Shown piece after piece: positions 1 to 64,000 of a stretch of DNA of 64,000 bases. A model generated the notes under the pieces. The model worked only from the letters and a program-made list of their open reading frames with translations, made no database searches and was not told the origin of the DNA. This stretch comes from Patescibacteria group bacterium (lineage in GTDB: Bacteria; Patescibacteriota; Patescibacteriia; Magasanikbacterales; GWA2-37-8): contig SCQK01000007.1 in assembly GCA_004321885.1 (NCBI GenBank), positions 96,001-160,000 on the forward strand. Reading direction: 5' to 3'. A program made the translations under genes and the position numbers. How positions within the stretch are numbered: the stretch's first letter is position 1; every line of letters starts with the position of its first letter.

Positions 1-3000
1 AGGTGTCGCGGCCGCGGTAAATGTTGTCGCTTAAAACCTGGCCCGTGTATTCATGGTCAAAATCCACCCACTTTTTACAGTTGGTAATGTCGCCTTCCGC
101 GGCTTTTTCCGGGGCCTGGGCGCACCGGCCAATGCCGTCGCAGACTTCTTTGAACTTGCTTTCTTTTTCGCTCCACACGCGGTGCGATGACTTGCATTGC
201 AGCCACTCGCCGCACTCGCGGTCGCGCACCACTTTGAGCACGGTGTTGGCGTTGTTTACCCCGCCTTTCTTGGAAACATCTATGGGTTGAACCAGCGCGT
301 AATTTTTGGCCGCGCTGTCGGCATAGGTGGCGGCCGTGTCATAGAGCTTGTTTGGCCAGTCGGTTTTGTCAAATAAAACACAGCCGGCTTTTTCGCTCAC
401 TTGTCCAACGCATTCTTTAGCCGCGGATTTTAATTTTTCATCGTTGATGATGTAATAGGCCTTGTCGCTGTCGTTGTGGTCCACATACTCGGTGCAGCCG
501 CTTTGCTGAGCCGGACATTCGCCCACGAAATTTTTGTACCGGCCTTTGTCGCCGTAAGACCACAGGTCATAAAGATTCCCGGCTTTCAAATAATCCGGAT
601 AGCAGGGCGACAAATCCTTGTCAACGCATTTCGGGGTCGGGTCGGTCGGAGTTAGTGTGATGCCTTTGGCGCAATCGCTGTCGCTGACGCAATATTTTTC
701 CAGATTGGTCTTGCTGTTCCCGTCGCACTGGCCCACACCTTTCCAAAACCAGCCGCTCGCTTTATTGCCAGCTCCCCCGGGCAAGGTTACATCAGCGCGA
801 TAAGAACAAATTTTCTGCCCAATAACAACCGGGTCTTTGAAATAGACCGTGCCGTCCGGAGAATTATATTCGTCACAACCCTCGGCCTCGCTTTGGCAAA
901 GATTTTTGTCATAGCCATCGGGGTCGTTTTTTACAAGAACCGTTTCGTAAGCATCGCCAGACGGAGTGGATTTTTTCTTACCGGCGTAAGTACAGCCGAC
1001 GTCAATCTCGTTGCAGTGGGCTGATTTGTCCGCCACCAAATATATGGGCTTGTCGGCCCGGGTGTCGGGGGGAATGAAAACCGTGGAAGCGGTGACTGTT
1101 CCGCCCGCGGTTTTGATGTCAGCTAATTCATATCCAAACACATTGACATAACAGCCCTTTTCTCCGACTGGAACCTGACAGGAAAATTCCTGGCTGGCCT
1201 GGATTCCTGCTTGCGCAGGAATGACAATTTTTACCTTTGTCCCCTCGGCTCCGGACAGCCACACATTGTACGCGCGCGGGCCCGAGTCCTCGGGCGTGTT
1301 GTATGTGTCGTACAGCGCAGTACAGCCAATGGCGTTTTCGCGGCACAAATTGCTAAAGCCCGTGAGATAAAACGGCGTATTGCGGGAATTGGCGTAAGCT
1401 GAACAGCCCAGGGCTTCGCCCGGCAGATTATCCGTGGGGTCGCTGTCGCAAATCTGGTCAACCTTGAGGGTTTTTTTGACCAGATAAATATAGTCGGTAA
1501 CTTCTTTCAAAGAAATGTTGTCTAAAAATACGCTGCCGACGTTGGCAAAGGAAAAAGTAAGGCTGGCCGCGTCTGTCTCGTTGACTTCCACTGGGCCGAG
1601 ATGATAATAGCGCCAGACATCGCTGACGCTCACCGCGCCCAGCGCGAATGAGGCAGTCTTGCCCAAAGCAACCGCAAGAGTAAGCGCGCCCGAGGACTTG
1701 GCCCAGAAAGTCAAATCATAACTCTTGCCGGTTTTGAGCGCCACATCTTTTACCGCTGTGCCGGCTGTGCCGCCGCCTGAATTTAAGACAGAAAATCCCA
1801 ATGAGTGCCCGCCCGGCCTGGTTGACTCGGCAGAAATGGCAATGGAACTGTTGCCCCCCGCCCAGCCAGTCAGGGCCGCGGCCTGAACTCCGGCTTCAAA
1901 TTCTTCGTAAAACACATTGCGCGTATTGTTGCCGGCATTGCCCTTGTACTCGCGGCAGGAGTTGTGCTGGGCCTGGCACGATAGGCTGATGCCGGCGGTG
2001 TTGTAGGCCGAGCCAGGCAGGCCATAGTAAAAGCAGGCGCCGTCTTTGTATTCGCCGTTTTGAAAACAATTAGCGCCATTGTAAAATTCCGGCTCGTTTA
2101 GGCGATACGGGGCGCAGGACTTGTCCACCGGAATGGTTTTGGCCAGCAGGCGGTAATAGACCGCGCCCTTGTCATCGTTGAATTGACGGCAGTCGGCGTC
2201 GGCCGTGCCGGCCTTGTAAAGCGCTTCGCTGCATTTCGCGTCATAACCAGTCAATTCGGCCTGGGTTTTGTACCAGTACTTTGGCGCCCCGGCCGCGACC
2301 GCATCTTCCACCAGGGTGTAGGTTTTTAATTGAAACCCGCCATAGGTGGAGCCTTCGTAGGTAAAGAAAACCTTGCCCTTGTCTTTTTCGGGCAAAACGC
2401 ACGGCCGCAAATAGGAAAAAAATTCCACCTGCTCGGTAAGACCGGCCGTGGTGGTGGACAGATTGGTAAAACTAGCGCACCCGGTCGCGGCCGACGGGCA
2501 CGAGGCGCCGGAGGCAGGAATAATATAAGCCAGGTCTTGGCCGGCCGAATAATTGCTGGGCATCTCGCGATAGCTGGCATAGCCCACGCACTTGGCATCG
2601 CACTGGTCGTTCCAGGTGATTTCGCCCTCGGTAATTGTAGCGGCCGTAAACTGGCCGGGCACGCGGTCGCCTAAATAGCTTTGCGGGCTATACCAGTCGC
2701 ACCCCACTTCGCTGGGCAAACACACCTGGGCATAGTTAACGCAATCTTTCTCCGGTTTGATGTTGGTCAAGTCAGCCACGGTTTCGGGCCAGTCTGTTGG
2801 CGGGGTGCCCGGGTTGGCATCGTAGCACTTCAAATAGTACGGCGCTTTTTTTAGAGACAATTTTTCAGTGGTACTAACGGTCTTGAAAATGGCACAGCCG
2901 GCTGAATTGGCCGAACAGCCCGAGGAGCCGGAGGATAAATTTTTATTGAAATAAATCGCGGAATTTTCGCCGATAGTTAGGTCGTCTGTGTTTTGCGCCA

Positions 3001-4849
3001 GCCAGGTGGACGAGGCGGCCGGGGTCTCTGCGCTTTTTTTCAGGCTATAAGCAGAACAGCCCACATTGTCTTTTTCACAATAGCCCGTGTCCAAGGTGCG
3101 CTGTAAATAGGCTGTTTGCGCGCCCGTGGTTTTGTTGGTAAAGGCCAGACAGGTGCGGTTTTGCGGCTTGCATTGGCCCGCGTCAAAACGCCAGACATTT
3201 TTCTCGCGCGAGCAATAGCCATAGGTGGCACAGTTGCCGTCTTTGTCATAGGCCACGCACGCAGACAAGTCCACGCATTCTTCCATTCTTTCGGGGCCGT
3301 CGGCCATCAGCAGATTGGGGCCGCTGGCCAGGGCGTTACAGCGCGAGGCCGGCGCTTTCAGCACCCAGTTCGGGTCTATCAAACGGCAAAAAGGCTTATT
3401 CACCGGGTCGTTGTCAATGACTCCGGAGCTGTTTTTATTGCAGTCATTAAACCCGTCCACCACTTGTTTTAATGTCCAAGGCTTGTCCGGATTGCTGTTT
3501 AAGGCCGCGATTTCAAAACCAAGCGGCAGGACGCGCGCCTTGCGCAGTTTTTTGATGTTGGAATAGCAGTAGGCCTGCTGATAACAGGCACGGTCCGTGT
3601 CTAAGGAATTATCCGGCGGAATCAGCTTCCAGTCGCCGTGCAGGCCCGGCCCGCCGGCTCCTCTTTGCAGGGCTTCGGCAATGGTGAGGGGCTTGCCGCC
3701 GCTGGCCTCCTGGGCCGCGCCCACCAGGCCCTCGTCGGCCGCGCAATTGTTTTGCGCCGGAGATTCCGGACAGCTGGAGAGCTCGGCCAGGATGTTGTAG
3801 CGCTCTTGCACCGTGGTTTTGGGCGTGAGCAATTCGCTGTACATTGTCTCGGCTTGGCGGCGGTCGCTTTGCCCGCCCACCGCGATAAAGTTCTCCGCGC
3901 TTGGACCGGCGCCGCCACCGCCGCCCTCATCGTAGCCGATGCCAAACGGAAACATGCCCTTGGACAGAAAATTTTTCACCATTTCCCCGGCCAGGGTGTT
4001 TAAGAACATTGAGATGGTGGAAGGAATAATTTGGAAAGTGCCTGAACCAATGGCCTGGCCCGCCATTTGCTGGCTCATTTTTTGCTGTTCCGATGGGGTC
4101 AAATTTTCCATTGTTTTTTTGGTGGCCTGGGCCGGCGTTTTTATTGCTCCGGAAATTAAAGACTCCACTCCCTTCATACCCTGACCCTCCTGGCGCTTCA
4201 AAAGAGCTTCATTTTTTTCTTCCATTATTATATTATCTATTTTCGCCCTTGAATCCATGTAAAGGCCGAGGTCGGTTTCTTCCACTTTAAGCGAGGCGTT
4301 GAAAACCTGGTCAAAGTTGCCCTCGGCCAGACCGCCGTAGCGGCTTTTCCAGGCCTCGCCGCCCCAATTTTTGACAAAGGAATTGAAATCGCAGGCCGGT
4401 TTGGCCGGTTCGCCATATTGAAATTTCAGCCCGATGCGAAAAGCCAGGTCAATTTTTATGTCCGGAATTTTGCACAAATTCAAACCAAGGGGCTTGCCCA
4501 ATTCTTCTATGGCCTTGCCAAACGCGTTGCCCCCGACGTTTTTCATATAGCTTCCCCAGCCGTCTTTGAAAGCCAGGCCGCTTTGGCCCTTGCCCCCGGC
4601 GGCCAGATACACAGCCGTGTCATAAGCAATTTTGCGCATGAAATATGAGGTAGCTTGCATGGCCGCGCTCATCACAGCCACCTGGGTGCCCTTTATTATT
4701 TTATCTTTTATTTGTTTGGCCAAATCCGGAATGTCTTTGGTGATAATGGCGGGCCACGCGGCTTGGGCCGTGCGCGGAAACAAAAAAGAACCGGCGAGGG
4801 TGGTAGCCAGCAGAATTACTGCAAGTATTGTGGCGCTGATTTTTTTCAT
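1..4849 (-). CDS. Very large secreted Cys/Asp/Gly-rich protein (partial; continues beyond window start; >1616 aa)
   Basis: Minus-strand frame open from the ATG at 4847-4849 to the window edge; no stop-terminated ORF is listed in this frame and I checked by hand that codons at both ends are stop-free. N-terminus MKKISATILAVILLATTLAGSFLFPRTAQA/AWP is a signal peptide. Many Cys residues and no recognisable enzymatic motif. Confidence 0.6.
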   Translation of the reverse strand, partial: MKKISATILAVILLATTLAGSFLFPRTAQAAWPAIITKDIPDLAKQIKDKIIKGTQVAVMSAAMQATSYFMRKIAYDTAVYLAAGGKGQSGLAFKDGWGSYMKNVGGNAFGKAIEELGKPLGLNLCKIPDIKIDLAFRIGLKFQYGEPAKPACDFNSFVKNWGGEAWKSRYGGLAEGNFDQVFNASLKVEETDLGLYMDSRAKIDNIIMEEKNEALLKRQEGQGMKGVESLISGAIKTPAQATKKTMENLTPSEQQKMSQQMAGQAIGSGTFQIIPSTISMFLNTLAGEMVKNFLSKGMFPFGIGYDEGGGGGAGPSAENFIAVGGQSDRRQAETMYSELLTPKTTVQERYNILAELSSCPESPAQNNCAADEGLVGAAQEASGGKPLTIAEALQRGAGGPGLHGDWKLIPPDNSLDTDRACYQQAYCYSNIKKLRKARVLPLGFEIAALNSNPDKPWTLKQVVDGFNDCNKNSSGVIDNDPVNKPFCRLIDPNWVLKAPASRCNALASGPNLLMADGPERMEECVDLSACVAYDKDGNCATYGYCSREKNVWRFDAGQCKPQNRTCLAFTNKTTGAQTAYLQRTLDTGYCEKDNVGCSAYSLKKSAETPAASSTWLAQNTDDLTIGENSAIYFNKNLSSGSSGCSANSAGCAIFKTVSTTEKLSLKKAPYYLKCYDANPGTPPTDWPETVADLTNIKPEKDCVNYAQVCLPSEVGCDWYSPQSYLGDRVPGQFTAATITEGEITWNDQCDAKCVGYASYREMPSNYSAGQDLAYIIPASGASCPSAATGCASFTNLSTTTAGLTEQVEFFSYLRPCVLPEKDKGKVFFTYEGSTYGGFQLKTYTLVEDAVAAGAPKYWYKTQAELTGYDAKCSEALYKAGTADADCRQFNDDKGAVYYRLLAKTIPVDKSCAPYRLNEPEFYNGANCFQNGEYKDGACFYYGLPGSAYNTAGISLSCQAQHNSCREYKGNAGNNTRNVFYEEFEAGVQAAALTGWAGGNSSIAISAESTRPGGHSLGFSVLNSGGGTAGTAVKDVALKTGKSYDLTFWAKSSGALTLAVALGKTASFALGAVSVSDVWRYYHLGPVEVNETDAASLTFSFANVGSVFLDNISLKEVTDYIYLVKKTLKVDQICDSDPTDNLPGEALGCSAYANSRNTPFYLTGFSNLCRENAIGCTALYDTYNTPEDSGPRAYNVWLSGAEGTKVKIVIPAQAGIQASQEFSCQVPVGEKGCYVNVFGYELADIKTAGGTVTASTVFIPPDTRADKPIYLVADKSAHCNEIDVGCTYAGKKKSTPSGDAYETVLVKNDPDGYDKNLCQSEAEGCDEYNSPDGTVYFKDPVVIGQKICSYRADVTLPGGAGNKASGWFWKGVGQCDGNSKTNLEKYCVSDSDCAKGITLTPTDPTPKCVDKDLSPCYPDYLKAGNLYDLWSYGDKGRYKNFVGECPAQQSGCTEYVDHNDSDKAYYIINDEKLKSAAKECVGQVSEKAGCVLFDKTDWPNKLYDTAATYADSAAKNYALVQPIDVSKKGGVNNANTVLKVVRDRECGEWLQCKSSHRVWSEKESKFKEVCDGIGRCAQAPEKAAEGDITNCKKWVDFDHEYTGQVLSDNIYRGRDT

Positions 4850-4852
4850 ACA

Positions 4853-4937
4853 TTTGTCATTGCGAGGAGTGGAGCGACGAAGCAATCCCTTGCGTTATGT
4901 CTGGGATTGCTTCGGCCTTTCAGGCCTCGCAATGACA
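4853..4937. repeat. Family B MITE-like element (gtcattgcgagg...cctcgcaatgac, ~80 bp), intergenic copy
   Basis: Terminal inverted repeats gtcattgcgagg / cctcgcaatgac with an internal gggattgcttcg motif; further copies at 19833-19915, 20934-21008, 22239-22313, 36107-36197 and 59758-59838. Confidence 0.8.
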
Positions 4938-5561
4938 CTATTGTTTTAACATACTCGCCGCGGCGCTCGTGGTGGAATTCATTATTTCTTGCACTGTGGC
5001 GAGCAAGTCATTGTCGGAAATTTTATCCAATATGTCTTTGTCCATCCCGGCCGCTGTCAGCATTTCGCGCAATTGCTTGGGGTCGCTTAGGGCCTTGTTG
5101 ATATCAAGCAAAGCCGTGCTTGTGGCCGGCGGTTCGGCCCCCAAAGCCGCGGGCGCGGCCGGCAAGGCCTCGCCGGCGCTCATCAGAGAACAATCTTTGC
5201 CCTCGGCGCAATTTGGATTGGCGCCCTTGTCAATCTCTTGTTTGTCGCTGGCGCCGTCGGAATCGCTGTCGGCCAAATACGGGCTGGTTTGATAAATATA
5301 CAGCTCATCAAAATCGTTTAAGCCATCTTTGTCTGTGTCGCGAAAACGCAGGGTTTCTATGCTAATCGTGTCGTGCGCTTGAAAAGGAGGAATTTTGCTG
5401 TTTAAGGCAAACGGCGCCAGCATGGTATTGCGCAACTGCAAATAGCCAAGCCCCACGGCGAGAAGCGCAAAAATAGATAGCAGTAACAACCCTATCTTTT
5501 GGTGTCTGGATAAGTGTTTTTGAAAATCTACCGGCGATTGTTCGTCCGGCATAGTAATCAT
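4938..5561 (-). CDS. Membrane-anchored protein with calcium-binding (thrombospondin type 3-like DxDxDG) repeats
   Basis: N-terminal TM helix (IGLLLLSIFALLAVGLGYL) and motifs DTDKDGLNDFDE and DSDSDGASDKQE; a similar motif pair occurs in the L,D-transpeptidase at 16668-17306. Confidence 0.5.
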   Translation of the reverse strand: MITMPDEQSPVDFQKHLSRHQKIGLLLLSIFALLAVGLGYLQLRNTMLAPFALNSKIPPFQAHDTISIETLRFRDTDKDGLNDFDELYIYQTSPYLADSDSDGASDKQEIDKGANPNCAEGKDCSLMSAGEALPAAPAALGAEPPATSTALLDINKALSDPKQLREMLTAAGMDKDILDKISDNDLLATVQEIMNSTTSAAASMLKQ

Positions 5562-5564
5562 CTG

Positions 5565-5628
5565 TCATGCTGAACTTGTTTCAGCATCTCCACTGGGGAT
5601 CCTGAAACAAGTTCAGGATGACAATGGT
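5565..5628. repeat. Family F palindromic repeat (ggatcctgaaacaagttcaggatgac)
   Basis: Inverted repeat ctgaacttgtttcag flanked by gtcat/atgac; copies at 13718-13748 (inside a CDS), 43140-43175 and within 61545-61590. Confidence 0.7.
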
Positions 5629-5636
5629 TTACATTA

Positions 5637-6662
5637 TTATACCACAAAATTGTCTCGCAGTAATGTGGATAACTGTTTCCACTGCTCTACGGATAATTCT
5701 TGAGCGCGAATGTTTGGGCCAATACCCATTTCAGTAAAAATTTTTTCCAATTTTTCTTTAGCGCCCTCATTGTCATTCCCCCGACTAAGTACGGGGGAAT
5801 CCAGCAACGGCTGTAAATTCTTTATCAATAATTTGCGTTTTTGCGCGAATCCGGCTTTGACCACTTTGAAGAACCACTGTTCATTGTCATCATCGCTGTC
5901 ATCGCTGGCTCCATAGTCCCCCAAAGGGGGCTGTGGAGCCAGAGTGCCGGCCGACATCACGGCTCCATAATCCCGGTCGCCTGCGGCGACCGTGGAACTA
6001 TGGAGCCAGCGATGTTGCTCCATTCCTCGCAATGACAATTTTATCACCGCGCTGTCCACCTTGGGTTCGGGCCAAAAAAATGTTTTCGGCACTTTCATTA
6101 TTATTTCCGGCTCGGCGTAATATTGAACGGAAACAGCAAGCAAAGACATATCCCCCGGCCCAGCGCAAATTCTTTCGGCCACTTCTTTTTGCACCATGAG
6201 TACCATCACGGACGGACTGTCCGCTTCTCCCGCAACAGCGGGATCCCGCTCGCCGCGGGACAAAAATTTACGCAACACGTTGGAAGTGATTTGATACGGC
6301 AGATTGGCCACAACTTTGTATTCTTTATTCCCCATTCCTAATTCTCTATTTTTCAACACATTTCCCCACGCAATTTCCACGTTCTTATGTTTCTTCACTT
6401 GCTCTTCCCAATACGGCTGGAGTTTTTTTTCAATTTCATAGGCAATGACTTTGCCGGCGCGCTCGGCCAGCGCAAAGGTGAGCGCGCCAAAACCCGGGCC
6501 GATTTCAACCACCGTGTCTTTTTTGGAAATTTCCGCCGCCGCGAGCATCTTTTCTATTGGCTCTTCGCGCAACAAAAAATTCTGCCCGTATCGTTTGCTG
6601 GGAGTGAGGCGATACTTGGAGCAGAGATATTTTAAGTGTGAGGTAGCAAATAAGATGGACAT
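5637..6662 (-). CDS. rsmA: 16S rRNA (adenine1518/1519-N6)-dimethyltransferase RsmA/KsgA, carrying three in-frame repeat insertions
   Basis: GQNFL start motif, SAM-binding VVEIGPGFGALT, NLPYQITS and VLMVQKEVAERI motifs. The C-terminal half contains repeat-derived segments (family E about 5925-6035, family A 5771-5804). Confidence 0.85.
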   Translation of the reverse strand: MSILFATSHLKYLCSKYRLTPSKRYGQNFLLREEPIEKMLAAAEISKKDTVVEIGPGFGALTFALAERAGKVIAYEIEKKLQPYWEEQVKKHKNVEIAWGNVLKNRELGMGNKEYKVVANLPYQITSNVLRKFLSRGERDPAVAGEADSPSVMVLMVQKEVAERICAGPGDMSLLAVSVQYYAEPEIIMKVPKTFFWPEPKVDSAVIKLSLRGMEQHRWLHSSTVAAGDRDYGAVMSAGTLAPQPPLGDYGASDDSDDDNEQWFFKVVKAGFAQKRKLLIKNLQPLLDSPVLSRGNDNEGAKEKLEKIFTEMGIGPNIRAQELSVEQWKQLSTLLRDNFVV

Positions 6663-6752
6663 AAGCGATAGGCGATATTCACTTTGCCCCGCCCTTCAAC
6701 CAGCAATCCGAAATATACCTATTAATAAAACTTTTGATATTGAACCATACTT

Positions 6753-7376
6753 CTATCGCTTATCGCTTATCTTCACGCACCCTTGCCTGATAATTTTAAT
6801 TTTTTCAAACTTCACGCTTACTATCGTACTTGGTTTTCTGCGCGGCAGTTTGCCGGCGTCCAGCAAAAAATCCGGCGCGTATTTTTTGCCGGCGAACTTT
6901 TTTATGATATCGCTACTATTATATATATCCCCTTCTCCGCCTATATTGGCCGAGGTGGCGACGAGCGGCCGGCCGAGCGCGGCGCATAATTTTTTGGCCA
7001 ATGGATGCGACGTGACGCGCAGGGCGAGGGTGTTGTTTGATACGACACCGGCGGCCAGACGAAAAGGGATTCCTCGCCGCGCTCGGAATGACAATGAAGC
7101 GACAATCGTGAGCGGGTCGTGCCAATATTGTTTTGCCAATTTTCCAATCGTCTTGTTCCAAACTAAATATTCTTTCGCCATGGCGACAGAAGACGCGACA
7201 ACCAAAAGCGGTTTGCTCTTTGGCCGCTTTTTTATCTTAAAAATTTTATCCACTGCTTTTTGATTCGCCGCGTCGCAACCCAAACCATACGAGGTCTCGG
7301 TGGGGAAAACGACAATTTGACCACTCTTCAAGGCAATAAAAATTTTTTCTATCTCACTTTTTTTCAAGATTATCAT
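6753..7376 (-). CDS. tsaC: L-threonylcarbamoyladenylate synthase (TsaC/YrdC/Sua5 family)
   Basis: YrdC-fold motifs VFPTETSYGLGCDA and LLVATSANIGGEG; contains a short repeat-derived insert (gggattcctcgccgcgctcggaatgaca around 7060-7095). Confidence 0.8.
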   Translation of the reverse strand: MIILKKSEIEKIFIALKSGQIVVFPTETSYGLGCDAANQKAVDKIFKIKKRPKSKPLLVVASSVAMAKEYLVWNKTIGKLAKQYWHDPLTIVASLSFRARRGIPFRLAAGVVSNNTLALRVTSHPLAKKLCAALGRPLVATSANIGGEGDIYNSSDIIKKFAGKKYAPDFLLDAGKLPRRKPSTIVSVKFEKIKIIRQGCVKISDKR

Positions 7377-7436
7377 AATCGATTAGATAAGCGATACGCG
7401 ATAGGCGAAGAGCAAATATCGCATATCGCTTATCGC

Positions 7437-8507
7437 TTATTTTTTAATCCACCTCAAATACGCCTCGCAGAGCGGCAGCAGCTCCCCTTCCAGCACCCCC
7501 TCAGGGTCGCTGGATTCGTACTCGGTGCGGTGGTCTTTTACCATGTGATAGGGGTGCAAAACATACGAGCGTATCTGATTCCCCCACTCGGCCGATTTAT
7601 ACTCCCCGCGCAATTCCTGTTTTTCTTTCGCCAGCTTCTCCTGCTCCAGCCGGTGCAGTTTCGCTTTCAAAACCTTCATGGCCGTTTCCTTATTCTGTTG
7701 TTGCGAGCGTTCGTTCTGGCACTGCACGCTGATGCCGGTGGGCGCGTGCACAATGCGCACGGCTGAATAAGTGGTGTTGACGCTTTGGCCCCCGTGCCCG
7801 CCGGACATAAAAGTATCAATGCGCAAATCCTTGGGGTCAATGGCAATTCTTACATCCTCGTCCAACTCGGGCAAAACCTCCACCAGGGCGAAAGAAGTGT
7901 GGCGCATTTTCTCGGCGTCAAAAGGCGAAATGCGCACCAGCCGGTGCACGCCGTGTTCGGATTTTAGATAGCCATAGCCGTAGCGGCCTTTCACTTCAAA
8001 CATGACTGACTTAAAGCCGGCTTCGGCCCCGCGCGATTCTTCCAATACTTTTGTTTTCCAGCCGCGCTTTTCGCAAAAACGCAGCAGCATGCGCGTGAGC
8101 ATGGCGGCCCAGTCCTGGGCCTCGGTGCCGCCGCTGCCGGCATGTATGGCAACGATGGCGTTGTTCTTGTCATAAAGGCCGGAGAGCAGTAAATAAAATT
8201 CATACTCGGTGAAATCTTTTTCCAACTGCGCGGTTTGCTTTTCCACTTCTTCGGTTAGCGAATCATCGGCCGAGAGTTCAAGCAAATCATCGGCCTTGTT
8301 TTCTATCTGTTCCCACTTTTCCAATTCTTTTTTTATGTCCTGGTAATCCTGCGCCACGGCCTGGGCGTTTTCCTGGTCGCGCCAAAAATCCGGCGCCTCC
8401 ATTTGCGCCGCCAGCTTTTCGGACTTTTTTTTCAGCTCATTTAGTTTCAACAATTTTTTTGTCCGCCCTATTTTTTCTTTTAATTCCGATAATTTTTTAC
8501 TAACCAT
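7437..8507 (-). CDS. prfB: Peptide chain release factor 2 (uninterrupted ORF, no programmed frameshift)
   Basis: GGQ motif (MSGGHGGQSVNTT), SPF tripeptide typical of RF2 and RF-1 domain signature RIVHAPTGISVQCQNERSQ; a continuous 356-aa ORF. Confidence 0.85.
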   Translation of the reverse strand: MVSKKLSELKEKIGRTKKLLKLNELKKKSEKLAAQMEAPDFWRDQENAQAVAQDYQDIKKELEKWEQIENKADDLLELSADDSLTEEVEKQTAQLEKDFTEYEFYLLLSGLYDKNNAIVAIHAGSGGTEAQDWAAMLTRMLLRFCEKRGWKTKVLEESRGAEAGFKSVMFEVKGRYGYGYLKSEHGVHRLVRISPFDAEKMRHTSFALVEVLPELDEDVRIAIDPKDLRIDTFMSGGHGGQSVNTTYSAVRIVHAPTGISVQCQNERSQQQNKETAMKVLKAKLHRLEQEKLAKEKQELRGEYKSAEWGNQIRSYVLHPYHMVKDHRTEYESSDPEGVLEGELLPLCEAYLRWIKK

Positions 8508-8528
8508 AGAATAACTGACGGAATTTTT

Positions 8529-9014
8529 TTAAAAAATTTTATCCAGCCCGACGGTCAAAACCGCGATTACCAGATTGGCGATAACCGTACCGACAAAAAG
8601 ATAAGGCCATGATTTTTTGAAAGGCAAACCGAGAATAAAAGCGATGAGCGAAGCCGTATAGCCGCCGTTTACCGGCAGAGGAATGGCCATAAAAATCAAA
8701 AGGCCTATAAGTTCGTATTTTTGATAACGGGCAAATTTTTTTTGCGCATGGGCCAGCGCCTTCAGCCACGCTTTGCCAAAAAATCCGGAATTCTGCGAAA
8801 CCCATTTGTGAAATTTGTCGGCCACCAGCAGAATCGCCGTAATCGGAATCATATTTCCCGCGATAATCAAAATCATCGCTTCCCAAACGGGCAAGCGATA
8901 CGCGACTATCGCCACCGGCAAAGCCACTCTTTCCACGAGCGGCAAAGCGGACATGATGATAGTAGCCAGAACCGGCGGAAACGAGGAAAAAAAATGGATG
9001 AATGCTTGAGTCAT
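8529..9014 (-). CDS. Small integral membrane protein (COG2426 / small multidrug export-like)
   Basis: Four predicted TM helices across 161 aa; N-terminal LPLVERVALPVAIVA motif resembles the small multidrug export family. Product assignment is tentative. Confidence 0.45.
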   Translation of the reverse strand: MTQAFIHFFSSFPPVLATIIMSALPLVERVALPVAIVAYRLPVWEAMILIIAGNMIPITAILLVADKFHKWVSQNSGFFGKAWLKALAHAQKKFARYQKYELIGLLIFMAIPLPVNGGYTASLIAFILGLPFKKSWPYLFVGTVIANLVIAVLTVGLDKIF

Positions 9015-9055
9015 AAATCATGGCGACAGACCCATCATACATCAAAATATCCATA

Positions 9056-9084
9056 TTGACAATCAGGAACGATTGCCATACTAT
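9056..9084 (+). promoter_or_regulatory. Sigma70-like promoter (TTGACA-17-TACTAT)
   Basis: ttgaca at 9056-9061, a 17-nt spacer, tactat at 9079-9084; an AGGAGG Shine-Dalgarno at 9111-9116 follows, upstream of the small ORF at 9123. Confidence 0.5.
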
Positions 9085-9122
9085 ATTTGAAACTCAAGGC
9101 TCATTCCCCCAAGGAGGGATTA

Positions 9123-9287
9123 TATGAAAACTCTGTTGTGGGTGATAATGATGGGCGGGCCATTTCTGATTCTGTGTAAGGACAGGTGGCTCATCTTCGT
9201 TGGCGCCATGATTATCGGCGCCTGGATTGTCGGCATTCTGGGTGCGGGCGTGGCCAGCGGACGCTCGCCGCAAGACCCGGAATAGTC
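9123..9287 (+). CDS. Small hydrophobic membrane protein (54 aa)
   Basis: ATG preceded by aaggaggg; translation MKTLLWVIMMGGPFLILCKDRWLIFVGAMIIGAWIVGILGAGVASGRSPQDPE. It has its own promoter and terminator; not in the ORF track because it is under 60 aa. Confidence 0.45.
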
Positions 9288-9299
9288 TCTATCGTTCGT

Positions 9300-9330
9300 G
9301 CCTCGCGCCACCCCGCGAGGCGTTTTTTTT
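9300..9330 (+). terminator. Rho-independent terminator
   Basis: 8-bp GC stem gcctcgcg/cgcgaggc with loop ccaccc, followed by eight T. Confidence 0.6.
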
Positions 9331-9342
9331 AAATAAATATCC

Positions 9343-9368
9343 CTCCCCTTCTAGGGGAGGGATAGGGG
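9343..9368. repeat. Family D GGGGAGGG hairpin (ccctcccct-tcta-ggggaggg), probable terminator of groEL
   Basis: Perfect short palindrome immediately after the groEL stop on the minus strand; the family has more than 20 copies in the window. Confidence 0.7.
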
Positions 9369-9395
9369 GGAAGAGCGCCTTGTTTTCTGCTCTTG

Positions 9396-11066
<1,671 letters not shown>

Positions 11067-11075
11067 CATTAATTT

Positions 11076-11366
11076 TTATTCAACTATCGCCAAGATGTCC
11101 TCCTGGGATAAAATTTTATATTCTTCTTTGCCGAGCTCAACCTTGTCGCCGCCCCAGGTTTTGAAAATCACATGGTCGCCGACTTTCACTTCCATTTTGG
11201 AGCGCTCACCGGATTCAAGCAGCTTGCCCGGGCCCACAGCTACCACATCGCCTTCGGCCTTTTTTCTTTCTTCCTCTGTCTTTGTTAAAACCAAACCAAA
11301 GGAAGTAACTTCTTCCTCTTTTGTCTGTTTGACCAATACATGGTCGCCTAATGGTTTTATCTGCAT
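11076..11366 (-). CDS. groS: Co-chaperonin GroES (Cpn10)
   Basis: 96 aa, MQIKPLGDHVLVK...VGPGK, typical Cpn10; immediately upstream of groEL. Confidence 0.9.
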   Translation of the reverse strand: MQIKPLGDHVLVKQTKEEEVTSFGLVLTKTEEERKKAEGDVVAVGPGKLLESGERSKMEVKVGDHVIFKTWGGDKVELGKEEYKILSQEDILAIVE

Positions 11367-11432
11367 ATATTATTCTGTCATTCCCCCGACTAAGTCGGGG
11401 GAATCCAGTTATAATTAAAAAAAAGACGCATA

Positions 11433-11459
11433 TTATCACTCTAAATACCAGAGTGATAA
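11433..11459 (-). promoter_or_regulatory. CIRCE-like inverted repeat (HrcA operator) upstream of groES-groEL
   Basis: ttatcactc-N9-gagtgataa, compared with the CIRCE consensus TTAGCACTC-N9-GAGTGCTAA; positioned between a family A repeat and the groES start. Confidence 0.65.
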
Positions 11460-11494
11460 CTGTGCACCTCATCTTACCATTTTCTCAAAAAATG

Positions 11495-12889
11495 TCAAGA
11501 CCTTCTGCGCCCAACCACCAAACCCCACACTCCCCACCAAAAAACCTGTCCCACGTACAATGACCACAAAAAGTGTTCAAAGAGCGCGGCCGCGAGCAGA
11601 GTAGCCAACACCGGAATGAAGACGCGATTATTCGCTGAAACAAACTGGCAGAGTTTTCTGTGGATTAAATAAAAAATAATAAAACCGAACAAGCCCAGCT
11701 CGGCAAACACCAAAACATAAGTATTATGGACCGGCAAAGAGTACAGGCTATGCGTGGCCGCCGCCAACCTGATTGGGTAAAAACCGGGGCCAACACCAAA
11801 CAAAGGATATTTTTTAATAAAAGCAAAGGCGTATTCATATTGATTTTGACGCTCGGAAATGGAGCGGGTTTCCAGCCGGGTATTGGCGCGAATGCGGGTG
11901 GCGAAGACAGGCCATAAGATGATGACAAAAGCAAAAATAACAAGCAAGCTATATGTAATTTGCTTAAAAATAAGCGAGGGGATTCTTCCGCGCGCCCCTT
12001 CAGGGCCTGGTCGAAATAACACCACTAACCAAAAAACCATTCCAACTGCCGCGGCAATCCACGCCCCGCGCGAAAACGATAAAATCAATCCGCTCAAAAC
12101 AAACGTCTGCCCAATGGAAAAAAGGATTTTGCGTCCGCCTTTTTCTATACGCGAATACAATACCAACCCCAGCACAAAAATCACCGCCAAATAAATTCCA
12201 AAAGGATTTGGCCCGCCCAAACTGCCGTACGGACGCAGAAGACGCGCGCCGGCAAACTCAATCACTCCGGCCCCGACGTCATAAGACGCGTGCCCTGCAA
12301 TTCCCAGCCACTTGCTCGCGAACACCCCTTGAACACAAAATTGATACAAGCCCAAAATCGCTTGCCCCACCCCGCCGAGCCATAACGCGCCCAGTGCCCC
12401 CCCCTTTATACTTCGTATTTGCTTGTTCGCTCGGAAGAAAAACTTCATTTTTCTTCTCTCGCTCACTTCGCAAATAAGGGGGGGCGACGGGGGGGTAAAG
12501 GCGACGACCACCCCGAGCGCCATGGCCTCAAGTAATTTGAAAACAAAATAAAAAGAAATACCCTTGTCAAAACTCTTCAAAACGCCGATTCCCAAAATAG
12601 CCAAAAAAATAATTAAATATAAAAGCGCTCGTTTTCTATTTTTCGCCCGCGCAAAAAAATCCCGTCGCGCTTCCTTGCTCCAAAATTTCTCCAGTAAAAA
12701 CAAAAGCAAAATAATCCAGAACAAAATTTCCGTGGCGTATAAGCTCACGGTTCCATATTCCCAAAATTGCCCGTTCAGTTCCCCGTATTTCCAGATATAA
12801 CGGGTTTGCCAAGGCAGGAGAAAGAAGAAAAGGAGTAAGAGGTAATACCGAATTCGTGAAATTAACATAAACAGAATGGCAAAATCCAA
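11495..12889 (-). CDS. Polytopic membrane protein, O-antigen ligase/polymerase (Wzy_C)-like
   Basis: 464 aa with about 10-12 TM helices and a large loop; the general architecture resembles O-antigen ligase family proteins. Tentative. Confidence 0.5.
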   Translation of the reverse strand: MDFAILFMLISRIRYYLLLLFFFLLPWQTRYIWKYGELNGQFWEYGTVSLYATEILFWIILLLFLLEKFWSKEARRDFFARAKNRKRALLYLIIFLAILGIGVLKSFDKGISFYFVFKLLEAMALGVVVAFTPPSPPLICEVSERRKMKFFFRANKQIRSIKGGALGALWLGGVGQAILGLYQFCVQGVFASKWLGIAGHASYDVGAGVIEFAGARLLRPYGSLGGPNPFGIYLAVIFVLGLVLYSRIEKGGRKILFSIGQTFVLSGLILSFSRGAWIAAAVGMVFWLVVLFRPGPEGARGRIPSLIFKQITYSLLVIFAFVIILWPVFATRIRANTRLETRSISERQNQYEYAFAFIKKYPLFGVGPGFYPIRLAAATHSLYSLPVHNTYVLVFAELGLFGFIIFYLIHRKLCQFVSANNRVFIPVLATLLAAALFEHFLWSLYVGQVFWWGVWGLVVGRRRS

Positions 12890-12934
12890 ATGCTTAAATT
12901 TGACATTGGGAATTGAATATTGGACATTGATTGG

Positions 12935-13972
12935 TCATTGGTAATTGGTAATTTTTAATTTCCACTCTTCTCTATATTTCGCCCTGGTGTCATTCTCGTG
13001 AAATTTCAAAATGCCGTCGGAAATCACCACGCTCTTGTCGCCCGCGGCGGCTTTTTCTTTCAAAGAGAACATAAGCCGAGCCATCTGAAGCGCTTTTACC
13101 TGCCCTTCAATCAAATCGCCATACGTTCCGGCCCACATTTTTTCCCAAATTGTTTTCCAAATTTTGCCAAGCCGTGAATCGCGCAAACGCAAGCGCGAAA
13201 CAACTTCAAATCGCGCCAAGGCATTGGGCAAGTATTTTTTTGTCCACGAATTCGCGGCCAAAAAATTGGCGTAATAATTGCCGGGGTCGTATATCGGAAT
13301 CATCTGGTGTATCCAATAAGCAAAATGTATGTCATCATCGGCCACGCGTAAATTTTCCAAATTTAAGTGTTCGCTGTCCGCGTAAAACGACAAACAGACG
13401 CGATTTTTGTGCTTTTGGCCATACACGCGCAAACCCCACAATCGCAAAATTAAATTGGTAAAAAACCGCGCCAACCAGACGCGGCGCGGGGCGGCGACGA
13501 TGAAAAAATCAATGTCGCTTTCTTCCTTCGCCTGCTCCATACCCACGCTGTTGCAGACAAAAACCGCTTTCACAAACGGCGCCGAACGGATTTTTTTGGC
13601 GGCCCGGCGCGCGATTTTTAATTTCTTCTCCGTTTCCGCCAGCCGCGCCCGCCGCGCCTCAACTGTCCCCGCTCGCCCGGGAAGAAAATAATAACTGAAT
13701 TTTGTTTCAACCTTTCTGTCATCCTGAACTTGCTTCAGGATCTCTAAAAATTGCGCAAACCCCATCGCCGGCGCCTGCCCCCACACCAAAGAATTTGGTG
13801 TGGGGGGCGTCCACAAAAAAGAATACACCTCTTCGCGCGTCAGAGGATAATCGGCCGAATCAAAATAAGCCAGAGTTTTCTGAATACTTTCAAGAAGAGC
13901 TTTTTCCATAGGGCTCTTTGTCTGAAATTTCCGCCGCACAAATTGCCAAGCCCTTGTTGCCAATTTCCACAA
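12935..13972 (-). CDS. Hypothetical protein (possible nucleotidyltransferase-fold; carries a family F repeat in frame)
   Basis: 345-aa ORF; GMEQAKEESDIDFFIV resembles a nucleotidyltransferase hG[GS]...D.D motif. 13718-13748 is a family F repeat translated as FAQFLEILKQVQDD. The start may instead be the Met at 13909, since the upstream gene ends at 13890. Confidence 0.45.
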   Translation of the reverse strand: MWKLATRAWQFVRRKFQTKSPMEKALLESIQKTLAYFDSADYPLTREEVYSFLWTPPTPNSLVWGQAPAMGFAQFLEILKQVQDDRKVETKFSYYFLPGRAGTVEARRARLAETEKKLKIARRAAKKIRSAPFVKAVFVCNSVGMEQAKEESDIDFFIVAAPRRVWLARFFTNLILRLWGLRVYGQKHKNRVCLSFYADSEHLNLENLRVADDDIHFAYWIHQMIPIYDPGNYYANFLAANSWTKKYLPNALARFEVVSRLRLRDSRLGKIWKTIWEKMWAGTYGDLIEGQVKALQMARLMFSLKEKAAAGDKSVVISDGILKFHENDTRAKYREEWKLKITNYQ

Positions 13973-14546
13973 GTGTTACGCCTTCAATCGTACCACTGAC
14001 GGTATGCCCGTTTTTCTTCAGCATATCCACAATTTTTTTCGCCTCAGCCGGATCTGTGACAAAAAAACGTTCTGCCGGCCTATTTTGCGGGTTTCCTGAT
14101 AGGCTTGTGTTAAGTTTGGAATTTTGGAACAATTCTTTGAATTTCGGAACATTGAAATCCGAAATATTTTTTAATTCAAAAATTTTTGACGTTTGCGAGT
14201 TTTTGAAAACAGACGGATTGGTTAAATTCAACATTTCATTTTCAAATTCAATCAGGCCCTTTGTCGCTTCGGCTGATTTTAATGTCGCCTTCTTGGCCAA
14301 CTCCCCTTTTTCTTCAACGCTGAATTTTGATCTGCCGAAGGAATTAACTACGTTTTGTTCGGTTTCCTGGACTTTGCCGCTAATCTGGCCCAGCAGTTTA
14401 ACGTAATCTTTCGGGTTTACGGGCTTAACATCCATTTTCTGACCGGCTACTGTCGCGAACCAACTGCCGCTCACAGTCGTTTCAGCCGCTTTTCCCGGCG
14501 CTCTTTCCTTTTCAAATTTTTTAATCCCTTCTCCTCTCTCCAGCAT
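13890..14546 (-). CDS. Hypothetical protein
   Basis: 218-aa ORF co-directional with the yidC/nusA operon; no recognisable motifs. The antisense ORF at 13918-14406 is less protein-like. Confidence 0.4.
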   Translation of the reverse strand: MLERGEGIKKFEKERAPGKAAETTVSGSWFATVAGQKMDVKPVNPKDYVKLLGQISGKVQETEQNVVNSFGRSKFSVEEKGELAKKATLKSAEATKGLIEFENEMLNLTNPSVFKNSQTSKIFELKNISDFNVPKFKELFQNSKLNTSLSGNPQNRPAERFFVTDPAEAKKIVDMLKKNGHTVSGTIEGVTLVEIGNKGLAICAAEISDKEPYGKSSS

Positions 14547-14555
14547 AAAATTTTC

Positions 14556-15314
14556 TTAAACCACCTTTCCTTCGATGACATTGGGCGAAGCCGGTGGATT
14601 TTTCTTGAAGAGATAAACTTGTTGAAGAGCCATCAGCAGGGTGCTGAAAAACCAATACAAAGTAAGACCGGCCGGCAAACTCATGCCGATAAGCACGGTC
14701 ATCAGCGGCATAAAATACAGCATCTGCTTATTCATCATGCTCATCATGGCTTCATCTTTGCTGCCGACTCCGGCGCCGGCCGGAGGCTTCTTGCCCTTGT
14801 TCATTGTCTTGGCCTGCCAAAACTGGGCCGCGCCGGCCAATACCGCCAAAATCACATTGGGCTTGGCCATATCAAAAAACCCGAAAGAAATCGGATTGAT
14901 TTTTCCCGGATTGGACACGAACGGATAAAGCCATTGACCCAAGTTGGCCGAAACCAAAGCATCGCGCAGAACCATGTACAAGGCGATTAAAATTGGCAGT
15001 TGGATAAGAATCGGCAAACACGAAGCGAACGGGTTCACTTTGTTGGTTTTGTACAATTCCATTATGGCCTGGGTCTGTTTTTGCTTGTCATCGGCGTACT
15101 GTTTTTTTATGGCCTCCATTCTCGGCTGAAGCTCTTGCAAAGAGCGCTGGGCCCTGATGGATGAAGTGGTAAGCGGCCACAAAGCCAGCCGCACCAAAAT
15201 CGTAATCGCCAAAATCACCAGACCGACGTCGTGGCCCGGCAGAATATCATAAAGGCCGACAAAGATATTGAAGATGGGCTGGTAAAGTACGGTGCGAAAG
15301 AGGGTGGAAAACAT
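14556..15314 (-). CDS. yidC: Membrane protein insertase YidC (short Oxa1-like form)
   Basis: 252 aa with five TM segments and the YidC/Oxa1 core (LWPLTTSSIRAQRSLQELQPRMEAIKKQY..., FASCLPILIQLPILIALY). Confidence 0.85.
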   Translation of the reverse strand: MFSTLFRTVLYQPIFNIFVGLYDILPGHDVGLVILAITILVRLALWPLTTSSIRAQRSLQELQPRMEAIKKQYADDKQKQTQAIMELYKTNKVNPFASCLPILIQLPILIALYMVLRDALVSANLGQWLYPFVSNPGKINPISFGFFDMAKPNVILAVLAGAAQFWQAKTMNKGKKPPAGAGVGSKDEAMMSMMNKQMLYFMPLMTVLIGMSLPAGLTLYWFFSTLLMALQQVYLFKKNPPASPNVIEGKVV

Positions 15315-15318
15315 ATTT

Positions 15319-16560
15319 TTATTCTTTAGTTTCTTCTACTGGCTCTTCTTTGCTTTCCCCAACCTTTTCCTCAATCGGTTCAGCCGCCGCTTCTTCGCTG
15401 GACATTTCCTGAGTGCCGCCCTTTTCTTTCACATTGATGCCCCAGCCCGTAAGCTGGGCCGCCAGGCGCACGTTTTGCCCGCCGCGGCCAATGGCCAAAG
15501 AAAACTGGTCCGGCGCGACATACGCCGAAGCCGTTTTGCTGGCTTCGTCCAATTCCACTTCCGCCACTTTGGCTGGAGACAGCGCGTTGGCAATATAGTT
15601 GACCGGACTTTCGCCATAACGGATGATATCTATTTTTTCTCCGCCCAGCTCTTCTATTATAGTATTGATGCGTCCACCGCGCTGGCCAATGCACGAACCG
15701 ATGGGGTCTATCTGCTCGTCGTTCGCGTCCACAGCCACCTTGGAACGGTAGCCGGGCTCGCGCGCGATGCCTTTTATTTCAATCAGTCCTTCTTTAAGCT
15801 CGGGAATTTCCTGCTTGAAAATTTCCCGCACCAAACCCGCGTCGGCGCGCGATAAAATTATCTCGGGTCCGCGCGGCCCCATCTGCACCGACTGCACCAA
15901 AAATTTCAGCTTGCTCCCGGAACGATAAAAATCGCGGCTGTTTTGCTGTTCCGCGGGCATAATGCCAGTAACTTTGCCCAAATCAACCAAAGTTTTTCTG
16001 CCTTCCACGCGCTGAATCGTGCCGACAATTACCTGACCTTCCTGACCCTTGAAGTCGTCAAACACCATACTGCGCTCGGCTTCGCGCACCTTTTGGATTA
16101 TCACCTGCTTGGCGGTCTGCGCGGCCATGCGTCCGAAATCGCCCCCAGCCTCCAGCTCAATTTCCAGCACCTCGCCGGCCCGGGCGCCTTTTTTGATTTT
16201 TTTCGCCTCCGAGAGCATCATTTCCAGCTTGGGATTAAAGCGCGGCAAATCAGCCACTTCTTCCTCGGTGAGCTCGCGGCCTTCCTCTTTGGCCTTTTCA
16301 CGCCGCTTGGTCAATTCTTCCTGGGCCGCGACCAGCGCCTCCTCGGCAGTATCTTCCACCACGATTTTCACGTCCCACGCTTTCATATCGCCGGTCTCGG
16401 GGTCAAATTTCACCTTGATGTTCTGTTGTTTGTTGCCAAAATCCTTGCGATAAGCCGCGGCCAGCGCCACTTCTATGGCCTCAAGCACCGCCTCGTAGGG
16501 CAGATTTTTTTCCTCGCACAAAAATTGTATGGCCTTGCTGATTTCCGACATAGTTGTCAT
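15319..16560 (-). CDS. nusA: Transcription termination/antitermination factor NusA
   Basis: N-terminal NusA domain, S1 domain and two KH domains (IGSCIGQRGGRI and IGRGGQNVRLAAQLTG). The start codon ATG lies inside the family A repeat at 16554-16589. Confidence 0.9.
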   Translation of the reverse strand: MTTMSEISKAIQFLCEEKNLPYEAVLEAIEVALAAAYRKDFGNKQQNIKVKFDPETGDMKAWDVKIVVEDTAEEALVAAQEELTKRREKAKEEGRELTEEEVADLPRFNPKLEMMLSEAKKIKKGARAGEVLEIELEAGGDFGRMAAQTAKQVIIQKVREAERSMVFDDFKGQEGQVIVGTIQRVEGRKTLVDLGKVTGIMPAEQQNSRDFYRSGSKLKFLVQSVQMGPRGPEIILSRADAGLVREIFKQEIPELKEGLIEIKGIAREPGYRSKVAVDANDEQIDPIGSCIGQRGGRINTIIEELGGEKIDIIRYGESPVNYIANALSPAKVAEVELDEASKTASAYVAPDQFSLAIGRGGQNVRLAAQLTGWGINVKEKGGTQEMSSEEAAAEPIEEKVGESKEEPVEETKE

Positions 16561-16667
16561 TCCCCCGACTTAGTCGGGGGAATCCAGTTATATTAAATTA
16601 AAGAGCCCTTCTTCCGAAGCGCTCTCTTAACAATCAAACCTTGGAATTAAGCATACACCTGTCTGAT

Positions 16668-17306
16668 TCAAATGTCAAGGGCCTTGGCGATATTTTGCGG
16701 CACATGGTGCGGGGTTTTGCCAAATACAACCACTTCATCGCCCGCTTCCAAAAAATTATATAATTTTTCCGCGTTTTTGTAAGCGATGTTCACACAGCCG
16801 TGACTCATGGGTTTTTTGCCAAACTGGTTGTGCCAATACGCGCCGTGGAGATAATAGTGCCTTTTGAATTCCAAATTCCACTTGGTATTGGGCAGGTTGT
16901 AACCGGGCCCGATATAATTCACCACCGGGACTTTGCGCATTATCGTGAATTTGCCCTTGGGCGTGGGCATGCTAACCAGACCGGTGGAAACCGGCATGGC
17001 GCCGATTTTTACATTATTGTAAAAATAATATAACTGCTGTTTGGCCAAATCTACCTCCACGCGGCGCGCGGAGGTTTTTTCTTTGTCCGGCGACAGCGGG
17101 TCGTGTCCGGTGTAAACCTCTTGTCCGTCTTTATAGCCGTCGGCGTCCGAGTCCGGATTGTTCAAATCCGTGCCCAAAGATGTCTCCAGCGCATCGGACA
17201 GGCCGTCTTTGTCTATATCCAAAACGGCCGCGAAAGTGGAGATGGGCAGTAGAATAAAGAATATAATGATTAATATTGTGTACCGCATAAAATTTTCAAT
17301 TACCAA
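16668..17306 (-). CDS. L,D-transpeptidase (YkuD domain) with N-terminal calcium-binding repeats
   Basis: Signal/TM N-terminus, DIDKDGLSDALE and DSDADGYKDGQE motifs, and a catalytic region with HGAYWH and SHGCVNI. Confidence 0.75.
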   Translation of the reverse strand: MVIENFMRYTILIIIFFILLPISTFAAVLDIDKDGLSDALETSLGTDLNNPDSDADGYKDGQEVYTGHDPLSPDKEKTSARRVEVDLAKQQLYYFYNNVKIGAMPVSTGLVSMPTPKGKFTIMRKVPVVNYIGPGYNLPNTKWNLEFKRHYYLHGAYWHNQFGKKPMSHGCVNIAYKNAEKLYNFLEAGDEVVVFGKTPHHVPQNIAKALDI

Positions 17307-17396
17307 TGACCAATTTCCAATAAATGTTCAATATCCAATTCCCGATGTCAAAATTTGACATTTGAACTTTATTATTGATTTGACATTTGTAATTTG

Positions 17397-18290
17397 TCAT
17401 TTCATAATTATATCTCCAATTTCGTCCGTTCGTAAAATTTCCGCGGCCGCACGTTCTAATTTTTTCAACACTCGCAAAGAGGGATGACCGTACCTATTTT
17501 TTCCCACGGAAATTATCGCTTTATCCGCGTTTACGGCTCGCAAAAACTCGGCGCTGGTGGAACTATCGCTGCCATGATGCCCGACTTTCAAAATATCGGA
17601 CCTCAACGCTGTACACCCCTCCCCTATTAGGGGAGGAACAGGGGGAGGGGTATTTTGGCTAGAACAATACTTCGCCAGCAACGCCTGCTCCAGCGGTTCC
17701 TCCATATCGCCGGTAAACATTATAGTCGTACTCGCTCTGGAAAGCCGGAAAACAATTGAACGATTGTTATAATCCCCATCTTTTGTATCTATGCCCAGGG
17801 CCGGGTCCGGGGCCAAAAAATTCAGCTCTGAACCGGCGAACGCCAGCTCTTTCGGGCCGCTTATCACGCTTGCAACCGCCCTCTCTTCCTGCTGGTATCT
17901 GTACCAAACCTGCCAGTACGCGTCAAATTCTTTCTTGGCTCCATTGGTGATAATATTTTTTACCTCGTATCTTTTTAAAACATCCGCACAGCCGCCGTAA
18001 TGGTCCAGGTCAGGATGCGTAATCAGCAAATAATCAATGGTGCGGTCGTAAAACGGCAGATACTTGCCCAGTTTAGTCAGCACTTTGCGATTGGGTCCGC
18101 AATCCACCAGCATTTTTGCGCCGTCATCAAACTGTATCAGCGCCGAGTCGCCCTGACCCACGTCAAAAAAAATAACGCGAAAACCTTTTTCCGCGAAAAA
18201 AAACAAATTAAAAAGCAAACCGAGAATTATTATCAGGCAACCAACCAGGGCCGAAACTACTTTCTTGCGCATAAAATCTGATTCACCCAC
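17397..18290 (-). CDS. comEC: ComEC/Rec2 C-terminal metallo-beta-lactamase domain protein
   Basis: MBL motifs FFDVGQGDS, LLITHPDLDHYGG, KVGHHGS and NRYGHP, with an N-terminal TM segment. Contains an in-frame family D hairpin (17612-17650, translated PPPVPPLIGEG). Confidence 0.8.
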   Translation of the reverse strand: MGESDFMRKKVVSALVGCLIIILGLLFNLFFFAEKGFRVIFFDVGQGDSALIQFDDGAKMLVDCGPNRKVLTKLGKYLPFYDRTIDYLLITHPDLDHYGGCADVLKRYEVKNIITNGAKKEFDAYWQVWYRYQQEERAVASVISGPKELAFAGSELNFLAPDPALGIDTKDGDYNNRSIVFRLSRASTTIMFTGDMEEPLEQALLAKYCSSQNTPPPVPPLIGEGCTALRSDILKVGHHGSDSSTSAEFLRAVNADKAIISVGKNRYGHPSLRVLKKLERAAAEILRTDEIGDIIMK

Positions 18291-18928
18291 TGTTCGTTTT
18301 CTTTGACAAAAATTTCTTTTTCCACGCCAAAAGATAGCTCTTCCAAGAACGCGCGGATTTTTTCCGGACGATGATAATATGATTCAATGAGCACTTCCAC
18401 CCCGCCGGTTTTCACGAGCGGCGGGTCTTTTTGGTTGATATTGGTCACCACAAAAATTCCGCCGTCTTTGAGCACGCGATAGACCTCGTCAAAAAACCGG
18501 CGCGGATCTTTTAGGTGCGCGATAAGAAAAGCGGCCAGCACGATGTCAAAGGTTTCGTTTGCAAACGGCAAATTTTCCGCGTCGCCCACCACTGTCGTAA
18601 TGTCATACTGAATTTGTTTCATTATCTCCGGTCGCAAAATTTTTCGCTTCAGCATCTCCAGCATCTTGGGCGAGATGTCCAAAGCGGTCACGCACGCTCC
18701 CCGCTTGGCCAAATACAAAGAGGCCCGCCCGGTGCCCGCGCCGACATCCAAAATTTTTTTGCCCGCCACCACACCAAAATTTTTAGTGTGGTGGCCGGAC
18801 ACGTCGCCGAGCATGGAAAATAATTTTCCCTGTTCAAAACTGTTCAGGTATTTTTCTTTTTCATCGTAATACTTGGCCGCCAAATTATATCCTTCGGCCG
18901 ATGACAGAACCTGTATTTTTTTGGTCAT
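18257..18928 (-). CDS. Class I SAM-dependent methyltransferase
   Basis: Motif I ILDVGAGTGRASLYLA, an acidic residue after beta2 (VTALDIS) and motif post-I FDIVLAAFL. Confidence 0.75.
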   Translation of the reverse strand: MTKKIQVLSSAEGYNLAAKYYDEKEKYLNSFEQGKLFSMLGDVSGHHTKNFGVVAGKKILDVGAGTGRASLYLAKRGACVTALDISPKMLEMLKRKILRPEIMKQIQYDITTVVGDAENLPFANETFDIVLAAFLIAHLKDPRRFFDEVYRVLKDGGIFVVTNINQKDPPLVKTGGVEVLIESYYHRPEKIRAFLEELSFGVEKEIFVKENEQWVNQILCARK

Positions 18929-20463
18929 AGATGTTTACCCCTCCCTAACCCTCCCCTTATAAAGGGGAGGGCAATAATAATATACAACAATATCGTCATC
19001 CACCAGCTGATTCGTATTTCCAGCGCGGCCCAGCCCTGTTTTCCAAACCATTCCACTAACATTATAACATACCCAAGTCCGACGCCAACAATCCAGGCCA
19101 CTATCTGTCCCAAAGGAAAAAATATGAAACCGAGCATGACCGCGGCGAATCCAAAAAGCATCAGCCACGGGATAATCCACAGCACCAGCAAATTCACGAG
19201 CGGCGCAACGATAGAGAGGCGGCCGAATTGAAACAGCATCAAAGGCAAAGTGGCGATGATGGCGGAAAGGGTTTGCACCAATGTTTGAAAGAAAAAATTA
19301 ATACTGTCATTGCGAGGAGCCGGAAGCGACGAAGCAATCCCAAGCGATAAATATACGAGTCCCAAAGTCGCTAAAAAAGACAGTTGAAACCCCGCGTCCC
19401 ACACCAGCACGTACGGATTAAAAAGCAACATCAGCGCCGCGGTCAGCGCCAGCACATTGCCCACGCGCGACAAGCGACCCATTTGTTGCGCCAGCAAAAC
19501 AATCACGCCCATTATTCCGGCGCGCACCACCGAAGCCGAGGCGCCGGTAAAGAGCACGAATAAAATTATGCCAACGACCACGGCCCAAAACGCGCGAGGG
19601 CGCGACAGCCCGGCCAGAATAAAAAAACTCATCAGCGCCAAGGCGATGATACTAATGTTGTATCCGGATATGGCGATAATATGAGTGATGCCCGAACGAT
19701 TAAAATCCTCCAGCAGCTCCGTCGGCAGGCCGCTACGCGCGCCGTAGAGCAGTCCGGCCATCAAACTGCTCTTCGGCTCTGGCCAAAGTTTGTCCACCTG
19801 ATTCGCGACAGCCGATTTAAGGCGTAACATGTCATTGCGAGCGACCGTAGGGAGCGCGGCAATCCCATTCTTTGCAAGGGATTGCTTCGTCGTTTCACTC
19901 CTCGCAATGACAGGATTCCCGCACACCGACCAAATCCCATAGCGCGCCAAATACTGGTCATAGCGAAATCCGTCCGGGCTCGCTTTTGGCTCTTGCAATA
20001 CACAAGACAAATTCAACTCCTCTCCATACTCATAGCGCGGATACAGTGGCAGCCAAAAAATAATTTTACCGGAAATATTTTTTGGACAAACAAACGACTG
20101 CCCCGCGCAACTTTTTACTTTCGCCACGTATTTCACGTTGCTTATCCCCGCTTCCGGCTCTTCGCTTACAGCCGCCGTCACTTCCATTTTCTCGCCGTTG
20201 TAATATTTGATACTGCTCGGCGTGATTTTCGGCACGCTGATTAAAAAACGCAAGCCGCCCAAAATAAAAAACAACGCGCAAAGCAGGGCGAAGCGCCAAA
20301 CTTTTTTCTGCCACAGCATTACGGCGAAAAAAAGCGCGGCAAACGCCGCGATAAACAAAGGAAACTGCCAATCACTATTTTCCTGAAGCGAAAACAAACT
20401 CACGCCGGCTATAAAACAAAAGCAAAACGCGAGAAACGTTTTGCTTTTAGAGTGCATTGTCAT
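18925..20463 (-). CDS. comEC: ComEC/Rec2 competence protein, N-terminal (DUF4131) plus polytopic competence-channel domain
   Basis: Competence-domain signature GLPTELLEDFNRSGITHIIAISGYNIS and multiple TM helices. I trimmed the start to MTMHSKSK (20463/20457) because the longer ORF (20697) overlaps leuS. Contains in-frame family B insertions (19300-19345 and 19833-19915). Confidence 0.75.
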   Translation of the reverse strand: MTMHSKSKTFLAFCFCFIAGVSLFSLQENSDWQFPLFIAAFAALFFAVMLWQKKVWRFALLCALFFILGGLRFLISVPKITPSSIKYYNGEKMEVTAAVSEEPEAGISNVKYVAKVKSCAGQSFVCPKNISGKIIFWLPLYPRYEYGEELNLSCVLQEPKASPDGFRYDQYLARYGIWSVCGNPVIARSETTKQSLAKNGIAALPTVARNDMLRLKSAVANQVDKLWPEPKSSLMAGLLYGARSGLPTELLEDFNRSGITHIIAISGYNISIIALALMSFFILAGLSRPRAFWAVVVGIILFVLFTGASASVVRAGIMGVIVLLAQQMGRLSRVGNVLALTAALMLLFNPYVLVWDAGFQLSFLATLGLVYLSLGIASSLPAPRNDSINFFFQTLVQTLSAIIATLPLMLFQFGRLSIVAPLVNLLVLWIIPWLMLFGFAAVMLGFIFFPLGQIVAWIVGVGLGYVIMLVEWFGKQGWAALEIRISWWMTILLYIIIALPFIRGGLGRGKHL

Positions 20464-20474
20464 TTTAAACACGC

Positions 20475-23012
20475 TCACACAACTATACTCACCAACTTTC
20501 CTTTCACGTAAATCACTTTCTTGGGTTGTTTGCCTTCCAGCCATCTCTGAATTTTTTCGCTGGCGAGCGCGCGGCTCTTCGCCTCTTCTTCGGAGATTCC
20601 CGCCACCACTTCCAAAGTGTCGCGCAACTTGCCATTCACCTGCACGGCCAGAGTGATTTCTTTTTCTTTGGCCAGCTCGGGGTCGTACTTCGGCCACGGT
20701 TCAAATGTGATGGATTTTTTATGTCCCAATAGCGACCACAACTCTTCGCACATGTGCGGAGCGAAGGGCGAAAGAATTTTTACGAATAATTCAAAATTCG
20801 CGATGGAAATTTTTGCCTGCTTTGAAAATTCATTACTCAATTCCATCATTTTCGCTATGGCCGTATTAAATCTCATCGCTTCAATATCTTCGGTGACTTT
20901 TTTGATTGTTTGGTGAAGTAGCTGCGTCATGCTGTCATTGCGAGGAGCCGAAGGCGACGTGGCAATCCCTTTCTTTGTTTGGGATTGCTTCGCTTCGCTC
21001 GCAATGACATTGAGCCCCCACACCCTCTCCAAAAACCTACGCACCCCTATCAATCCATTCGTATCCCACTCCACGGCCTGGTCAAACGGCCCCATGAACA
21101 TTATATACGTGCGCAAAGAATCCGCGCCGAATTTTTCCACCATTTCGTCCGGGTTTACCACGTTGCCTTTTGATTTACTCATTTTTTCTCCGCCTTTGGC
21201 TAAAATCATGCCGTGGCTGGTGCGTTTTTTGTACGGCTCACGCGTGGGCACAGCGCCGATGTCAAACAAAAACTGATTCCAAAAACGGGAATACAACAAA
21301 TGTAGAACCGTGTGCTCCATGCCGCCATTATACCAATCCACGCCGCCTTCGCCCGGCTTCGCGGGCTTCGGCGGGCAAAGCCAATATTTTAGCTTTTCCA
21401 TTGAGGCCAATTTCTTATCGTTTTTCGGGTCGCAGTAGCGCAAAAAATACCAACTGCTTCCGGCCCAATTCGGCATGGTGTCTGTTTCGCGCCGAGCCGG
21501 GCCGCCACATTTCGGGCATTTTGTTTTCACCCATTTTTCCATCGCGGCCAAGGGCGATTCGCCTGTGTCGGTCGGCTCATATTTTTTCACTTTCGGCAAT
21601 TCCAAAGGCAAATCTTCTTCCGCCAGCGGAATCCATCCTGGATTCAATCGCTCACCATCGTTTGGAAATTGGAAATTGGAAATTGGAAATTCCGCTTGTT
21701 TTTCGCACGCGGGACAAAAAACAAGCGGGATGGGTTCGCCCCAATAGCGCTGTCGCGAAAACACCCAATCGCGGAGTTTGTATTGCACTTTTTTCTCGCC
21801 AATCTTTTTTTCTTCCAGCCACTTCATTATTTTTTCCATCGGCTCGGGCACGATTTCCTTTATCGGCAAATTAAATTTCTTGGCAAACTCACTGTCGCGC
21901 TCGTCGTGCGCGGGCACGGCCATAATGGCGCCGGTGCCATAACCGGCCAAAACATAATCCGCTACCCACACCGGAATTTCCTTACCCGTGGCCGGGTTAA
22001 TCGCTTTGATACCCTTCAATTCCACGCCTGTTTTCTCTTTTTGAAGCTCTGTCCTCTCTAAATCCGATTTTTTCTTAGCTGATTCAACATATTTTTTTAC
22101 TTCGTCTATATTTGGAAATTGGAAATTGGAAATTGGAAATTTGAGGAGCGAAGCGACGAGTTCATGTTCGGGCGCGACAACCATGTACGTGGCGCCGAAG
22201 AGAGTGTCGGGGCGAGTGGTGAAGACCTCAAGCACACTGTCATTGCGAGGAGCCGAAGGCGACGTGGCAATCCCTTTCTTTGTTTGGGATTGCTTCACTT
22301 CGTTCGCAATGACAAATTTAATCATCGCGCCTTCGCTTCTGCCAATCCAATTTTCCTGCTGGACTTTTGCGCGTTCAATATAATCCACCTCTTTCAAGCC
22401 CTCCAGTAATTTATCCGCGTACTTGGTAATCGCCAGCATCCATTGCTCCTTATTGCGCCGCTCCACCGGCGTACCACAGCGCTCGCACTTGCCGTCCACC
22501 ACTTCCTCGTTGGCTAAGCCGATTTTACACGACGGGCACCAGTTTATGGGCATGGCTTTTTTGTAAGCCAAACCGTGCTTGAAAAGCTGTAAAAAAATCC
22601 ACTGGGTCCATTTGTAATATTTCGGGTCCGTGGTATCCACCTGCCGCGACCAATCAAAACTTAAACCGAGCGATTTTAGCTGGCGCGTGAAATTGGAGAT
22701 GTTTTTTTTCGTCACCTCGGCCGGGGGTTTGCCGGTCTTGATAGCAAAATTTTCCGTCGGCAGGCCGAAAGCGTCAAATCCAATAGGATACAAAACATTG
22801 TAGCCCTCCATGCGGCGCTTGCGCGAAATAATATCCATGGCCGTGTAGGCGCGCGGATGTCCCACGTGCAAACCCTCGCCGCTCGGATACGGAAACTCAA
22901 TCAAAGAATAAAACTTCTTTTTTTTCTTATCTTCTTTAACCTCAAAAGTCCCGTTCTCTTCCCAAAACTTCTGCCACTTTTTTTCAATTTTTTTCGGGTC
23001 GTATTTTGGCAT
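20475..23012 (-). CDS. leuS: Leucyl-tRNA synthetase, with four in-frame repeat insertions
   Basis: HVGH (HIGH-type) motif near the N-terminus, KMSKS, and editing domain. Two family B insertions (both translated ...[20 protein letters not shown]...) and two GGAAATT microsatellite insertions (FPISNFQFP). Confidence 0.9.
20934..21008. repeat. Family B element inserted in frame in leuS
   Basis: gtcattgcgaggagccgaaggcgacgtggcaatccctttctttgtttgggattgcttcgcttcgctcgcaatgac; an identical copy at 22239-22313 lies also inside leuS. Confidence 0.85.
22114..22141. repeat. Family C GGAAATT heptamer microsatellite (4 copies) inside leuS
   Basis: ggaaatt x4; other arrays at 21663-21683, 36368-36398, 58432-58460, 60418-60452, 60885-60915 and intergenic 17300-17345. 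Confidence 0.85.
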
Positions 23013-23013
23013 A

Positions 23014-23790
23014 TTATTTAAACAACTCCAATAATTTTTTATGCAAAACCGGATTGGCGACTATAATATCACACTCGCCTCTCTTCCACTCCTCTCCAAA
23101 ACTGTTTGTCCATTTGGCTCCGGCTTCGGTGGCGATAACATACGGCGCCAAAAAATCATGATAAAAACCGGCGTTGGTCACGACCGCGTCTATGCGGCCC
23201 GCGGCCAAATGGCACATGGTTAAAATTGTCCCCATATTATGTAGCCAGCACCCGGTGTCGCCGTTTATATTATTCCAAAAACGCACATAATCCTTAAATC
23301 TTTTTTGCCCGTTTCCGCAACCCACCGCGCCCTGGCTGAAAATCAAAAAACAATGCTCCACCTTATCGTAATTTCCAACTTTAATCCGCTCCCCGTTCAA
23401 GTACGCCCCCTCGCCTTTTTGCGCCCAAAACAATTCATCATTCATGGCATCGTAAATCGCGCTCAAGTATGGCGTTCCATTTTTTGTCAGGCCGACCATC
23501 ACGCACCACATCGCCACATGGTTGGCGAAGTTACGTGTGCCGTCTATTGGGTCTATCACCCAGGTATGCTCGGCCCCCGGATTTATTTCCTCTTTTCGTT
23601 CTTCGGAAATTATTCCGTGGTCCGGATATTTTTCCAAGATTTTTTCTATCAAAAATTTCTCCACTTCCGTGTCCGCTTCGGTAATTACGTCCGACGGATT
23701 TGATTTGACGCCGCTTTTGACCCCTTTCAAATAATATCCCTTGGCCAAATACCCGGCTTCTTTAATGGTGGATTTTACAAATTCAAGCAT
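23014..23790 (-). CDS. Inositol monophosphatase family protein (SuhB/CysQ-like)
   Basis: IMPase motifs [12 protein letters not shown] and the metal-binding region; 258 aa. Confidence 0.8.
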
Positions 23791-23895
23791 ACTTTATACC
23801 CCACCCTGTGTCCCTCCCCTAAAAGGGGAGGGGAATGTTTGCGTGCCTACATTTTATCGCAAACAGGGCTAAAAATCAAATTACGCCCGGATAAA

Positions 23896-23924
23896 TTGAC
23901 CTAACTGCCCAGTTCGTTTATACT
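23896..23924 (+). promoter_or_regulatory. Strong sigma70-like promoter (TTGACC-17-TATACT) of an orphan ~250-nt transcription unit
   Basis: ttgacc at 23896-23901, a 17-nt spacer, tatact at 23919-23924. Confidence 0.55.
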
Positions 23925-24000
23925 ATTGCTAAGCGTGGTGTGCTGTCTGTCGCTTATCAGCGGCTGAAAGCCCCACACAACACTCCAACGAGGAGGAACA

Positions 24001-24057
24001 ATGAAAGTCGGCAACAGAGCAGGCCCGGCCCAGAGCCGAGCCAACAACACGCGCTGA
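24001..24057 (+). CDS. Putative 18-aa small ORF (MKVGNRAGPAQSRANNTR) with a strong Shine-Dalgarno
   Basis: gaggagg sits 5 nt upstream of the ATG; it lies between the promoter at 23896 and the terminator at 24152. Coding status is uncertain and the transcript may instead be an sRNA. Confidence 0.3.
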   Translation: MKVGNRAGPAQSRANNTR

Positions 24058-24151
24058 TCGCAGAAGCCAACCGCCTCTTCGGGGCAGGAGGTGAAAATGC
24101 ACTGGCCGTGACAAACACGGACGGCGTAGGCACTGTGACGGAGCAGGACCA

Positions 24152-24182
24152 GGGGGCGGTCTCGACGACGCCCCTTTTTTTA
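24152..24182 (+). terminator. Rho-independent terminator
   Basis: Stem ggggcg/cgcccc with a 10-nt loop (gtctcgacga), followed by seven T. Confidence 0.6.
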
Positions 24183-24190
24183 ATCTCAGC

Positions 24191-24316
24191 TAAATTAAAA
24201 CGGAGGGTATATATAATTTTTGTAGCGGCCATCGCACCCCCGCGGGGCAGCGGTCGCCGCAGGCGACCCTGTTTGGCCGCAAAAAAATTATATATACCCT
24301 CCGTTGTTTTAATTTA
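24191..24316. repeat. Long perfect AT-rich palindrome (about 33-bp arms) enclosing a conserved 57-nt GC-rich structured core, copy 1 (downstream of trxA)
   Basis: Arms taaattaaaacggagggtatatataatttttg / caaaaaaattatatataccctccgttgttttaattta; core gcggccatcgcacccccgcggggcagcggtcgccgcaggcgaccctgtttggccgc. The right arm overlaps the trxA stop codon. Confidence 0.8.
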
Positions 24317-24634
24317 CGCGTACTTCTCCAGCATCTCTTTCAACTTCTCTTTCTGCACCCCGCCCGTCAGCTGGTCCACTATCTGGCCGTCCTTGAAAAC
24401 CATAAACGAAGGGATACTCAACACACTATACTGCGCGGCCGTGTCGCCGTTCTCGTCCACATTCATCTTGCCGATTTTAATGTTCTTGCCCTCAAATTCC
24501 TTGGCCAATTCTTCCACTATCGGCCCCATCATCTGGCACGGCCCGCACCACGGCGCCCAAAAATCCACAAACACCGGCTGTTTGGATTGCAAAACCTCCT
24601 CGTTAAAATTTTTGTCGGTAAACACGTTGTCCAT
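24314..24634 (-). CDS. trxA: Thioredoxin
   Basis: 106 aa with the WCGPC active site (FWAPWCGPCQMMGP). Confidence 0.9.
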   Translation of the reverse strand: MDNVFTDKNFNEEVLQSKQPVFVDFWAPWCGPCQMMGPIVEELAKEFEGKNIKIGKMNVDENGDTAAQYSVLSIPSFMVFKDGQIVDQLTGGVQKEKLKEMLEKYA

Positions 24635-24698
24635 ATTTATTTTTTTCTGGATTCCCCCGTACTTAGTCGGGGGAATGACAGCTTGTGTTTAATTATTA

Positions 24699-24803
24699 GC
24701 AAAGTTTTGTGATTTTTTTCGCAGCGGCCATCGCACCCCCAAGGGGCAGTGGTCGCCGCAGGCGACCCTGTTTGGCCGCAAAAAAAAATTCACAAAACTT
24801 TGC
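24699..24803. repeat. Copy 2 of the conserved 57-nt core in a different perfect palindrome (about 22-bp arms), upstream of trxA
   Basis: Arms gcaaagttttgtgatttttttc / gaaaaaaaaattcacaaaactttgc; core gcagcggccatcgcacccccaaggggcagtggtcgccgcaggcgaccctgtttggccgc, in the same orientation as copy 1. Confidence 0.8.
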
Positions 24804-24805
24804 CT

Positions 24806-26824
24806 TTAACTTAACACCAACTTTTTCTCCTTTTCCTCTTCCTTGTAACACTCCAGCACATCATCTATCTCCAATTTTAATTTACCCTCAAACTGCGCCC
24901 CGCACTCGCTACCCTCGGGCACTTCGTTCAAAATCTGCTTGGCCACCTGCAACTGCGACAACTTACCCAAGCCGATAATCTCTTCCCCGCGCTTTACTCG
25001 CGCTTTACAGCCCTTCTGCAGTTTGCCCTGTTCCACGCGGCCGCCGACTATCATATTGCCCTTGCCGGTGCGGAAAATCGCCACCACCTTGAACACCCCG
25101 AGTTCAGTAGTAATTTTTTCCGGACTCAACAACTTGCCCATTTCTTCTTTGACGAAATCCAGCAGGTCGTAAATTATTTTGTACTCATTATACACTAATT
25201 TTTTATCGCGCGCCATTTCTTGCGCCACCGGGTTGATGGTAACATTAAAAGCAAAAAGCATGGCGCCGGCGGCTTCGGCCTTGGCCACGTCATCTACCGT
25301 CACATTGCCCAGGCCCTTGCCCACCACGCGCACGCCCACCTCGTCATTTTTAATTTTTCCCAGCGAACCGATAATCGCTTCCAGCGAGCCGAGCGTATCG
25401 CCCTTCACCACCACGTTCAAAACCTTCTTTTGCTCGTCGCTTTCAGCCGCGCCCAGGGCAAAAGTTTCTTTTTCCGCGCCCATCTGCTTATTTTTTTTCT
25501 CTTTTATGTCAATGGCCTTGGCCCCGGCGGCCGCGGCCACGTCCAAAATATCCCCCACGGCCGGCGCCACCTTAAATCCCAGAATGCGCGCCGGACAGCT
25601 GGGCGGGGCCGTCAGCAAATTTTCTCCTTTGTGATTTTTCATGGCCCGCACCTTGCCGTAAATCTCGCCGTTTATCACCAGCGGGTCGTTCACGCGCAAA
25701 GTGCCGGTCTGCACCAAAATCGTGGCCACCGGGCCTTCGCCCTTGTCCACGTGCGCCTCAATGACCGTGCCCGCGGCCGAGCGGTCCGGATTGGCTTTAA
25801 TGCTGTCGGCATGCACGTCGGCCACTAAAAGCAACACATCAAGTAGCTTATCTATGTGCAAATTCTGTTTGGCGGAAATTTCCACCATGGGCGTGTCCCC
25901 GCCCCACTCCTCGCCTATCACTCCGTTTTGCGACAAATCAACGCGCACCTTTTGCGGGTCAGCTCCCTCTTTGTCAATTTTATTGAGCGCCACCACGGTC
26001 GGAATTTTGGCGGCCTTGATAATGTTTATCGCTTCCAAGGTTTGGGGCTTGACGCTGTCGTCGGCCGCCACCACCAGAATGGCGATGTCAGCCACCTTGG
26101 TGCCGCGGCTGCGCATCACCGTAAAGGCCTCGTGCCCGGGAGTGTCTATAAATGTCAGGGGGGATTTTTCTTTGGTTTTGGGATTGGTCCAAATCACCTG
26201 ATAAGCGCCGATGTGCTGGGTAATGCCACCAGCCTCGGATTCCATGACATTGGTGCGTCGAATAGCGTCTAACAATTTTGTTTTACCGTGGTCAACGTGC
26301 CCCATCACCACGATAACGGGCGGGCGGCGCGTGGTAGCGTCCGCGGCCAAAATTGATTCCAAATTATTTTCGTGCGCCGAGACTGCTTCGGTTTTTTGCT
26401 CGGGTTCGCGCACGGTAAAACCGAATTCCTGCGCCATCAGCACGGCCGTGTCATGGTCCAGGCGCTCGTTTTGCGCAGCCAAAATTCCGTTTTTCATGAG
26501 TTCAACGATAAGGCCGGTAACCGGCATCTGCAAAATATCGGCGAATTGGCGCACGGTCAGCTGGTTTGGTATGGCCACGCTGGCGCCGCTCGTCTGGCGC
26601 GCCTCTTTTTCCAGCTCTTTTTGTTTTTCTTTTTCCTTGCGCTCGCGCTCTTCCAGCACGAACTTTATCCGTTTCCAGGCGCGCTGAATCTGCTGGGCCA
26701 CGCGGTCATCCACTTTCACGGCCCGAGCGCCGATATCAAAACCAAACTCTGGCAAAATTTGCAAAAGTTTTTGGGGGTGGACTCGGAGTTGTCTGGCCAG
26801 TTCGCTTACGTTCATAAAGCTCAA
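24806..26824 (-). CDS. infB: Translation initiation factor IF-2
   Basis: GTPase domain (GHVDHGKTKLLD, DTPGHEAF, NKIDK), then IF-2 domains II-IV; 672 aa. Confidence 0.9.
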   Translation of the reverse strand: MSFMNVSELARQLRVHPQKLLQILPEFGFDIGARAVKVDDRVAQQIQRAWKRIKFVLEERERKEKEKQKELEKEARQTSGASVAIPNQLTVRQFADILQMPVTGLIVELMKNGILAAQNERLDHDTAVLMAQEFGFTVREPEQKTEAVSAHENNLESILAADATTRRPPVIVVMGHVDHGKTKLLDAIRRTNVMESEAGGITQHIGAYQVIWTNPKTKEKSPLTFIDTPGHEAFTVMRSRGTKVADIAILVVAADDSVKPQTLEAINIIKAAKIPTVVALNKIDKEGADPQKVRVDLSQNGVIGEEWGGDTPMVEISAKQNLHIDKLLDVLLLVADVHADSIKANPDRSAAGTVIEAHVDKGEGPVATILVQTGTLRVNDPLVINGEIYGKVRAMKNHKGENLLTAPPSCPARILGFKVAPAVGDILDVAAAAGAKAIDIKEKKNKQMGAEKETFALGAAESDEQKKVLNVVVKGDTLGSLEAIIGSLGKIKNDEVGVRVVGKGLGNVTVDDVAKAEAAGAMLFAFNVTINPVAQEMARDKKLVYNEYKIIYDLLDFVKEEMGKLLSPEKITTELGVFKVVAIFRTGKGNMIVGGRVEQGKLQKGCKARVKRGEEIIGLGKLSQLQVAKQILNEVPEGSECGAQFEGKLKLEIDDVLECYKEEEKEKKLVLS

Positions 26825-26826
26825 CT

Positions 26827-27240
26827 ACCCTCTCCTGTTAGGGGAGGGATAAAGGGATGGGGTATCCACTCAATATCCCTAAAATCTTACTCTCTTACAC
26901 TGAATTAGTCAAATACGGGAATATCGCTGGCTCCATAGTGCCCGACTTAGTCGGGGCTGTGGAGCCGTAATGCACTCTGGCTCCACGCACAGCATGGAGC
27001 CAGCGACATTTGACACGCGCCCGATTTTGTGATAAAGTGATTTCACAATTAAAATAATAATTCTGGATTCCCCCGACTTAGTCGGGGGAATGACAGATGA
27101 GATTTTTGAGGGAATTTTTTAAGAGGAAACTCGTATGGCTCGTGCGGCTGAAACTGCCAAAAATACGCTAACGAAAACACTTTCAAGCGCTATCCGTGTG
27201 TGGGTTCCCCCGTACTTAGTCGGGGGAATGACAAACGAAT
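26827..27240. repeat. Intergenic repeat hotspot with a family D hairpin, a family E element and two family A copies
   Basis: 26827-26862 (D), 26925-27010 (E: ggctccatagtgcccgacttagtcggggctgtggagcc...), 27063-27098 (A), 27203-27238 (A); a 500-bp spacer between infB and rny. Confidence 0.8.
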
Positions 27241-27332
27241 CGGCCATCACTTCGGCTTTGTTTGCGTTCGTAAAATAAACAAGGCCTCTCTTCTTAAAAT
27301 TTTCGCCCGCAAAAATCGCGGAAATTTTTTGT

Positions 27333-28862
27333 ATGACTAAAGAACTGCTCTGGGCGGTTATAACCGCTCTAATTACCGGCGCCGGCATCGCGCTCGGCTA
27401 TTTTTTGCGCAAAAAAATCGCCCAGGCCCAGGCCAATTCCATAGAAGCCAAGGCGGAAAAAATTCTGACCGAGGCCAAAACTAAACAACAAGAATTTATC
27501 CTGCAGGCCAAGGAAAAAGCCGAACATATCATAGACGAAGCCAAGCGCGAAGAAAAACAACTCCGCGCCGAATTGCACAACCTGCAACAGCGGCTGGAGC
27601 GGCGCGAAAGCATGTTTGACCAAAAACTTTTGGAATTTCAGGACAAACAGCAAAAGTTGCAGGAAAAGGTGGAGCGCGTCCAGCAGATAAAGCAAGAATT
27701 GGAACGAGCGCGCGAACAGGAAATGGTGAAATTACAGGAGCTGGCCGGCCTGACGCGCGATGAAGCCAAAACCGAATTGCTGAACCGCGTGGAACAGCAA
27801 AGCAAAGACGACCTGATGTTGCGCATAATGAAGCTGGAAAAAGAAAACAACGACGCCTTCCAGGAAAAAGCCAGGGATATAATCACCGAGGCCATTCAAC
27901 GTTGCGCGTCTTCGCACGCGGCCGACATCACTTCCACGACAGTAGCGCTGCCGAGCGAAGACATGAAAGGCCGAATCATCGGCAAGGAAGGCCGCAACAT
28001 CAAGACCATAGAAAAACTGACCGGTTGCGAACTGGTAATAGACGACAGCCCGGACACGATTATGGTTTCGGGCTTCTCGCCCATCCGCCGGCAAATCGCC
28101 AAGCTGGCGCTGGAAAAGCTGATGGCCGACGGCCGCATCCAGCCGGCGCGCATTGAAGAATTTATAGAAAAAGCCAAGCAGGATTTGGCTTTGGACATAA
28201 AAAAGGCGGGCGAAGAGGCCCTGTATAAAATGGGCATCACCGGCATTGACCCCAAACTGGTCGGCATCGTGGGACGGCTGAAATACCGTACCAGCTACGG
28301 CCAAAACATCCTAAACCATTCTATGGAAGTAGGCTACTTGTCGGGCCTTATCGCCAGCGAGCTGGGGCTGGACGCGGCCAAAGCCAAAAAGTGCGGCTTT
28401 TTCCATGACATCGGCAAGTCCGTGGACCAGGAAACCCAGGGCACTCACCCGGAAATCGGCGGGGTTATTCTGAAGAAATTCAACATGGACGAGGACCTGG
28501 TGCAGGCCGCGCAAACCCACCACAACGACAAACCATACAATATCTATTCTTCCATCGTCAAAGCCGCCGATGCCATTTCCGGCGCGCGCGTCGGGGCGCG
28601 CAAAGACAGCTACGAAGCCTTTGTGGCGCGCCTGGAAGAGCTGGAAAAAACCGCCGCGGCTTTTCCGGGCATTGAAAAAGTCTACGCCATTCAGGCCGGA
28701 CGCGAGGTGCGCGTGTTTGTGAAGCCCAATGAAATAGACGACTACTCGGCTTTTCAGCTGGCCAAAGACATTGCCCGCAAGATTGAGCAGGACTTGCAGT
28801 ACCCGGGCGAAATCCGCGTCAGCATTATCCGCGAAACCCGCGTGGTGGAATACGCCAGATAA
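27333..28862 (+). CDS. rny: Ribonuclease Y
   Basis: N-terminal TM anchor, coiled coil, KH domain (IIGKEGRNIKTIEKLTG) and HD domain (HSMEV...FFHDIGK...THH); 509 aa. Confidence 0.85.
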   Translation: MTKELLWAVITALITGAGIALGYFLRKKIAQAQANSIEAKAEKILTEAKTKQQEFILQAKEKAEHIIDEAKREEKQLRAELHNLQQRLERRESMFDQKLLEFQDKQQKLQEKVERVQQIKQELERAREQEMVKLQELAGLTRDEAKTELLNRVEQQSKDDLMLRIMKLEKENNDAFQEKARDIITEAIQRCASSHAADITSTTVALPSEDMKGRIIGKEGRNIKTIEKLTGCELVIDDSPDTIMVSGFSPIRRQIAKLALEKLMADGRIQPARIEEFIEKAKQDLALDIKKAGEEALYKMGITGIDPKLVGIVGRLKYRTSYGQNILNHSMEVGYLSGLIASELGLDAAKAKKCGFFHDIGKSVDQETQGTHPEIGGVILKKFNMDEDLVQAAQTHHNDKPYNIYSSIVKAADAISGARVGARKDSYEAFVARLEELEKTAAAFPGIEKVYAIQAGREVRVFVKPNEIDDYSAFQLAKDIARKIEQDLQYPGEIRVSIIRETRVVEYAR

Positions 28863-28984
28863 TCAACTGTCATTTCACGGCCTTTACTGTCATTCCAGCG
28901 CAGGCGGGAATCCACGGTGGTCAAAACAATTATTTTGTGTTAGAGTTATCCATATGCCTAACTTCAACCGAAAGGGGGTGACTT

Positions 28985-29263
28985 ATGAATAAAGCAGAAT
29001 TAGCCCAGAAACTGGCGGAAAAATTGAATGTCGCCAAGAAACAGGCCGAAGATATGTTGAATACTTTCACTGACCTGGTTACCGAAGCGCTCAAAAAAGG
29101 CGAAGAGGTGGTGCTTACTGGTTTCGGCGCTTTCAGCGCCAAACAGCGCGCCGCCCGCCAAGGCGTCAATCCGCAGAACCCTTCGCAGAAAATCAGCATC
29201 CCGGCTGTCACCGTGCCGAAATTCAAAGCCGGCAAGGCCCTGAAAGACGCTTTGAAACAGTGA
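28985..29263 (+). CDS. hup: DNA-binding protein HU
   Basis: 92 aa with HU/IHF signatures (GFGAFSAKQRAARQGVNPQN...IPAVTVPKFKAGKALKDA); GGGGGTG Shine-Dalgarno upstream. Confidence 0.85.
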   Translation: MNKAELAQKLAEKLNVAKKQAEDMLNTFTDLVTEALKKGEEVVLTGFGAFSAKQRAARQGVNPQNPSQKISIPAVTVPKFKAGKALKDALKQ

Positions 29264-29307
29264 TTATTTTGAGCAAAAAGGCCCCCGCCGCAAACGGAGG
29301 GCTTTAT

Positions 29308-29379
29308 GGCCCCATCGTCTAATGGTTAGGACGCTGCCCTTTCAAGGCGGAAATCCGGGTTCGATTCCCGGTAGGGTCA
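29308..29379 (+). tRNA. tRNA-Glu (anticodon UUC); CCA not encoded
   Basis: Manual fold: acceptor ggcccca/tagggtc (one C-A mismatch), D arm gtct-aatggttag-gacg, anticodon stem ctgcc/ggcgg with loop ctTTCaa, T arm ccggg-ttcgatt-cccgg. Confidence 0.75.
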
Positions 29380-29456
29380 CACACTTCAATACTTCAAATT
29401 GTAAAATTATTGTACAGCTGATATAATACATATATTAATATATCATCAGTACAAAT

Positions 29457-30149
29457 ATGCGCAAGCTAAAAAAACAGCAGGCTATTTTGTTACGGCGACA
29501 AGGAAAAAGCTACAACGAAATAAGGAAGATCCTCGATCTCCCCTCAAAAGGAACACTGAGCGTCTGGTTCAAAGATATGGCGCTGTCGCCGGAAGCCAAA
29601 AAGAGATTGGCACGCAATGTAAATCTGGCGCGCAAACGAGGACTGTTTCGTTTCAATCGAGAACGCACCAAACTTTGTCAGGCCGAAAACAAACGCTTGA
29701 GGAAAGAAGCTCAAAAAGTCATCAGGAAACTTACCCCGCGAGAACTCTTGCTAACTTGTGTGGCCCTTTATTGGGGTGAGGGGTATAAAAGTCACAATCA
29801 GCCGAAATTAAGCCTGACCAATACCGAACCTGAACTCATTGCTTTGTTCATGCGTTTTATCCGCGAAATCCTACGAATTCCGGACGAACGCATTCGCACG
29901 CATATTCATATCCATCCCAACGTTAATATCCAGAGGGCAATAAAATTTTGGTCGCAAGTGACCCGATTGCCAATGGAAAATTTTCGCGTAATAATGGCGG
30001 CAAGTCGTGCTAGCCTAGGTAAACGTCCTGTTAATTCTCTGCCTTACGGAACACTTGATGTTCGTGTGCATGCCAGACAAACTTTTTTTACCATGATGGG
30101 CTATATTGATTCGCTCAAAAAAGAAAGTAAAATTAGCAAAATCCATTAA
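29457..30149 (+). CDS. HTH-domain protein with a possible LAGLIDADG-like endonuclease domain (tentative)
   Basis: N-terminal helix-turn-helix (ILLRRQGKSYNEIRKILDL); the central VALYWGEGYKS...ELIALFMRFIREIL loosely resembles a LAGLIDADG helix/beta region. Lower GC than its neighbours and adjacent to tRNA-Glu. Confidence 0.35.
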   Translation: MRKLKKQQAILLRRQGKSYNEIRKILDLPSKGTLSVWFKDMALSPEAKKRLARNVNLARKRGLFRFNRERTKLCQAENKRLRKEAQKVIRKLTPRELLLTCVALYWGEGYKSHNQPKLSLTNTEPELIALFMRFIREILRIPDERIRTHIHIHPNVNIQRAIKFWSQVTRLPMENFRVIMAASRASLGKRPVNSLPYGTLDVRVHARQTFFTMMGYIDSLKKESKISKIH

Positions 30150-30295
30150 TCGTTTCTGCTATCTATCAGGCATTGGTTGCTCTAGGGAATCGAACGCCGG
30201 AGCGATGTCGCGCGAGCTTGCGGGCGAGCGCGACCGCGAGGCGGTGGCCAGCCCGAGCGAGCGGAAGCGAGCGAGAGGCGAGGCCGATTCCCGTT

Positions 30296-30330
30296 GGGGC
30301 TACGAAAAAATCCCCCCGATTAAATCGGAG
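30296..30330. terminator. Bidirectional intrinsic terminator-like hairpin (A-run / stem / T-run)
   Basis: aaaaaatccccccgattaaatcggagggattttttt between convergent genes. Confidence 0.5.
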
Positions 30331-30351
30331 GGATTTTTTTGCCAGAAATTA

Positions 30352-31332
30352 TTATTGGCAGTTGGCTTTGACCGTCAAACTGTTATCTTCTTTTGTGGTT
30401 TCTTTTATAAAATCGTCTTTTGCCACTTGCACCCCCACATCCGCCCCACAAACCGCTTTCTTCCAGGTAAACTCAAACTCCTGCTTTTGACCAGGCCCCA
30501 GGGCCATAAAAATATAATACCATGTGCTCACATAGCCATTGACATACATGGTCGCGCCCGGTCCTTTTTTAGTGTTAAAATTTAACCCGCCCACGGCGTA
30601 AGCCGCTCCTTCGTTTGTCACGGTCGCGATTACTTTAACTTTTTGGCCTTCGCTAAATTGACTCGGTTCAAACCTGATATCGGTTAAAACCAAATTAGGC
30701 AATAATTCAATTTTGGAGAAATCAACCAAACCGCTTATCAACCTCGCGTACCAAGGCCGCTTCACCGTCGTTATGGCGTTGGTATCGGCCGCGATATCCA
30801 CCCGGCTTTTCACCTTGAAAGGAATAAAACCAAATAGCTTGCCTTCTTCTTCCACCCTGGCTCTATAAATCGGTTTATTATTTTCCACTTTCAATTCCAG
30901 GCCTTTGAGCGCGCCGCCCGGCAACCCCTTCTTTTCCACCACCTTATTTAAACTTTTGTAGACAACGGCCGGCTCCATTTTTAAGGTATAAGTGGCGCTG
31001 TTGATTTCACCGCTCAAAATCAAACTGCCGTTCTTCACGGCTACATCTGTTTCCGCTTCTATGTTTTTCAACTCGGCGCTTTTTAGCTGGTTATCAGACG
31101 GCGTTGGGGACGGCGGCGGATCAGGGTCGCCAAGTTCCGTTAGCAAGGCGGGGTTTGACCGCGCCGCGCCGGGCAATGGCGGCTCCGGCTGAGGATTGAG
31201 CTGATTTCCTTCCACCGGTGCCACGGTCTTGGCCGGCGTTACGGACCGAACCGGAGTGAGATAAACCGCGCTGGCGGCTGACGTCGCGCCAAAAAGCAAT
31301 CCCGCGACAATTAGAACTTGTATTTTATGCAT
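30352..31332 (-). CDS. Secreted protein with Pro-rich linker and C-terminal CARDB-like domain
   Basis: Signal peptide MHKIQVLIVAGLLFGATSAASA; C-terminal KVKVIATVTNEGAAYAVGG, typical of CARDB/Ig-like adhesion domains. Confidence 0.55.
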   Translation of the reverse strand: MHKIQVLIVAGLLFGATSAASAVYLTPVRSVTPAKTVAPVEGNQLNPQPEPPLPGAARSNPALLTELGDPDPPPSPTPSDNQLKSAELKNIEAETDVAVKNGSLILSGEINSATYTLKMEPAVVYKSLNKVVEKKGLPGGALKGLELKVENNKPIYRARVEEEGKLFGFIPFKVKSRVDIAADTNAITTVKRPWYARLISGLVDFSKIELLPNLVLTDIRFEPSQFSEGQKVKVIATVTNEGAAYAVGGLNFNTKKGPGATMYVNGYVSTWYYIFMALGPGQKQEFEFTWKKAVCGADVGVQVAKDDFIKETTKEDNSLTVKANCQ

Positions 31333-31540
31333 ACAAAATTATTTAACATTTGCGGAGCGTAAGCATCCGCTATCCGCAGGTATCTTAACACAAATGGATT
31401 AAATACGCTACTTTCAAGTATAACATGGTATAAAAAATTCCGCTGAATGGAGCTTGTGGACTGTTAAAAAAAACTGTAATTGGTCAACAAATAAAAATAG
31501 TGGTATAATATAGAAAATTAATTTAAATAATTAAATTATT

Positions 31541-34264
31541 ATGCCAAAACTAAAACCCCAGCTACTCCTCATTGCTTTAGCAACTATTTTAATATCGTCT
31601 GGTTTTGTTTTTGCGGTAAAAAAAATTCTAACTGTATCTGCAGTCAATAAGACGGCTTCTCTTGCCGAATTTAGCCCTCTTATTCCAACTTCTTCAGCGC
31701 AAGCGGATATCCCCACGGAACAAATACAAAAACTCCAGATTAAGAATTTTAAGAATGGAGCGAAATCTATCGAGCAAGATATTAAAGTGTTAAAAAAACA
31801 ACTATCTGCGTTGGCGCGGCGGAAAGTGGCCATACCATCGTTTTCTCCCGAAGGTATTTCAAATAACTTAACTAAACTGAAAACGCTAATTAAACAAATT
31901 AAAGCCATGCAAAGTTGGGGGGAATTAAATGTGTTAAAGCGGGAGATGAGTGAGCCGATGCGCCAACTATCTATAGATAGCCATCAAGTAGAGGTTTTAG
32001 CGCGCTGGCCGGATGCCTTAAAGCTATTAAATCAGGAACTAAACCGGCTAGTTCGCGAGGTTAAGCGCGCCAAACCGATTATTGAACGGCTATTTAAGAA
32101 GGAAGCTGATTTAACTGATGCTTATCGTGAATTTGACGCGGATGTCAACAAGATAAAACTAACCTTGGCAGAAGCAAATACCAAGATATCGGCCGGCGAT
32201 TTAGAAGCCGCTTTTAGCATTATTGAAATTGATTTTTTTGATCAAATAGATAACGTGGAACAAAATTACCGCTCCATAATTATCATAAGCAATTTAGGCC
32301 GCTTTGCTTCCTATCTTAAACAAAACATTACCACAAGCCAAAACGAAATTAAGTCGTTGAAGAAAAAAGGCATTGATGCGAGCGAACTTCAGGATTTGTT
32401 AAGTCATATCAAGACCAACGGCAACGATGTTTTGGCATTGATAAAAGCCAAACCCATTGACGAGGATGCGATTCTTTCCGGAATTCAAGAGATGGACGAA
32501 TTAAAACAGGATTTTTCCGACAAAGTAAGCGAAGTTACCGATGGAGAAGAGATGTCGTGGGGTAAAGATGGCAGTTTTTTTTCTAAAACAGAACTATCTT
32601 CAAAGGCTGTAGAAGCAATAAGTTGGCTACAGAAACAAGTTAACTGGACCGCCTCTGTTCCTGTAACGAGCATGGATGTTCCATCAAGTGAAACAACATT
32701 GACCGCGCCTCAGTCTGGTAATCAATCAACCTCAACACCTTCAAGCGCCACACCGGCAACACCAGCCACTCCAGCGGTCTCTTCTTCTGTCAGCGCCGCC
32801 CCGGCTTCACCGGCGGTTCCAGCCACGCCCGCACAACCAGCATTAACCGCAGACACGACGGTTCCTTCCACGCCCACAAATCTAACCGCTAATTCTTCCA
32901 GTTCTGTTCAAATTAATCTGGCTTGGACCGCTTCAACAGATAATGTTGGTGTGACTGGTTATCGCATCTATCGCGGAGGCGTCCAAATGGGCACTTCAAA
33001 TACCACTAATTATTCCGATACAGGACTTTCTTCGTTAACTACTTATTCTTATACTGTGGCGGCTTATGATGCGGCTGGTAATGTTTCTCCTCAATCAACT
33101 TCGGCAAGCGCCACAACACAGGCATTAGACACAACTCCGCCTGTCATCTCCTCGGTTTCAGTATCTCTTACCTCCGATTCTGCCACCATTACTTGGACAA
33201 CCAATGAATCTTCTGATTCACAAGCGAGTTATGGGTTGACATCCTCATATGGCAATACAACTCCATTGAACTCTTCTCCGGTTGTTTGGCATTCTGTTTC
33301 GCTTTCAAATTTAACTGGTGGCACAACTTTTCATTACAAAGTAATCTCCACAGATGGTTCAGGGAATAAAACCGAAAGCGGAGATGCAACTTTTACAACA
33401 ACATCTTCTGTCTTGCCAGCACCGAGTTTTCTTACGAAATGGGGTTCTCGGGGTTCTGATAATGGACAGTTTAATTCTCCTTTCGGTATCGCCGTAGATG
33501 CCAGTGGCAATGTTTATGTGGTGGACAGCCACAATCACCGTATTCAGAAATTCACCAGCAATGGCGTGTTTACCACCAAGTGGGGCTCTTCGGGTTCTGG
33601 CGACGGGCAGTTTTCTTACCCTTTCAGCATCGCCGTAAATGCCAGTGGTAATATTTATGTGACGGATGACAATAAGCATATTCAAAAATTTACCAACGAC
33701 GGCACCTTTATCCTCAAATGGGGCTCTTATGGTTCTGGTAATGAGCAGTTTTCTAGTCCTGAGGCTATCGCCGTAGATGCCGGTGGCAATGTTTATGTGG
33801 TGGACAGACCTAATAACCGCGTCCAAAAATTTACTGGGGATGGCACATTTATTACTAAGTGGGGCTCTTCGGGTTCTGGCGACGGGCAGTTTCAAGATCC
33901 TCGTGGTATCGCCATAGATGGTAGTGGCAATGTTTATGTGGTGGATTCCTCCAATAGCCGTGTCCAAAAATTTACTAGCGATGGCGCTTTTATCACTAAG
34001 TGGGGCTCTTCGGGTTCTGGCGATGGACAGTTTTTTACTCCTTTCAATATCGCCGTAGATGCCAGTGGCAATGTTTATGTGGCGGACGGCTACAATAATC
34101 GTGTTCAAAAATTTACCAGCAATGGCGTGTTTATCACCAAGTGGGGCTCTTCGGGTTCTGGCGATGGACAGTTTTCCCTTCCTCGTGGTATCGCCATAGA
34201 TGGTAGTGGCAATGCCTACGTGACGGAAGCCGACAACAGCCGCGTCCAAAAATTCGCTCCGTAA
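31541..34264 (+). CDS. Large secreted protein: coiled-coil region, Ser/Thr/Pro linker, two fibronectin type III domains and a six-bladed NHL-repeat beta-propeller
   Basis: Signal/TM N-terminus; FN3-like segments (LTANSSSSVQINLAWTAS...YSYTVAAYD); six NHL repeats of the form GxGxGQFxxPxGIAVDxSGNVYVxDxxNxRVQKF. Confidence 0.75.
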   Translation: MPKLKPQLLLIALATILISSGFVFAVKKILTVSAVNKTASLAEFSPLIPTSSAQADIPTEQIQKLQIKNFKNGAKSIEQDIKVLKKQLSALARRKVAIPSFSPEGISNNLTKLKTLIKQIKAMQSWGELNVLKREMSEPMRQLSIDSHQVEVLARWPDALKLLNQELNRLVREVKRAKPIIERLFKKEADLTDAYREFDADVNKIKLTLAEANTKISAGDLEAAFSIIEIDFFDQIDNVEQNYRSIIIISNLGRFASYLKQNITTSQNEIKSLKKKGIDASELQDLLSHIKTNGNDVLALIKAKPIDEDAILSGIQEMDELKQDFSDKVSEVTDGEEMSWGKDGSFFSKTELSSKAVEAISWLQKQVNWTASVPVTSMDVPSSETTLTAPQSGNQSTSTPSSATPATPATPAVSSSVSAAPASPAVPATPAQPALTADTTVPSTPTNLTANSSSSVQINLAWTASTDNVGVTGYRIYRGGVQMGTSNTTNYSDTGLSSLTTYSYTVAAYDAAGNVSPQSTSASATTQALDTTPPVISSVSVSLTSDSATITWTTNESSDSQASYGLTSSYGNTTPLNSSPVVWHSVSLSNLTGGTTFHYKVISTDGSGNKTESGDATFTTTSSVLPAPSFLTKWGSRGSDNGQFNSPFGIAVDASGNVYVVDSHNHRIQKFTSNGVFTTKWGSSGSGDGQFSYPFSIAVNASGNIYVTDDNKHIQKFTNDGTFILKWGSYGSGNEQFSSPEAIAVDAGGNVYVVDRPNNRVQKFTGDGTFITKWGSSGSGDGQFQDPRGIAIDGSGNVYVVDSSNSRVQKFTSDGAFITKWGSSGSGDGQFFTPFNIAVDASGNVYVADGYNNRVQKFTSNGVFITKWGSSGSGDGQFSLPRGIAIDGSGNAYVTEADNSRVQKFAP

Positions 34265-34406
34265 AACAATTAGACCGTTATTAACAAAAAAATTCCGCTT
34301 AAACGGGGCTTGTGGACTGTTTACTTCCAAATAGCCAATGTTTGTGGTATAATAAATCCAGTTAATTCTTAACTTGGGCTTGCGCCCTGCGCGGCCCGCA
34401 ATATAT

Positions 34407-34688
34407 ATGGCAGGTTTGACGAAGTCAGCCCTGTTGTCCGCCCTGGCGGAGACAACCGGTCTGGCCAAGAAAGACGTCGTCGGCCTCATGGACGCCATGA
34501 TGGAATTGGCGTACAAAGAGGTCAAGAAAAGCGGGGTATTCGTGGTGCCCGGCTTGGGCAAGCTGGTAAAGGTGCATCGCGCCGCGCGCGAAGGCCGCAA
34601 TCCGGCTACCGGAGCGAGCATCCATATTCCGGCAAAAACCGTGGTGAAATTCCGCGTGGCCAAGGCCGCCAAAGAAGCGGTACTGTAA
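34407..34688 (+). CDS. DNA-binding protein HU/IHF family (second copy)
   Basis: MAGLTKSALLSALAETTGLAKKDV...GRNPATGASIHIPAKTVVKFRVAKAAKEA. I trimmed the start from 34374 to the Met at 34407, which matches the HU N-terminus. Confidence 0.7.
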   Translation: MAGLTKSALLSALAETTGLAKKDVVGLMDAMMELAYKEVKKSGVFVVPGLGKLVKVHRAAREGRNPATGASIHIPAKTVVKFRVAKAAKEAVL

Positions 34689-34706
34689 AAATTACGTAAA
34701 TTAAAA

Positions 34707-34735
34707 AGACCTCGATTTAACCGGGGTCTTTTTAA
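34707..34735. terminator. Hairpin with flanking A/T runs (bidirectional terminator-like)
   Basis: aaaaagacctcgatttaaccggggtctttttaa between convergent genes. Confidence 0.45.
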
Positions 34736-34742
34736 TTTGTTG

Positions 34743-35138
34743 CTAAAATTTGAATTTCTCTCCGTATTGGCCGAGAAGCGGCAGTGGTTCTTGTTTCCCG
34801 CCCAAAGCGTTCATGATGCCCAAAATCAAGAGAATCAACAAACCAATGGAAGCCAACCAGCCCACCACCCAACCGATAAAAGGAATCATAGCGATAATCC
34901 AGGTAACGACCCAGCCAAGGAACAAAGTCAGCCCCTGCTTCACGTGATATTTCACGAACGGATCATTCTTCGCGTCCGTGAGCAGAGGCACGAAGAAAAT
35001 AAGATAAGCGACCACGGCCATGCCGGTATTTTTTTGCGCCTGATTGGGCTGCGGCGGCTGTGCCGGCGGTTGAGGCGGCGGCGTTGGCTGCGGCTGTGGC
35101 GCCGAGGTCGGCGTTTGTCCCATTTGGTTCTCGTCCAT
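34743..35138 (-). CDS. DUF4870-like membrane protein with Pro/Gln-rich N-terminus
   Basis: VVAYLIFFVPLLTDAKNDPFVKYHVKQGLTLFLGWVV matches the DUF4870 architecture; about three TM segments. Confidence 0.55.
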   Translation of the reverse strand: MDENQMGQTPTSAPQPQPTPPPQPPAQPPQPNQAQKNTGMAVVAYLIFFVPLLTDAKNDPFVKYHVKQGLTLFLGWVVTWIIAMIPFIGWVVGWLASIGLLILLILGIMNALGGKQEPLPLLGQYGEKFKF

Positions 35139-35255
35139 AGAGGAAAAAATTAATGACTAAGATAGAGATATGATACACCTTGAACAAAAAACGGGCAATA
35201 GCAAATACCGAGCGCGTTGACATCAGCCCTTTTTTTAGGGTATTATTAAGCCAAT

Positions 35256-35441
35256 GTCAGGGTAGCTCAGTTGGTAAGAGCACAGGATTCACCCTCCCAC
35301 CAAAATGGCTGGGTAGCTCAGTTGGTAAGAGCACGGGATTCATAACCCCGAGGTCGGCAGTTCGATTCTGCCCCCAGTCACGATTGTTTGGTGGGAGGGT
35401 GAATAACCCTGAGGTCGAGGGTTCGACTCCCTCCCCTGACA
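35256..35441 (+). tRNA. tRNA(CAU)-like gene interrupted in the anticodon loop by a 112-bp insertion (candidate intron or pseudogene)
   Basis: Perfect acceptor gtcaggg/ccctgac, D arm gctc-agttggtaa-gagc, T arm gaggg-ttcgact-ccctc. The anticodon stem cagga/ccctg is split by caccctcccacc...ggtgggagggtg (a 14-bp helix) that encloses the tRNA at 35307-35380. Removing 35292-35403 yields the loop ttCATaa. Confidence 0.5.
35307..35380 (+). tRNA. tRNA-Met/Ile2 (anticodon CAU), elongator type; CCA not encoded; nested inside the interrupted tRNA
   Basis: Acceptor ggctggg/cccagtc (G-U at 2:71), D arm gctc-agttggtaa-gagc, anticodon stem cggga/ccccg with loop ttCATaa, variable loop aggtc, T arm ggcag-ttcgatt-ctgcc. 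G1-C72 argues against an initiator. Confidence 0.8.
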
Positions 35442-35443
35442 CT

Positions 35444-36529
35444 ATGCTTCTGTTAGGCATAGAGTCATCTTGCGACGATACTTCAGTGGCCCTGGTCGCC
35501 TGCGGCGAACGGGGCTGTTTTGTGGTTGCCGAAAAAACCGCTTCGCAAACCGCGCTCCATAAAAAATACGGGGGCGTGGTGCCGGAAATAGCCGGGCGGG
35601 CGCACGCGGAAAAAATCGTGCCCCTGATTGAGGCGGTTCTGCGAGGAAAAAAGCCGGATGTTATCGCCGTAACCGCCGGACCCGGATTGATTACCGGTTT
35701 GCTGGTTGGCGTGGAAGCGGCGCGCGTTTTGTCATACGCGTGGAATGTGCCGCTATTGGCGGTAAATCATATTGAAGGGCACATCTATTCCGTGGAATTG
35801 GAAAACGAAAAAATCAAGTTCCCCGCTCTCGCGCTTATTGCCAGCGGTGGTCATACCGAGCTGATTTTTATGAAAAACCACGGCCAGCACAAACTGCTTG
35901 GCGCCACGCGCGACGACGCGGCCGGCGAATGTTTTGACAAGGTCGCCAAACTGCTCGGTCTCCCCTACCCGGGCGGTCCGGAAATTTCTCGGCTGGCGAT
36001 TGGCGGCGACCCGGGCGCCATAAAATTTCCGCGGCCGATGATAGAAAGCGATAATTACGACTTCAGTTTTGCCGGATTAAAAACCGCGGCGCTGTATTGG
36101 TTAAGGGATAATGTCATTGCGAGGCCTGAAAGGCCGAAGCAATCCCCCACAATCAAGCAAGGGATTGCTTCGCTTCGTTCCACTTCGCTCGCAATGACAA
36201 TGAATGATTTCTGCGCCAGTTTTGAGCAAGCGATAGTAGACGTCTTGGTCGCGAAAACTCTGAAAGCGGCCAGACAATACAAACCGAAAACCGTTATTCT
36301 TGCTGGCGGGGTTTCGGCGAACAAGAAACTTCGCTCTGCGCTTGAAAAGGCAATAAAAACTCTCGCTCCAATTACCAATTTCCAATTACCAATTTCCAAT
36401 TATTGTATGGACAACGCGGCCATGCTCGCCGTGGCCGGATATTATCGCGCGAAGAAAAAAAATTTCACTGATTGGAAAAAAATCCAAGCTGACCCGAATT
36501 GGACGATTTCTGGATTCCCCCGTACTTAG
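35444..36529 (+). CDS. tsaD: tRNA N6-adenosine threonylcarbamoyltransferase TsaD (Kae1/YgjD family) with in-frame repeat insertions
   Basis: MLLLGIESSCDDTSVAL start, HIEGH metal-binding motif and GGVSAN. I trimmed the start from 35180 because that ORF runs through the tRNA genes. Insertions: family B (36107-36197), GGAAATT-type (36368-36398) and family A at the 3' end (36512-36546). Confidence 0.85.
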   Translation: MLLLGIESSCDDTSVALVACGERGCFVVAEKTASQTALHKKYGGVVPEIAGRAHAEKIVPLIEAVLRGKKPDVIAVTAGPGLITGLLVGVEAARVLSYAWNVPLLAVNHIEGHIYSVELENEKIKFPALALIASGGHTELIFMKNHGQHKLLGATRDDAAGECFDKVAKLLGLPYPGGPEISRLAIGGDPGAIKFPRPMIESDNYDFSFAGLKTAALYWLRDNVIARPERPKQSPTIKQGIASLRSTSLAMTMNDFCASFEQAIVDVLVAKTLKAARQYKPKTVILAGGVSANKKLRSALEKAIKTLAPITNFQLPISNYCMDNAAMLAVAGYYRAKKKNFTDWKKIQADPNWTISGFPRT

Positions 36530-36551
36530 TCGGGGGAATGACAAACTTGCG

Positions 36552-39500
36552 TTAAATATTCACCCGCGGGCCCAGCACAGTGCCCCTGCCCAAAAGCGCT
36601 TCCAGTTCTTCCAGTAAATTTTCTTTGAGCTCCACCGAATACGAGGTCTTGATAATTTTATGACTAACGGACAAAAATACTTTTCTGTTCCCCGGATACT
36701 TTGCTAAAATCGCTTTGATGACGTTGGCTTTTTCTTTGAGCACACTTTTATCCACTGATATTTTCAAACCATCCAGCGCCTCTTCGCCAACGCGCGGCCG
36801 CACCTCGCTGGCAATCTCTTCCTCGGGCGCATAGCGGCGCACCGAGGGATAGGCGTGGTTTACTAATAGCTGTCCGGCCAAATCTTTGGCGTTTTCTTTG
36901 GTAAGCAAATAGGCCTTTTCCACGAACAGCTTGTCATCACCCTCTTCTTTGGAGGTCCGGCCCACCACGGCCACGGGCTTGCCTTCCTGCCACACCTCTT
37001 TGGTGCTTTCCAACGTGCGCGGGAAAACCAATAATTCCAGATTGCCGCTCGTGTCGCCGATGGTAACAAAAAGCATGGGCTGGCCCTGGCGCGTGATTTT
37101 TTTCTTCACACTTTCCACCATGCCGCCCACTGTTACCCAACTGTCGCGCGGCTGGCCGCCGAGCTCGCGAACCGGCGTCAGCGCCCTGGTCATCTCTTCG
37201 GCGAAATACGCGAACGGATGGGCGGTAACGTACAAACCGAGCAGTTCTTTTTCCCAGGATAATTTTTCTTCCTCGGTGGCTACCAGCGCCGGAGCCAGTG
37301 TTACTTTGGCGGCCAATTCAATGGCCGTGCCCATAAACAGCGAATTTTGGTTAGATACGCGCTTTTCCTGCGTTTGCTTGATGAAGCTCAATAAATTTTC
37401 AATGTTGGCCAAAAGTAATCCCCGGTCGTGGCCAAAGCAATCAAGCGCCCCGCATTTGAGCAAACTCTCCAATGATTTTTTGTTCAAATCCTTGTCTTGC
37501 ACGCGCGACAAAAAGTTTTCCAAATTTTCGTAGCGGCCGTTGTTCTTTCGTTCGCGATAAATCACCTCGGCGATATGCTCTCCCAAATTTTTGATGCCGT
37601 TGAGACCGAAACGGATATGGGCTTTTGTTTCGCCCTCAGACGCAATCATCGCGAAACTCTTAAAGCTCTCGTTTATATCCGGCGGCAAAACCTTGAGCCC
37701 CATGCGCTCGCACTCGGCGATGATTTCCGGCACCTTGTCTATGTCTCCGCTTTCGGCGATTAAAACTGCGGTCATGTACTGAATCGGAAAATTCGCTTTC
37801 ATGTAGGCGGTCTGGTACGCGACTATCGCGTAACTTGCGGCATGGCTTTTATTGAATCCGTAAGCCGCGAACGGCTCTATCAATTCCCACAAACGGTGAA
37901 TTTTTATCTCTTTGATTTTGCCGTGCTCCACACAGCCCTTAAAAAACTTATCCTTTTGCTTGGCCATTTCCGCCGGAATTTTTTTGCCCATGGCTTTTCT
38001 GAACTTATCGGCCTCTTCCCAATTATAGCCGGCTAAATTTATAGCTGTGAGCAAGACATCGTCCTGATAAACAATCAGGCCCAGCGATTGGTCCAAATAG
38101 TCCTTCATGCGCGGGTCAAGGTAATCTATCAGCTCGGGATGATTTTTGCGCCGGATATATTCGGGAATTGATTCCATTGGGCCCGGACGGAAAAGCGCCA
38201 CCATGGCCATGATGTCAAAAATTGATTCGGGCTTTAGCTCTTTCAAATAGCGCGTCATGCCCGAGCCGGAAAGCTGGAACACGCCCACGGTTTCCCCGCG
38301 CGCCAGCATTTCGTAAGTTTTCTTATCGTTCCAGGGATACAAATTTTCCAGGTTGATTTTTTGCCCGGTGGTTTTTTCCACGATTTCCACGGCATGCCCC
38401 AAAATGGAAAGATTGCGGATGCCCAAAAAGTCCATTTTAAGCAGGCCGGCCGCTTCCACAGAATGCATTTCATACTGAGTGGTCACGCGCTCGCCGCCGG
38501 TCTCTCTTTGCACCGGCGTAAAGTCGGTCAGCGGGGTCGGAGCGATGACTACGCCGGCCGCGTGGATGGAAGTATGCCGGCCGCACCCCTCTATTTTTTG
38601 CGCCAAATCCAACAGCCGTTTGGCCTCGGCATTTTTGTCATACAATTCTTTCAACGCCGGTTCCAGCTCTATGGCGCGCGCGATAGTCATGTGAAACCCC
38701 TGGGCGCCAAAGGGAATAAGCTTAGCCACCTGGTCGCAAAAAGAATAGGAGTAGCCCAGGGCCCGGCCCACGTCGCGCACAGCCCCGCGCGCGAGCATGG
38801 TGCCGAAGGTGATAATCTGCGCCACCTTGTCGGCCCCGTATTTTTGCGTGACATAGGCAATCATTTCGTCGCGGCGATCGTCGGCAAAATCCGCGTCAAT
38901 ATCGGGCGGGCTGGGACGGAATGGATTTAAGAAACGTTCAAAAGGCAGTTTGAAAAAAAGCGGATTGGCATTGACAATACCCATGGCATAGGACACGATG
39001 GAGCCGGCGGCCGAGCCCCTGGTGGTTTCAATTATCCCGTGCTCGTGCGCGTAATTCACATAATCGGCCACAGCCAAAAAATACGGCGAATAACCTTTTT
39101 TGCAAATCACATCTAACTCATATTCCACGCGCGTTTTTACTTCAGCCGTAATTTCTAAGAGCTTGGGCAGGCGCTCGTACACCTGTTCGCGCAAATACTG
39201 GTCGGCTGTTTTACCCTCCGGGATGACAATGGGCGGAAAATGCCATTTATTCAGCTGTAATTTCAGGTCCACCCGCTCAGCGATTTTGACGGTATTGGCC
39301 AGGGCCTCGGGCGCGTGGCGAAAGCGGCTCGCGATTTCTTCGGCCGGGCACAGCGACAAATCCATTCCCGCCATGGTGCGGCGGTTCGGTTCGTCCAGGG
39401 TTTTACCGTCGCGGATGCAGGTCACAATATCCTGGGCCTCGGCGTCCGCGGGGTTAAGGTAGTGCGCGTCGCGCGTTACGATAAGCCCTACGCCGGTGTC

Positions 39501-40085
39501 GGCCGACAGTTGAACAAGTTTTGTGTTCAAGTCCATCTGCCCTTCCAAAGCCGGCAAATCCATCAGCTCCAGATAAAAATTCTCTTTGCCAAAAATAGCT
39601 TCGTATTCCAGCGCGGTCTTTTTCGCCTTTTCGTAATTGTTTTCTTTGAGCAAATTATGCGCCACCTCGCCGTGCATGCAAGCCGAAGCCGCCAGCAGGC
39701 CATCGTGATACTGGCGCAGGAGTTCTTTGTCCAGCCGCGGTTTGTAATAAAAGCCCTCCAAATGTCCCAGCGAGGACAGCTTCATTAAATTTTTGTAGCC
39801 GGCGTAATTTAACGCCAGAAGCAGAAGGTGAAAATATTTTTGGTCATTGGGATTTTTTTCAAAACGGCTGTTGGGCGCCAAATACGCTTCCATGCCAATG
39901 ATGGGCTTGATGCCCTCTTTGCGGCAGGCCTCGTAGAATTCAATGGCCCCGTACATGTTGCCGTGGTCCGTCAGAGCGAGTGCCGAAAAACCGCGCGCCT
40001 TGGCGGTTTTCACCAGCTCATCTATTTTCGGCAGACCATCCAACAGCGAATAATGGGAGTGGACGTGGAGGTGGACAAAAGACAT
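36552..40085 (-). CDS. dnaE: DNA polymerase III alpha subunit
   Basis: 1177 aa; N-terminal PHP domain (HLHVHSHYSLLDGL), polymerase core and OB fold. Confidence 0.9.
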   Translation of the reverse strand: MSFVHLHVHSHYSLLDGLPKIDELVKTAKARGFSALALTDHGNMYGAIEFYEACRKEGIKPIIGMEAYLAPNSRFEKNPNDQKYFHLLLLALNYAGYKNLMKLSSLGHLEGFYYKPRLDKELLRQYHDGLLAASACMHGEVAHNLLKENNYEKAKKTALEYEAIFGKENFYLELMDLPALEGQMDLNTKLVQLSADTGVGLIVTRDAHYLNPADAEAQDIVTCIRDGKTLDEPNRRTMAGMDLSLCPAEEIASRFRHAPEALANTVKIAERVDLKLQLNKWHFPPIVIPEGKTADQYLREQVYERLPKLLEITAEVKTRVEYELDVICKKGYSPYFLAVADYVNYAHEHGIIETTRGSAAGSIVSYAMGIVNANPLFFKLPFERFLNPFRPSPPDIDADFADDRRDEMIAYVTQKYGADKVAQIITFGTMLARGAVRDVGRALGYSYSFCDQVAKLIPFGAQGFHMTIARAIELEPALKELYDKNAEAKRLLDLAQKIEGCGRHTSIHAAGVVIAPTPLTDFTPVQRETGGERVTTQYEMHSVEAAGLLKMDFLGIRNLSILGHAVEIVEKTTGQKINLENLYPWNDKKTYEMLARGETVGVFQLSGSGMTRYLKELKPESIFDIMAMVALFRPGPMESIPEYIRRKNHPELIDYLDPRMKDYLDQSLGLIVYQDDVLLTAINLAGYNWEEADKFRKAMGKKIPAEMAKQKDKFFKGCVEHGKIKEIKIHRLWELIEPFAAYGFNKSHAASYAIVAYQTAYMKANFPIQYMTAVLIAESGDIDKVPEIIAECERMGLKVLPPDINESFKSFAMIASEGETKAHIRFGLNGIKNLGEHIAEVIYRERKNNGRYENLENFLSRVQDKDLNKKSLESLLKCGALDCFGHDRGLLLANIENLLSFIKQTQEKRVSNQNSLFMGTAIELAAKVTLAPALVATEEEKLSWEKELLGLYVTAHPFAYFAEEMTRALTPVRELGGQPRDSWVTVGGMVESVKKKITRQGQPMLFVTIGDTSGNLELLVFPRTLESTKEVWQEGKPVAVVGRTSKEEGDDKLFVEKAYLLTKENAKDLAGQLLVNHAYPSVRRYAPEEEIASEVRPRVGEEALDGLKISVDKSVLKEKANVIKAILAKYPGNRKVFLSVSHKIIKTSYSVELKENLLEELEALLGRGTVLGPRVNI

Positions 40086-40219
40086 ATTTGTGTAAAAGTC
40101 CCCTCCCTAATAGGGGAGGGATAAAGGGTGGGGTTAAATCGCCACTATGTTACCTCAACTATTCTTTTTTATCAAACAAAAATCCCTCCCTTTTAGGGGA
40201 GGGACAGGAGCGGGCTAAA

Positions 40220-40606
40220 TCACTTCCTGAACGCGTCGGCGGCTTTATGCATGCCCTTGGCCGTGGCTTCCACTGCTTTGTCCACCGCTTCTTTGGCCGC
40301 GTGGTCAAAATTTTTGGCCCCCTGATGCGCCCAGTGCCGGGCCTTATTTTTGACAAAATTCTTCACATACCCGGCCGCGCCGTGGCCGGCCATGGAAAGC
40401 AGGCCGGAAATCTGCTCCACCTTGCGGCGGATATACGTGACCGTGTCGGTGAGCCCCTGCAAGCGGGTGCGGAACTCTTCCACGATTTGGCTGGTATTGC
40501 GCAACAAACGCGCCAGATAATAAAACATCCAGCACATAAAGCCAGTTACCCACAGCACGCAAAATGCCAGCACCAGATACAAAATATCTTTGGAGTTTTC
40601 AAACAT
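40220..40606 (-). CDS. Hypothetical membrane-anchored protein (DUF948-like architecture)
   Basis: N-terminal TM helix followed by a helical, basic C-terminal region; 128 aa. Confidence 0.45.
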   Translation of the reverse strand: MFENSKDILYLVLAFCVLWVTGFMCWMFYYLARLLRNTSQIVEEFRTRLQGLTDTVTYIRRKVEQISGLLSMAGHGAAGYVKNFVKNKARHWAHQGAKNFDHAAKEAVDKAVEATAKGMHKAADAFRK

Positions 40607-40656
40607 ACTATGTTAATGAAAAATAACGACGGATATAGTATACCACAATTTTCTCA

Positions 40657-43137
40657 CTAACGCATCTTGGCGCCAAACTTTTCTTCCAAAATTTTCCTCG
40701 CTTTCTCGCACGCCGCGTCCACCTCGGCCGAGGTCAGGGTTTTTTCCGCGTCCCCGTAGGTCAAGTGGTAGGCCATACTTTTGGAATCCGCGGCCAACTC
40801 ATTGCCCTCGTAAACATCAAACAACTCAACTTTTTTTAGCAAGACATCGGCGCCTTTGAGAGCGTCCAAAATTTCACCGTGAGCCGTTTCTTTCTTCACC
40901 GTGAAAGCAATATCACGCTCCGATTCCGGATAAACCGGCACCGGCGCGTAGGCGGATTTTGAACGAAAAATTTTTTCCGACAGTTTGGTCAAATTTATCC
41001 GCAAGACACCCACCCGTTTGTCCAAGCCGTAATTTGCCCCGACCGACGGATTTAATTCGCAAACAACTCCGACCATTGCGCCGCCATGGGAAAACAAAGA
41101 TAGCCGCGTCGGATGCTCCCAAGGCAAAACCTTATCTATTTTCGCCAGTTCAAATTGCCTGCCCAAAGACGCAAACACAACCTCCAGCGCGCGCCGCGCT
41201 TCCCAATAACCAGCATTGGTTTTTTTGTCAACGCAAACCGCGGTCAACCAAGTATCCTGATGCGGCAAGAGCTGACTGCTGTTTTTAGCCGCGCGCGGAC
41301 CGGATTCTTCGGACATAAACACCTGCCCGGTTTCAAAAATTTTCACCGAGGAATAACGCTCCAGATTGGCGGCCAGATTATCCAATAAATTCGGCAATAA
41401 ATTGCGGCGCAAATACGGTTTTTCTTTGGACAACGGATTATCCAGTTCAATATATTTGGCCATATCATCGCCCAAATTTTTTATCTGCGCTTCGCTGACA
41501 AATGAATAATTGTAGACCTCGCTGTAGCCCAACTCTCTCACGAGTGTTTCGCCGGCTTTCCTTTCCAAAACACGCAAACGATTGGCTTCAGACGGCGCCA
41601 CTGAAAAAGCAGGCAGAGACGGCGGAATATTGTTGAAACCGTAAAAGCGCGCCACTTCTTCCACCAAATCCTCGGCCGAAGAGATGTCTTTGGTCGCGCG
41701 CCAGGTGGGCGCCAATACCGACAAAACATCTTTTTTCGTTTTAACCACAAAACCCAACCGTTCCAAAATTTTGATGGTTTCTTTTTTGTTCAATTCCACG
41801 CCCAGCCGCTTGGCCGCGAAGGCTAAAGGCAATTCAATAGGCCCGCGCTTGGATTTGAAGTCCGCCGCGTCAGCGATATTGCTCGCCACGCGGCTGGCCG
41901 GACACAATTCCAACGTCAGCTGAACCGCGCGGCGCAGAGCCAGTTCGGCTAGATTCGGGTCCAACGACTTTTCAAAACGCGCCGATGACTCGGTGCGCAG
42001 ACCCAATTTGCCGGCGGTTTTGCGAATCGAGCCGGCGTCAAAATTGGCTGATTCAAAAATAATGGTTGAGGTGCTGTCGGTAACGCCGCTGTTTAACCCG
42101 CCCATCACCCCGGCAATCGCCACCGGTTCTTTTTCGTCGGCGATCACAAGCATGCTTGAATACAATTTGTGTTCAGTGCCGTCAAGGGTCGTGAACTTTT
42201 CTCCTTCTTTGGCCGGCCGCACCACAATCTTTTTTTCCTTGAAACGCGCCGCGTCAAACGCGTGCATGGGCTGTCCCAAATCCAGCATCACGTAATTGGT
42301 AATATCAACGACGTTGTTTATGGGCCGCACGCCGGCCGCGAGCAATCGCTTTTTCAGCCAGCCCGGCGATGATTTGATGTCCACTCCTTCTATGGCCGCG
42401 GCCATGTAGCGCGGACACAGCTTTTTGCCTGTCCTCACACCAAAATCTTTGGTGTGGGGGTCTTTCACTTCCACGCGCAAACTGATTTTTTTGCCTCCGC
42501 CTCGGGCGGATATTTTGGGCGGGGTATAACCACCAAATTCTTTACGATAAAGCGCCGCTACTTCGCGGGCGATGCCGTAGTGGCCCCACAAGTCAGGCCG
42601 ATGCGACAAAGATTTGTTGTCCACTTCCAGCACCGCGTCGTCCAAACCCAAAGCGACGGAGAGCGGCCTGCCGACCTGCGCCTTGACGCCGGTCAAATCA
42701 ATTATTTCTTTTTCTTCGCGCAAGGGAAACATTTCTTCCAAACCGATTTCCGTGGCCGAACAAATCATGCCCTGCGAATCCACGCCGCGAATGGCGGCCG
42801 GTTGTAATTCCACCGGCTCCCCGGCTCCGTGCCAGCGCACCCTGGCGCCCGCTTTGGCCAGGGCCACCAGCATTTTTTCGCGCACGTTACTACCGCCGCA
42901 AACGATTTTTAATTTCTTTTCGCCCACGTCAACCACGCAAACTTTTAATTTGTCAGCGTTGGGGTGTTTCTCCACTTTCAGCACTTTGCCCACCACAATA
43001 TTTTCCAAACTTTTTTCCTGCCGCTCCACTTTCTCCACTTCCACCACGCTCATTTTCAGTTTCTCAGCCACATCTTCTGGCGTCACCGAATCGGGCAAAC
43101 GCACGTAATCTTTTAACCACTTATATGAAATCAACAT
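40657..43137 (-). CDS. pheT: Phenylalanyl-tRNA synthetase beta subunit
   Basis: 826 aa; N-terminal tRNA-binding domain (MLISYKWLKDY), B3/B4 and B5 domains, C-terminal FDX-ACB domain. Confidence 0.9.
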   Translation of the reverse strand: MLISYKWLKDYVRLPDSVTPEDVAEKLKMSVVEVEKVERQEKSLENIVVGKVLKVEKHPNADKLKVCVVDVGEKKLKIVCGGSNVREKMLVALAKAGARVRWHGAGEPVELQPAAIRGVDSQGMICSATEIGLEEMFPLREEKEIIDLTGVKAQVGRPLSVALGLDDAVLEVDNKSLSHRPDLWGHYGIAREVAALYRKEFGGYTPPKISARGGGKKISLRVEVKDPHTKDFGVRTGKKLCPRYMAAAIEGVDIKSSPGWLKKRLLAAGVRPINNVVDITNYVMLDLGQPMHAFDAARFKEKKIVVRPAKEGEKFTTLDGTEHKLYSSMLVIADEKEPVAIAGVMGGLNSGVTDSTSTIIFESANFDAGSIRKTAGKLGLRTESSARFEKSLDPNLAELALRRAVQLTLELCPASRVASNIADAADFKSKRGPIELPLAFAAKRLGVELNKKETIKILERLGFVVKTKKDVLSVLAPTWRATKDISSAEDLVEEVARFYGFNNIPPSLPAFSVAPSEANRLRVLERKAGETLVRELGYSEVYNYSFVSEAQIKNLGDDMAKYIELDNPLSKEKPYLRRNLLPNLLDNLAANLERYSSVKIFETGQVFMSEESGPRAAKNSSQLLPHQDTWLTAVCVDKKTNAGYWEARRALEVVFASLGRQFELAKIDKVLPWEHPTRLSLFSHGGAMVGVVCELNPSVGANYGLDKRVGVLRINLTKLSEKIFRSKSAYAPVPVYPESERDIAFTVKKETAHGEILDALKGADVLLKKVELFDVYEGNELAADSKSMAYHLTYGDAEKTLTSAEVDAACEKARKILEEKFGAKMR

Positions 43138-43172
43138 AAACGGGGATCCTGAAACAAGTTCAGGATGACAAT

Positions 43173-44204
43173 TTAAAACTGTTTTATGAATCGCAAATCT
43201 CCGCTCTCCAAATGGCGAACGTCTTCAATGCCGTATTTAAGCATGACCAAACGGGTAAGGCCGAAACCAAACGCGAACCCGGAATAAATTTTTGGGTCAA
43301 CACCGCCTTCTCTGAGCACATTAGGGTGAATCATTCCTCCAGGCATCACTTCAAGCCATCCGGTATTTTTGCACACTCGACATCCTTTTCCGTGACACAA
43401 AAAACAAGTCAATTCTCCGCGCACGCCCGGTTCTACGAATGGATAAAATTTCGGCATTAAGCGCAGCTCGGTACCGACGCCAAATAAATGATCCGCGACT
43501 GCCTGCATCACGCCTTTCATGTGAGCAAAGCTGATATTTTTATCTATTACTATTCCTTCAAGTTGATAAAATGTATGCTCATGCCTTGGGTCAGTAGCTT
43601 CATTCCGATAACATTTGCCCGGAACAATCGCCCGCAGGGGCACCCCGTATTTTTGCATGGCCCGCACCTGCACCGAAGAAGTATGCGTGCGCAAAACCCA
43701 ATCCGAATGCCCTTTGATGTAAAAAGTGTCCTGCATGTCGCGCGCCGGATGCTCGGGTGGAATATTAACGGCCGTAAAATTGTAATAATCGCTTTCAAGT
43801 TCCGGCCCGTCCAAAACCATAAAACCCATGGAGGTAAACAAATCTTCCAAGTCCTTTTGCACCAAAGTATTGGGATGAAAATGCCCGCGTTCCTCCACAG
43901 GCAAAGCCGGCTGGGTGACATCCACCCGCTCTTTTTCCAAACTGTTCTTCCACTCCCCTGTCATCAGTTCGGATTTTTTCGCCGCCAGCGCCTTTTCTAT
44001 CGCCCCCTTCACCTCGTTCGCCAATTGTCCGGCGCTTTTTTTCTCTTCATCGCTCAAATTTTTCAACCCCTTCAAAAGCAAAGTCAGCTCGCCGCTCTTG
44101 CGGCCCAGCAATTTTATTTCTAACTGTTCCAATTCGCCCGCGCTTTTGGTCGCCCCGATCTCGCGCAAGGCCGATTCCTTTAATTGAACAAGTTTGTCTA
44201 TCAT
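43173..44204 (-). CDS. pheS: Phenylalanyl-tRNA synthetase alpha subunit
   Basis: Class II aaRS motifs (FRNE, GLERL-like); start trimmed to MIDKLVQLKE (44204), because the longer ORF to 44261 overlaps the upstream gene. Confidence 0.85.
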   Translation of the reverse strand: MIDKLVQLKESALREIGATKSAGELEQLEIKLLGRKSGELTLLLKGLKNLSDEEKKSAGQLANEVKGAIEKALAAKKSELMTGEWKNSLEKERVDVTQPALPVEERGHFHPNTLVQKDLEDLFTSMGFMVLDGPELESDYYNFTAVNIPPEHPARDMQDTFYIKGHSDWVLRTHTSSVQVRAMQKYGVPLRAIVPGKCYRNEATDPRHEHTFYQLEGIVIDKNISFAHMKGVMQAVADHLFGVGTELRLMPKFYPFVEPGVRGELTCFLCHGKGCRVCKNTGWLEVMPGGMIHPNVLREGGVDPKIYSGFAFGFGLTRLVMLKYGIEDVRHLESGDLRFIKQF

Positions 44205-44227
44205 ACTGAAATAAAAAAATTTATAAT

Positions 44228-44752
44228 TTATTTCCACCACCGCGGCAAATGTTCCGAACATGCCTTAAAAAGCTCTTCTGATACAAGGTTGCGGTGATTA
44301 CGCATAATAAATGGCAAATTTCTGACATGCGCGCCCGGATAAATGCCAACTATCTTGGCGTCTTTATCGGCGATCGTGATGACGGATTTTTTCATGTCCG
44401 CTCCAGCGTCGCGAAGACCATAATCAAATTCTTCTGTTACTATATTATATGCCGAAATCCAGCCACCGAGACAATCAATAAATTTACCGCCTAAGCCGCA
44501 ACCGTCTTCAATGCACATTGGTAAATCGTTTATCACATACACATAAAAATACGATGGGGTCACGATATCAAAAGGCGGGTGCCGGACAGTATGAGTCCCG
44601 GCTCCTTCCGCCGCCTTCATGCCAAGAGCTATGGTCTCGTACTGTTTGACACCAAAAGGATACTTTTGCCAGACAAAAATGCCGACACCGACAAAAATAG
44701 TCGCGAGAAGCGCCAAAATTATTTTTTTTCTATGGCGCAATACAAAACTCAT
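44228..44752 (-). CDS. Hypothetical membrane-anchored (N-in, periplasmic domain) protein; possible immunity partner of the upstream gene
   Basis: TM helix ILALLATIFVGVGIFVW and about 140 aa of extracytoplasmic domain with four Cys; separated by only 2 nt from the upstream gene. Confidence 0.45.
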   Translation of the reverse strand: MSFVLRHRKKIILALLATIFVGVGIFVWQKYPFGVKQYETIALGMKAAEGAGTHTVRHPPFDIVTPSYFYVYVINDLPMCIEDGCGLGGKFIDCLGGWISAYNIVTEEFDYGLRDAGADMKKSVITIADKDAKIVGIYPGAHVRNLPFIMRNHRNLVSEELFKACSEHLPRWWK

Positions 44753-44754
44753 AC

Positions 44755-45732
44755 TTAATCCACTATTTCCAGCACGCCGACGCTCATAAAATCGCCCTTG
44801 CGCGCTTTGATTAATGAATCATAAATTTCCATCCAGCGTTTAACTTCAATAATAGTCATGCAGCCGCGCGAATGCCCACCTGCGTGGAGATATCTTTCGC
44901 CGCTATGACCAATCTTAAACCAAGTCATGGCCCGTTTTGATTCATCCATATAACTCTCACCGCCCTTATGTGCGTAATCCGGAATTTCAATATCATATAA
45001 CCCTTTTTCCCAAGGCATATCCGGATAATCAGTTGCTTGATATTTTTTATCTTTCAAGAAGAAAACTTTTTGGGAGATGGAATACTTGGCGCGAATCATC
45101 GGCTTGTGATTAACGCCGGAAATAAACCAGGAGGAACCGTTGTCGCGCAATTTGATGGATGCCATTTTACCGCGATACGGACCTTCTAAGATAATAAAAT
45201 ACTCTCTTTCGTTAGATACTCGTTCCGGTTTTAGTTTTAAAAAAGCGGGCACTGGTCTTACTAACTTACTATCTTCAATCCTCACAATTAAAAACCCTTG
45301 CGAACCGTCTATATCAGGCACATAACGCACCGCATCAGAGACAACTGCTTCCAAGATTATTTCAAAAAGCGCGGTTTTTGAACCCCATGATTTGCCCCAA
45401 ATTGAACGGGTTTCTTTTATTTGAACCTCAAAAGGAAACTTTTGGGGTTTATTGTCGGAGGTATCAATTTTTATAGTGCTTTGCGCCCTGCCGACGTCGT
45501 TAAATAAAATATCTTTTTCAATAACGGTAACCGTAACCTCGGTTTTAAATTGCTGTTGATCGGTTTCAATTTTCCTCATTTCGCTGTCTATTTTCTCTGT
45601 CGTGCCGGCTTTAATTCTTTTATCCACGCGCAAAAACTTTCCCAGTATTTCAATTTCTATACGGATATCGTCGCCGATAGAATCGCCGCTGTATTTTATT
45701 TTTGTCAGTTTTAGCTGAACGGATTTAAGCAT
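44755..45732 (-). CDS. Hypothetical protein with C-terminal L,D-transpeptidase-like (YkuD/DUF2778, Tlde1-like) motif and no signal peptide
   Basis: C-terminal IGHSGERYLHAGGHSRGCMTI resembles the H-x-G...S-x-G-C catalytic signature of L,D-transpeptidase-fold proteins; the N-terminal 200 aa are of unknown function and carry no secretion signal. Confidence 0.45.
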   Translation of the reverse strand: MLKSVQLKLTKIKYSGDSIGDDIRIEIEILGKFLRVDKRIKAGTTEKIDSEMRKIETDQQQFKTEVTVTVIEKDILFNDVGRAQSTIKIDTSDNKPQKFPFEVQIKETRSIWGKSWGSKTALFEIILEAVVSDAVRYVPDIDGSQGFLIVRIEDSKLVRPVPAFLKLKPERVSNEREYFIILEGPYRGKMASIKLRDNGSSWFISGVNHKPMIRAKYSISQKVFFLKDKKYQATDYPDMPWEKGLYDIEIPDYAHKGGESYMDESKRAMTWFKIGHSGERYLHAGGHSRGCMTIIEVKRWMEIYDSLIKARKGDFMSVGVLEIVD

Positions 45733-45747
45733 AAATTTTTTGGCCTT

Positions 45748-46851
45748 TTAAAAAATCTTTTGGAAAAACGCGCCGATGGCGCCGCTAAAACGGCCGATAT
45801 CTTTTACGGTCACCAGCACCACCAGCAACATCAGCAAAACAAATCCAACTGTATGCGCGACTTGCTCGTAGCGCGGCGTAATCGGCCGCCGCAAAATTTT
45901 GCTGAGCCCCAAAAACAGCAAACGCCCGCCATCCAAAGCCGGAATCGGCAAGATGTTGATAATCGCGAGATTCAAAGAAAGCAAAGCGACGAAGTTTATC
46001 ATATAGGCCCAACCCATACGCGCCACCTGCCCGGTCATCACCGCGATACCCACCGGGCCGGATACTGCTTCACCAACAGGCTCGCCCGCGAACAGACCGC
46101 GAATTAACAAATAAAACGCGAGCACAATTTCTTTTAAATAATATCCGGTGGCCAGTATGCCTTCCGAAATGGCCTTATACCACGGATATTTAACAGTGCC
46201 GATTTCGGCCAACCCCACGCCAATGCCGGCGCGGCCCGATTCATAAACAAACGGCTTGATTTTTTTGGTGATTGTTTCCGTGCCGCGCTTCACCGTGACC
46301 GAGATTTCTTTATCCTTGTTGGCGGCCACGTATTCCTGCATCTGTTTTAACCGCGGCTGTTCTATGGCGTCAAGACGCGTGATGGAATCACCGGGTTTGA
46401 GTCCGGCGGCCTCGGCCGGTTTGCCCGAAATTACCTGGGCTATCTGCAACTGTCTGTCTTTTACACCTTCCACGGACGCGAACGAATCCACGGCCTGCGG
46501 CATGCCGACAGCGAAACCGATGGAAAGCAGGACCGCGGCCAAAACCACATTCATTCCAACTCCGGCAAACAAGGTAATCGCGCGCTTCCACATTTTTTGC
46601 GCGCCAAAACTATCCGGACCGGTTTCATCCGCGTCTTCACCTTTAATCTTCACAAACCCGCCGAGTGGAATCAAATTAAAGGAATACATTACGCCGGATT
46701 TTTTGCTTGTATATTTGAAAAGCCGCGGCGGAAAACCGAAACCGAATTCATACACCTTCATGCCGCTTTTGCGCGCAACAATAAAATGCCCGAATTCGTG
46801 GGAGAGGACCAAAATTGCCAAAACAGCGAGGAAGATTAACAAAGTTAACAT
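45748..46851 (-). CDS. rseP: Site-2 protease RseP (zinc metalloprotease with PDZ domain)
   Basis: HEFGHF (HExxH) in TM1, a PDZ domain and the C-terminal LDGG motif (IPALDGGRLLF). Confidence 0.85.
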   Translation of the reverse strand: MLTLLIFLAVLAILVLSHEFGHFIVARKSGMKVYEFGFGFPPRLFKYTSKKSGVMYSFNLIPLGGFVKIKGEDADETGPDSFGAQKMWKRAITLFAGVGMNVVLAAVLLSIGFAVGMPQAVDSFASVEGVKDRQLQIAQVISGKPAEAAGLKPGDSITRLDAIEQPRLKQMQEYVAANKDKEISVTVKRGTETITKKIKPFVYESGRAGIGVGLAEIGTVKYPWYKAISEGILATGYYLKEIVLAFYLLIRGLFAGEPVGEAVSGPVGIAVMTGQVARMGWAYMINFVALLSLNLAIINILPIPALDGGRLLFLGLSKILRRPITPRYEQVAHTVGFVLLMLLVVLVTVKDIGRFSGAIGAFFQKIF

Positions 46852-46929
46852 ACCTTTATTAGCTATTGCTCAAATTCCGCTTATTATATACAATATATAA
46901 TGTAATTTATTCTTAAACCAACGCGAAGT

Positions 46930-47496
46930 ATGATGATACTTTACATCATTTTGCCGGTAGTGGCAATAGTGGCGGTGTGGCTGATTGCCACGTATAACGG
47001 GCTTATCCGCTCCAAAAACCGCGTGGATGAGGCATTCTCTGACATAGACGTGCAACTTAAACGCCGCTATGATTTGATTCCGAATCTGGTGGAAACCGTG
47101 AAGGGCTACATGACGCACGAGCAGAATACGCTGGTGAAATTGACCGAAGCGCGCGCCGCGGCCATGTCCGCGCATGATAATAAAAACGCTTCGCTGGCCG
47201 ACAAGGAAAAAGCCGAGAACATGTTAAGCGAAACATTAAAAAGTTTGTTCGCGGTGACGGAAAATTATCCGGACCTCAAGGCCAGCCAGAACTTCTTGCA
47301 GTTGCAGGATGAATTGAGCGATACGGAAAACAAAATTCAGGCCTCACGCCGCTTTTACAACGGCAACGTGCGCGACTTCAACACCAAGATTCAGGTGTTC
47401 CCCACCAATATGGTGGCCGGTTGGTTGAAATTCGTGAAATACGAATTTTTCCAAGCCGCCGAGGGTGAAAGACAAAACGTACAGGTGAAATTTTAA
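46930..47496 (+). CDS. lemA: LemA family protein
   Basis: N-terminal TM helix plus the conserved LemA core (YNGLIRSKNRVDEAFSDIDVQLKRRYDLIPNLVETVKGY). Confidence 0.8.
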   Translation: MMILYIILPVVAIVAVWLIATYNGLIRSKNRVDEAFSDIDVQLKRRYDLIPNLVETVKGYMTHEQNTLVKLTEARAAAMSAHDNKNASLADKEKAENMLSETLKSLFAVTENYPDLKASQNFLQLQDELSDTENKIQASRRFYNGNVRDFNTKIQVFPTNMVAGWLKFVKYEFFQAAEGERQNVQVKF

Positions 47497-47502
47497 TGGC
47501 GT

Positions 47503-48393
47503 ATGTACTCCCAAATAGATTCCAACAAGCGCAAAAGCGTCTTCTTGATGATGATATTTATCGCCTTCATCATTGTTTTGGGTTATGTCTTTGATAAGGT
47601 ATGGGGCGCGCCGGGCGCGTATAGCGGTGTGTTTTTCGCTATCTTTATTTCGCTCCTCATGACCATGATTTCATATTTTAGCGGCGACAAAATCGCGCTC
47701 CTCACCACCGGCGCCAAACCGATAATAAAAGAAGAAAACCGCTACCTGTACAACATGGTGGAAAATCTCTGCATCACATCGGGTATGCCCGTGCCGAAAA
47801 TATATATCATTGAAGACGAGGCAATAAACGCTTTCGCCACCGGGCGCAAACCGGAGTTGTCTTCCATCGCTGTAACTACCGGGGCAATAAAAAAATTGGC
47901 CAACGAGGAGCTGGAAGGGGTGCTGGCGCACGAATTGTCGCATATAAAAAATTACGACATCCGCTTCATGATGCTGGTGGCGGTGATGGTGGGCTCCATA
48001 GCTATTCTCTCGGATATTTTTATGCGCGCGCGCTGGTTTGGCGGCGGACGGCGTTCTGATTCAGACCGCGGAGGACAAGCCGGCTCTATTTTGCTTATTG
48101 CCGGCGTGATTCTGGCCATTCTCTCGCCCTTAATCGCCGAACTGATCAAGCTGTCTATTTCACGCAAACGCGAATATCTGGCCGACGCCTCGGGTTCTCT
48201 GCTCACCCGCTACCCCGAAGGTCTAGCGCGGGCTCTGGAAAAAATAGCGTCCGAAAACCGGCCCATGGCGCACGCCTCCAAGGCCACGGCTCACCTTTTT
48301 ATCGCCAATCCTTTCAGCGGCCGCAAAGTGGCCGCCTTGTTCTCCACCCATCCGCCGATTGAGGAAAGAATAAAAATCCTGCGGGGAATGTAA
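47503..48393 (+). CDS. htpX: Zinc metalloprotease HtpX (peptidase M48)
   Basis: HELSHIKNYD (HExxH) plus a downstream Glu (EYLADASG) and four TM segments; the classic lemA-htpX pairing. Confidence 0.85.
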   Translation: MYSQIDSNKRKSVFLMMIFIAFIIVLGYVFDKVWGAPGAYSGVFFAIFISLLMTMISYFSGDKIALLTTGAKPIIKEENRYLYNMVENLCITSGMPVPKIYIIEDEAINAFATGRKPELSSIAVTTGAIKKLANEELEGVLAHELSHIKNYDIRFMMLVAVMVGSIAILSDIFMRARWFGGGRRSDSDRGGQAGSILLIAGVILAILSPLIAELIKLSISRKREYLADASGSLLTRYPEGLARALEKIASENRPMAHASKATAHLFIANPFSGRKVAALFSTHPPIEERIKILRGM

Positions 48394-48436
48394 TTTCCCT
48401 CCCCTTTATAAGGGGAGGGATAGGGAGGGGTAAATT

Positions 48437-48943
48437 ATGCTTTCCATCAAACTCCATCGCCAAAAACCCGGACTGTGCGGACCGGCTTGCCTGAAAATGG
48501 CGCTGGAATTTTTTTCGGCCAAAGGCCGACCCGCCTTTGGCGGGGGCAAAAGCGAAGCCGAATTGACGCGACTGGCCAAAGGCACAAAAAACAAAGGCAC
48601 AAACGCGGCTGATTTACTGGGCGTGGCGCGCTCACTCGGGTTTGATGGATTTATTAAGGACTCCGCGGAAATAAAAGACATAAAAAAATTTGTTGTAAAC
48701 AACAAAATCCCCGTTATAGTGGATTGGTTTTCTCGCGACGACGGCCATTACAGCGTGGTCGTTGACGTTGATAACAAAAATATTTTTCTGGCCGACCCGG
48801 AAACGGCGAAAATAAAAAAGATTGATTTAAAAACTTTCAAACGCGTCTGGTTTGATTTCCCGGGCGATTTTCTAAAAACCAAAAACGAAATTATTATCCG
48901 AAGGATGATTGTCATTTGGCCGACCAATTTCCTCTCCCCTTGA
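48437..48943 (+). CDS. Papain-like peptidase C39-like domain protein
   Basis: Catalytic Cys in GLCGPACLKMAL and a His in DGHYSVVVDV, typical of the C39 / peptidase_C39_2 fold; no ABC transporter partner nearby. Confidence 0.5.
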   Translation: MLSIKLHRQKPGLCGPACLKMALEFFSAKGRPAFGGGKSEAELTRLAKGTKNKGTNAADLLGVARSLGFDGFIKDSAEIKDIKKFVVNNKIPVIVDWFSRDDGHYSVVVDVDNKNIFLADPETAKIKKIDLKTFKRVWFDFPGDFLKTKNEIIIRRMIVIWPTNFLSP

Positions 48944-49045
48944 TAAGAGGAGAGCGAGAGAGGGGTATCGCGGTTTCCCCTCCCCTTTTTAAGGGGAGGG
49001 TGAGGGATGAGTAATCGTCAATTCCCCCGCCCCTTTATAAGGGGC
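48935..49045. repeat. Three tandem family D GGGGAGGG hairpins
   Basis: cctctccccttgataagaggagag, cccctcccctttttaaggggaggg and cccccgcccctttataaggggcgggcggggg variants. Confidence 0.8.
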
Positions 49046-49074
49046 GGGCGGGGGTGGGGTAAACAATCGCCAGT

Positions 49075-49509
49075 ATGCCAACAAAATTTTACAACAAACC
49101 GATTCTTAAAAAAATCAGGAGCAAACTTCGTAATGAGATGACAAGGGGAGAAAAAATTTTGTGGTCAAAATTGCGAAGAAAAAATTTAGAATTCAAATTC
49201 CGCAGACAATACGGAATAGGAAATTACGTTCTTGATTTTTACTGTGTAGAATTGAAACTGGCGATTGAAATTGACGGGCTTTCGCACCACAGCGAGAAAG
49301 CGTTTGAAGAGGATTGCAAACGACAAAAATATTTGGAATCGTTGGGAATAACTGTAATGAGATACAACAGCGAAGATGTTTTTAAAAAATTGGAGCAGGT
49401 GGCCGAGCAAATTTATCAGACGTGTCAGAACTTAAACGCGAAATTGCCTACCCCCACCTCGCCTCCCCCTTATAAAGGGGGAGAAAGTCGGCGATTTCTC
49501 TCCCCTTGA
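49075..49509 (+). CDS. DUF559 / Vsr-like endonuclease domain protein
   Basis: LRRKNLEFKFRRQYGIGNYVLDFYCVELKLAIEIDGLSHH...D..R...LESLGITVMRYNSEDV is a classic DUF559 (PD-(D/E)xK, Vsr-like) signature; the C-terminal tail is translated from a GGGGAGGG hairpin. Confidence 0.7.
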   Translation: MPTKFYNKPILKKIRSKLRNEMTRGEKILWSKLRRKNLEFKFRRQYGIGNYVLDFYCVELKLAIEIDGLSHHSEKAFEEDCKRQKYLESLGITVMRYNSEDVFKKLEQVAEQIYQTCQNLNAKLPTPTSPPPYKGGESRRFLSP

Positions 49510-49554
49510 TAAGGGGAGAGCGAGAGAGGGGTAAACACTCTTACTCACACTAAA

Positions 49555-49833
49555 TTATTTTTTCTTCCACGGGTCTTCTACATCCGATAAAGACGGAATT
49601 TTTTTATGTTTTTTAGCAATTGCAGCAGCTGCTCGCTTCAAATCTTCTGTAGCGTCAGGCATTTCGTTTACAGAAGGGACCTGGACCCTAAGAAGTTGAA
49701 TGTCTTTATATAACGTTCCGTCACTGGTTCTAACTGCGTAGTAAGTAAAAGCATTCGGATCTGGATATTTTTTTGGTTGTATAACCCTGACCTCTACGAT
49801 TGTCCCTAAACTTTGGCCGTTTACGACGATCAT
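49555..49833 (-). CDS. Hypothetical small protein (92 aa)
   Basis: The only ORF of any length in a 570-bp gap, and its composition is protein-like; no motif recognised. Confidence 0.35.
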   Translation of the reverse strand: MIVVNGQSLGTIVEVRVIQPKKYPDPNAFTYYAVRTSDGTLYKDIQLLRVQVPSVNEMPDATEDLKRAAAAIAKKHKKIPSLSDVEDPWKKK

Positions 49834-50121
49834 TTCTTTTCCGATCTCGGGAACATCTTTTACATAGATTGTCCCTTCTACGTATTCGCGCGGTGGTTGA
49901 TGTTCTGGTATATTAGTATTGAATTAATTTTATATAAAGTTGACCCTCATAACTAACCGCGTAGACTGATATTATACAGGCCTCATGTTTTACGGTCAAT
50001 TGGAGTTCTGCAAGACAATCTTACTCCACCCCACCTCGCCTCCCCCTTGGAGAGGAAACAACGATTACCCCTCCCCAACCCTCCCCTTATAAATGACGAT
50101 TACCCCTCTCTAACTCTCCCC

Positions 50122-51516
50122 TTATAAAGGGGAGAGAAACGACGACACTTCTTTTGTCTTATCGGTCATCAGCGACTCTGAACGCGCTTCCAAGTTGAGG
50201 CGCATTTTGTTTTCGGTGTTTGACGCGCGCACGTTAAACCACCAGTCCGGCCATTCAAAAGACAGCCCGTCAAAGTCATATTTCAAATTCGCGCCATACT
50301 TTTCCCGCAAAGCAACGAACACCGCCTGCTTGTCTTCCACCGCGAAATTGATTTCACCCGAATGAAAATACTTATACAAAGGCGCGCAATACTCGCTTAT
50401 CGTCTTCCCGCTCTCGGACAGCTCCTGCAAAATCTTCAAGAGCATTATCTCCGGCGCCTCAAAAGTGCCGTGCGGCATTTTCAAGAAAAAATGCCCGGAT
50501 GATTCGCCGGCGAACACAGCTCCGGTCTCGGCCATCTTTTCTTTTATCAGCGAATGCCCCACTTTGGTCACCATTGGTTTGCCGCCGGCCTCCACGATCA
50601 TGTCCTCGGTGATTTTGCCAGGCCGAACATCGTAGCAAATTGTCGCGCCCGGATACTCGCGCAAAAATATCTGCGCCAAAATGCCACGCACTATGGCCGG
50701 CTCTATTGTCTTGCCTTTTTCGTCAACAAAAAATACTCGGTCCGCGTCGCCATCAAGAGCCACGCCCAAATCAGCGCCGGTTTCAACAACTTTTTCTTGA
50801 AGCGCGCGGTTGTTTACATCTTTCAAAGGATCGGCCTCGTGATTTGGAAAATTACCGTCCAGTTCAAAATACAAAGGCACTAACTCGCACGGTAAATGTT
50901 TGAATAATTCTTCCATCAAAGGTCCGCCCATACCGTTGGCCGAATCAACCACCACTTTGAGTGGATTAATTTTCTTCACGTCCGCCTGGGTGAGAGCGAA
51001 GGCGATGTGATCCGCGATGACGTTTTCTTTTTTTGACAATACCCCCTTCTCACCTCCCCCTTGTAAAGGGGGAGGGATTGCGCCACCCGCGATCATATCG
51101 CGGATTTCCATTATTCCGGTATCTCCACTTATCGGACCGGCCGCGGCGCGCACCATCTTAAACCCGTTATACTTCGCCGGATTGTGTGAGGCCGATACTT
51201 GCAAGCCGCCGTCATAGCCGTAATGGGCCACGGAAAAATAAAAAGTCGGCGTGGAAACCAAACCAACGTCAATCACGTTCACGCCTTGCTCCAAAATTCC
51301 TTTGATAACCGCGTTTGCCAAAACCGGAGAAGAAGCGCGCATGTCGCGGCCCACAACGACTGTTACCCCTCCCTCACCCTCCCCTTGTAAAGGGGAGGGA
51401 GTGCGCCTGATAAACTCCGCGAACGCCCGCCCCACCTTAAAAGCCAAACCCTCGTTTAATTCATCCGGATACACCCCCCTGATGTCATAGGCCTTAAAAA
51501 TTTGTGCTGGAAACAT
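50122..51516 (-). CDS. Phosphoglucomutase/phosphomannomutase (alpha-D-phosphohexomutase family) with two in-frame GGGGAGGG hairpin insertions
   Basis: Active-site SASHNPAKYNGFK, metal-binding GDADRVFFVDEKG and sugar-binding GESSGH. Hairpins at 51050-51078 and 51378-51400 are translated as PPLQGGGEKG and SPLQGEGEGG. Confidence 0.85.
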   Translation of the reverse strand: MFPAQIFKAYDIRGVYPDELNEGLAFKVGRAFAEFIRRTPSPLQGEGEGGVTVVVGRDMRASSPVLANAVIKGILEQGVNVIDVGLVSTPTFYFSVAHYGYDGGLQVSASHNPAKYNGFKMVRAAAGPISGDTGIMEIRDMIAGGAIPPPLQGGGEKGVLSKKENVIADHIAFALTQADVKKINPLKVVVDSANGMGGPLMEELFKHLPCELVPLYFELDGNFPNHEADPLKDVNNRALQEKVVETGADLGVALDGDADRVFFVDEKGKTIEPAIVRGILAQIFLREYPGATICYDVRPGKITEDMIVEAGGKPMVTKVGHSLIKEKMAETGAVFAGESSGHFFLKMPHGTFEAPEIMLLKILQELSESGKTISEYCAPLYKYFHSGEINFAVEDKQAVFVALREKYGANLKYDFDGLSFEWPDWWFNVRASNTENKMRLNLEARSESLMTDKTKEVSSFLSPL

Positions 51517-51637
51517 AATTTTGCTTGAAATATTAATGCAAGTACTATATAATAATAATGTAAATTGGGCAAGGTTTATTTCTGGATTCCCGCTCCCTGT
51601 TCAGAGCCAGGGACAAGTTTCGTGGGAATAACAAACT

Positions 51638-54022
51638 ATGAACATCATGGACCGTTTTTCCACTCATCTGCGCGAGGCGCTGGTGCGCGGCATCCGCCTG
51701 GCCACCGAGCTGGGCAACGAACAGGTAGAGCCCGCGCATTTGTTGTTCGCGCTCTTTACCCAAAAAGGGTCCGTGGCCGCCGAAATGCTGGTCAAATTCA
51801 AGATTGATTCCAAAACTATTGAACGCGCCATCATGGACCTGCCCTCCAGAAAAAGCGAACGTCAGGAAGGATTCAACGCGCAAATCATCATCACCCCCCT
51901 CTCGGCCGGCGCCAAAGCAGCTATGGAAAAGGCCATCTTATCCGCCCAGGAAAACAGCCACAACTACATCGGCACCGAGCATTTGCTTTACGCGCTTATA
52001 AAAATCAAAGACAATATTTTGGAAAATATTTTCTCCGCCAGCAACACCGACGAGCGCGAACTGTTGGCGCAAGTGGAATCCTTGCTCGCCAACTCCACCA
52101 AATTTCCGGCCATCAGCGAAATGGCCGACATCTTTGAAAAAATCCAAGAAAATTTGGAAGAAAATTTTCTGCCGCCGTCCGCTCCGCGGCCAAACGACAA
52201 AAATAAAAATAAGAAAAAAAACGGGGCCCTGGAATATTTTGCCGCCAATCTCACCAGCCCCGACATCCAAAAATACATTGACCCGGTCATCGGCCGCCAA
52301 GCCGAAATAGAACGTCTGGAGCATATCCTTTGCCGCCGCACCAAAAACAACCCCATCTTGCTCGGCGACCCTGGTGTGGGCAAGACCGCCATTGTGGAAG
52401 GCATGGCCAAAAAAATCCTGGCCAACGACGTGCCTGACATACTGCTGAACAAAAAAATCTATTCGCTGGATATGGGCCTCCTCATCGCCGGCACCATTTA
52501 TCGCGGCGAGTTTGAGGCGCGCATCAAGCAAATCATAGACGAGGTAGCGGCCAATCCCGACATCATTCTTTTCATAGATGAAATCCACAACATCGTGGGC
52601 ACCGGCTCCAATCAGGGCACCATGGACGCGGCCAATATCCTAAAACCGGCCCTGGCCCGCGGGCAAATCCGCTGTATCGGCGCCACCACCCCGGGCGAAT
52701 ACAAAAAATACATTGAAAGCGACCCGGCCCTGGAGCGCCGCTTCCAGCCCATCTACATCAAACAGCCGAGCGTGGAAGAAACTATCAAAATTTTAAGCGG
52801 GGTGCGCAAAAATTACGAACAGTACCACAATCTTAAAATCACCAACTCGGCCATAGAAGCGGCCGTAAAACTCTCCGACCGTTTTATCGCCAATAAACTT
52901 TTGCCGGACAAGGCCATAGATTTACTGGATGAAACCGGCGCGGCCAAGCGTCTGAAAACGCGCTTGCCGCTGGCGGAAAAAATTCATCGCTTCGGCATTA
53001 TTACGGCCGACGACGTAGCCAGACAGCTGGCCAAAATCATCCAAACGCCGGTTGATTCATTGTTGTTAAACGAAAAAGAAAGGCTGGTCTCGCTGGAAGA
53101 CGAGCTGAAAAAATATATCGTGGGCCAAGACGAAACCATCGGCGGGGTGAGCAAGTTTATCCGGCAGGCGCAACTGCAGTTGTCTAATCCCAACCGGCCC
53201 ATGGCTTCGTTTCTGTTTGTCGGCGAAAGCGGGGTGGGCAAAACCGAGCTGGCCAAAGTGATGGCGCAGGCGCTTTATCCCGGCCGCGAGGCGCTCATTA
53301 AGCTGGACATGAGCGAATTCAGCGAAAGCCACAGCGTTTCCAAACTCTTGGGCTCGCCGGCCGGCTATGTGGGCTATCGCGAAAGCAACCAATTGATAGA
53401 CGCGCTAAAAATAAACCCGTACAGCGTGATTTTGTTTGATGAAATAGACAAAGCGCACAAAGACGTTTCCAAATTGCTTTTGCAAATGCTGGAAAACGGC
53501 GAGGCCACTGATTCTTCGGGCAAAAAAGTTTCACTAAAACATTCTGTCATAGTGCTCACCACTTCCTGGGGAGCGCAGGATATCAAAAAATCCGCTTTCG
53601 GATTCAGTGGTAGTAAAACGGACAACAACTGTCATTCCCGCGAAAGCGGGAATCCAGTCGCCAAGGAAACCGAATCCCGCCTCAAAGAAAAACTGAAAGA
53701 ATTTTTCTCGGCCGAACTCATCAATCGGCTGGACAAAATCTTCTTGTTTAATAATTTATCGGCCGAAGATCTCGGTAAAATCGGCCAAATGGAAATTGAA
53801 CGGCTGAACGAACGCCTGAAAAGATACAAAACCGCGGTGGCGGCCGAGCCGGAATTTTTGGACTGGCTTACGCGGGTATCGGCCAAAAACAGCAACGCGC
53901 GCGATGTGCGTCAGGAGGTGCGCGGGGCCATAGAAAACCTGATGGCTGAAATTATTCTCGCCGAAAACATCAAAGACGGCTACTCGCTTTTTGTGGAAGA
54001 AGACCGAATAAGAATACGGTAA
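51638..54022 (+). CDS. clpC: ATP-dependent Clp protease ATP-binding subunit (ClpC-like AAA+ with two nucleotide-binding domains)
   Basis: Clp_N repeats, Walker A1 [13 protein letters not shown] and Walker A2 [12 protein letters not shown], ClpB/ClpC D2 small domain; an in-frame repeat (53629-53657) is translated [10 protein letters not shown]. Confidence 0.85.
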
Positions 54023-54108
54023 ACCGCGCGAACCCCCTCCCCTATTAGGGGAGGGGGAACCCAATTACTCCTCCCCCTTTTAGGGGGAGGATAAAGGAGG
54101 GGGTATTT

Positions 54109-54705
54109 ATGCCACAACAAAACTATGCACAACCATTAGTACAAGAACAGCCCGACCCAATGGCGCCTGATGTCTATGGCGAAGGACCCGCGCGCGCAAC
54201 TGAATCGGAAGAATCCGACGAGCAAAAAGCCGCGCGCGAAGCCGAAGAGGAAGAACGGGAAAACGACCTCGCGCAAAAACGGCAAAAAGACCGCGTGGGC
54301 ACTGGCGTTCGCGGAGCCGTCAATCAAAGCAAGTTCGCCCAAAAAGCTATGGAAATAAAAAATTTTCGCAAAATTAAAAATATAAAAAAAGAAATTCAAG
54401 AAAATGAAAAGGAGAAAACCAAGAAAGAAAAAGAAATAAAAAAAATCAGAAGAAAAATTTTCTGGGGCTGGGTCAGAACCATTGGACTGGTGATAATTAC
54501 GGGCGGCGTAGGCACTTTCATGCTTTTGAAAAAAATGTGGGATTCAAAATCTGAACAGGATAAAATTAAAAAATTAAAAAAGGAAATAAAAGATTTGGAG
54601 AAAAAAATGAAAGAAAAAGAAGAGCAGGTTCAGGATTTAATGATAATTTGGAAGAAAAAACAGCGCGAACAGCCGCAGGAATTTGATAACGCTCCGGCGT
54701 ATTAA
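54109..54705 (+). CDS. Hypothetical Lys/Glu-rich protein with one TM helix
   Basis: Acidic N-terminus, a central TM helix (WVRTIGLVIITGGVGTFMLL) and K/E-rich coiled-coil-like flanks; good Shine-Dalgarno (aaggagggggt). Confidence 0.5.
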   Translation: MPQQNYAQPLVQEQPDPMAPDVYGEGPARATESEESDEQKAAREAEEEERENDLAQKRQKDRVGTGVRGAVNQSKFAQKAMEIKNFRKIKNIKKEIQENEKEKTKKEKEIKKIRRKIFWGWVRTIGLVIITGGVGTFMLLKKMWDSKSEQDKIKKLKKEIKDLEKKMKEKEEQVQDLMIIWKKKQREQPQEFDNAPAY

Positions 54706-54731
54706 ATAAAATTTTATTGTATTCATAAAGC

Positions 54732-55961
54732 TTGTCAATGAATATGTCCGTCAAAAAAATTTTCCTCATCGTCCTCCTGCTTCTGGTGGCGGTTCTTATC
54801 GGTATCGGGCTTTATAAAATGTTTATTGGCGCCAAGCCGGCCGCCAAAATCCCCTATCAACCGCCCGCACCCATTACCCCGGGCGTACTGCCGCCCTCGG
54901 GCGCGCGCACTACGACCGGCGCGGGCGTTCCCGCGGGCGCCATTTTGCCTTCGGCCGGTTTTATGGTGCAAACCTCCACCCCGGCCGGATTCTACAAAGC
55001 CGAGCCAGTCACCCAAATCAGCGCCGACTACGCGGTTTATCCTTCACTGAACCAAACCGGCGGCTTCCGTTATTACAACGCGGCCGACGGCAAATTTTAC
55101 GACATCCGAAACGGCAAAATTACTCCCCTTTCGGACCAGGTCTTTTACAACGCTTCAAACGTCACCTGGGCCAAAAACCGTGACATTGTCGTGATAGAAT
55201 ATCCGGACCAGTCAAAAATCATCTACAATTTTGAAACCGAAAAGCAGGTAACTTTGCCCAAACACTGGAGCGAATTTTCTTTTTCTCCCGAAGGCAAAGA
55301 GATCGCGGCCAAAAGCATTGGCCTGGCCCCGGAAAATCGCTGGTTGGTTACCACGCGAGACGACGGCACCGGCACCAAAACCATAGAACCCATGGGAAAC
55401 AACGCCGACCGCGTGCTGGTGGACTGGTCTCCCAGCCGGCAAGCCGTGGCTTTTTCGCGCACCGGCGAGCCCCTTGGCGCCGAACGCCAGGAAATTTTGC
55501 TCGTTGGCCTGAACGGCGAAAATTTCAAATCCTTGGTGGTTGAGGGCGAAAACTTTTTGCCCAAATGGTCTACCACCGGCAAAAAATTATTATACAGCGT
55601 GGACAGTTCGCGCACGGATTTTAATCCCGAACTCTGGATAAGCGACGCCTATGGCGACCGCATCGGCGATAACAGACAAACCTTAAAATTAAACACCTGG
55701 GCCGACAAGTGCGCTTTCGCGAGCGACGATGCTTTGTACTGCGCCGTGCCCAAAGAATTGCCCCAGGGCGCGGGCATGGCGCGCGACATTGCCAACGGCC
55801 TGGCCGACGAATTGTACAAAATTGACCTGCGCACCGGTCTCAAAACAGTCGTGCCCCTGGGCGGCGATTACAATATCACCAATATTTCTTTTGATGCCGC
55901 CAAATCCGCGTTGTATTTCACGGATTTAAATAAGAGCGGGGTGTTTGAAAGCAAATTATGA
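54732..55961 (+). CDS. Membrane-anchored protein with PD40/TolB-like beta-propeller region
   Basis: N-terminal TM helix, a Pro-rich linker, then repeated motifs resembling TolB/PD40 blades. Confidence 0.45.
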   Translation: MSMNMSVKKIFLIVLLLLVAVLIGIGLYKMFIGAKPAAKIPYQPPAPITPGVLPPSGARTTTGAGVPAGAILPSAGFMVQTSTPAGFYKAEPVTQISADYAVYPSLNQTGGFRYYNAADGKFYDIRNGKITPLSDQVFYNASNVTWAKNRDIVVIEYPDQSKIIYNFETEKQVTLPKHWSEFSFSPEGKEIAAKSIGLAPENRWLVTTRDDGTGTKTIEPMGNNADRVLVDWSPSRQAVAFSRTGEPLGAERQEILLVGLNGENFKSLVVEGENFLPKWSTTGKKLLYSVDSSRTDFNPELWISDAYGDRIGDNRQTLKLNTWADKCAFASDDALYCAVPKELPQGAGMARDIANGLADELYKIDLRTGLKTVVPLGGDYNITNISFDAAKSALYFTDLNKSGVFESKL

Positions 55962-56611
55962 CCAAAAAATTTTTCTTGGTGCTCGGCTTAATTCTTATTG
56001 CGACCGGTCTTTTATTCTACAAGCAAATCCGCCGCGCCCTCGGCATTACTGTCACGCCCAATGCCCTGCCGCTTATTGAATTTACCAGCGTCAATATTCC
56101 AGAAGGCGGTTTCACTCCTGTTTTGGGCAACCCGGGCGCGGACATCACCGTAGTGGAATTCGCGGACTTTGCCTGCGGCGAGTGTAAAAAAATTCATTAC
56201 GGTTTAAGCGATTACATCGCAAAAAACCCGCAAAAGGCGCGCCTGATTTGGCGAGGCGTGCCGGCCGGAAAATGGTACGCGGCCGGAAACACACTATCTC
56301 ACCAGGCCTCTTATTGCGCCGACAAGCAGGGCAAATTTTGGCAATTCGCGGCCATGGCCATGTCTGATAAAAATAATCTAACCGAAGCCGGACTGAAAAA
56401 AATGGCTGAGGGTTTGAATCTAAATTTGGTTGCCTGGGGGCGCTGTGCCAACTCCGAAGAAGCCAAACAGGCGGTAACAGCGAACTCCGACATTGCCGCC
56501 GGTCTCGGCATCCGCGCGCTGCCGGGCATTTTTATTAACAACCGCCGCATCAATCTGGACGCCCAGGCCGACATCGTGGAAATTCTCAAAAAATTCGTGG
56601 AAAAAGAATAA
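55958..56611 (+). CDS. DsbA-like thiol:disulfide oxidoreductase (thioredoxin fold, membrane-anchored)
   Basis: N-terminal TM helix and the CxxC active site in FADFACGECKKIHYG. Confidence 0.7.
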   Translation: MTKKFFLVLGLILIATGLLFYKQIRRALGITVTPNALPLIEFTSVNIPEGGFTPVLGNPGADITVVEFADFACGECKKIHYGLSDYIAKNPQKARLIWRGVPAGKWYAAGNTLSHQASYCADKQGKFWQFAAMAMSDKNNLTEAGLKKMAEGLNLNLVAWGRCANSEEAKQAVTANSDIAAGLGIRALPGIFINNRRINLDAQADIVEILKKFVEKE

Positions 56612-56728
56612 AATTGCTGGGGCTCCATAGTCCGAAGTCTCGCCGCTGGCTCCATACTGTGTGTGGAGCCACAATGCACCCTGGCTCCATAGTCCCCGAC
56701 TCAATCGGGGCTGTGGAGCCAGCCATCA
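56612..56728. repeat. Family E repeat cluster (ggctccatagtcc...ggctgtggagcc)
   Basis: Three or four tandem imperfect copies, one with the ccccgactcaatcgggg core; related copies at 26925-27010 and inside rsmA (5925-6035). Confidence 0.8.
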
Positions 56729-56731
56729 ATT

Positions 56732-58231
56732 ATGTCCCGTAAAATTTTTCTCACAATCTTTCTCGCCGCGCTTTTGTTTTCTTTTGCCAGCGCTGATTTC
56801 ACGCTGGCGGCGGATTATTGCCGCGTAAAATTAGATGTGACTGCTGTCAGTAAAACCACTCTTGCTTGCTACGACATTAGCGCTTTATCAAATTATCCAA
56901 AGTTCAAAGGAAAAGAGGCGGGAGATATCTGCAATGAATTTTACGGCGACTTGGAAAACCAGGAACCGACCGTTAAAAACTATACAGCCCATGAATGTGT
57001 TTCGGCAGAGTCTTTGGAAGAGTGCAAAAAAGGAAATGAAGCGCCGGCCTGCCCCAAAACAAAACTGGAAGTAATCACAAAATTAACAGCTGAACTAAGA
57101 CCGCCGGCCACGGCTATCCGCATTCCCGGGCTTTCTTTCAGCGAGATAAACAAAAATATTACCGAAGACGCGGCGGGAAATAAATATCTCAACATCCCCT
57201 GGATAGGTGAAATGCTTACAGCCGTGTACAAATTCGCCATCACCATTGTCAGCATCGTGGCCGTGATAATGATTATCATTCAGGGCGCGCGGGTGGTGAC
57301 ATCCGGCGGAGGCGAAGCCAAAATGGACGCGTACAAAAAAATCATTCAGGCCATCATCGGCCTGGCCATCGCCTGGGGTTCTTACGCGATTTTATATAAC
57401 ATCAATCCGGATTTGGTGACCTTCAAGGCGTTGAAGGTGAGATATATCCAACCCATACCAATGCCAGAATTCGCGGATGATTTACAAACCACAAAAAATG
57501 ATACAACCAGTGATTCAAGCGGGTATTCTTCTGTGTTTGCAAATTGTCCAATAACTCTATCAGCTCCATTTTCGCCAAGTGGAAACCCCGCAAACGAAGC
57601 GCGAACAAAAGAATTTTATGACAAAATAAATTCGGTTATTAAGGGTACTACTTTAAGCGACAAAATATTACAAATCGCCGAAGCCGCTTCAAAATGTCAG
57701 ATTCATTTTGGCTCATGCGGAAGAACAATAGGAACTGTTTATACACTGGCTGGTATTACTACAAAAAGTTACGGCAGTGATTGCTTAACAAAACCAAAAG
57801 GATGCTGGACGCATGAACAGTCAAAACAACTTAACACCATATCAAGTAGCTTGATAAAATCATTTCCAAACTACCGTTGCGGACGAGATTGTAAAGGAAA
57901 CAAAGACAGCCCGAGCGGCTGTGCTAATTCGGACAAGGAAGCGAGAAAAAAAATGTTGAGCACTCTGCTATCTGACTCCAACTTGACCAGTAAAGGGTGG
58001 CCGGATACTTGGGCTAATGATTTAAAACCTGGAGATACATTCTGGGTTTACAATGGGAATACGAGTTGTTCCGGATTGCATACCGCGTTATTTTTAGGGT
58101 GGGCGTCAGATGGCGTCGCAAAAGTTATCCAAGGAGCAGCTGGCAAAGCGGTTGGTATGGGGTCCATTTGCATCAAAAAAAGTTGTGGGGAAAGAATGAA
58201 TCCTTTAATAAAAACTTTTCGGCCACAATGA
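56732..58231 (+). CDS. Secreted/membrane Cys-rich protein with a VirB2/TrbC-pilin-like double TM hairpin and a C-terminal Cys/His-containing domain (possibly a CHAP/NlpC-like hydrolase)
   Basis: Signal peptide, then LTAVYKFAITIVSIVAVIMIIIQGARVVTSGGGEAKMDAYKKIIQAIIGLAIAWGSYAIL (two TM helices joined by a short loop), then a domain with about 14 Cys and a GLHTALFLGW motif. Domain assignments are speculative. Confidence 0.5.
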   Translation: MSRKIFLTIFLAALLFSFASADFTLAADYCRVKLDVTAVSKTTLACYDISALSNYPKFKGKEAGDICNEFYGDLENQEPTVKNYTAHECVSAESLEECKKGNEAPACPKTKLEVITKLTAELRPPATAIRIPGLSFSEINKNITEDAAGNKYLNIPWIGEMLTAVYKFAITIVSIVAVIMIIIQGARVVTSGGGEAKMDAYKKIIQAIIGLAIAWGSYAILYNINPDLVTFKALKVRYIQPIPMPEFADDLQTTKNDTTSDSSGYSSVFANCPITLSAPFSPSGNPANEARTKEFYDKINSVIKGTTLSDKILQIAEAASKCQIHFGSCGRTIGTVYTLAGITTKSYGSDCLTKPKGCWTHEQSKQLNTISSSLIKSFPNYRCGRDCKGNKDSPSGCANSDKEARKKMLSTLLSDSNLTSKGWPDTWANDLKPGDTFWVYNGNTSCSGLHTALFLGWASDGVAKVIQGAAGKAVGMGSICIKKSCGERMNPLIKTFRPQ

Positions 58232-58326
58232 AAAATCCAACTTCAACATTTTTTTGTTCCAACTGCGGCGCCCAGTTCATGAAGTGGACCGGACGGCCCA
58301 CCCACTTGAACTCGCAATATTTATGA
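58228..58326 (+). CDS. 32-codon upstream ORF mimicking the RadA N-terminus (MKNPTSTFFCSNCGAQFMKWTG...)
   Basis: Its ATG overlaps the stop of the upstream gene (ATGA) and its stop overlaps the radA ATG (ATGA). The peptide parallels RadA MKDGFKTIFICSNCDAQFTKWVG. Confidence 0.3.
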   Translation: MKNPTSTFFCSNCGAQFMKWTGRPTHLNSQYL

Positions 58327-59759
58327 AAGATGGCTTTAAAACAATTTTTATCTGCTCAAATTGCGACGCGCAATTTACCAAGTGGGTGGGTAAATGTTTG
58401 GAATGCGGGAAGTGGGGAACAATTGAAAAATCCCAATTTCCAATTTCCAATTTCCAATCAAATTCCAAACTCCAAAATCCAAACACCCAAAATTATCCAC
58501 CAGTAACGACGAAAAGACTTTCAGAGATAGACAGCGCGGAAGCCAAAAGGATAAAAACAAACATTGATGAATTAGACAGAGTGCTTGGAGGGGGGCTCGT
58601 GCCGGGCTCCCTTGTTTTATTGGGCGGCGAGCCGGGCATCGGCAAATCCACTTTGGCAGCGCAATTGGCGGCCGCGATTCCCAACACCTTATATATTTCC
58701 GGCGAAGAATCCGCCGAACAGATTAAATTGCGCTTTGAGCGATTGGGGATTCCGGGTCAAGCCCGGAATGACAATAATGAGACCTTGCGCTTCGCGAACG
58801 CGACGAGCGTGGAGAGTGTGATAGCGGCCATGGATTCCCCCGTACTTAGTCGGGGGAATGACAGTAAAAACGAGACGGTCGGAATGACAAAACCACAACT
58901 CGTTATTGTTGACTCAATTCAGACAACGAGATCAGACGAAGTAGAGGGCGAGGCCGGAAGTATAAACCAAGTGCGGGCCTGCGCGGTTAAACTCATGGAA
59001 GCGGCAAAATCCACGGGCGTACCGATTGTTTTAATCGGCCAAGTGACCAAAGACGGCGCCGTGGCCGGCCCCAAAACCCTGGAACATCTGGTGGACACTG
59101 TGCTCTATCTGGAAGGCGACCGCTTTCACCAATTCAGAATCTTGCGCGCCGCCAAAAATCGCTTTGGCTCAACCGATGAAGTCGGAATTTTTTCCATGGA
59201 AGAAAACGGCCTGCGAGAAGTGAAAAATCCATCGGCCGCGTTTTTGTCCGGACGCGAAGAAAATGTGCCCGGCTCTTGCGTTACCTGCCTGATGGAAGGC
59301 ACCCGTCCCCTGCTGATTGAAGTGCAGGCGCTCGTAACAAAAACTAACTTCGGCTATCCCCAGCGCCGGGCCTCGGGCTTTGACCTAAACCGCTTGCAAG
59401 TGCTTATCGGCGTGCTGACCAAACGCGCCGGACTGCCGCTGGACACTTATGATGTATTTTTGAATGTCGTGGGCGGGATAAGCGCCGAGGAACCGGCCGT
59501 GGACTTGGCCGTGGTGCTCTCCATCGCTTCGGCCACGAAAAACAAACAACTGCCCAAGGGGCTGGCCGCTTTTGGCGAAGTGGGTTTGGGCGGCGAAGTG
59601 CGCGCCGTCAGCCAAGCCAAAAAACGTCTGGATGAAATCAAAAAAATGGGATTTGAATTCGCCGTGGTGCCGGCTTCTTCCGAAGAATACAAAGCGGGCG
59701 GCATCAAAATCGCGCCGGTAAAAAATGTGAAAGAATTAGTAGAAAGGATTGTCTTGTGA
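58323..59759 (+). CDS. radA: DNA repair protein RadA/Sms with about 60 aa of repeat-derived in-frame insertions
   Basis: C4 zinc ribbon (CSNCDAQFTKWVGKCLECGKW), Walker A GGEPGIGKST, KNRFG motif and Lon-like C-terminal domain. Insertions: GGAAATT-type (58432-58460), family A variants (58748-58775 and 58833-58865). Confidence 0.9.
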   Translation: MKDGFKTIFICSNCDAQFTKWVGKCLECGKWGTIEKSQFPISNFQSNSKLQNPNTQNYPPVTTKRLSEIDSAEAKRIKTNIDELDRVLGGGLVPGSLVLLGGEPGIGKSTLAAQLAAAIPNTLYISGEESAEQIKLRFERLGIPGQARNDNNETLRFANATSVESVIAAMDSPVLSRGNDSKNETVGMTKPQLVIVDSIQTTRSDEVEGEAGSINQVRACAVKLMEAAKSTGVPIVLIGQVTKDGAVAGPKTLEHLVDTVLYLEGDRFHQFRILRAAKNRFGSTDEVGIFSMEENGLREVKNPSAAFLSGREENVPGSCVTCLMEGTRPLLIEVQALVTKTNFGYPQRRASGFDLNRLQVLIGVLTKRAGLPLDTYDVFLNVVGGISAEEPAVDLAVVLSIASATKNKQLPKGLAAFGEVGLGGEVRAVSQAKKRLDEIKKMGFEFAVVPASSEEYKAGGIKIAPVKNVKELVERIVL

Positions 59760-59838
59760 CTGTCATTGCGAGGCCTGAAAGGCCGAAGCAATCCCTTGCA
59801 ATGTGGGATGGGATTGCTTCGCTTCGCTTGCAATGACA
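59758..59838. repeat. Family B element exactly filling the radA/recG convergent spacer
   Basis: gtcattgcgaggcctgaaaggccgaagcaatcccttgcaatgtgggatgggattgcttcgcttcgcttgcaatgac. Confidence 0.85.
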
Positions 59839-62013
59839 TTACTCCAAATGCACTGCATTCTCCCACTCTTTAATCTTCGCCGTTAAGGTCGGAAATTTCC
59901 CCAATCTCGGCGCCACTTGCCGCGCCGCCTCGCGCGCTTTTTTTATTATCTCTTTATCCGTCAGCTTGGCCAAACGCAAATTCATAAACCCGCTCTGGGC
60001 CGTGCCATAGACCTCGCCGGGCCCGCGCATTTCCAAATCCTTTTCCGCCAGCTTGAACCCGTCGTTATTTTTTTCAAAAAATCGCAGGCGCTCCAGGGCG
60101 CGCGGCGACTCCTGCTCCACGAACAAAAAACAATATGACTGATGAACCGAACGCCCCACCCGGCCGCGAAATTGGTGTAACTGGGCCAATCCAAACCTCT
60201 CGGCCCCCTCTATCATCATCACGCTGGTGTTTGGAATATCCACACCCACCTCCACCACAGACGTGGAAACCAAAATATCCAACTCGCGCTTCCTGAATTT
60301 TTCCATTGTCCCGTCTTTTTCTTTTGGTTTGAGGCGTCCATGCAAATATCCCACCCGCAAATCCGGAAATATATTTTTTGAAAGTTTTTCAAATTCTGAA
60401 AGCACCGATTTCTTGTCGTCTTTTGGAAATTGGAAATTGGAAATTGGAAATTCTTCGTTGTTTGCCCCAATTAAAGGGCAAACAACGAAGCACTGCCTGC
60501 CTTTTTTTACTTGTTCGCGGATAAAAGTGTACGCCTTGACGCGATTTACCGGCTCCACCAGCCGCGTCAAAATTTTCTTGCGGCCCGGCGGCAATTCGTT
60601 GATAATGGAAACATCCAGGTCGCCGTAAACCATGAGGGCCAGAGAGCGCGGTATCGGCGTGGCGGTCATGCTCAAAAAATGCGCGCCGCCTCCCTTTTCT
60701 TTTATCGTCTTTCTCTGCCCCACCCCGAAACGATGCTGTTCATCCACAATCACCAAACCCAATCTTTCAAACTCCACTCCTTCTGTCAGTAAAGCATGTG
60801 TGCCAATAATAATTTGAATATTATTACTCTTGATCTTTTCCAAAAAATCTTTTTTATTAAATTTTGAAAATTGGTCATTGGTCATTGATTGGAAATTGGA
60901 AATTGGAAATTGGGATTTTGAACCAGTCAATAAGCCCACTTTAACTTTATGCCCAAGAAGATTAACGATTGAATTATAATGTTGCACCGCAAGTATCTCG
61001 GTGGGCGCCATCAGCACGGCTTGGTAGCCATTCAAAGCCGCGTTGTACATGGCCATAGCCGCCACCACGGTCTTGCCCGAACCGACATCGCCCGACAGCA
61101 GGCGATTCATCGGCGTGGTTTTTTGCAAGTCCTGTAAAATTTCCCAGGCCGAAATTTTTTGCGTTTTGGTTAGTGTAAAAGGCAAACTCGCCACAAATTC
61201 CTTGATGGCGTTTTCGTTAAAAGCGAGGGACGGGGCTTTGGCGTCGGCTTTTTCCAGCCGCGACAGTTCGGCTTTAAGCTGAATCAAAAATAACTCATCA
61301 AATTTCAGACGCTCGGTGCTTTTGGCCAAATCAATTTCATCTTTGGGAAAGTGAATACCCTGCAAAGCCGATGATAAAGGCGCTAAATCATACTTGTCTA
61401 AAATTTCATCAGGCAGCCATTCTTGCATTGCGGCCGATAATACAATCACCTGGCTAACCAAAAAACGAATCTGTTTTTGGGTCAGCCCGGCCGTAAGCGG
61501 ATACATCGGCACCAGTCGCGCCGTGTGGGTCGTATACAAACCCTCCCCTTTCAGAGCCTGCCCTGAACTTGTTTCAGGGGGAGGGACAGAGGGTGGGGTA
61601 TTCACTCGCTCATACACCGGCCCAATCATCTGCGCCCCCAACATATCGGTCCGCGCCTTGCCCGACAAAAAAACCTCGTCCCCGGGCCTAAGCGTCTTGC
61701 CAATAAACGGCTGATTAAACCAGACCACGCGCAAACTACCGCTCGCGTCCGAAACCAGCGCTTCGGTGATGTTTTTTCTCTGACGCGGACTGCGCTTGTT
61801 GGCGATGAGCTCAACTTTGGCGCGCACTGTCACCGCCTCCCCGTGTTTCAGGTCGGCGATTTTTACCACGCTCCGAAAATCCTCGTAACGGAAAGGAAAA
61901 TAAAAAAGAAGGTCGGCCGCCGTGGCCACACCCAAACGCTCCAGCCGCTTGGCCGTGGTCTTGCCCACTCGGGAAAGTTGTGAGATTGGGGTGTTTAAGT
62001 TCATAATCAGCAT
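59839..62013 (-). CDS. recG: ATP-dependent DNA helicase RecG with in-frame repeat insertions
   Basis: Wedge/OB domain, helicase motifs I GDVGSGKT, II DEQH and VI QFRGRVGRS. Insertions: two GGAAATT arrays (60418-60452 and 60885-60915; translated FPISNFQ) and a family D/F hybrid hairpin (61541-61590). Confidence 0.9.
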   Translation of the reverse strand: MLIMNLNTPISQLSRVGKTTAKRLERLGVATAADLLFYFPFRYEDFRSVVKIADLKHGEAVTVRAKVELIANKRSPRQRKNITEALVSDASGSLRVVWFNQPFIGKTLRPGDEVFLSGKARTDMLGAQMIGPVYERVNTPPSVPPPETSSGQALKGEGLYTTHTARLVPMYPLTAGLTQKQIRFLVSQVIVLSAAMQEWLPDEILDKYDLAPLSSALQGIHFPKDEIDLAKSTERLKFDELFLIQLKAELSRLEKADAKAPSLAFNENAIKEFVASLPFTLTKTQKISAWEILQDLQKTTPMNRLLSGDVGSGKTVVAAMAMYNAALNGYQAVLMAPTEILAVQHYNSIVNLLGHKVKVGLLTGSKSQFPISNFQSMTNDQFSKFNKKDFLEKIKSNNIQIIIGTHALLTEGVEFERLGLVIVDEQHRFGVGQRKTIKEKGGGAHFLSMTATPIPRSLALMVYGDLDVSIINELPPGRKKILTRLVEPVNRVKAYTFIREQVKKGRQCFVVCPLIGANNEEFPISNFQFPKDDKKSVLSEFEKLSKNIFPDLRVGYLHGRLKPKEKDGTMEKFRKRELDILVSTSVVEVGVDIPNTSVMMIEGAERFGLAQLHQFRGRVGRSVHQSYCFLFVEQESPRALERLRFFEKNNDGFKLAEKDLEMRGPGEVYGTAQSGFMNLRLAKLTDKEIIKKAREAARQVAPRLGKFPTLTAKIKEWENAVHLE

Positions 62014-62019
62014 TATACC

Positions 62020-62050
62020 AAAACCGGCCGCCTTTGGCGACCGGTCTTCA
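62020..62050 (-). terminator. Terminator hairpin for the upstream gene, followed on the minus strand by a TATAAT -10 box for recG
   Basis: Minus-strand read aagaccggtcgccaaaggcggccggtttt then ggtataatgctgatATG. Confidence 0.45.
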
Positions 62051-62057
62051 TTGATTA

Positions 62058-63461
62058 TTATTCATTGTCCTCTGCTATTCCTTTTCTTGCTCTCTCTCGT
62101 TCTTCTCTGGCGGCTTTTGACGAAAATGGTTTATGTGTAACTATATCTATCCCTCCTGCTCCTTTTGCAACATGACTTTCAATTTTTTTGTATGGCTTGG
62201 GTGTTTTTGGTTTATCAATCACAGGCGCCGCATATTGCTCCATCACAAACGGTTTCTTTTCCGGCGGTATAAATACTTGCGCCCGCGGACGCTTATTCCT
62301 GAATATTGTTTTTGTTTTGTCTACTACTACATCTGTTTCATCTACTACTACATCCTTTTCACTTATCGCTTCTTCTTCGCCCGCCTGAAATTCGGCTATC
62401 TCGTGCGCCGCACGCTTTTTCGCCTGATAATTCGCCGCTTCCTGCGCCCCGACAGCGCTCATCGCCAATCCGGCCGCGGCCACGCCAGTAGCCAGCTTGC
62501 CTATTTTTCTTCCAACTTTTTTACCCAGGTCCGGTACTGTCTTATCCGGCGCCACCTCCCGAGCTCGCTCCGTCTGTGGAATATCCTCTATCCTCTTCTC
62601 TGTCTTTTGTGCAGACAATAACTCTTCTTGTATCTGTAGTTCCAGATTAACTATGTCAGCCTTAAGTTGGGCTTTTTGTGCGCGCTTTTCTTTGCTGAAT
62701 ATGGAAAACACGCCAAACCTCGCCAGCTCCGCTTTCTTGGCCGCGATTTGCGCCGACAATTTATCCATCACGTCGCCCTGTTTAAACCATTTCTTGTCCT
62801 CATACGAAAAATCATCTTCCAACAAATTTTCATCAATACTCGTCGGCGCGCCATTAGCCTCTTGGTGGACAGCCGCCCACTCCTCCATATCTTTCGCTTT
62901 CACGAATGTTTCTTTCGGCTTTTTGTATATCGCCTTGCCAACTGTTTTCAGCTCTTTTGTTCCTGCCCTATATTCCGCTATTTTATCCTTAAATTCATCC
63001 AATTTTTTCCCTAATTCATCCACTTCCTTCTTGGTTGCTACAACATCAAAAAATTTTTCCAAAATTTTAACATCTAAATCAAACTCTTTCTTTTCTTCTT
63101 TTGACAAACCGCTTTTTGCTTCAACAAATTCATTTCTTGCTCTATCTAATTCTCGCTTTCTATGTGTTTCTTCCAAGACACCTCTTCCAATCAGTTCCTC
63201 AACTTCTTCATCTTCGCTAACAATATCTGTGTCCTTTATTCCTTTTTCCCTGGCCCATGGGACGCGTTGTTCTTGAGTAGACGGCGGTAACTCTCTACTT
63301 TCTTGAACTTCAAACATATCCCCTTCGTCTAATTCAATGTCGTTATCTTCGGTTGGAACGGGTGGCATTTTCGCTCGTTTTTTATCCGCTATCAAACGCC
63401 CTAATTCTTCGGAGCTTAATCTGCGGGCTAAGCCGCCTTCGCCTCTTCTTGGCATATACAA
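62058..63461 (-). CDS. Hypothetical Glu/Lys-rich coiled-coil protein with one TM helix near the C-terminal third
   Basis: 467-aa ORF of low complexity (K/E-rich), with a TM segment (GKLATGVAAAGLAMSAVGA). Confidence 0.5.
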   Translation of the reverse strand: MYMPRRGEGGLARRLSSEELGRLIADKKRAKMPPVPTEDNDIELDEGDMFEVQESRELPPSTQEQRVPWAREKGIKDTDIVSEDEEVEELIGRGVLEETHRKRELDRARNEFVEAKSGLSKEEKKEFDLDVKILEKFFDVVATKKEVDELGKKLDEFKDKIAEYRAGTKELKTVGKAIYKKPKETFVKAKDMEEWAAVHQEANGAPTSIDENLLEDDFSYEDKKWFKQGDVMDKLSAQIAAKKAELARFGVFSIFSKEKRAQKAQLKADIVNLELQIQEELLSAQKTEKRIEDIPQTERAREVAPDKTVPDLGKKVGRKIGKLATGVAAAGLAMSAVGAQEAANYQAKKRAAHEIAEFQAGEEEAISEKDVVVDETDVVVDKTKTIFRNKRPRAQVFIPPEKKPFVMEQYAAPVIDKPKTPKPYKKIESHVAKGAGGIDIVTHKPFSSKAAREERERARKGIAEDNE

Positions 63462-63524
63462 AATGGTTAATTGTTTTTAATGTCTGCTCTCTTTTTAATA
63501 TTATACACCAAATCCAAACGTCAA

Positions 63525-64000
63525 TCAATCCTTCTTTATCTCCAGCACAAGCGGCTCGGACAGGTTGCGATAGCCGCCGCTGTTGTATAGCTGCAAATCC
63601 GGAAATTTTATTTTAGCGCCATTTTCGCTCAACTCGTAGAGCACGCCCTTGGCGGCGGTTTCCAGAGCGACCGCGCCCGCGGACACGTTCGCGGTCTTGC
63701 CGGAAAGCAAATTCTTGGCGCTCCAGCCGGCCGTGCTGAATTGACCCGCTGTCATCTTCACCGCGAAAGTCCCGTCTTTCAAAACACCGGCCCCGCCCAA
63801 ATCAAACTCCAATTCGTGGTCGTAATTAAAATCCATGGCGCTGACAGCCGCCTGCCCGGCAATATATTGGGGCGGAAATTTTTCCCGGTACTTCACTTTT
63901 ACTTTCCACTTGCCCAGATACGGATACTTGGCGCCCTTGGCGGCGGGCCCGGTCATTTCCCCATCAGCGGCAAAATCAAGCGCGCCTTTGTAATTGGCCG
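63525..64000 (-). CDS. Hypothetical protein (5' partial; continues beyond window end)
   Basis: The reading frame stays open upstream of the Met at 63956 to the window edge (...ANYKGALDFAADGEMTGPAAKG...). Confidence 0.4.
   Translation of the reverse strand, partial: ANYKGALDFAADGEMTGPAAKGAKYPYLGKWKVKVKYREKFPPQYIAGQAAVSAMDFNYDHELEFDLGGAGVLKDGTFAVKMTAGQFSTAGWSAKNLLSGKTANVSAGAVALETAAKGVLYELSENGAKIKFPDLQLYNSGGYRNLSEPLVLEIKKD

Follow-up and report, generated by a model that had tools for sequence, protein, structure and literature searches.

REPs are 20-40 nt long and usually occur in tens to hundreds of copies per genome, and they have been described inside larger palindromes in A. variabilis (GTAG-15), T. 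roseum (GTAG-23) and H. neapolitanus (CGTC-1), where the palindromes that house them show their own consensus (Di Nocera et al. 2013, PMC3733652). Precedent for an insertion that is targeted to hairpins and ends up flanked by the halves of a palindrome is provided by IS1397/ISKpn1, IS621 and ISPpu9, which insert into REPs (PMC1525189). The 64-kb stretch of DNA analyzed here (the window) contains a comparable nested arrangement, in which the thioredoxin gene trxA is flanked by two copies of a GC-rich, branched core, each placed at the tip of a different palindrome (Table 1). The long arms of these palindromes are not common to the two copies; what the copies do have in common is the 7-bp stem that closes the core and a T-run/A-run pair around it.

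Table 1. Coordinates in the window of the trxA-flanking elements, the adjacent genes and related repeats
Feature	Position	Strand	Remarks
Core, copy 1	24225-24280	+	56 nt; 105 bits with covariance model R1
Core, copy 2	24724-24779	+	56 nt; three unpaired positions unlike copy 1
Conserved 71-nt unit, copy 1	24217-24287	+	T-run + GTA + core + A-run
Conserved 71-nt unit, copy 2	24716-24786	+	93% identity to copy 1
Whole hairpin, copy 1	24191-24316		arms + core; outer part shaped like the trxA terminators of relatives
Whole hairpin, copy 2	24699-24803		in the infB-trxA spacer
trxA	24314-24634	-	106-aa thioredoxin; 60-75% identical to trxA downstream of infB in relatives
infB (IF-2)	24806-26824	-	100% identical to NCBI TAN33570.1; next-best homologue 75%
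Abundant hairpin repeat, one copy	24650-24685		ATTCCCCCG-n7-CGGGGGAAT family, about 10 copies in the window
Nested palindromic repeat I5	5897-6017	-	in frame within ksgA (5637-6662)
I15, paralogue of I5	26917-27013	+	upstream of infB; scaffold as in I5

A conserved core on unrelated arms

The two cores are in direct orientation, 499 bp apart. The core was matched twice in the real window and in none of 100 shuffles. Its fold consists of the outer stem, GCGGCCA/TGGCCGC, around two hairpins that both have 3-nt loops, giving a three-way junction. Hairpin 1 is CCCC-CGC-GGGG in copy 1 and carries a CAA loop in copy 2; hairpin 2 is (CAG.)GGTCGCC-GCA-GGCGACC(CTG). Three substitutions separate the copies: the loop of hairpin 1 has GC in copy 1 where copy 2 has AA, and a 1-nt bulge is C in copy 1 and T in copy 2. 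All three fall among the 14 positions, out of 56, that are unpaired in the predicted fold, with a chance probability of about 0.013 if they are counted as independent events, rising to about 0.06 when GC>AA, which affects neighboring bases, is counted once, and this confinement to predicted unpaired positions is weak evidence of selection on structure. There are no compensatory changes between the copies, which are so nearly identical that they allow no covariation.

The conserved stretch is larger than the core itself: a 71-nt direct repeat, TTTTYGYA-core-AAAAAAA, is 93% identical between the copies, and its T-run and A-run pair with each other, lengthening the helix. The borders of the element are uncertain, because these flanks are kept between the copies along with the core. 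Further out, the arms of copy 1 are perfect over 23 bp (24199-24221 and 24283-24305) and are followed by an 11-nt perfect outer pair (24191-24201 and 24306-24316) that is offset by a 3-nt bulge, for a total of about 31 pairs. In copy 2, the arms are perfect over 14 bp (24699-24712 and 24790-24803), followed inward by a 1-nt bulge and by the T-run/A-run helix of 6-8 bp. The sequences flanking both cores are inverted repeats rather than direct ones, and no direct target-site duplication is visible. A promoter in the arms was considered and set aside, the TATAAT motif being confined to those of copy 1.

The earlier note on this DNA had described two direct copies of a conserved core around trxA, on palindromic arms that differ completely between copies, with copy 1 overlapping the trxA stop and copy 2 between the infB stop and the trxA start, and in all of this it was correct. 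Several of its details need amendment. The core is 56 rather than 57 nt long; each hairpin was given one G too many, and the loop read as gcag is GCA. The GC/AA difference does lie in a hairpin loop, as claimed, but the third change lies at the bulge, and the structural conservation that the differences were said to imply agrees with the unpaired position of all three while being weak in view of the chance values above. The arms, taken to be perfect over 33 and about 22 bp, are interrupted in both copies as just described, so that the pairs of copy 1 do not form a continuous helix.

Folded as RNA on the mRNA strand, the whole hairpins reach -70.9 kcal/mol (copy 1) and -62.1 kcal/mol (copy 2), with z-scores of -10.9 and -7.9, respectively, relative to shuffled sequences. 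On that strand, the copy-1 hairpin is followed by the U-rich UUUUAAUUU, and the copy-2 hairpin by UAAUAAUUAAAC, without a U-tract. The outer part of the copy-1 palindrome, AAATTAAAAC..CGGAGGG / CCCTCCG..TTTTAATTT, has the order A-tract, GC stem, T-tract and begins at the trxA stop codon, which makes up the outermost 3 nt of the palindrome; the infB stop lies 2 nt past the arm of copy 2. A consensus terminator scan returned no sites at either copy, but its model, which allows at most 20 pairs per stem and loops of 3-8 nt, does not accommodate a hairpin of this build.

The locus in relatives and the repeats of the window

In all 14 of the Magasanikbacteria relatives examined for synteny (L001, L003-L007, L010, L086, L088 and L090-L094), trxA lies directly downstream of infB. 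The gene is therefore ancestral at this position, and the core elements are therefore additions to spacers and not the borders of a cassette. The infB-trxA spacer of the window houses both a copy of the abundant ATTCCCCCG-n7-CGGGGGAAT repeat and core copy 2. The same spacers in the relatives are variously occupied. At the trxA end, relatives have plain terminators, that is, hairpins with an A-tract, GC stem and T-tract, and the outer part of the copy-1 palindrome has exactly this form. Empty AT-rich perfect hairpins are present in the infB-trxA spacer of L092 and likewise in L003/L004, and in L010 leuS is followed by a perfect AT-rich palindrome of 26 bp whose GC-rich tip measures 21 nt. In L086 and L094, trxA is flanked on either side by multi-hairpin elements of the form TGTCATT...AATGACA, which in L091 occur in the infB-trxA spacer, while L001, L010 and L093 have almost no spacer at these positions. 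In L090, the terminator stem after trxA runs to about 25 bp and ends in a GC-rich tip of two hairpins, and L006 has, likewise after trxA, a small three-way-junction element that folds better on the mRNA strand owing to a G-U pair. Homology of the core with these branched tips was considered and rejected: a CGCCGCAG...CCCTG string is found in common, yet they give no match to R1, and the likeness is one of architecture only.

The source genome is riddled with palindromic repeats. Repeat I5 has the scaffold ATCGCT-(GGCTCCA..TGGAGCC)x2-AGCGAT and two tips, one of which is exactly GGTCGCC-GCA-GGCGACC (5975-5991), the other being CCCCC-TTT-GGGGG, a look-alike of core hairpin 1. In its paralogue I15, one tip bears a GCCCGACTTAGTCGGGGC hairpin and the other is empty. 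Since the tips differ on one and the same scaffold, small GC hairpins at the tips of stems are exchangeable or insertable. Within the I5/I15 family, the arms are conserved rather than unique. Compared with its L001 orthologue, leuS contains at least four inserted segments derived from repeats, several of them in frame, which, together with the in-frame position of I5 in ksgA, indicates that the repeats of this genome behave as DNA-level invaders. Empty AT-rich perfect hairpins also stand at gene ends in the window (20418-20448, with a 12-bp stem, and 11433-11459); the longest empty hairpin of the window measures 12 bp, against the 23-bp AT-rich stem that would be left if the core were removed from copy 1.

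The window also contains one tRNA gene lodged within the anticodon loop of an outer tRNA-Met gene (35256-35442), an arrangement more striking than that of the core. The insertion of the inner segment (35291-35402) is proven by the uninterrupted orthologue in L010/L009, and it is the third structured unit of the window that stands on a perfect stem within a hairpin loop.

Further copies of the core, which the earlier note had proposed to seek and whose lack, along with that of a transcript, it counted against its reading, did not appear: there is no third one in the 64-kb window, in about 190 kb of the relatives' loci, or in the JGI metagenome, viral, plasmid and phage collections. A sequence pattern for the core gave five matches in the JGI metagenomes, all of them chance matches with unrelated interiors inside coding DNA of 65-72% GC; it matched no viral contig, and BLAST against plasmids and phages returned nothing or chance matches of 27-35 nt in GC-rich bacteria. 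Covariance model R1 retrieved no copy beyond the known two in the window or in the relatives' loci, including those of L090 and L006, and its sole other notable match in the window was repeat I5 (22.8 bits, E=3e-4). At the Rfam gathering threshold, the whole window yielded two tRNAs only and nothing at the core; at E<=10, matches were at chance level only (isrD, 19.5 bits with a threshold of 37; mir-148, 21.5 bits with a threshold of 53), in keeping with the earlier note, to which the core matched nothing known. Hammerhead, twister and other small ribozymes were discarded for lack of conserved cores and of any Rfam match, a tRNA-like structure or RNase P substrate because the 3-nt loops and the 5-nt linkers beside the outer stem do not fit, and a CRISPR or TIGR array because there are two units only, with a gene between them. 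Pfam scans detected no RAYT or IS200-605 transposase among 20 ORFs of the window and no integrase or recombinase among the scanned neighbors.

Origin and possible role of the nested hairpins

On balance, the core is more likely than not a composite palindrome, REP/MITE-like and specific to its lineage, that came to lie in the apical loops of gene-end hairpins already present; it is probably tolerated because the hairpin, though enlarged, can still end the mRNA or protect it. Whether taken as the 56-nt core or as the longer 71-nt unit, the repeat would be low-copy, GC-rich selfish DNA akin to REPs, BIMEs and MITEs, put together from small hairpin modules also found in other nested repeats of the genome. 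Each copy would occupy the apical loop of a gene-end hairpin that is itself ordinary and AT-rich, namely, the trxA terminator and a hairpin of the infB-trxA spacer. The arms would be unrelated between the copies because they are local target sequence, outside the element, and would look unusually long because they are extended by the stacked T-run and A-run of the element. The infB-trxA mRNA (minus strand) would then carry a Y-tipped, very stable hairpin. The hairpin after trxA, with its U-rich tract, probably still terminates transcription or protects the 3' end, whereas the one between infB and trxA, if active at all, is probably an intercistronic stabilizer or processing hairpin.

We infer, rather than observe, the insertion of the core into loops, its mode of movement and any RNA role. 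Insertion into a pre-existing loop is argued by analogy, since InfB identity to the closest genome is only 75% and no empty orthologous site is available; mobility is putative, since only two copies are known, 499 bp apart, and they may instead stem from a local duplication or gene conversion. If the core is indeed a composite palindrome of this kind, it is one more lineage-specific palindromic repeat in a CPR genome unusually loaded with repeats and matters little; it would show that such repeats can stack onto terminators without disrupting the conserved infB-trxA unit.

It is unlikely that the core is instead a structured RNA with a function of its own, be it a small stable RNA or an mRNA element acting in cis, presented on long double-stranded processing stems. 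The structured ncRNA or attenuator pair suggested in the earlier note is a possible but speculative reading. Ribosomal RNAs and some tRNAs are presented at the tips of long double-stranded processing stems, and RNase III might similarly cut the unrelated arms here and free or expose the conserved junction, or else the pair of elements might uncouple trxA expression from that of infB. Such a role would be consistent with the unpaired location of all three substitutions, with the like orientation of both copies within one transcription unit, with the very stable stems (z of -8 to -11) and with the branched GC-rich tips or Y-shaped elements that L090 and L006 have after trxA, that of L006 folding better on the mRNA strand. 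However, the core lacks an Rfam match even at E<=10, R1 finds no homologue in relatives, L090 and L006 included, and the two copies allow no covariation. Moreover, a hairpin module identical to that of the core also lies inside the ksgA coding sequence, on repeat I5, and relatives with unrelated repeats or with almost no spacer (L001, L010, L093) show no conserved requirement for such an element.

A doubtful alternative reverses the order of events, with the core landing in plain spacer and the arms arising afterwards, when strong self-pairing of the core led, during replication, to intramolecular template switching or fold-back priming that copied one flank, inverted, over the other and so made a unique perfect palindrome around each copy. 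This sequence of events would explain why the two pairs of arms, perfect over 23 and 14 bp, have nothing in common, and why the AT-rich arm of copy 1 is longer than any empty hairpin in the window; in addition, the left target flank of the tRNA insertion, ATTCA (4-5 nt), recurs in inverted form (TGAAT) at the right end of the insert. It sits poorly, however, with the outer arms of copy 1, which resemble a normal terminator starting exactly at the trxA stop codon, with the long AT-rich perfect gene-end palindrome of L010, a relative that lacks the core, and with the I5/I15 arms, which are conserved rather than unique; the mechanism, moreover, is not known to act beyond the correction of quasi-palindromes.

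A more general version of insertion into loops is possible but speculative. Structure-targeted insertion might place self-folding modules (GC hairpins, the 56-nt core or a complete tRNA gene) in single-stranded apical loops, whether of terminators, repeat tips or a tRNA anticodon loop, and thereby build nested palindromes with unique outer arms. Such loop-targeted insertion would be a kind of mobility so far undescribed in bacteria, driven perhaps by a HUH-type ssDNA enzyme or by replication template switching. Were many copies to exist, each in a different hairpin loop, they would, together with the I5/I15 tips and the nested tRNA, point to hairpin loops as a general insertion target in a reduced genome, and the core would matter more; loop targeting, if true, would also help to explain the spread of palindromic repeats, still a puzzle for most REP-like families.

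The earlier note had likened the locus to a cassette bounded by recombination sites. Direct repeats of 71 nt and 93% identity on either side of one small gene do recall such an arrangement, but it is most improbable that they make trxA excisable or mobile, given the adjacency of infB and trxA in 14 of 14 relatives, the lack of GTTRRRY/RYYYAAC ends in either element on either strand, the absence of an integrase or recombinase among the scanned neighbors, and the other repeat families that flank trxA in L086 and L094. Least credible of all is chance resemblance or an assembly artifact: although the sequence comes from a metagenome-assembled genome and has one record only, two 56-nt matches compare with none in 100 shuffles, the site is interior to a 214-kb contig between intact conserved genes, and a chimera would not yield two different perfect palindromes centered on one core.

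Comparison with known systems

One resemblance is to the T-shaped terminal hairpin of parvoviruses, the AAV ITR, a long stem capped by two small GC-rich hairpins. The trxA elements are like it in shape only (long stem, two GC hairpins with 3-nt loops, three-way junction), with no relationship, and are internal to a bacterial chromosome, without a Rep protein or a terminal position. Integron attC sites, like these elements, are imperfect palindromes that lie in direct orientation beside one gene seemingly without a promoter, but they have conserved ends and a variable center, the reverse of the pattern seen here, where there is also no R'/R'' consensus and no integrase was seen nearby; an attC identity was rejected on this conservation pattern and on the conserved synteny. 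The insertion sequences that target palindromes are full elements with a transposase and repeated REP targets, whereas the insert at this locus is 56-76 nt long, non-coding and placed in unique hairpins.

Similar in position are intrinsic terminators and REP-type 3'-end stabilizers, with which the elements share their place directly after a stop codon, the A-tract/stem/T-tract arrangement and, in copy 1, a U-rich tail. They differ in that their stems are three to four times longer than usual, that the tip is branched and that copy 2 has no U-tract.

Among mobile repeats, the MITE-like multi-hairpin repeats of CPR and other uncultured bacteria (the TGTCATTGCGAG...CTCGCAATGACA family) occupy the same trxA spacers in L086, L091 and L094, and their interiors are branched and GC-rich, as in the trxA element. 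In the genome of the window, this family and others lie in frame in leuS and ksgA, which recalls the Rickettsia palindromic elements (RPEs), known as in-frame insertions in Rickettsia genes. Such MITE-like repeats have conserved terminal inverted repeats and variable interiors, whereas the trxA element has a conserved interior and arms that are not conserved; a MITE is also expected to leave a direct target-site duplication, and the flanks here are inverted.

With REPs and BIMEs, the comparison is mixed. Unlike a single 20-40-nt stem-loop, the core is a 56-nt three-way junction, and it is its inner hairpins that, taken alone (11 and 17 nt), are of REP size; it is present in two copies in 64 kb, both intergenic, its host palindromes are unrelated to each other, and no RAYT was seen among the 20 ORFs. 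Even so, it resembles those small GC-rich extragenic palindromes that have 2-3-nt loops, lie 3' of genes between co-directional or convergent ORFs and are often composite. Its 5' flank, tGTAG in copy 1 and cGCAG in copy 2, fits the GYAG tag of REPs in sequence, but that tag (GTAG, as GYAG/GTRG, or CGTC) is unpaired in REPs, and here the last G is the first, paired base of the outer stem.

A structured repeat at both ends of trxA

The core occurs twice in the window, against 0 occurrences in 100 shuffles. In the predicted fold, a 7-bp outer stem (GCGGCCA/TGGCCGC) encloses a smaller hairpin, CCCC-NNN-GGGG, and a larger one, GGTCGCC-GCA-GGCGACC, which is lengthened by CAG/CTG across a 1-nt bulge. 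The element described in the earlier note is real and its outline was correct, but it measures 56 rather than 57 nt, and the consensus carried one G too many in each hairpin, the actual loops being NNN and GCA. The conserved unit around the core is a 71-nt repeat (93% identity) that includes a 5' T-run and a 3' A-run. Beyond it the flanks are unrelated between the copies, yet self-complementary within each, so that the reported combination of a conserved core with differing arms holds. The arms of copy 1 pair perfectly over 23 bp, and a 3-nt bulge offsets a further outer pair of 11 nt; those of copy 2, formerly read as a perfect 22 bp, are perfect over 14 bp and continue with a bulge and an A/T-run helix. 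On the mRNA strand the complete hairpins reach -70.9 kcal/mol (copy 1, z = -10.9) and -62.1 kcal/mol (copy 2, z = -7.9).

The core copies differ by three substitutions, all three at unpaired positions, an outcome with a chance value of ~0.013 (~0.06 if the adjacent GC>AA is counted as a single event), and this is weak evidence for selection on structure. Covariation is not possible, because there are only two near-identical copies.

Abutting copy 1 and convergent with trxA is a GC-rich stretch of ~250 nt (23896-24181 together with its signals, plus strand), flanked by a good sigma-70-like promoter (TTGACC-17-TATACT, 23896-23924) and a clean terminator (GGGGCG..CGCCCC + T7, 24153-24181) and containing a strong SD and an 18-codon ORF (MKVGNRAGPAQSRANNTR). 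Rfam gives no match to it at E<=10, the relatives' loci hold nothing similar, and it may be a lineage-specific sRNA or small-peptide gene.

Positions of the core copies, neighboring and invaded genes, and other repeats in the window
Feature	Position	Strand	Remarks
Core copy 1	24225-24280	+	56 nt, GC-rich
Core copy 2	24724-24779	+	56 nt, GC-rich
trxA	24314-24634	-	next after infB
infB	24806-26824	-	
leuS	20475-23012	-	
ksgA/rsmA	5637-6662	-	rRNA adenine dimethylase, 341 aa, ~70 aa above usual
I5	5897-6017	-	nested repeat, 120 nt, in frame inside ksgA
I15	26917-27013		paralogue of I5, same scaffold
tRNA-Met(CAT), split gene	35256-35442	+	upstream of tsaD
Insert in anticodon of split tRNA	35291-35402		112 nt
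Inner complete tRNA-Met(CAT)	35307-35381		at tip of inverted repeat
ATTCCCCCG-n7-CGGGGGAAT hairpin family	window		~10 copies, one beside core copy 2 in the infB-trxA spacer
CCCTCCCC-n7-GGGGAGGG hairpin family	window		
TGTCATTGCGAG...CTCGCAATGACA repeat family	window		
CCCCCACACCAAA-n3-TTTGGTGTGGGGG hairpin family	window		intergenic regions
Small hairpins, example sites	11036-11060, 16559-16583, 27067-27091; 18949-18971, 48396-48420, 51377-51399; 13778-13806, 42436-42456		

Palindromic repeats, invaded genes and a nested tRNA

The window is crowded with small palindromic repeat families, those in the table among them, and its abundant small hairpin families are almost wholly missing from the infB loci of the closest relatives (L001-L010). 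Intergenic regions are filled by the three hairpin families in the table. R1, a covariance model built on the 76 nt that contain the core, found no copy in the window beyond the two known with filters off; its top non-self match is the right half of the nested repeat I5 (22.8 bits, E = 3e-4). On the minus strand, I5 reads ATCGCT-GGCTCCA-[GGTCGCC GCA GGCGACC]-TGGAGCC-...-GGCTCCA-[CCCCC TTT GGGGG]-TGGAGCC-AGCGAT, one stem tip holding an exact copy of the larger hairpin of the core and the other a hairpin that resembles the smaller. In the paralogous I15, the hairpin at one tip is another one, GCCCGACTTAGTCGGGGC, and the second tip is empty. Since the tip contents of I5 and I15 differ, the small GC hairpins found at stem tips here are exchangeable or insertable modules.

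Two protein genes have taken up such repeats. In ksgA, the Pfam RrnaAD match ends ahead of the I5 insert, and a ATTCCCCCG...CGGGGGAAT hairpin copy (5773-5808) lies in frame, translated as SPVLSRGND. LeuS contains at least four in-frame repeat-derived segments that appear as gaps in the alignment with its orthologue in the relative L001; two are copies of a TGTCATTGCGAG...GCAATGACA repeat, with a translation starting VIA[SN]E[AV], and two are GGAAATTGGAAATTGG-type repeats. The repeats in ksgA and leuS behave as DNA-level invaders, much like Rickettsia palindromic elements.

Separately, LeuS reaches 1028-1217 aa in several Magasanikbacteria relatives (L086 6688-9774; L088 7837-10016+; L092 5562-8019+; L093 6908-8016+), where HAD_2, Ser_hydrolase or NUDIX Pfam domains lie between both tRNA-synt_1 halves and thus represent large domain insertions in leucyl-tRNA synthetase; in L003, L004, L006 and L010, the tblastn match of the window LeuS is broken into pieces ~500 nt apart. 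A 907-aa ORF (31541-34264, plus strand) that probably encodes a repetitive surface protein contains tandem repeats of 141/282 nt with 67-78% identity (33391-34233).

An insertion is also seen in a tRNA gene. The insert in the split tRNA-Met(CAT) forms a perfect 18-bp inverted repeat (ATTCACCCTCCCACCAAA / TTTGGTGGGAGGGTGAAT), whose outer 5 nt overlap the anticodon loop, and its removal in silico yields a canonical 75-nt tRNA recognised by ARAGORN. The split tRNA and the uninterrupted tRNA of the relative L010 have a common acceptor stem and both lie upstream of tsaD; L009 has a similar, uninterrupted tRNA. Hairpin-loop insertion at this site is therefore proven by comparison. The insert is too short to be a group I intron.

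Hairpins at gene ends and the favored origin of the elements

The trxA genes of relatives end in ordinary A-tract/GC-stem/T-tract hairpins directly after the stop codon, and the outer palindrome of copy 1, which starts at the trxA stop codon, has the same terminator form (TAAATTAAAAC..CGGAGGG / CCCTCCG..TTTTAATTT). Perfect AT-rich hairpins that lack a core occur at gene ends of the window, one being the 12-bp stem at 20418-20448 downstream of leuS, and between infB and trxA in L092 as well as L003/L004; in L010, leuS is followed by a perfect AT-rich palindrome of 26 bp with a GC-rich tip of 21 nt (12623-12695). Both flanks of trxA in L086 and L094, and the infB-trxA spacer of L091, contain TGTCATT...AATGACA multi-hairpin elements. 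After trxA, L090 has a terminator stem of ~25 bp tipped by two GC-rich hairpins (6375-6480), and in L006 the trxA terminator is followed by a 12-bp stem that forms a perfect three-way junction with two small hairpins (8487-8538) and folds better on the mRNA strand. The R1 search, which included L090 and L006, detected no homology of the relatives' spacer elements to the core. Repeats thus gather in the two spacers around trxA in other lineages too, alike in place and architecture but not in sequence.

On balance, we favor reading the core as a composite palindromic repeat of REP/BIME/MITE type, specific to its lineage and lodged in the apical loops of two hairpins that already stood at gene ends; most likely it is a selfish palindromic repeat, odd in build but otherwise ordinary, in a CPR genome rich in repeats. 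The arms would differ between copies because they are target sequence, and their apparent extra length would come from the T-run and A-run of the element, which stack on them. Continued function as a terminator or 3'-end protector is probably what lets the composite persist. On the mRNA strand, UUUUAAUUU comes next after the copy 1 hairpin; copy 2 would be at most an intercistronic hairpin.

Alternative readings and comparison with known elements

It seems unlikely that the core is a functional structured RNA carried on processing stems. The unpaired positions of the substitutions, the shared orientation of the copies and the presence of Y-tipped elements downstream of trxA in two relatives are what such an RNA might show, but it has no homologue in the loci and collections searched, no covariation and no Rfam match, the same hairpin is present in a repeat inside coding sequence, and some relatives are without any such element. 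Rfam at gathering level returned two tRNAs and nothing else from the whole window, and only chance-level matches to the core elements at E<=10, in agreement with the earlier note, which could name no match. Further copies, which that note had proposed to seek, were absent from the relatives' loci searched with R1 (L001-L010, L086, L088, L090) and from viral contigs (zero matches to a core pattern validated on the window); the pattern's five matches in JGI metagenome contigs are all chance, in high-GC coding DNA, and BLAST of plasmids and phages gave nothing meaningful. These searches found no evidence for a dedicated RNA.

Equally doubtful is that the arms arose only once the core had inserted, through template switching or fold-back copying. 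Their perfection and length would suit this origin, as would the 4-5 nt of target flank that recur in inverted form at the tRNA insertion, but the outer arm, which resembles a terminator, and the presence of long AT-rich palindromes in core-less relatives argue for pre-existence. A genuine loop-targeted insertion process in this genome is likewise unlikely, and is retained as a candidate mainly because the tRNA insertion is built like the trxA elements.

That the direct repeats are recombination sites making trxA a cassette is very improbable. The window InfB is 100% identical to NCBI TAN33570.1 (from a 214,539-bp contig of a Patescibacteria MAG) and only 75% identical to its next-best homologue; the genome is Candidatus Magasanikbacteria-like CPR. 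Among relatives with InfB 65-75% identical to that of the window (seven GTDB species representatives, L001, L003-L007 and L010, and seven contigs, L086, L088 and L090-L094), trxA lies immediately downstream of infB in all 14, and its position there is ancestral. This conserved synteny refutes the mobile cassette, for which the earlier note had proposed testing whether trxA and both elements are missing as a unit in relatives; no attC-type end motifs were found at the core elements and no recombinase among the scanned neighbor genes. Chance or an assembly artefact is scarcely credible.

As for the loop-inserted palindromic repeat that we favor, the core is not established as a REP family member; it differs from REPs in size and in not being a single hairpin, and its 5' GTAG/GCAG fits their GYAG tag loosely. 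REPs inside larger palindromes are on record (PMC3733652), as are elements that insert into palindromes (PMC1525189).

Follow-up and report, generated by a model that had tools for sequence, protein, structure and literature searches.

Three kinds of short hairpin repeat occupy the 64-kb stretch of DNA analysed here (the window): TGTC-tagged units, family E and GGGGAGGG hairpins. The explanation that we consider probable is that each kind has its own nuclease and combines a conserved hairpin foot with a free tip, and that tips have been copied from hairpin to hairpin. The anatomy of the repeats, their assignment to families and the adjacency of enzyme genes and repeats in related contigs are direct observations, whereas the copying of tips and the action of the enzymes are conditional on the arguments given below. 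An earlier note on this DNA had described the repeats as a modular set of nested palindromes with a shared core and interchangeable arms, and each of the elements that it quoted was found in its place.

The infB/rny intergenic region

The interval 26827-27240 (414 bp) is the infB/rny intergenic region of a Magasanikbacteria-like Patescibacteria (CPR) genome, and five short hairpin repeats are present in it. Directly upstream of infB, on the plus strand, is a GGGGAGGG-type (DUF559-associated) unit at 26828-26864, with the arrangement CCCTCTCC-TGTTA-GGGGAGGG and the tail ATAAAGGGATGGGGTA. It is followed, also on the plus strand, by a doublet of family E (RAYT-type REP): a hairpin at 26929-26966 with the tip CCCGACTTAGTCGGG and then the conserved 3' tail GTAATGCA, and a short hairpin at 26979-27001 that reads GGCTCCA-CGCACAGCA-TGGAGCC. 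The remaining two repeats are family A units (Ssn-related motif) on the minus strand. The one at 27063-27095 reads TGTC-ATTCC-CCCGACTAAGTCGGG-GGAAT-CCAG; in the one at 27200-27233 the tip is one base longer (CCCCCGACTAAGTACGGGGG) and the 3' tail is degenerate. An independent Logan assembly was 100% identical over positions 27207-29380, so the repeats are not an assembly artefact. No Rfam family matched in the interval 26827-27240, and the whole window gave two tRNAs only. Units are nearly absent from the closest relatives, whose RNase Y is 85-86% identical, and in these infB and rny are separated by other genes. A streamlined genome can, as the window shows, harbour such hairpins by the dozen within 64 kb.

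TGTC-tagged units

Family A has nine copies in the window, all of them single, with no head-to-head dimers. Besides the two in the interval, there are plus-strand copies at 5771-5804 (in frame inside the KsgA/RsmA gene), 11032-11064, 11376-11408 and 16555-16587, and minus-strand copies at 24647-24680, 36510-36543 and 58830-58863 (inside the RadA gene); the copies at 5771, 24647, 36510 and 58830 have the longer tip. The palindrome CCCGACTWAGTCGGG was counted five times in the window, where shuffles gave 0.00; family A arms account for four of the occurrences and E arms for the fifth, and a version of this tip that is one base longer is present in five further family A copies. The arms gtcattcc and ggaatgac given for family A in the earlier note do occur, but they are really an unpaired TGTC tag, a stem starting with AT and a CCA(G) tail. 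Around none of the nine copies were direct repeats (target-site duplications) found. A reading of family A as MITEs was rejected on this ground and because no transposase with matching ends was found in the window.

The ATTCC/GGAAT arms carry at least six cores in the window. The variants of the A arms with other cores that had been noted earlier are real, and two more were found, which makes five variants in the TGTC-ATTCC frame. Those on the plus strand are at 28888-28915 (tip AGCGCAGGCG), which fits the published SRM pattern and is identical in the independent assembly L001, and at 53630-53657 (TGTCATTCCCGCGAAAGCGGGAATCCAG), which is in frame in a ClpC-like gene (CHSRESGNP) and is 1 mismatch away from the NTS consensus of N. 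meningitidis. Those on the minus strand are at 58745-58773 (tip GGGCTTGACCC), inside RadA, and, as the two additional ones, at 1199-1226 (tip TGCGCAAGCA), which is 3 mismatches away from the NTS consensus of Neisseria, and at 7065-7093 (tip GAGCGCGGCGA), within a gene.

The frame (T/C)GTC-AT[hairpin]AT-C(CA) is common to family A, its core variants and the CCTGAAC and TGCGAG families. Head-to-head dimers are frequent among the TGTC units, with seven in the window. One of these, at 5563-5623, is made of TGTCAT-(G/C)CTGAACTTGTTTCAG(C/G)-ATC units. Single units of similar build are found at 13717-13745 on the plus strand (TGTCAT-CCTGAACTTGCTTCAGG-ATC), in frame in a gene (EILKQVQDD), and at 43142-43170 on the minus strand (TGTCAT-CCTGAACTTGTTTCAGG-ATCC), between pheS and pheT. 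The TGCGAG family, with units of the form TGTCAT-TGCGAG...GAAGCA-ATCCC, has dimers at 4855-4937, at 19830-19912 in the ComEC region, at 20933-21009 and 22238-22314, both in frame inside LeuRS, at 36112-36199 inside the TsaD ORF, and at 59761-59838 between radA and recG; a single unit is present at 19305-19340 on the plus strand, also in the ComEC region.

These units are far more numerous than chance would give. TGTCAT occurs 68 times in the window versus ~31 expected, and mostly opens a hairpin ending in ATCC. A strict unit detector found 18 units in the window versus 0-2 in shuffles, and the published SRM search pattern gave 12 matches (11 real), versus a mean of 0.27 and a maximum of 1 in 30 dinucleotide shuffles of the window. 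Folded as single-stranded DNA, family A had an energy of -14.6 kcal/mol (z -6.2) and the unit at 53630 one of -11.4 kcal/mol (z -5.7); apart from the long recG unit described below, the folded elements are stable ssDNA hairpins, with z from -5.7 to -8.5. Judged by their sequence, family A, the core variants and the TGTCAT-CCTGAAC and TGTCAT-TGCGAG families are CGTC-tagged REPs, that is, Ssn-related motifs.

In four related contigs, Ssn-like GIY-YIG genes (~95-115 aa) adjoin TGTC units: L023 has 5 units, L179 has 2, L150 has 1 and L249 has 4 within ~150 nt, to be compared with a background density of 0.16 TGTC units per kb. The Ssn-like proteins of these contigs were assigned by Pfam GIY-YIG, with no NCBIfam match. 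In the 64-kb window itself, a regular expression and a home-made GIY-YIG profile run on the six-frame translation found no GIY-YIG/Ssn-like gene.

Family E

The window has seven copies of family E, arranged as three pairs. The doublet of the interval (26929-26966/26979-27001) folds at -31.5 kcal/mol (z -8.5). Further plus-strand copies are at 5905-5942 (tip CCCCCAAAGGGGG), in frame in KsgA, and at 5961-6007 (tip GGTCGCCTGCGGCGACC), the latter tip being shared with positions 24252 and 24751. A short plus-strand hairpin at 56648-56672 is the partner of the plus-strand copy at 56681-56722, whose tip CCCCGACTCAATCGGGG is the shared tip with two substitutions. Elsewhere, 164 copies were collected from 120 metagenome stretches, and these had 115 different cores; they are a sampled set, and the total in metagenome contigs exceeds 164. 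The nested and modular build reported earlier is borne out by this diversity and by three cases in the window of the same core in different arms. The flank consensus of family E is GCT-GGCTCC...GGAGCC-NNNNTGCA, and the GTAG tag of classical RAYT-associated REPs is absent from it. The orientation of a copy is marked by a conserved T.G wobble (136 copies versus ~15 perfect pairs) and by a 3' TGCA tail. The motif C-GNA-G, which is typical of stable DNA mini-hairpins, is contained in 65 of the 164 cores. The loci selected for family E also contained 108 TGTC units.

In metagenome contigs, family E flanks a RAYT gene in inverted orientation. Eight of nine ORFs with family E on both sides belong to one protein family matching PF01797, and an NCBIfam scan of one member of this E-flanked family gave 'REP-associated tyrosine transposase' (NF047646) at 101.9 bits versus a cut-off of 80. 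By sequence and gene neighbourhood, family E is the REP of a REP-associated tyrosine transposase. A phmmer search with the E-linked RAYT found no RAYT gene within the 64-kb window. The earlier note was right to advise a search for hairpin-binding proteins such as RAYTs, and both RAYT and GIY-YIG genes were found beside the repeats in related contigs, though neither was found in the window. CPR genomes are so small that few proteins come into question as partners.

Hairpins beside DUF559 genes

A gene for a DUF559 (PF04480) endonuclease is found at 49075-49509 on the plus strand, and in Pfam scans of ten unassigned window ORFs DUF559 was the sole nuclease. Upstream of this gene, between 48394 and 49061 on the plus strand, there are GGGGAGGG-type units, a single one (48394-48432) and a tandem of three (48929-49061), with a Peptidase_C39 gene (48437-48943) amid them; an inverted pair of such units, at 49443-49533, is found at the 3' end of the DUF559 gene. 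The association is not confined to the window: GGGGAGGG hairpins flank DUF559 genes at eight of nine DUF559 loci examined, in several phyla, and the hairpin-DUF559-hairpin layout of the window recurs in Planctomycetota, Bacteroidetes, cyanobacterial and CPR contigs. No earlier description of this pairing was found. If adjacency reflects recognition, a substrate would be assigned to the large DUF559 family, and DUF559 could give another structure-specific nuclease class, like Ssn. The DUF559-hairpin pairing would then stand beside RAYT-REP and Ssn-NTS.

A long GGGGAGGG-type unit, CCCTCCCC-TTTC-AGAGCCTG-CCCTGAACTTGTTTCAGGG-GGAGGG plus tail, is present in frame in recG at 61541-61600 on the plus strand. 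This insert had been described as a hairpin with the core of another family in its loop; it is indeed a CCCTCCCC/GGGGAGGG hairpin with a TGTC-unit tip in the loop, but not a one-off hybrid, as the composite subtype is found elsewhere. Long units of the recG type (Py-stem, AGAGCCTG, inner hairpin and Pu-stem) were found in metagenome contigs at five loci, including Bacteroidetes MAGs. The DNA fold of the long recG unit is not significantly more stable than those of shuffles (z -1.2).

Copies inside genes

About 40% of the units are in frame inside genes; for the TGTC units, 13 of 31 (~42%) are inside long ORFs. LeuRS has 845 aa versus 772 aa in a relative (L119), and a protein alignment showed that its five extra segments are repeat translations. 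In-frame copies are also present in RecG, ClpC, KsgA, RadA and TsaD, and the ORFs stay open. That nearly half of the hairpins are translated inside essential proteins matters for annotating CPR proteins and their odd insertions.

Tips shared between kinds

Three palindromic tips are common to different repeat kinds in the window, and this sharing of identical tips between kinds is real. One is CCCGACTWAGTCGGG, which the earlier note had reported as the central palindrome of both A and E. It is present in both, but CCC/GGG is family E's own usual inner stem, and therefore the non-trivially shared part in E is the 9-mer GACTWAGTC. The E and A copies with this tip are ~100 nt apart. Another is CCTGAACTTGTTTCAGG in the loop of the recG unit, which is identical over 17/17 nt to the tip that two TGTCAT...ATCC units (5597-5623 and 43144-43170) carry. 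The last, unmentioned in the earlier note, is GGTCGCCGCAGGCGACC, found in family E at 5975 and at 24252 and 24751 in a composite hairpin repeat (GTAG-CGGCCA...TGGCCGC); the two plus-strand copies of this repeat, at 24217-24287 and 24716-24786, are 93% identical. The partners are close together in only one of the four cross-kind cases counted in the window. An independent replicate of tip sharing was found in another contig (L143), in which an E copy and a TGTC unit, 143 nt apart, have the common tip TCCGCCGCGGCGGA.

The tip shared by A and E in the window is absent from the 164 E copies and 108 TGTC units sampled elsewhere, so its combination with E is local to this lineage. A search of 596 Gb for the 15-mer tip gave at least 117 stretches with matches. 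Among the matches listed, which come from other genomes in several phyla, 13 different GTCAT...ATC arm types have the 15-mer as their tip, and it was seen in Ssn-motif frames of CPR, Omnitrophota and Gammaproteobacteria MAGs. The recurrence in 13 arm types could instead reflect functional conservation of the tip, or an autonomous mini-element.

Origin of the shared tips

In the explanation that we favour, GIY-YIG Ssn-like nucleases would serve the TGTC units, a RAYT would serve family E, and DUF559 would serve the GGGGAGGG hairpins. The source genome, with no GIY-YIG or RAYT gene in these 64 kb, would encode the cognate enzymes outside the window, and these would act on the window copies. In each kind the hairpin foot and the unpaired flanks are kept, and whatever can pair may serve as the tip. 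The core had earlier been regarded as the shared and defining part, but conservation is in the foot and the unpaired flanks, whereas the core varies freely; the modular look of the repeats arises mainly because of this. Short-patch templated copying from one hairpin to another most likely spread the identical palindromic tips of 9-17 nt; this would be template switching or conversion at C-run/G-run junctions, with the hairpins extruded in single-stranded DNA.

The earlier note had proposed instead one combinatorial system of nested palindromes, with interchangeable modules spread by a single hairpin-recognising enzyme. Such a system would fit the identical cores in different arms and the different cores in the same arms, and the families do co-occur elsewhere, as the 108 TGTC units in E-selected loci indicate. 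We nevertheless regard it as very improbable, given that the conserved flanks differ from kind to kind and that each kind, in related contigs, adjoins a nuclease gene of its own, these genes being of unrelated folds: the TGTC units adjoin GIY-YIG genes, family E an HUH tyrosine transposase, and the GGGGAGGG hairpins the PD-(D/E)xK-type DUF559. Further, such an enzyme would need the cores as its common handle, and they are the least conserved part. A still poorer fit, and one to which we give hardly any credence, is that the hairpins are RNA elements (terminators, attenuators or mRNA stabilisers) that are alike by convergence on stable stems. Some 40% of them fall within coding sequences, where they are found in either orientation and are read in frame; an exact identity of 15-17 nt is not convergence; and the C-GNA-G of 65 of the 164 E cores is of the DNA mini-hairpin type. 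Several hairpins are found just past stop codons or between convergent genes, and such roles have been proposed for REPs (PMC3733652), but the interval had no Rfam match and Ssn does not bind RNA (PMC11893778).

The shared cores might also be autonomous mobile palindromes of 17-21 nt, akin to the small dispersed repeats of cyanobacteria, that insert into hairpin loops and other targets, which is a possible but, on the present evidence, rather unlikely explanation. The 20-nt palindrome CCTGCCTGCCGGCAGGCAGG was found inside E loops (L149, L201) and Ssn-motif loops (L066, L109), and also beside Ssn-motif units and inside heptamer arrays. In L066 (CCCGCG^AAAGCGGG) and L149 (CCC^TAAAGGG) the host loop is kept, and therefore insertion is favoured over conversion, at least for that module. 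The window's 15-mer, among the matches listed, tips many unrelated hairpins as well as the 13 GTCAT...ATC arm types, and in other genomes it is usually T-core-A. However, none of the three shared cores stands alone in the window, neither A nor E has a host loop remnant, and both target duplications and a candidate enzyme are missing; many of the solo 15-mer matches may be due to chance, because a rough estimate gives ~1100 chance matches in 596 Gb. A different possibility is that there was no exchange in this genome, and that the hybrids are old composite subtypes, vertically inherited, with tips kept as functional. The presence of the recG-type long unit at five loci, Bacteroidetes MAGs included, and of the 15-mer in Ssn-motif frames of CPR, Omnitrophota and Gammaproteobacteria MAGs would agree with inheritance, but we think it improbable. 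The inner hairpin of the long unit varies between genomes and here equals the local TGTC-unit tip (17/17), E with the 15-mer is absent among the 164 E copies elsewhere, and in L143 a different tip is common to E and the TGTC unit. These three observations have the look of within-genome homogenisation, not inheritance.

Under the copying of tips between repeats with separate nucleases, which we prefer, tips common to repeats beside unrelated nuclease genes would provide a testable handle on palindrome copying, i.e., on conversion versus nested insertion. A wider proposal, which we put forward only tentatively, is that DUF559 endonucleases are a third nuclease class with its own hairpin repeat, that tips are exchanged among the three kinds, and that the repeats are written in frame into essential genes of a ~1-Mb CPR genome. 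If true, there would be a shared single-stranded-DNA hairpin 'economy', not three isolated systems.

Comparison with known systems

Ssn nucleases are GIY-YIG proteins of ~95 aa that recognise their motifs as single-stranded-DNA hairpins, chiefly by a GTC ahead of the palindrome and a C behind it (Nat Commun 2025, PMC11893778). NTS is bound by Ssn exclusively in the form of ssDNA; binding depends critically on the C that follows the palindrome, and cutting on the 3 nt that precede it, and ssnA is flanked by its own repeats (PMC11893778). Family A is like NTS/SRM in its unpaired (C/T)GTC, its AT-starting palindrome and the C that follows (PMC11893778), and four CPR-type contigs have a GIY-YIG gene flanked by units, as ssnA is. 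The family A stem, however, is 12 bp with a nested tip, versus the 8-bp stem and 4-nt loop of NTS, and ~42% of the TGTC units are inside genes versus 2% of N. meningitidis NTS (PMC11893778). The host also differs, being one of the Patescibacteria, a group absent from PMC11893778, and the window has no ssn gene.

As set out by Di Nocera et al. (2013, PMC3733652), CGTC-tagged REPs have a CGTC/TGTC tag, an AT-starting stem and a CCA tail, and they form head-to-head dimers; the class includes Neisseria dRS3 and Rickettsia RPE-4/-6 (PMC3733652). The units of the window have the TGTC variant of the tag, AT stems, the CCA tail and head-to-head dimers, and they share with the class the presence of several sub-families per genome, intragenic copies and occasional nesting within other palindromes (PMC3733652). 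Stems here are 5-12 bp and loops up to ~20 nt, whereas those described are 8-9 bp and 4-5 nt (PMC3733652). The host is a new one at the level of phylum, and the tips here are identical to the tips of non-CGTC repeats. The ATTCC-N-GGAAT units resemble dRS3 of a Neisseriaceae genome, but such an origin was rejected, since RNase Y, GroEL, LeuRS and the remaining gene content, together with the names of homologues, indicate one of the Patescibacteria, with Magasanikbacteria as the nearest named relatives.

Family E resembles the REP/REPIN-RAYT systems in being a short imperfect palindrome, often in doublets, that flanks a single RAYT gene inversely (PMC3116915; NF047646). It differs in having no GTAG but a 5' GCT and a 3' NNNNTGCA, in the extreme variability of its tip, and in having no RAYT in the window.

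Ogata and colleagues reportedly described, in 2000, Rickettsia palindromic elements that are inserted in frame in essential genes and do not destroy them. The in-frame repeats of the window, in conserved protein genes that stay open, are similar in this respect, as the LeuRS alignment illustrates. The Rickettsia elements have been linked to the CGTC REPs (PMC3733652). The units here differ from them in being much shorter (28-80 bp), in belonging to several families at once, and in their host, a CPR bacterium that is free-living or episymbiotic. Small dispersed repeats of cyanobacteria, nested and found in hairpin contexts and heptamer arrays, are said to have been described by Elhai and colleagues in 2008; the 20-nt palindrome CCTGCCTGCCGGCAGGCAGG and the heptamer arrays of the window may recall that picture.

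These results place an Ssn/NTS-type repeat and a RAYT-type REP in CPR, where they are not described in PMC3733652 or PMC11893778. In sum, the window is mostly a new example of known repeat systems, together with one possibly new enzyme-repeat pairing, that of DUF559 with its hairpins.

Hairpin repeats between infB and the RNase Y gene

The interval 26827-27240 is intergenic: infB (24806-26824, minus strand) is on one side and the RNase Y gene (27333-28862, plus strand) on the other. It holds five short hairpin repeats, with no other recognisable feature. These are a CCCTCTCC/GGGGAGGG unit with a G-rich tail (26828-26864), a family E hairpin (GGCTCC...GGAGCC arms) with CCCGACTTAGTCGGG (26929-26966), a short E hairpin (26979-27001), and two minus-strand units of family A, the TGTC-tagged hairpin with ATTCC/GGAAT arms (27063-27095 and 27200-27233, the latter with a tip one base longer). 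Rfam gave zero matches within the interval. Assembly artefacts are ruled out, since an independent Logan assembly agrees with the window at every position of 27207-29380 (100% identity). The window's genes include those for RNase Y, GroEL, LeuRS, DnaE, PheST, a ClpC-like protein, RecG, RadA and ComEC; judged by this gene set and the names of homologues, the window belongs in Patescibacteria, next to Magasanikbacteria.

The earlier note had read these repeats as one combinatorial system of palindromes, with interchangeable arms and cores, possibly spread by one hairpin-recognising enzyme. The underlying observation is correct and beyond chance. The core CCCGACTWAGTCGGG has five copies in the window (four flanked by A arms, one by E arms) vs none in 100 shuffles, and a version one base longer is found in five further family A copies. 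A second E hairpin, at 56683-56720, carries the core of the first E with two substitutions. Every ATTCC/GGAAT variant quoted as having a swapped core is present in the window, and two extra ones lie at 1199-1226 and 7065-7093. The recG insert is a CCCTCCCC/GGGGAGGG hairpin; the core in its loop, CCTGAACTTGTTTCAGG, matches the tips of the TGTCAT...ATCC units at 5597-5623 and 43144-43170 over 17 identical nt. A third cross-family tip, GGTCGCCGCAGGCGACC, not mentioned in the earlier note, is found in E at 5975 and in a composite repeat at 24252 and 24751. The repeats are indeed nested and modular; tips vary within the same feet and the same tips occur in different feet. The interpretation was right in part but erred in positing a single enzyme and in taking the core as the common denominator; most of the modular look reflects conserved flanks and foot around a tip that is free as long as it is paired.

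Family A and the Ssn-related motifs

TGTCAT occurs 68 times in the window vs about 31 expected. All TGTC units have a common frame, an unpaired TGTC, a stem beginning and ending with AT, and then C, usually CCA; its members are family A, its variants, the TGTCAT-CCTGAACTTGTTTCAGG-ATCC units and the TGTCAT-TGCGAG...GAAGCA-ATCCC units. A strict detector found 18 units in the window vs 0-2 in shuffles, and a relaxed detector found 31. The CGTC-tagged REPs of Di Nocera et al. often have TGTC as the tag, stems that start with AT and a CCA tail; head-to-head dimers are common, the repeats were equated with Neisseria dRS3 and Rickettsia RPE-4/-6, and no dedicated transposase was reported (PMC3733652). 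In 2025, the same repeat kind was re-described as Neisseria NTS and, more generally, as Ssn-related motifs (PMC11893778). SsnA, a 94-aa GIY-YIG nuclease, binds and cuts NTS solely as single-stranded DNA; binding depends critically on the C after the palindrome and cutting on the three bases that precede it, and NTS-type repeats flank the ssnA gene itself (PMC11893778). The published degenerate SRM motif has 12 matches in the window vs 0.27 in shuffles; 11 are real units, every TGTC-tagged A copy among them. The unit at 53630 is one position off the meningococcal NTS consensus. Given the shared frame, the motif matches and this near-NTS unit, family A is a long-stemmed member of the known CGTC-REP/Ssn-motif kind. 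The part conserved across A variants, flanks and foot and not core, corresponds to the part read by the known Ssn enzyme.

There is no GIY-YIG gene within the 64-kb window. In related sequences the expected enzyme-repeat association appears to hold: TGTC units adjoin GIY-YIG genes of ~95-115 aa in L023, a Magasanikbacteria MAG (five units), in two metagenome contigs (L179 and L150), and in L249, another genome, recovered through the L023-type GIY-YIG protein, where two tandem genes are accompanied by four units within ~150 nt. The background density of TGTC units is 0.16 per kb. The adjoining small proteins match GIY-YIG at the Pfam level, their likeness to Ssn being putative. In L249 5001-7280, of the Magasanikbacteria clade, three tandem TGTC units are followed by the two tandem Ssn-like genes and, immediately after these, by a PIF1-family helicase gene.

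As a separate observation, tRNA-like sequences with CCCGACTTAGTCGGG at the place of the anticodon arm are found in four loci (L027 ~2292, L080 ~2155, L073 ~5399 and L082 ~1818). ARAGORN calls none of the four; a 7-nt loop reading would give TTA as the anticodon. Two of these sequences, both in tRNA clusters, have a small GIY-YIG gene as immediate neighbour. At L028 4981-5394, a tmRNA gene contains the 15-mer that serves as a tip in the window, and a GIY-YIG gene comes after it.

Family E and RAYT genes

Metagenome contigs were scanned for E arms with any core, giving at least 120 stretches. Among the matches listed were 164 E copies with 115 different cores. Most of these cores are small stem-loops (CCCGAAGGG and GGCGCAGCC are examples), and C-GNA-G, a motif typically seen in very stable DNA mini-hairpins, is present in 65 of the 164 copies. 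Nine ORFs among these matches had E on both sides, and eight of the nine encode one protein of ~180 aa matching PF01797. One member, scanned against NCBIfam, passes 'REP-associated tyrosine transposase' (RAYT) at 101.9 bits, the cut-off being 80. The E copies around the RAYT gene are in inverted orientation. E is thus the REP of a RAYT, a system distinct from family A. E flanks have a conserved 5' GCT and a 3' NNNNTGCA instead of GTAG, and a T.G wobble orients E in ~90% of copies. The 64-kb window has no RAYT gene.

DUF559 genes and polypyrimidine/polypurine hairpins

The sole nuclease gene in the window is a DUF559 gene (PF04480; 49075-49509), surrounded by arrays of GGGGAGGG units (span 48394-49533). 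In an initial set of loci, three of four DUF559 genes, the window's included, had GGGGAGGG-type hairpins within 400 nt; the background is 0.027 per kb. Five independent loci were obtained via homologues, from a CPR-like contig, a Planctomycetota chromosome, a Bacteroidetes MAG, a Magasanikbacteria contig and a Nostocaceae contig. In all five, the DUF559 gene had on both sides a hairpin of polypyrimidine stem, loop and polypurine stem, after which come a second purine block and TAA, and all 13 such hairpins in the 32 kb of these loci were within 430 nt of the gene. Overall, eight of nine DUF559 genes examined had such hairpins on both sides (the window; loci among L242-L248, L189 and L129). A literature search found no published link between DUF559 and repeats, an absence that is no proof; the association may be new. 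Hairpin-binding enzymes were the right place to look; the three repeat kinds in the interval adjoin three unrelated nuclease families, not a single one.

Origin of the common tips

Identical tips across kinds are real, and beyond what free tips alone explain. Only three palindromes are common to different arms in the window, where the E and A copies with a common tip are ~100 nt apart. An independent replicate is the metagenome contig L143, in which one E hairpin lies 143 nt from a TGTC unit and both have the 14-mer TCCGCCGCGGCGGA. The window's 15-mer was in none of the 164 E and 108 TGTC units sampled elsewhere, among the matches listed, so the combination of E with this 15-mer is local to this lineage. 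Among the matches listed from species-representative genomes, the 15-mer is found in at least 18 GTCAT...ATC frames of at least 13 arm types, the hosts being Magasanikbacteria, Roizmanbacteria, Omnitrophota, a gammaproteobacterial MAG and an unclassified bacterium; different feet thus repeatedly carry the same tip. The composite subtype to which the recG unit belongs (Py-stem, AGAGCCTG, inner hairpin, Pu-stem) occurs at five loci, Bacteroidetes among them; its inner hairpin varies between genomes and is here the local TGTC-unit tip.

We favour short-patch templated copying as the source of the common tips, whereby tips would be copied between hairpins extruded in single-stranded DNA, by template switching or conversion. 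Two observations are behind this choice: all junctions fall in a C-run/G-run present in both partners, and in the two cleanest cases the partners are neighbours. The chief alternative treats the tips as autonomous, very small palindromes that insert into loops. The 20-nt palindrome CCTGCCTGCCGGCAGGCAGG does insert so, into E loops, Ssn-motif loops with the host loop kept, and heptamer arrays. In the window, however, there are zero solo copies of the three common tips and zero kept host loops, and we therefore rank insertion second for them, though the available data do not separate it from copying. CCTGCCTGCCGGCAGGCAGG itself, which has zero copies in the window, behaves like a very small element nesting in other repeats; its sites are in L066 (~2760-2800), L149 (~222-272), L201, L109, L160, L163, L203, L229 and L072, some beside Ssn-motif units.

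The composite repeat with GGTCGCCGCAGGCGACC is a 71-nt hairpin whose two copies (24217-24287 and 24716-24786) are 93% identical; they lie between infB and a 258-aa gene, at a distance of 499 nt. Runs of T and A mark the ends of each copy, and GTAG immediately precedes the outer stem. Of the two inner hairpins, one is the tip common with family E.

Repeat expansion and comparison with known repeats

The closest RNase Y relatives beyond the identical protein have 85-86% identity, and the relative at 85% has the same gene order with almost no units in 21 kb. LeuRS is 845 aa here vs 772 aa in the relative (window 20475-23012 vs L119 3359-5677). The surplus consists of five in-frame segments, four of them translated repeats, two from TGCGAG dimers and two from heptamer arrays; the fifth, of 12 residues, is in no repeat family defined here. 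The repeat expansion appears to be recent.

Arrays of tandem heptamers, (TTGGAAA)n and close variants, recur across the window (12881-12963, 17289-17338, 21651-21694, 22101-22144, 36368-36417, 58426-58475, 60412-60455 and 60878-60921) and recall cyanobacterial heptamer repeats; several are translated in frame as a 10-residue stretch, twice each within LeuRS and RecG. Positions 1-4894 (minus strand) are one open frame of at least 1631 codons that runs off the window start, accounts for the raised G+C of the first 4 kb, and probably encodes a large secreted or surface protein; a TGCGAG dimer precedes its start.

In sum, the main families add new members, from a new host group, to known kinds of repeat, and cross-kind tip sharing may be new. 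The window's TGTC units fit the definition of CGTC-tagged REPs in tag, AT stem and CCA tail. Thirteen of the 31 units are inside long ORFs; the figure for NTS in N. meningitidis is 2% inside genes (PMC11893778). In their frequent in-gene copies, the repeats here are like the Rickettsia palindromic elements.

Follow-up and report, generated by a model that had tools for sequence, protein, structure and literature searches.

In a window of 64,000 nucleotides (the whole stretch analysed: positions 96,001 to 160,000 of contig SCQK01000007.1 from a Patescibacteria group bacterium), a tRNA(CAU) gene is cut in its anticodon loop by a short insertion that carries a second, complete tRNA(CAU) gene. We call this arrangement a nest, with an outer, interrupted tRNA and an inner, inserted one. 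The feature is real and recurrent. At a probability of about two in three, we consider it to be a fresh, compensated disruption by a cassette carrying a cognate tRNA, that is, a gene replacement caught in the act. The preliminary description of the locus had offered three options, a freshly disrupted pseudogene, a tRNA dependent on unusual processing, or a composite precursor. The first of these is now the best supported, with the inner tRNA invariant and the outer halves decaying in other nests.

The locus, all of it on the + strand, begins with a predicted sigma-70-type promoter (35217..35246; TTGACA, 18 nt, TATTAT; 11 of 12 consensus matches). The outer tRNA(CAU) extends over 35256-35441 and is interrupted between tRNA positions 35 and 36. 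Its 5' part (35256..35291, positions 1-35) comprises the acceptor 5' strand, the D arm, the anticodon-stem 5' strand and U32 U33 C34 A35, its 3' part (35404..35441, positions 36-73) U36 A37 A38, the anticodon-stem 3' strand, variable loop, T arm, acceptor 3' strand and discriminator A. The perfect acceptor stem and intact D and T arms described earlier were found again, with 7 of 7 pairs between GTCAGGG (35256-35262) and CCCTGAC (35434-35440). The insertion of 112 bp (35292..35403) consists of left arm, 2-nt spacer, inner tRNA, 6-nt spacer and right arm; besides arms and spacers it holds a tRNA only and has no coding capacity. For the inner tRNA-CAU (GGCTGGG...CCCAGTCA; 35307..35380), two programs agreed with the earlier assignment of a complete gene: Rfam RF00005 placed it at 35307-35380 with 66.1 bits and ARAGORN called a tRNA-CAT at 35307-35381. 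This inner copy is likely the working gene. The outer gene was called neither by ARAGORN nor by Rfam, and the ARAGORN intron search proposed in the preliminary description did not call it either.

The two arms, at 35287..35304 (ATTCACCCTCCCACCAAA) and 35387..35404 (TTTGGTGGGAGGGTGAAT), form an inverted repeat of 18 nt, 100% complementary, with 82 nt between them; the closing helix had previously been given as 14 bp and was thus underestimated. The helix takes in bases of the outer exons, five at the left (A31-A35, the first 5 nt of the left arm being tRNA positions 31-35) and one at the right (T36, the last base of the right arm). Downstream lies tsaD (t6A37 synthesis; 35444..36529; Pfam TsaD, E = 2e-87), the context gene that anchors synteny. 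As had been noticed before, it follows very closely: the outer gene ends at 35441, and the tsaD ATG at 35444 is two bases past the outer discriminator, with no Shine-Dalgarno sequence visible. The resident promoter presumably drives the entire composite transcript.

The minimum-free-energy fold of the 186-nt RNA was a double cloverleaf in register with tRNA anatomy. Its energy of −90.5 kcal/mol compared with −62.3 ± 4.6 kcal/mol for shuffled sequences (z = −6.1), and 0 of 200 shuffles were as good. Above the outer acceptor, D and T arms, the outer anticodon stem has 4 bp; a bulge of 3 nt separates it from the 18-bp helix, which the inner cloverleaf caps. This single bulge is made up of exon bases only (A37 A38 C39), and the 5' junction was located inside the helix in both the minimum-free-energy and the centroid folds. 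Deletion of 35292-35403 in silico gave, as anticipated in the preliminary description, a 74-nt tRNA with the loop TTCATAA and the anticodon CAU, folded by ARAGORN into a perfect cloverleaf. The ambiguity of the excision boundary that had been pointed out does exist; it is limited to one nucleotide (A).

These properties invite another reading, a new bacterial tRNA intron, where the 112-nt insert would be cut out and the outer halves ligated by means other than a group I core or the archaeal endonuclease, for example by helix-directed cleavage and an RtcB-type ligase, to give two functional tRNA(CAU). The exact excision into a perfect tRNA, the fully intact outer gene and the perfect 18-bp helix, set off by one 3-nt bulge from the anticodon stem it stacks on, are in line with this proposal, as is the tolerance of Patescibacteria for tRNA introns at position 35/36 (PMC13011429). 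The same observations weigh against a reading of the outer gene as a relic: in the window it shows no decay, all stems are perfect and the invariant positions are present. An intact and precisely excisable gene has the look of a functional intron-containing gene, and the helix, with 5 bp of the outer exon included, could serve for recognition and need not be a chance product of the insertion. On the other side, a spliced outer tRNA would be redundant, being the same isoacceptor as the inner one, and no bacterial enzyme for such splicing is known. Together with the comparisons presented below, this makes a new intron rather unlikely in our opinion.

The tsaD locus of relatives helped to tell resident from invader. 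The local gene order is HU, a 138-aa ORF, tRNA, tsaD and dnaE (opposite strand), and the syntenic loci read ~140-aa ORF, one tRNA-CAT, tsaD and dnaE (minus strand). TsaD and the neighbouring genes have their nearest relatives in Candidatus Magasanikbacteria/Patescibacteria, the next TsaD being at most 70% identical. The comparison with relatives advocated in the preliminary description turned up a single tRNA(CAU) upstream of tsaD, in either the outer or the inner form. A single tRNA of outer type (GTCAGGG or GACAGGG) was present at L003, L005, L006, L009, L205, L209, L210, L212 and L213, and one of inner type (GGCTGGG...CCCAGTCA), identical at 72 of 74 positions to the inner tRNA of the window, at L206-L208. 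The GTCAGGG-type tRNA of L005, L006, L205, L209, L210, L212 and L213 is an orthologue of the outer gene. No nest was seen at the ~20 syntenic tsaD loci examined, and the 112-bp insert was absent from all of them; that no syntenic relative examined has kept the nest is a further argument against the intron. Other tRNA fragments were observed at the tsaD locus of L010, L209, L212 and L124. In L209 and L212 the fragment is a 17-18-nt duplicate of the tRNA 3' end, the pattern expected of integrase insertion.

Since each form occurs singly at the same syntenic position, inner and outer tRNA are variants of one tRNA. The pair of tRNA-Met and tRNA-Ile2 considered plausible beforehand is rejected on account of this synteny, and the shared anticodon arm also points to one tRNA: both carry the unusual A31.C39 and, as already described, the same loop UUCAUAA. 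Neither is an initiator since G1-C72 is paired. The differences between them are nearly all compensatory (pairs 28:42, 4:69 and three T-stem pairs), which means that the two evolved apart as functional tRNAs, each in a lineage of its own, before being joined. Duplication in situ followed by decay of the outer copy was rejected for the window in view of these compensatory differences and of the undamaged outer gene. The distance from −10 box to outer tRNA is 9 nt, the same as in L005, and equivalent promoters precede the single tRNA in syntenic relatives. The spacing from outer tRNA to the tsaD ATG is 2 nt, compared with 2-5 nt in the uninterrupted L003, L006, L009, L010, L206 and L213. Because the outer gene keeps promoter and tsaD spacing and relatives carry one tRNA, the comparison indicates that the outer gene is the resident and the inner one an invading variant of the same tRNA. 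The same logic applied to the nests of L171 and L188, where the outer tRNA retains the spacing 'CCCA C ATG'.

The tight junction with tsaD, two nucleotides past the discriminator and with no visible Shine-Dalgarno sequence, could also be explained if the nest were a composite precursor whose outer shell serves as a processing scaffold and not as a decoder. Its acceptor and T-arm module would supply sites for RNase P and RNase Z, which would set the 5' end of the transcript and liberate a nearly leaderless tsaD mRNA, while the helix presents the inner tRNA. The uninterrupted tRNA of relatives, however, already offers a 3' processing site for tsaD, so that nesting adds nothing in this respect. 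We hold this scaffold to be unlikely, also in view of the fate of outer genes discussed below. We also considered an assembly or amplification artefact, in which a chimera had arisen from two strain tRNA alleles or by fold-back. Both forms do exist as alleles in related lineages and have a 24-mer in common, and the left junction recurs exactly, in reverse, as the right arm. Neither allele, however, contains the arm and spacer sequences, which a graph error could not have created, and the structure matches the anatomy of tRNA in exact register. As at least 120 contigs, drawn from many samples, moreover show this architecture, and some orthologous nests were obtained independently of each other, we regard an artefact as very improbable.

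This recurrence was established by scanning metagenome contigs for two D arms (TAGCTCAGNTGGNNAGAGC) 15-45 nt apart, a spacing that is impossible for ordinary tandem tRNAs; the scan was keyed to one D-arm sequence. It retrieved at least 120 metagenome contigs. The same double-D-arm pattern occurred in 1 of 2.9 million viral contigs, and we rejected a phage origin given this single viral contig. Among the matches listed, 100 of 112 distinct segments held a complete inner tRNA, and in ~31 segments both outer halves lay within 60 nt of an inner tRNA with the same anticodon. Complete nests were of the isotypes Met, Ile-GAT, Ile-TAT, Val-GAC/TAC/CAC and Pro, and nests with other D arms (Gly, Phe, Ala, Cys) were present in the same contigs. 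Among the matches listed there were also reciprocal nests, with GCCAGGG outside and GGCAGCG inside in L084 and the reverse in L160. The L171 contig, whose L19 protein groups with Nealsonbacteria/Patescibacteria, contains four nests, one of them three-level (7383-7625). Repeated nesting into the previous copy was observed in L171 and L094. Nested tRNA genes form a recurrent class in Patescibacteria-type metagenome contigs, and the cargo anticodon, checked in detail on the ~31 complete nests, equals that of the interrupted gene. The simplest explanation for seeing only cognate combinations would be selection, the loss of a single-copy essential tRNA being tolerated only with a replacement.

The position of the junction differed from nest to nest. 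It was 33/34 in L089, 35/36 in the window and L180, within 35-37 (with a 2-nt ambiguity) in L124 and L131, 36/37 in L107, 37/38 in L158 and 38/39 in L175. In L094, L173 and L196 it was 26-31/32, and in L171, L188 and L100 it was 26/44, the whole anticodon arm being replaced. Over the class, junctions prefer the anticodon loop and no particular sequence. Besides the window nest, L124, L131, L180, L107, L158 and L175 are precisely restorable, which counts in favor of an intron and against a relic. Two nucleotides are lost in L183, L198, L121 and L167. Where loop nucleotides or the whole anticodon arm are lost, as in many nests, no excision would yield a decoder. Nests beyond restoration, junctions ranging from 26/44 to 38/39 and a helix geometry that varies by nest are difficult to reconcile with an intron.

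The fate of the outer genes was followed in orthologous nests recovered independently (L094/L133/L164/L179 and L108/L171/L188). Their inner tRNAs showed 0 differences in 75-77 nt, whereas 2-7 of 34-43 nt differed in the outer 3' halves. Conservation was higher in the outer 5' halves and in the arms than in these 3' halves, an observation in line with a scaffold. The changes in the outer 3' halves are largely chimeras with the inner 3' half and break the outer T stem (L179, L171), while L133 and L108 retain the original outer 3' half. L142 is a decayed counterpart of the L131 nest, which is intact and restorable: the inner tRNA is shared by both, and the outer halves of L142 are truncated and degenerate. 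Of the 100 segments among the matches listed that have an inner tRNA, about two thirds to 70% lack a good outer 3' half nearby. In complete nests, the outer acceptor and T stems were mostly perfect and of a sequence unlike the inner stems, which speaks against an inner copy made in situ; since a few rows of this scoring were mis-aligned by indels, its mismatch totals overstate decay. Outer stems were intact even in the three-level nest of L171 and where the anticodon arm is fully replaced. These perfect stems would suit a scaffold, and those of L171 argue against a relic. A scaffold, however, would need the outer 3' halves, which vary most and break T stems, and at many loci one outer half is wholly lost. 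An intron in turn does not fit with an invariant inner tRNA next to chimeric or decayed outer halves.

An invariant inner tRNA with varying or decaying outer halves is the pattern of relics and not of maintained genes, and in nests other than the one in the window it indicates relaxed constraint on the outer halves. As the outer gene of the window is undamaged and its helix perfect, the best reading of this nest would be a very recent event.

We further looked at the arms. A flanking inverted repeat scoring at least 9 was found for 31.5% of nested tRNAs, 4.5% of others and 0% of shuffled controls, and the 'other' tRNAs with such a repeat (the 4.5%) were mostly nests with different D arms. In most cases the arms begin 0-8 nt from the ends of the inner tRNA, so that the cargo is tRNA-sized. 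In one large arm family the termini are conserved (TTCA-CCC...GGG-CA(A/G)G), whereas the interior varies and covaries. The arms of the window belong to this family, which was found in at least 15 other nests. The 15 elements with TTCA...CAAG termini showed pairing in 95% of cells and variation on both sides at 7 of 10 pairs, and their covariation score was 0.65 against 0.20 for shuffles. The alignment thus points to covariation of the arms across nests, a feature that an intron would share. TTCACCC was located upstream of 24 of 113 nested and 4 of 173 'free' tRNAs, three of these four being really nests.

Within one arm family, the cargo can be Met, Ile, Val, Ala or Cys tRNA, and in L171 one arm type is common to four different tRNAs. 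Conversely, nearly identical inner tRNAs occur in different arms (L094 compared with L180). Varied cargo within an arm family and varied arms around the same inner tRNA argue against a simple cut-and-paste element. The link drawn in the preliminary description between the arms and a local hairpin family holds at the level of a 10-mer: TCACCCTCCC occurs 4 times, in both arms, at 51376(+) and at 49001(−), whereas the full 12-mer arm sequence has a single site in the window. About 12 small hairpins of the type CCCCTCCC-loop-GGGGAGGG are present in the window, two of which carry the arm 10-mer TCACCCTCCC; GGGAGGGT was observed 7 times in the window, with 1.3 occurrences expected. Given the 10-mer common to these hairpins and the mixing of arms and cargo, the arms would seem to belong to the recipient genome or to a hairpin superfamily of wide distribution.

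Several ideas on the origin of the arms were considered and not adopted. The left arm resembles the leader of L213 (AATTGACCACCAAAAAT) and might have been the donor's native 5' leader, but TTCACCC is nearly confined to nests; the L213 leader could in fact be what remains of an arm. A right arm produced by fold-back copying of the leader, self-primed, is conceivable, with an inexact register (7-nt versus 2-nt spacers). For a cassette circle with a hairpin recombination site, the junction spacing misfits the overlap of a tyrosine recombinase. No complete hairpins joining right end to left end were detected in 1.37 Mb of loci.

We propose the following course of events. The resident tsaD-linked tRNA(CAU) was struck in the anticodon loop, between positions 35 and 36, by a small non-coding cassette made up of a diverged, complete copy of the same tRNA and inverted-repeat arms. 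Transcription from the resident promoter would yield a composite RNA where the arms zip to the 18-bp helix atop the outer anticodon stem, both cloverleaves fold and the inner one is presented on the helix. RNase P and 3'-end processing enzymes would then free the inner tRNA as product of the working gene, and the outer halves would be by-products. The outer gene would thus probably no longer decode in this genome and would constitute a very young relic that still provides promoter and tsaD junction. Such a disrupted gene is consistent with the absence of an outer call by ARAGORN and Rfam, with the 66 bits of the inner tRNA and its membership in the same tsaD-linked tRNA family; the outer RNA would never be spliced. 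In the class as a whole, the outer halves may later form recombinants with the inner gene or degenerate, in some cases once further rounds of nesting have occurred.

As to the origin of the cassette, one candidate is a REP/MITE-like hairpin whose loop received a copy of tRNA size, possibly derived from RNA, another a hairpin-specific enzyme acting on single-strand DNA. It may spread by recombination via the conserved tRNA halves, the helix uniting the homology arms. The trimmed cargo, arms apparently shared among the nests of a genome and their apparent likeness to local hairpins suggest such a REP/MITE-like hairpin with a tRNA copy, or recombination. A wider and more tentative idea, to which we give clearly less than even odds, is that nested tRNAs are selfish or repair-derived, tRNA-sized hairpin-arm cassettes of Patescibacteria that time and again enter the anticodon arm of their own cognate tRNA genes and take over their function. 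They could be made, for example, by reverse transcription of a tRNA into hairpin loops or by the hairpin-specific single-strand DNA enzyme. The result would be a continual turnover of tRNA genes by xenologous copies, with reciprocal and multi-level nests as its fossils. In an even bolder variant, some nests would be true introns yielding two tRNAs.

Because standard tRNA finders show the inner gene only, nests stay hidden in annotations and can distort how many tRNA genes and pseudogenes are counted in a reduced genome. Provided that the class has been read correctly, ultra-small bacteria have essential single-copy tRNAs replaced by foreign cognates via a nested intermediate, which would be an unrecognised route for the horizontal replacement of core translation components. 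It would also add a mobile or repair-generated unit whose cargo equals the target tRNA to hairpin repeats, group I introns and integrases. With both genes, helix and promoter intact, the window is a place where the relic, scaffold and intron readings can be tested directly.

Group I introns have a conserved catalytic core (P3-P9) and usually exceed 200 nt; U ends the 5' exon and G ends the intron. In the present insert, 74 of the 112 nt are tRNA, leaving no space for such a core, and a search of the window against Rfam at gathering threshold gave no group I intron. The 5' exon ends in A35 (or, with the alternative boundary, in C34) and the insert in ...GTGAA or ...GTGA, with neither a U before the junction nor a terminal G. 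Bulge-helix-bulge (BHB) introns are defined by two 3-nt bulges that contain the splice sites and by a 4-bp helix between them, and they depend on a splicing endonuclease (EndA) and an RNA ligase of the host. In archaea, a further functional RNA can be housed in the intron, and GC-rich complementary flanks bring the halves of split tRNAs together. Here, the helix is continuous over 18 bp with one 3-nt exon bulge and no second one. The preliminary description was therefore right to set aside both types of intron. The nest resembles archaeal and eukaryal BHB introns as a non-self-splicing insert in the anticodon loop whose flanking helix extends the anticodon stem, but differs by its bacterial host, the missing 3-4-3 motif, junctions that are not fixed across the class and decaying outer halves. 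No report of BHB introns in these bacteria was found in the literature searched. Group I introns have been described in the anticodon loop of Patescibacteria tRNA genes at position 35/36 (Nakagawa et al. 2026, PMC13011429). Phylum, position 35/36 and a gene missed by standard tRNA finders are common to those cases (PMC13011429) and ours, although the interrupted tRNA is CAU here and Asn or Asp there.

Some mobile elements make up for the tRNA gene that they interrupt, as do integrase-borne islands, which restore the tRNA 3' end; tRNA-dependent lysogeny (PMC10865867) is another case. The nest follows a similar logic, the insertion being tolerated as the incoming DNA supplies the tRNA function. 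Compared with such elements, the nest has 112 bp instead of kilobases, no integrase, and a whole tRNA within hairpin arms. Integrase islands have a direct repeat of the tRNA 3' part at both ends and an intact tRNA rebuilt at one junction. Here, the resident gene is cut and not rebuilt at either junction, and there is no direct-repeat att site; the repeats are the full inner tRNA versus two outer halves. Like MITEs and REP or REPIN elements, the insert is small, non-coding and bounded by terminal inverted repeats that form a long hairpin (18/18, 112 bp), and the repeated nesting of L171 and L094 is reminiscent of nested ('Russian doll') transposons. In contrast to MITEs and REPINs, however, the arms vary by genome and the cargo is always cognate and trimmed to tRNA size. 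A target-site duplication, the lack of which also counts against our own reading, is absent from the window nest, where the junctions TTCA|CCC and TGAA|TAA share at most 1 nt; junctions of other nests showed an overlap of 0-2 nt or a loss of 2 nt.

In the literature searched, whose coverage was incomplete so that an earlier description may exist, we found no account of nested cognate tRNA genes in bacteria. The nest misses a defining feature of each of MITEs/REPINs, integrative elements and the intervening sequences of rRNA. The latter, which are removed by RNase III and not religated, share with it a helix-closed insert in a bacterial stable RNA gene, and the perfect 18-bp helix would be a plausible RNase III substrate. 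Cutting without ligation, however, would leave the outer tRNA in two pieces and with no anticodon loop, and the functional product here is the insert, not the host RNA.

Only 2 nt separate the discriminator of the interrupted tRNA from the tsaD start in the window (35441-35446), and no Shine-Dalgarno sequence was found at that start. The tight spacing is shared by the uninterrupted relatives L003, L006, L009, L010, L206 and L213, where tRNA and tsaD are joined by junctions of 2-5 nt. Once the tRNA 3' end is processed, the tsaD mRNA would be nearly leaderless. The tsaD-linked tRNA is itself probably modified by the t6A37 pathway, to which TsaD belongs.

At some syntenic tsaD loci, other sequences lie next to the tRNA. 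At two of them (L209:1028-1186 and L212:548-700), some 150 nt of conserved inserted sequence lie 3' of the complete tsaD-linked tRNA and before tsaD. This insert contains a strong hairpin, CATGACACAC...GTGTGTCATG, and downstream of it a structured GC-rich stretch; beyond the insert, 17-18 nt from the 3' end of that tRNA are repeated (GATTCTCTCCTCTGACA or CAACTCCCTCCCCTGACA). The layout resembles a T-loop-targeted insertion that carries an att-like repeat, and the insert gave no match to an Rfam family. At L210:590-700 and L211:60-133, the gap between tRNA and tsaD is occupied by about 110 nt of repeated TAAAGCAG units and inverted copies of them (CTGCCTTAA), a further insert type at the tRNA-tsaD hotspot. 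Upstream of the intact tsaD-linked tRNA of L010, positions 3800-3925 hold the 5' fragment of a second tRNA copy (GTCAGGGTAGCTCAGCT...); 30 nt of hairpin-like sequence are inserted into the D loop of this fragment, and it stops at the variable loop. This fragment appears to be another relic state at the tsaD-linked tRNA locus.

Interrupted or nest-like tRNA genes were also observed on other contigs. A tRNA-Val(GAC) gene (L108:3640-3960, as written on the minus strand) is broken after TTGAC by a long protein-coding insert, possibly an ORF-bearing intron; the orthologue of this tRNA gene is uninterrupted in L188 and contains a hairpin nest in L171, the contig with four nests. On the minus strand of L087, about 70 nt upstream of a Val-CAC tRNA, a small hairpin, complete and bearing the termini of the arm family (TTCA TCCGCC AAA GGGCGGA CAGG), stands between an outer 5' half and the full tRNA. 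The two arms are therefore on the same side of the tRNA; this may be an intermediate or an alternative state of the nest.

The window further contains about 12 small dispersed hairpins of one family, of the form CCCCTCCC(C), A/T loop, GGGGAGGG, with members at 17616, 18938-18975, 23833(-), 40100, 48430(-), 48977-49001, 50068-50140, 51366-51400, 54034-54056 and 61540. They often have a second C-rich copy (TTACCCCTCCCTAACCCTCCCC) ahead or ACAGGGTGGGGT behind, and none of them has a terminator-type T-run. GGGAGGGT occurs 7 times in the window against 1.3 expected, and TCACCCTCCC is common to two of the small hairpins and the arms of the tRNA insert.

Larger repeats were seen as well. Palindromes of the TGTCATTGCGAGG.../...CCTCGCAATGACA type lie at 4855-4937 of the window and, as the variant TGTCATTCCGA, at L008:3830-3990 on a compared contig; this repeat seems to be shared between Patescibacteria genomes. 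Further long inverted repeats, their arms 57-119 nt apart, span 5900-6014, 24199-24305, 26920-27010 and 27067-27229 of the window, and no tRNA was found within them. One has 23 nt with 100% complementarity, two share the arm ATCGCTGGCTCCAT, and in shape they are like REPINs.
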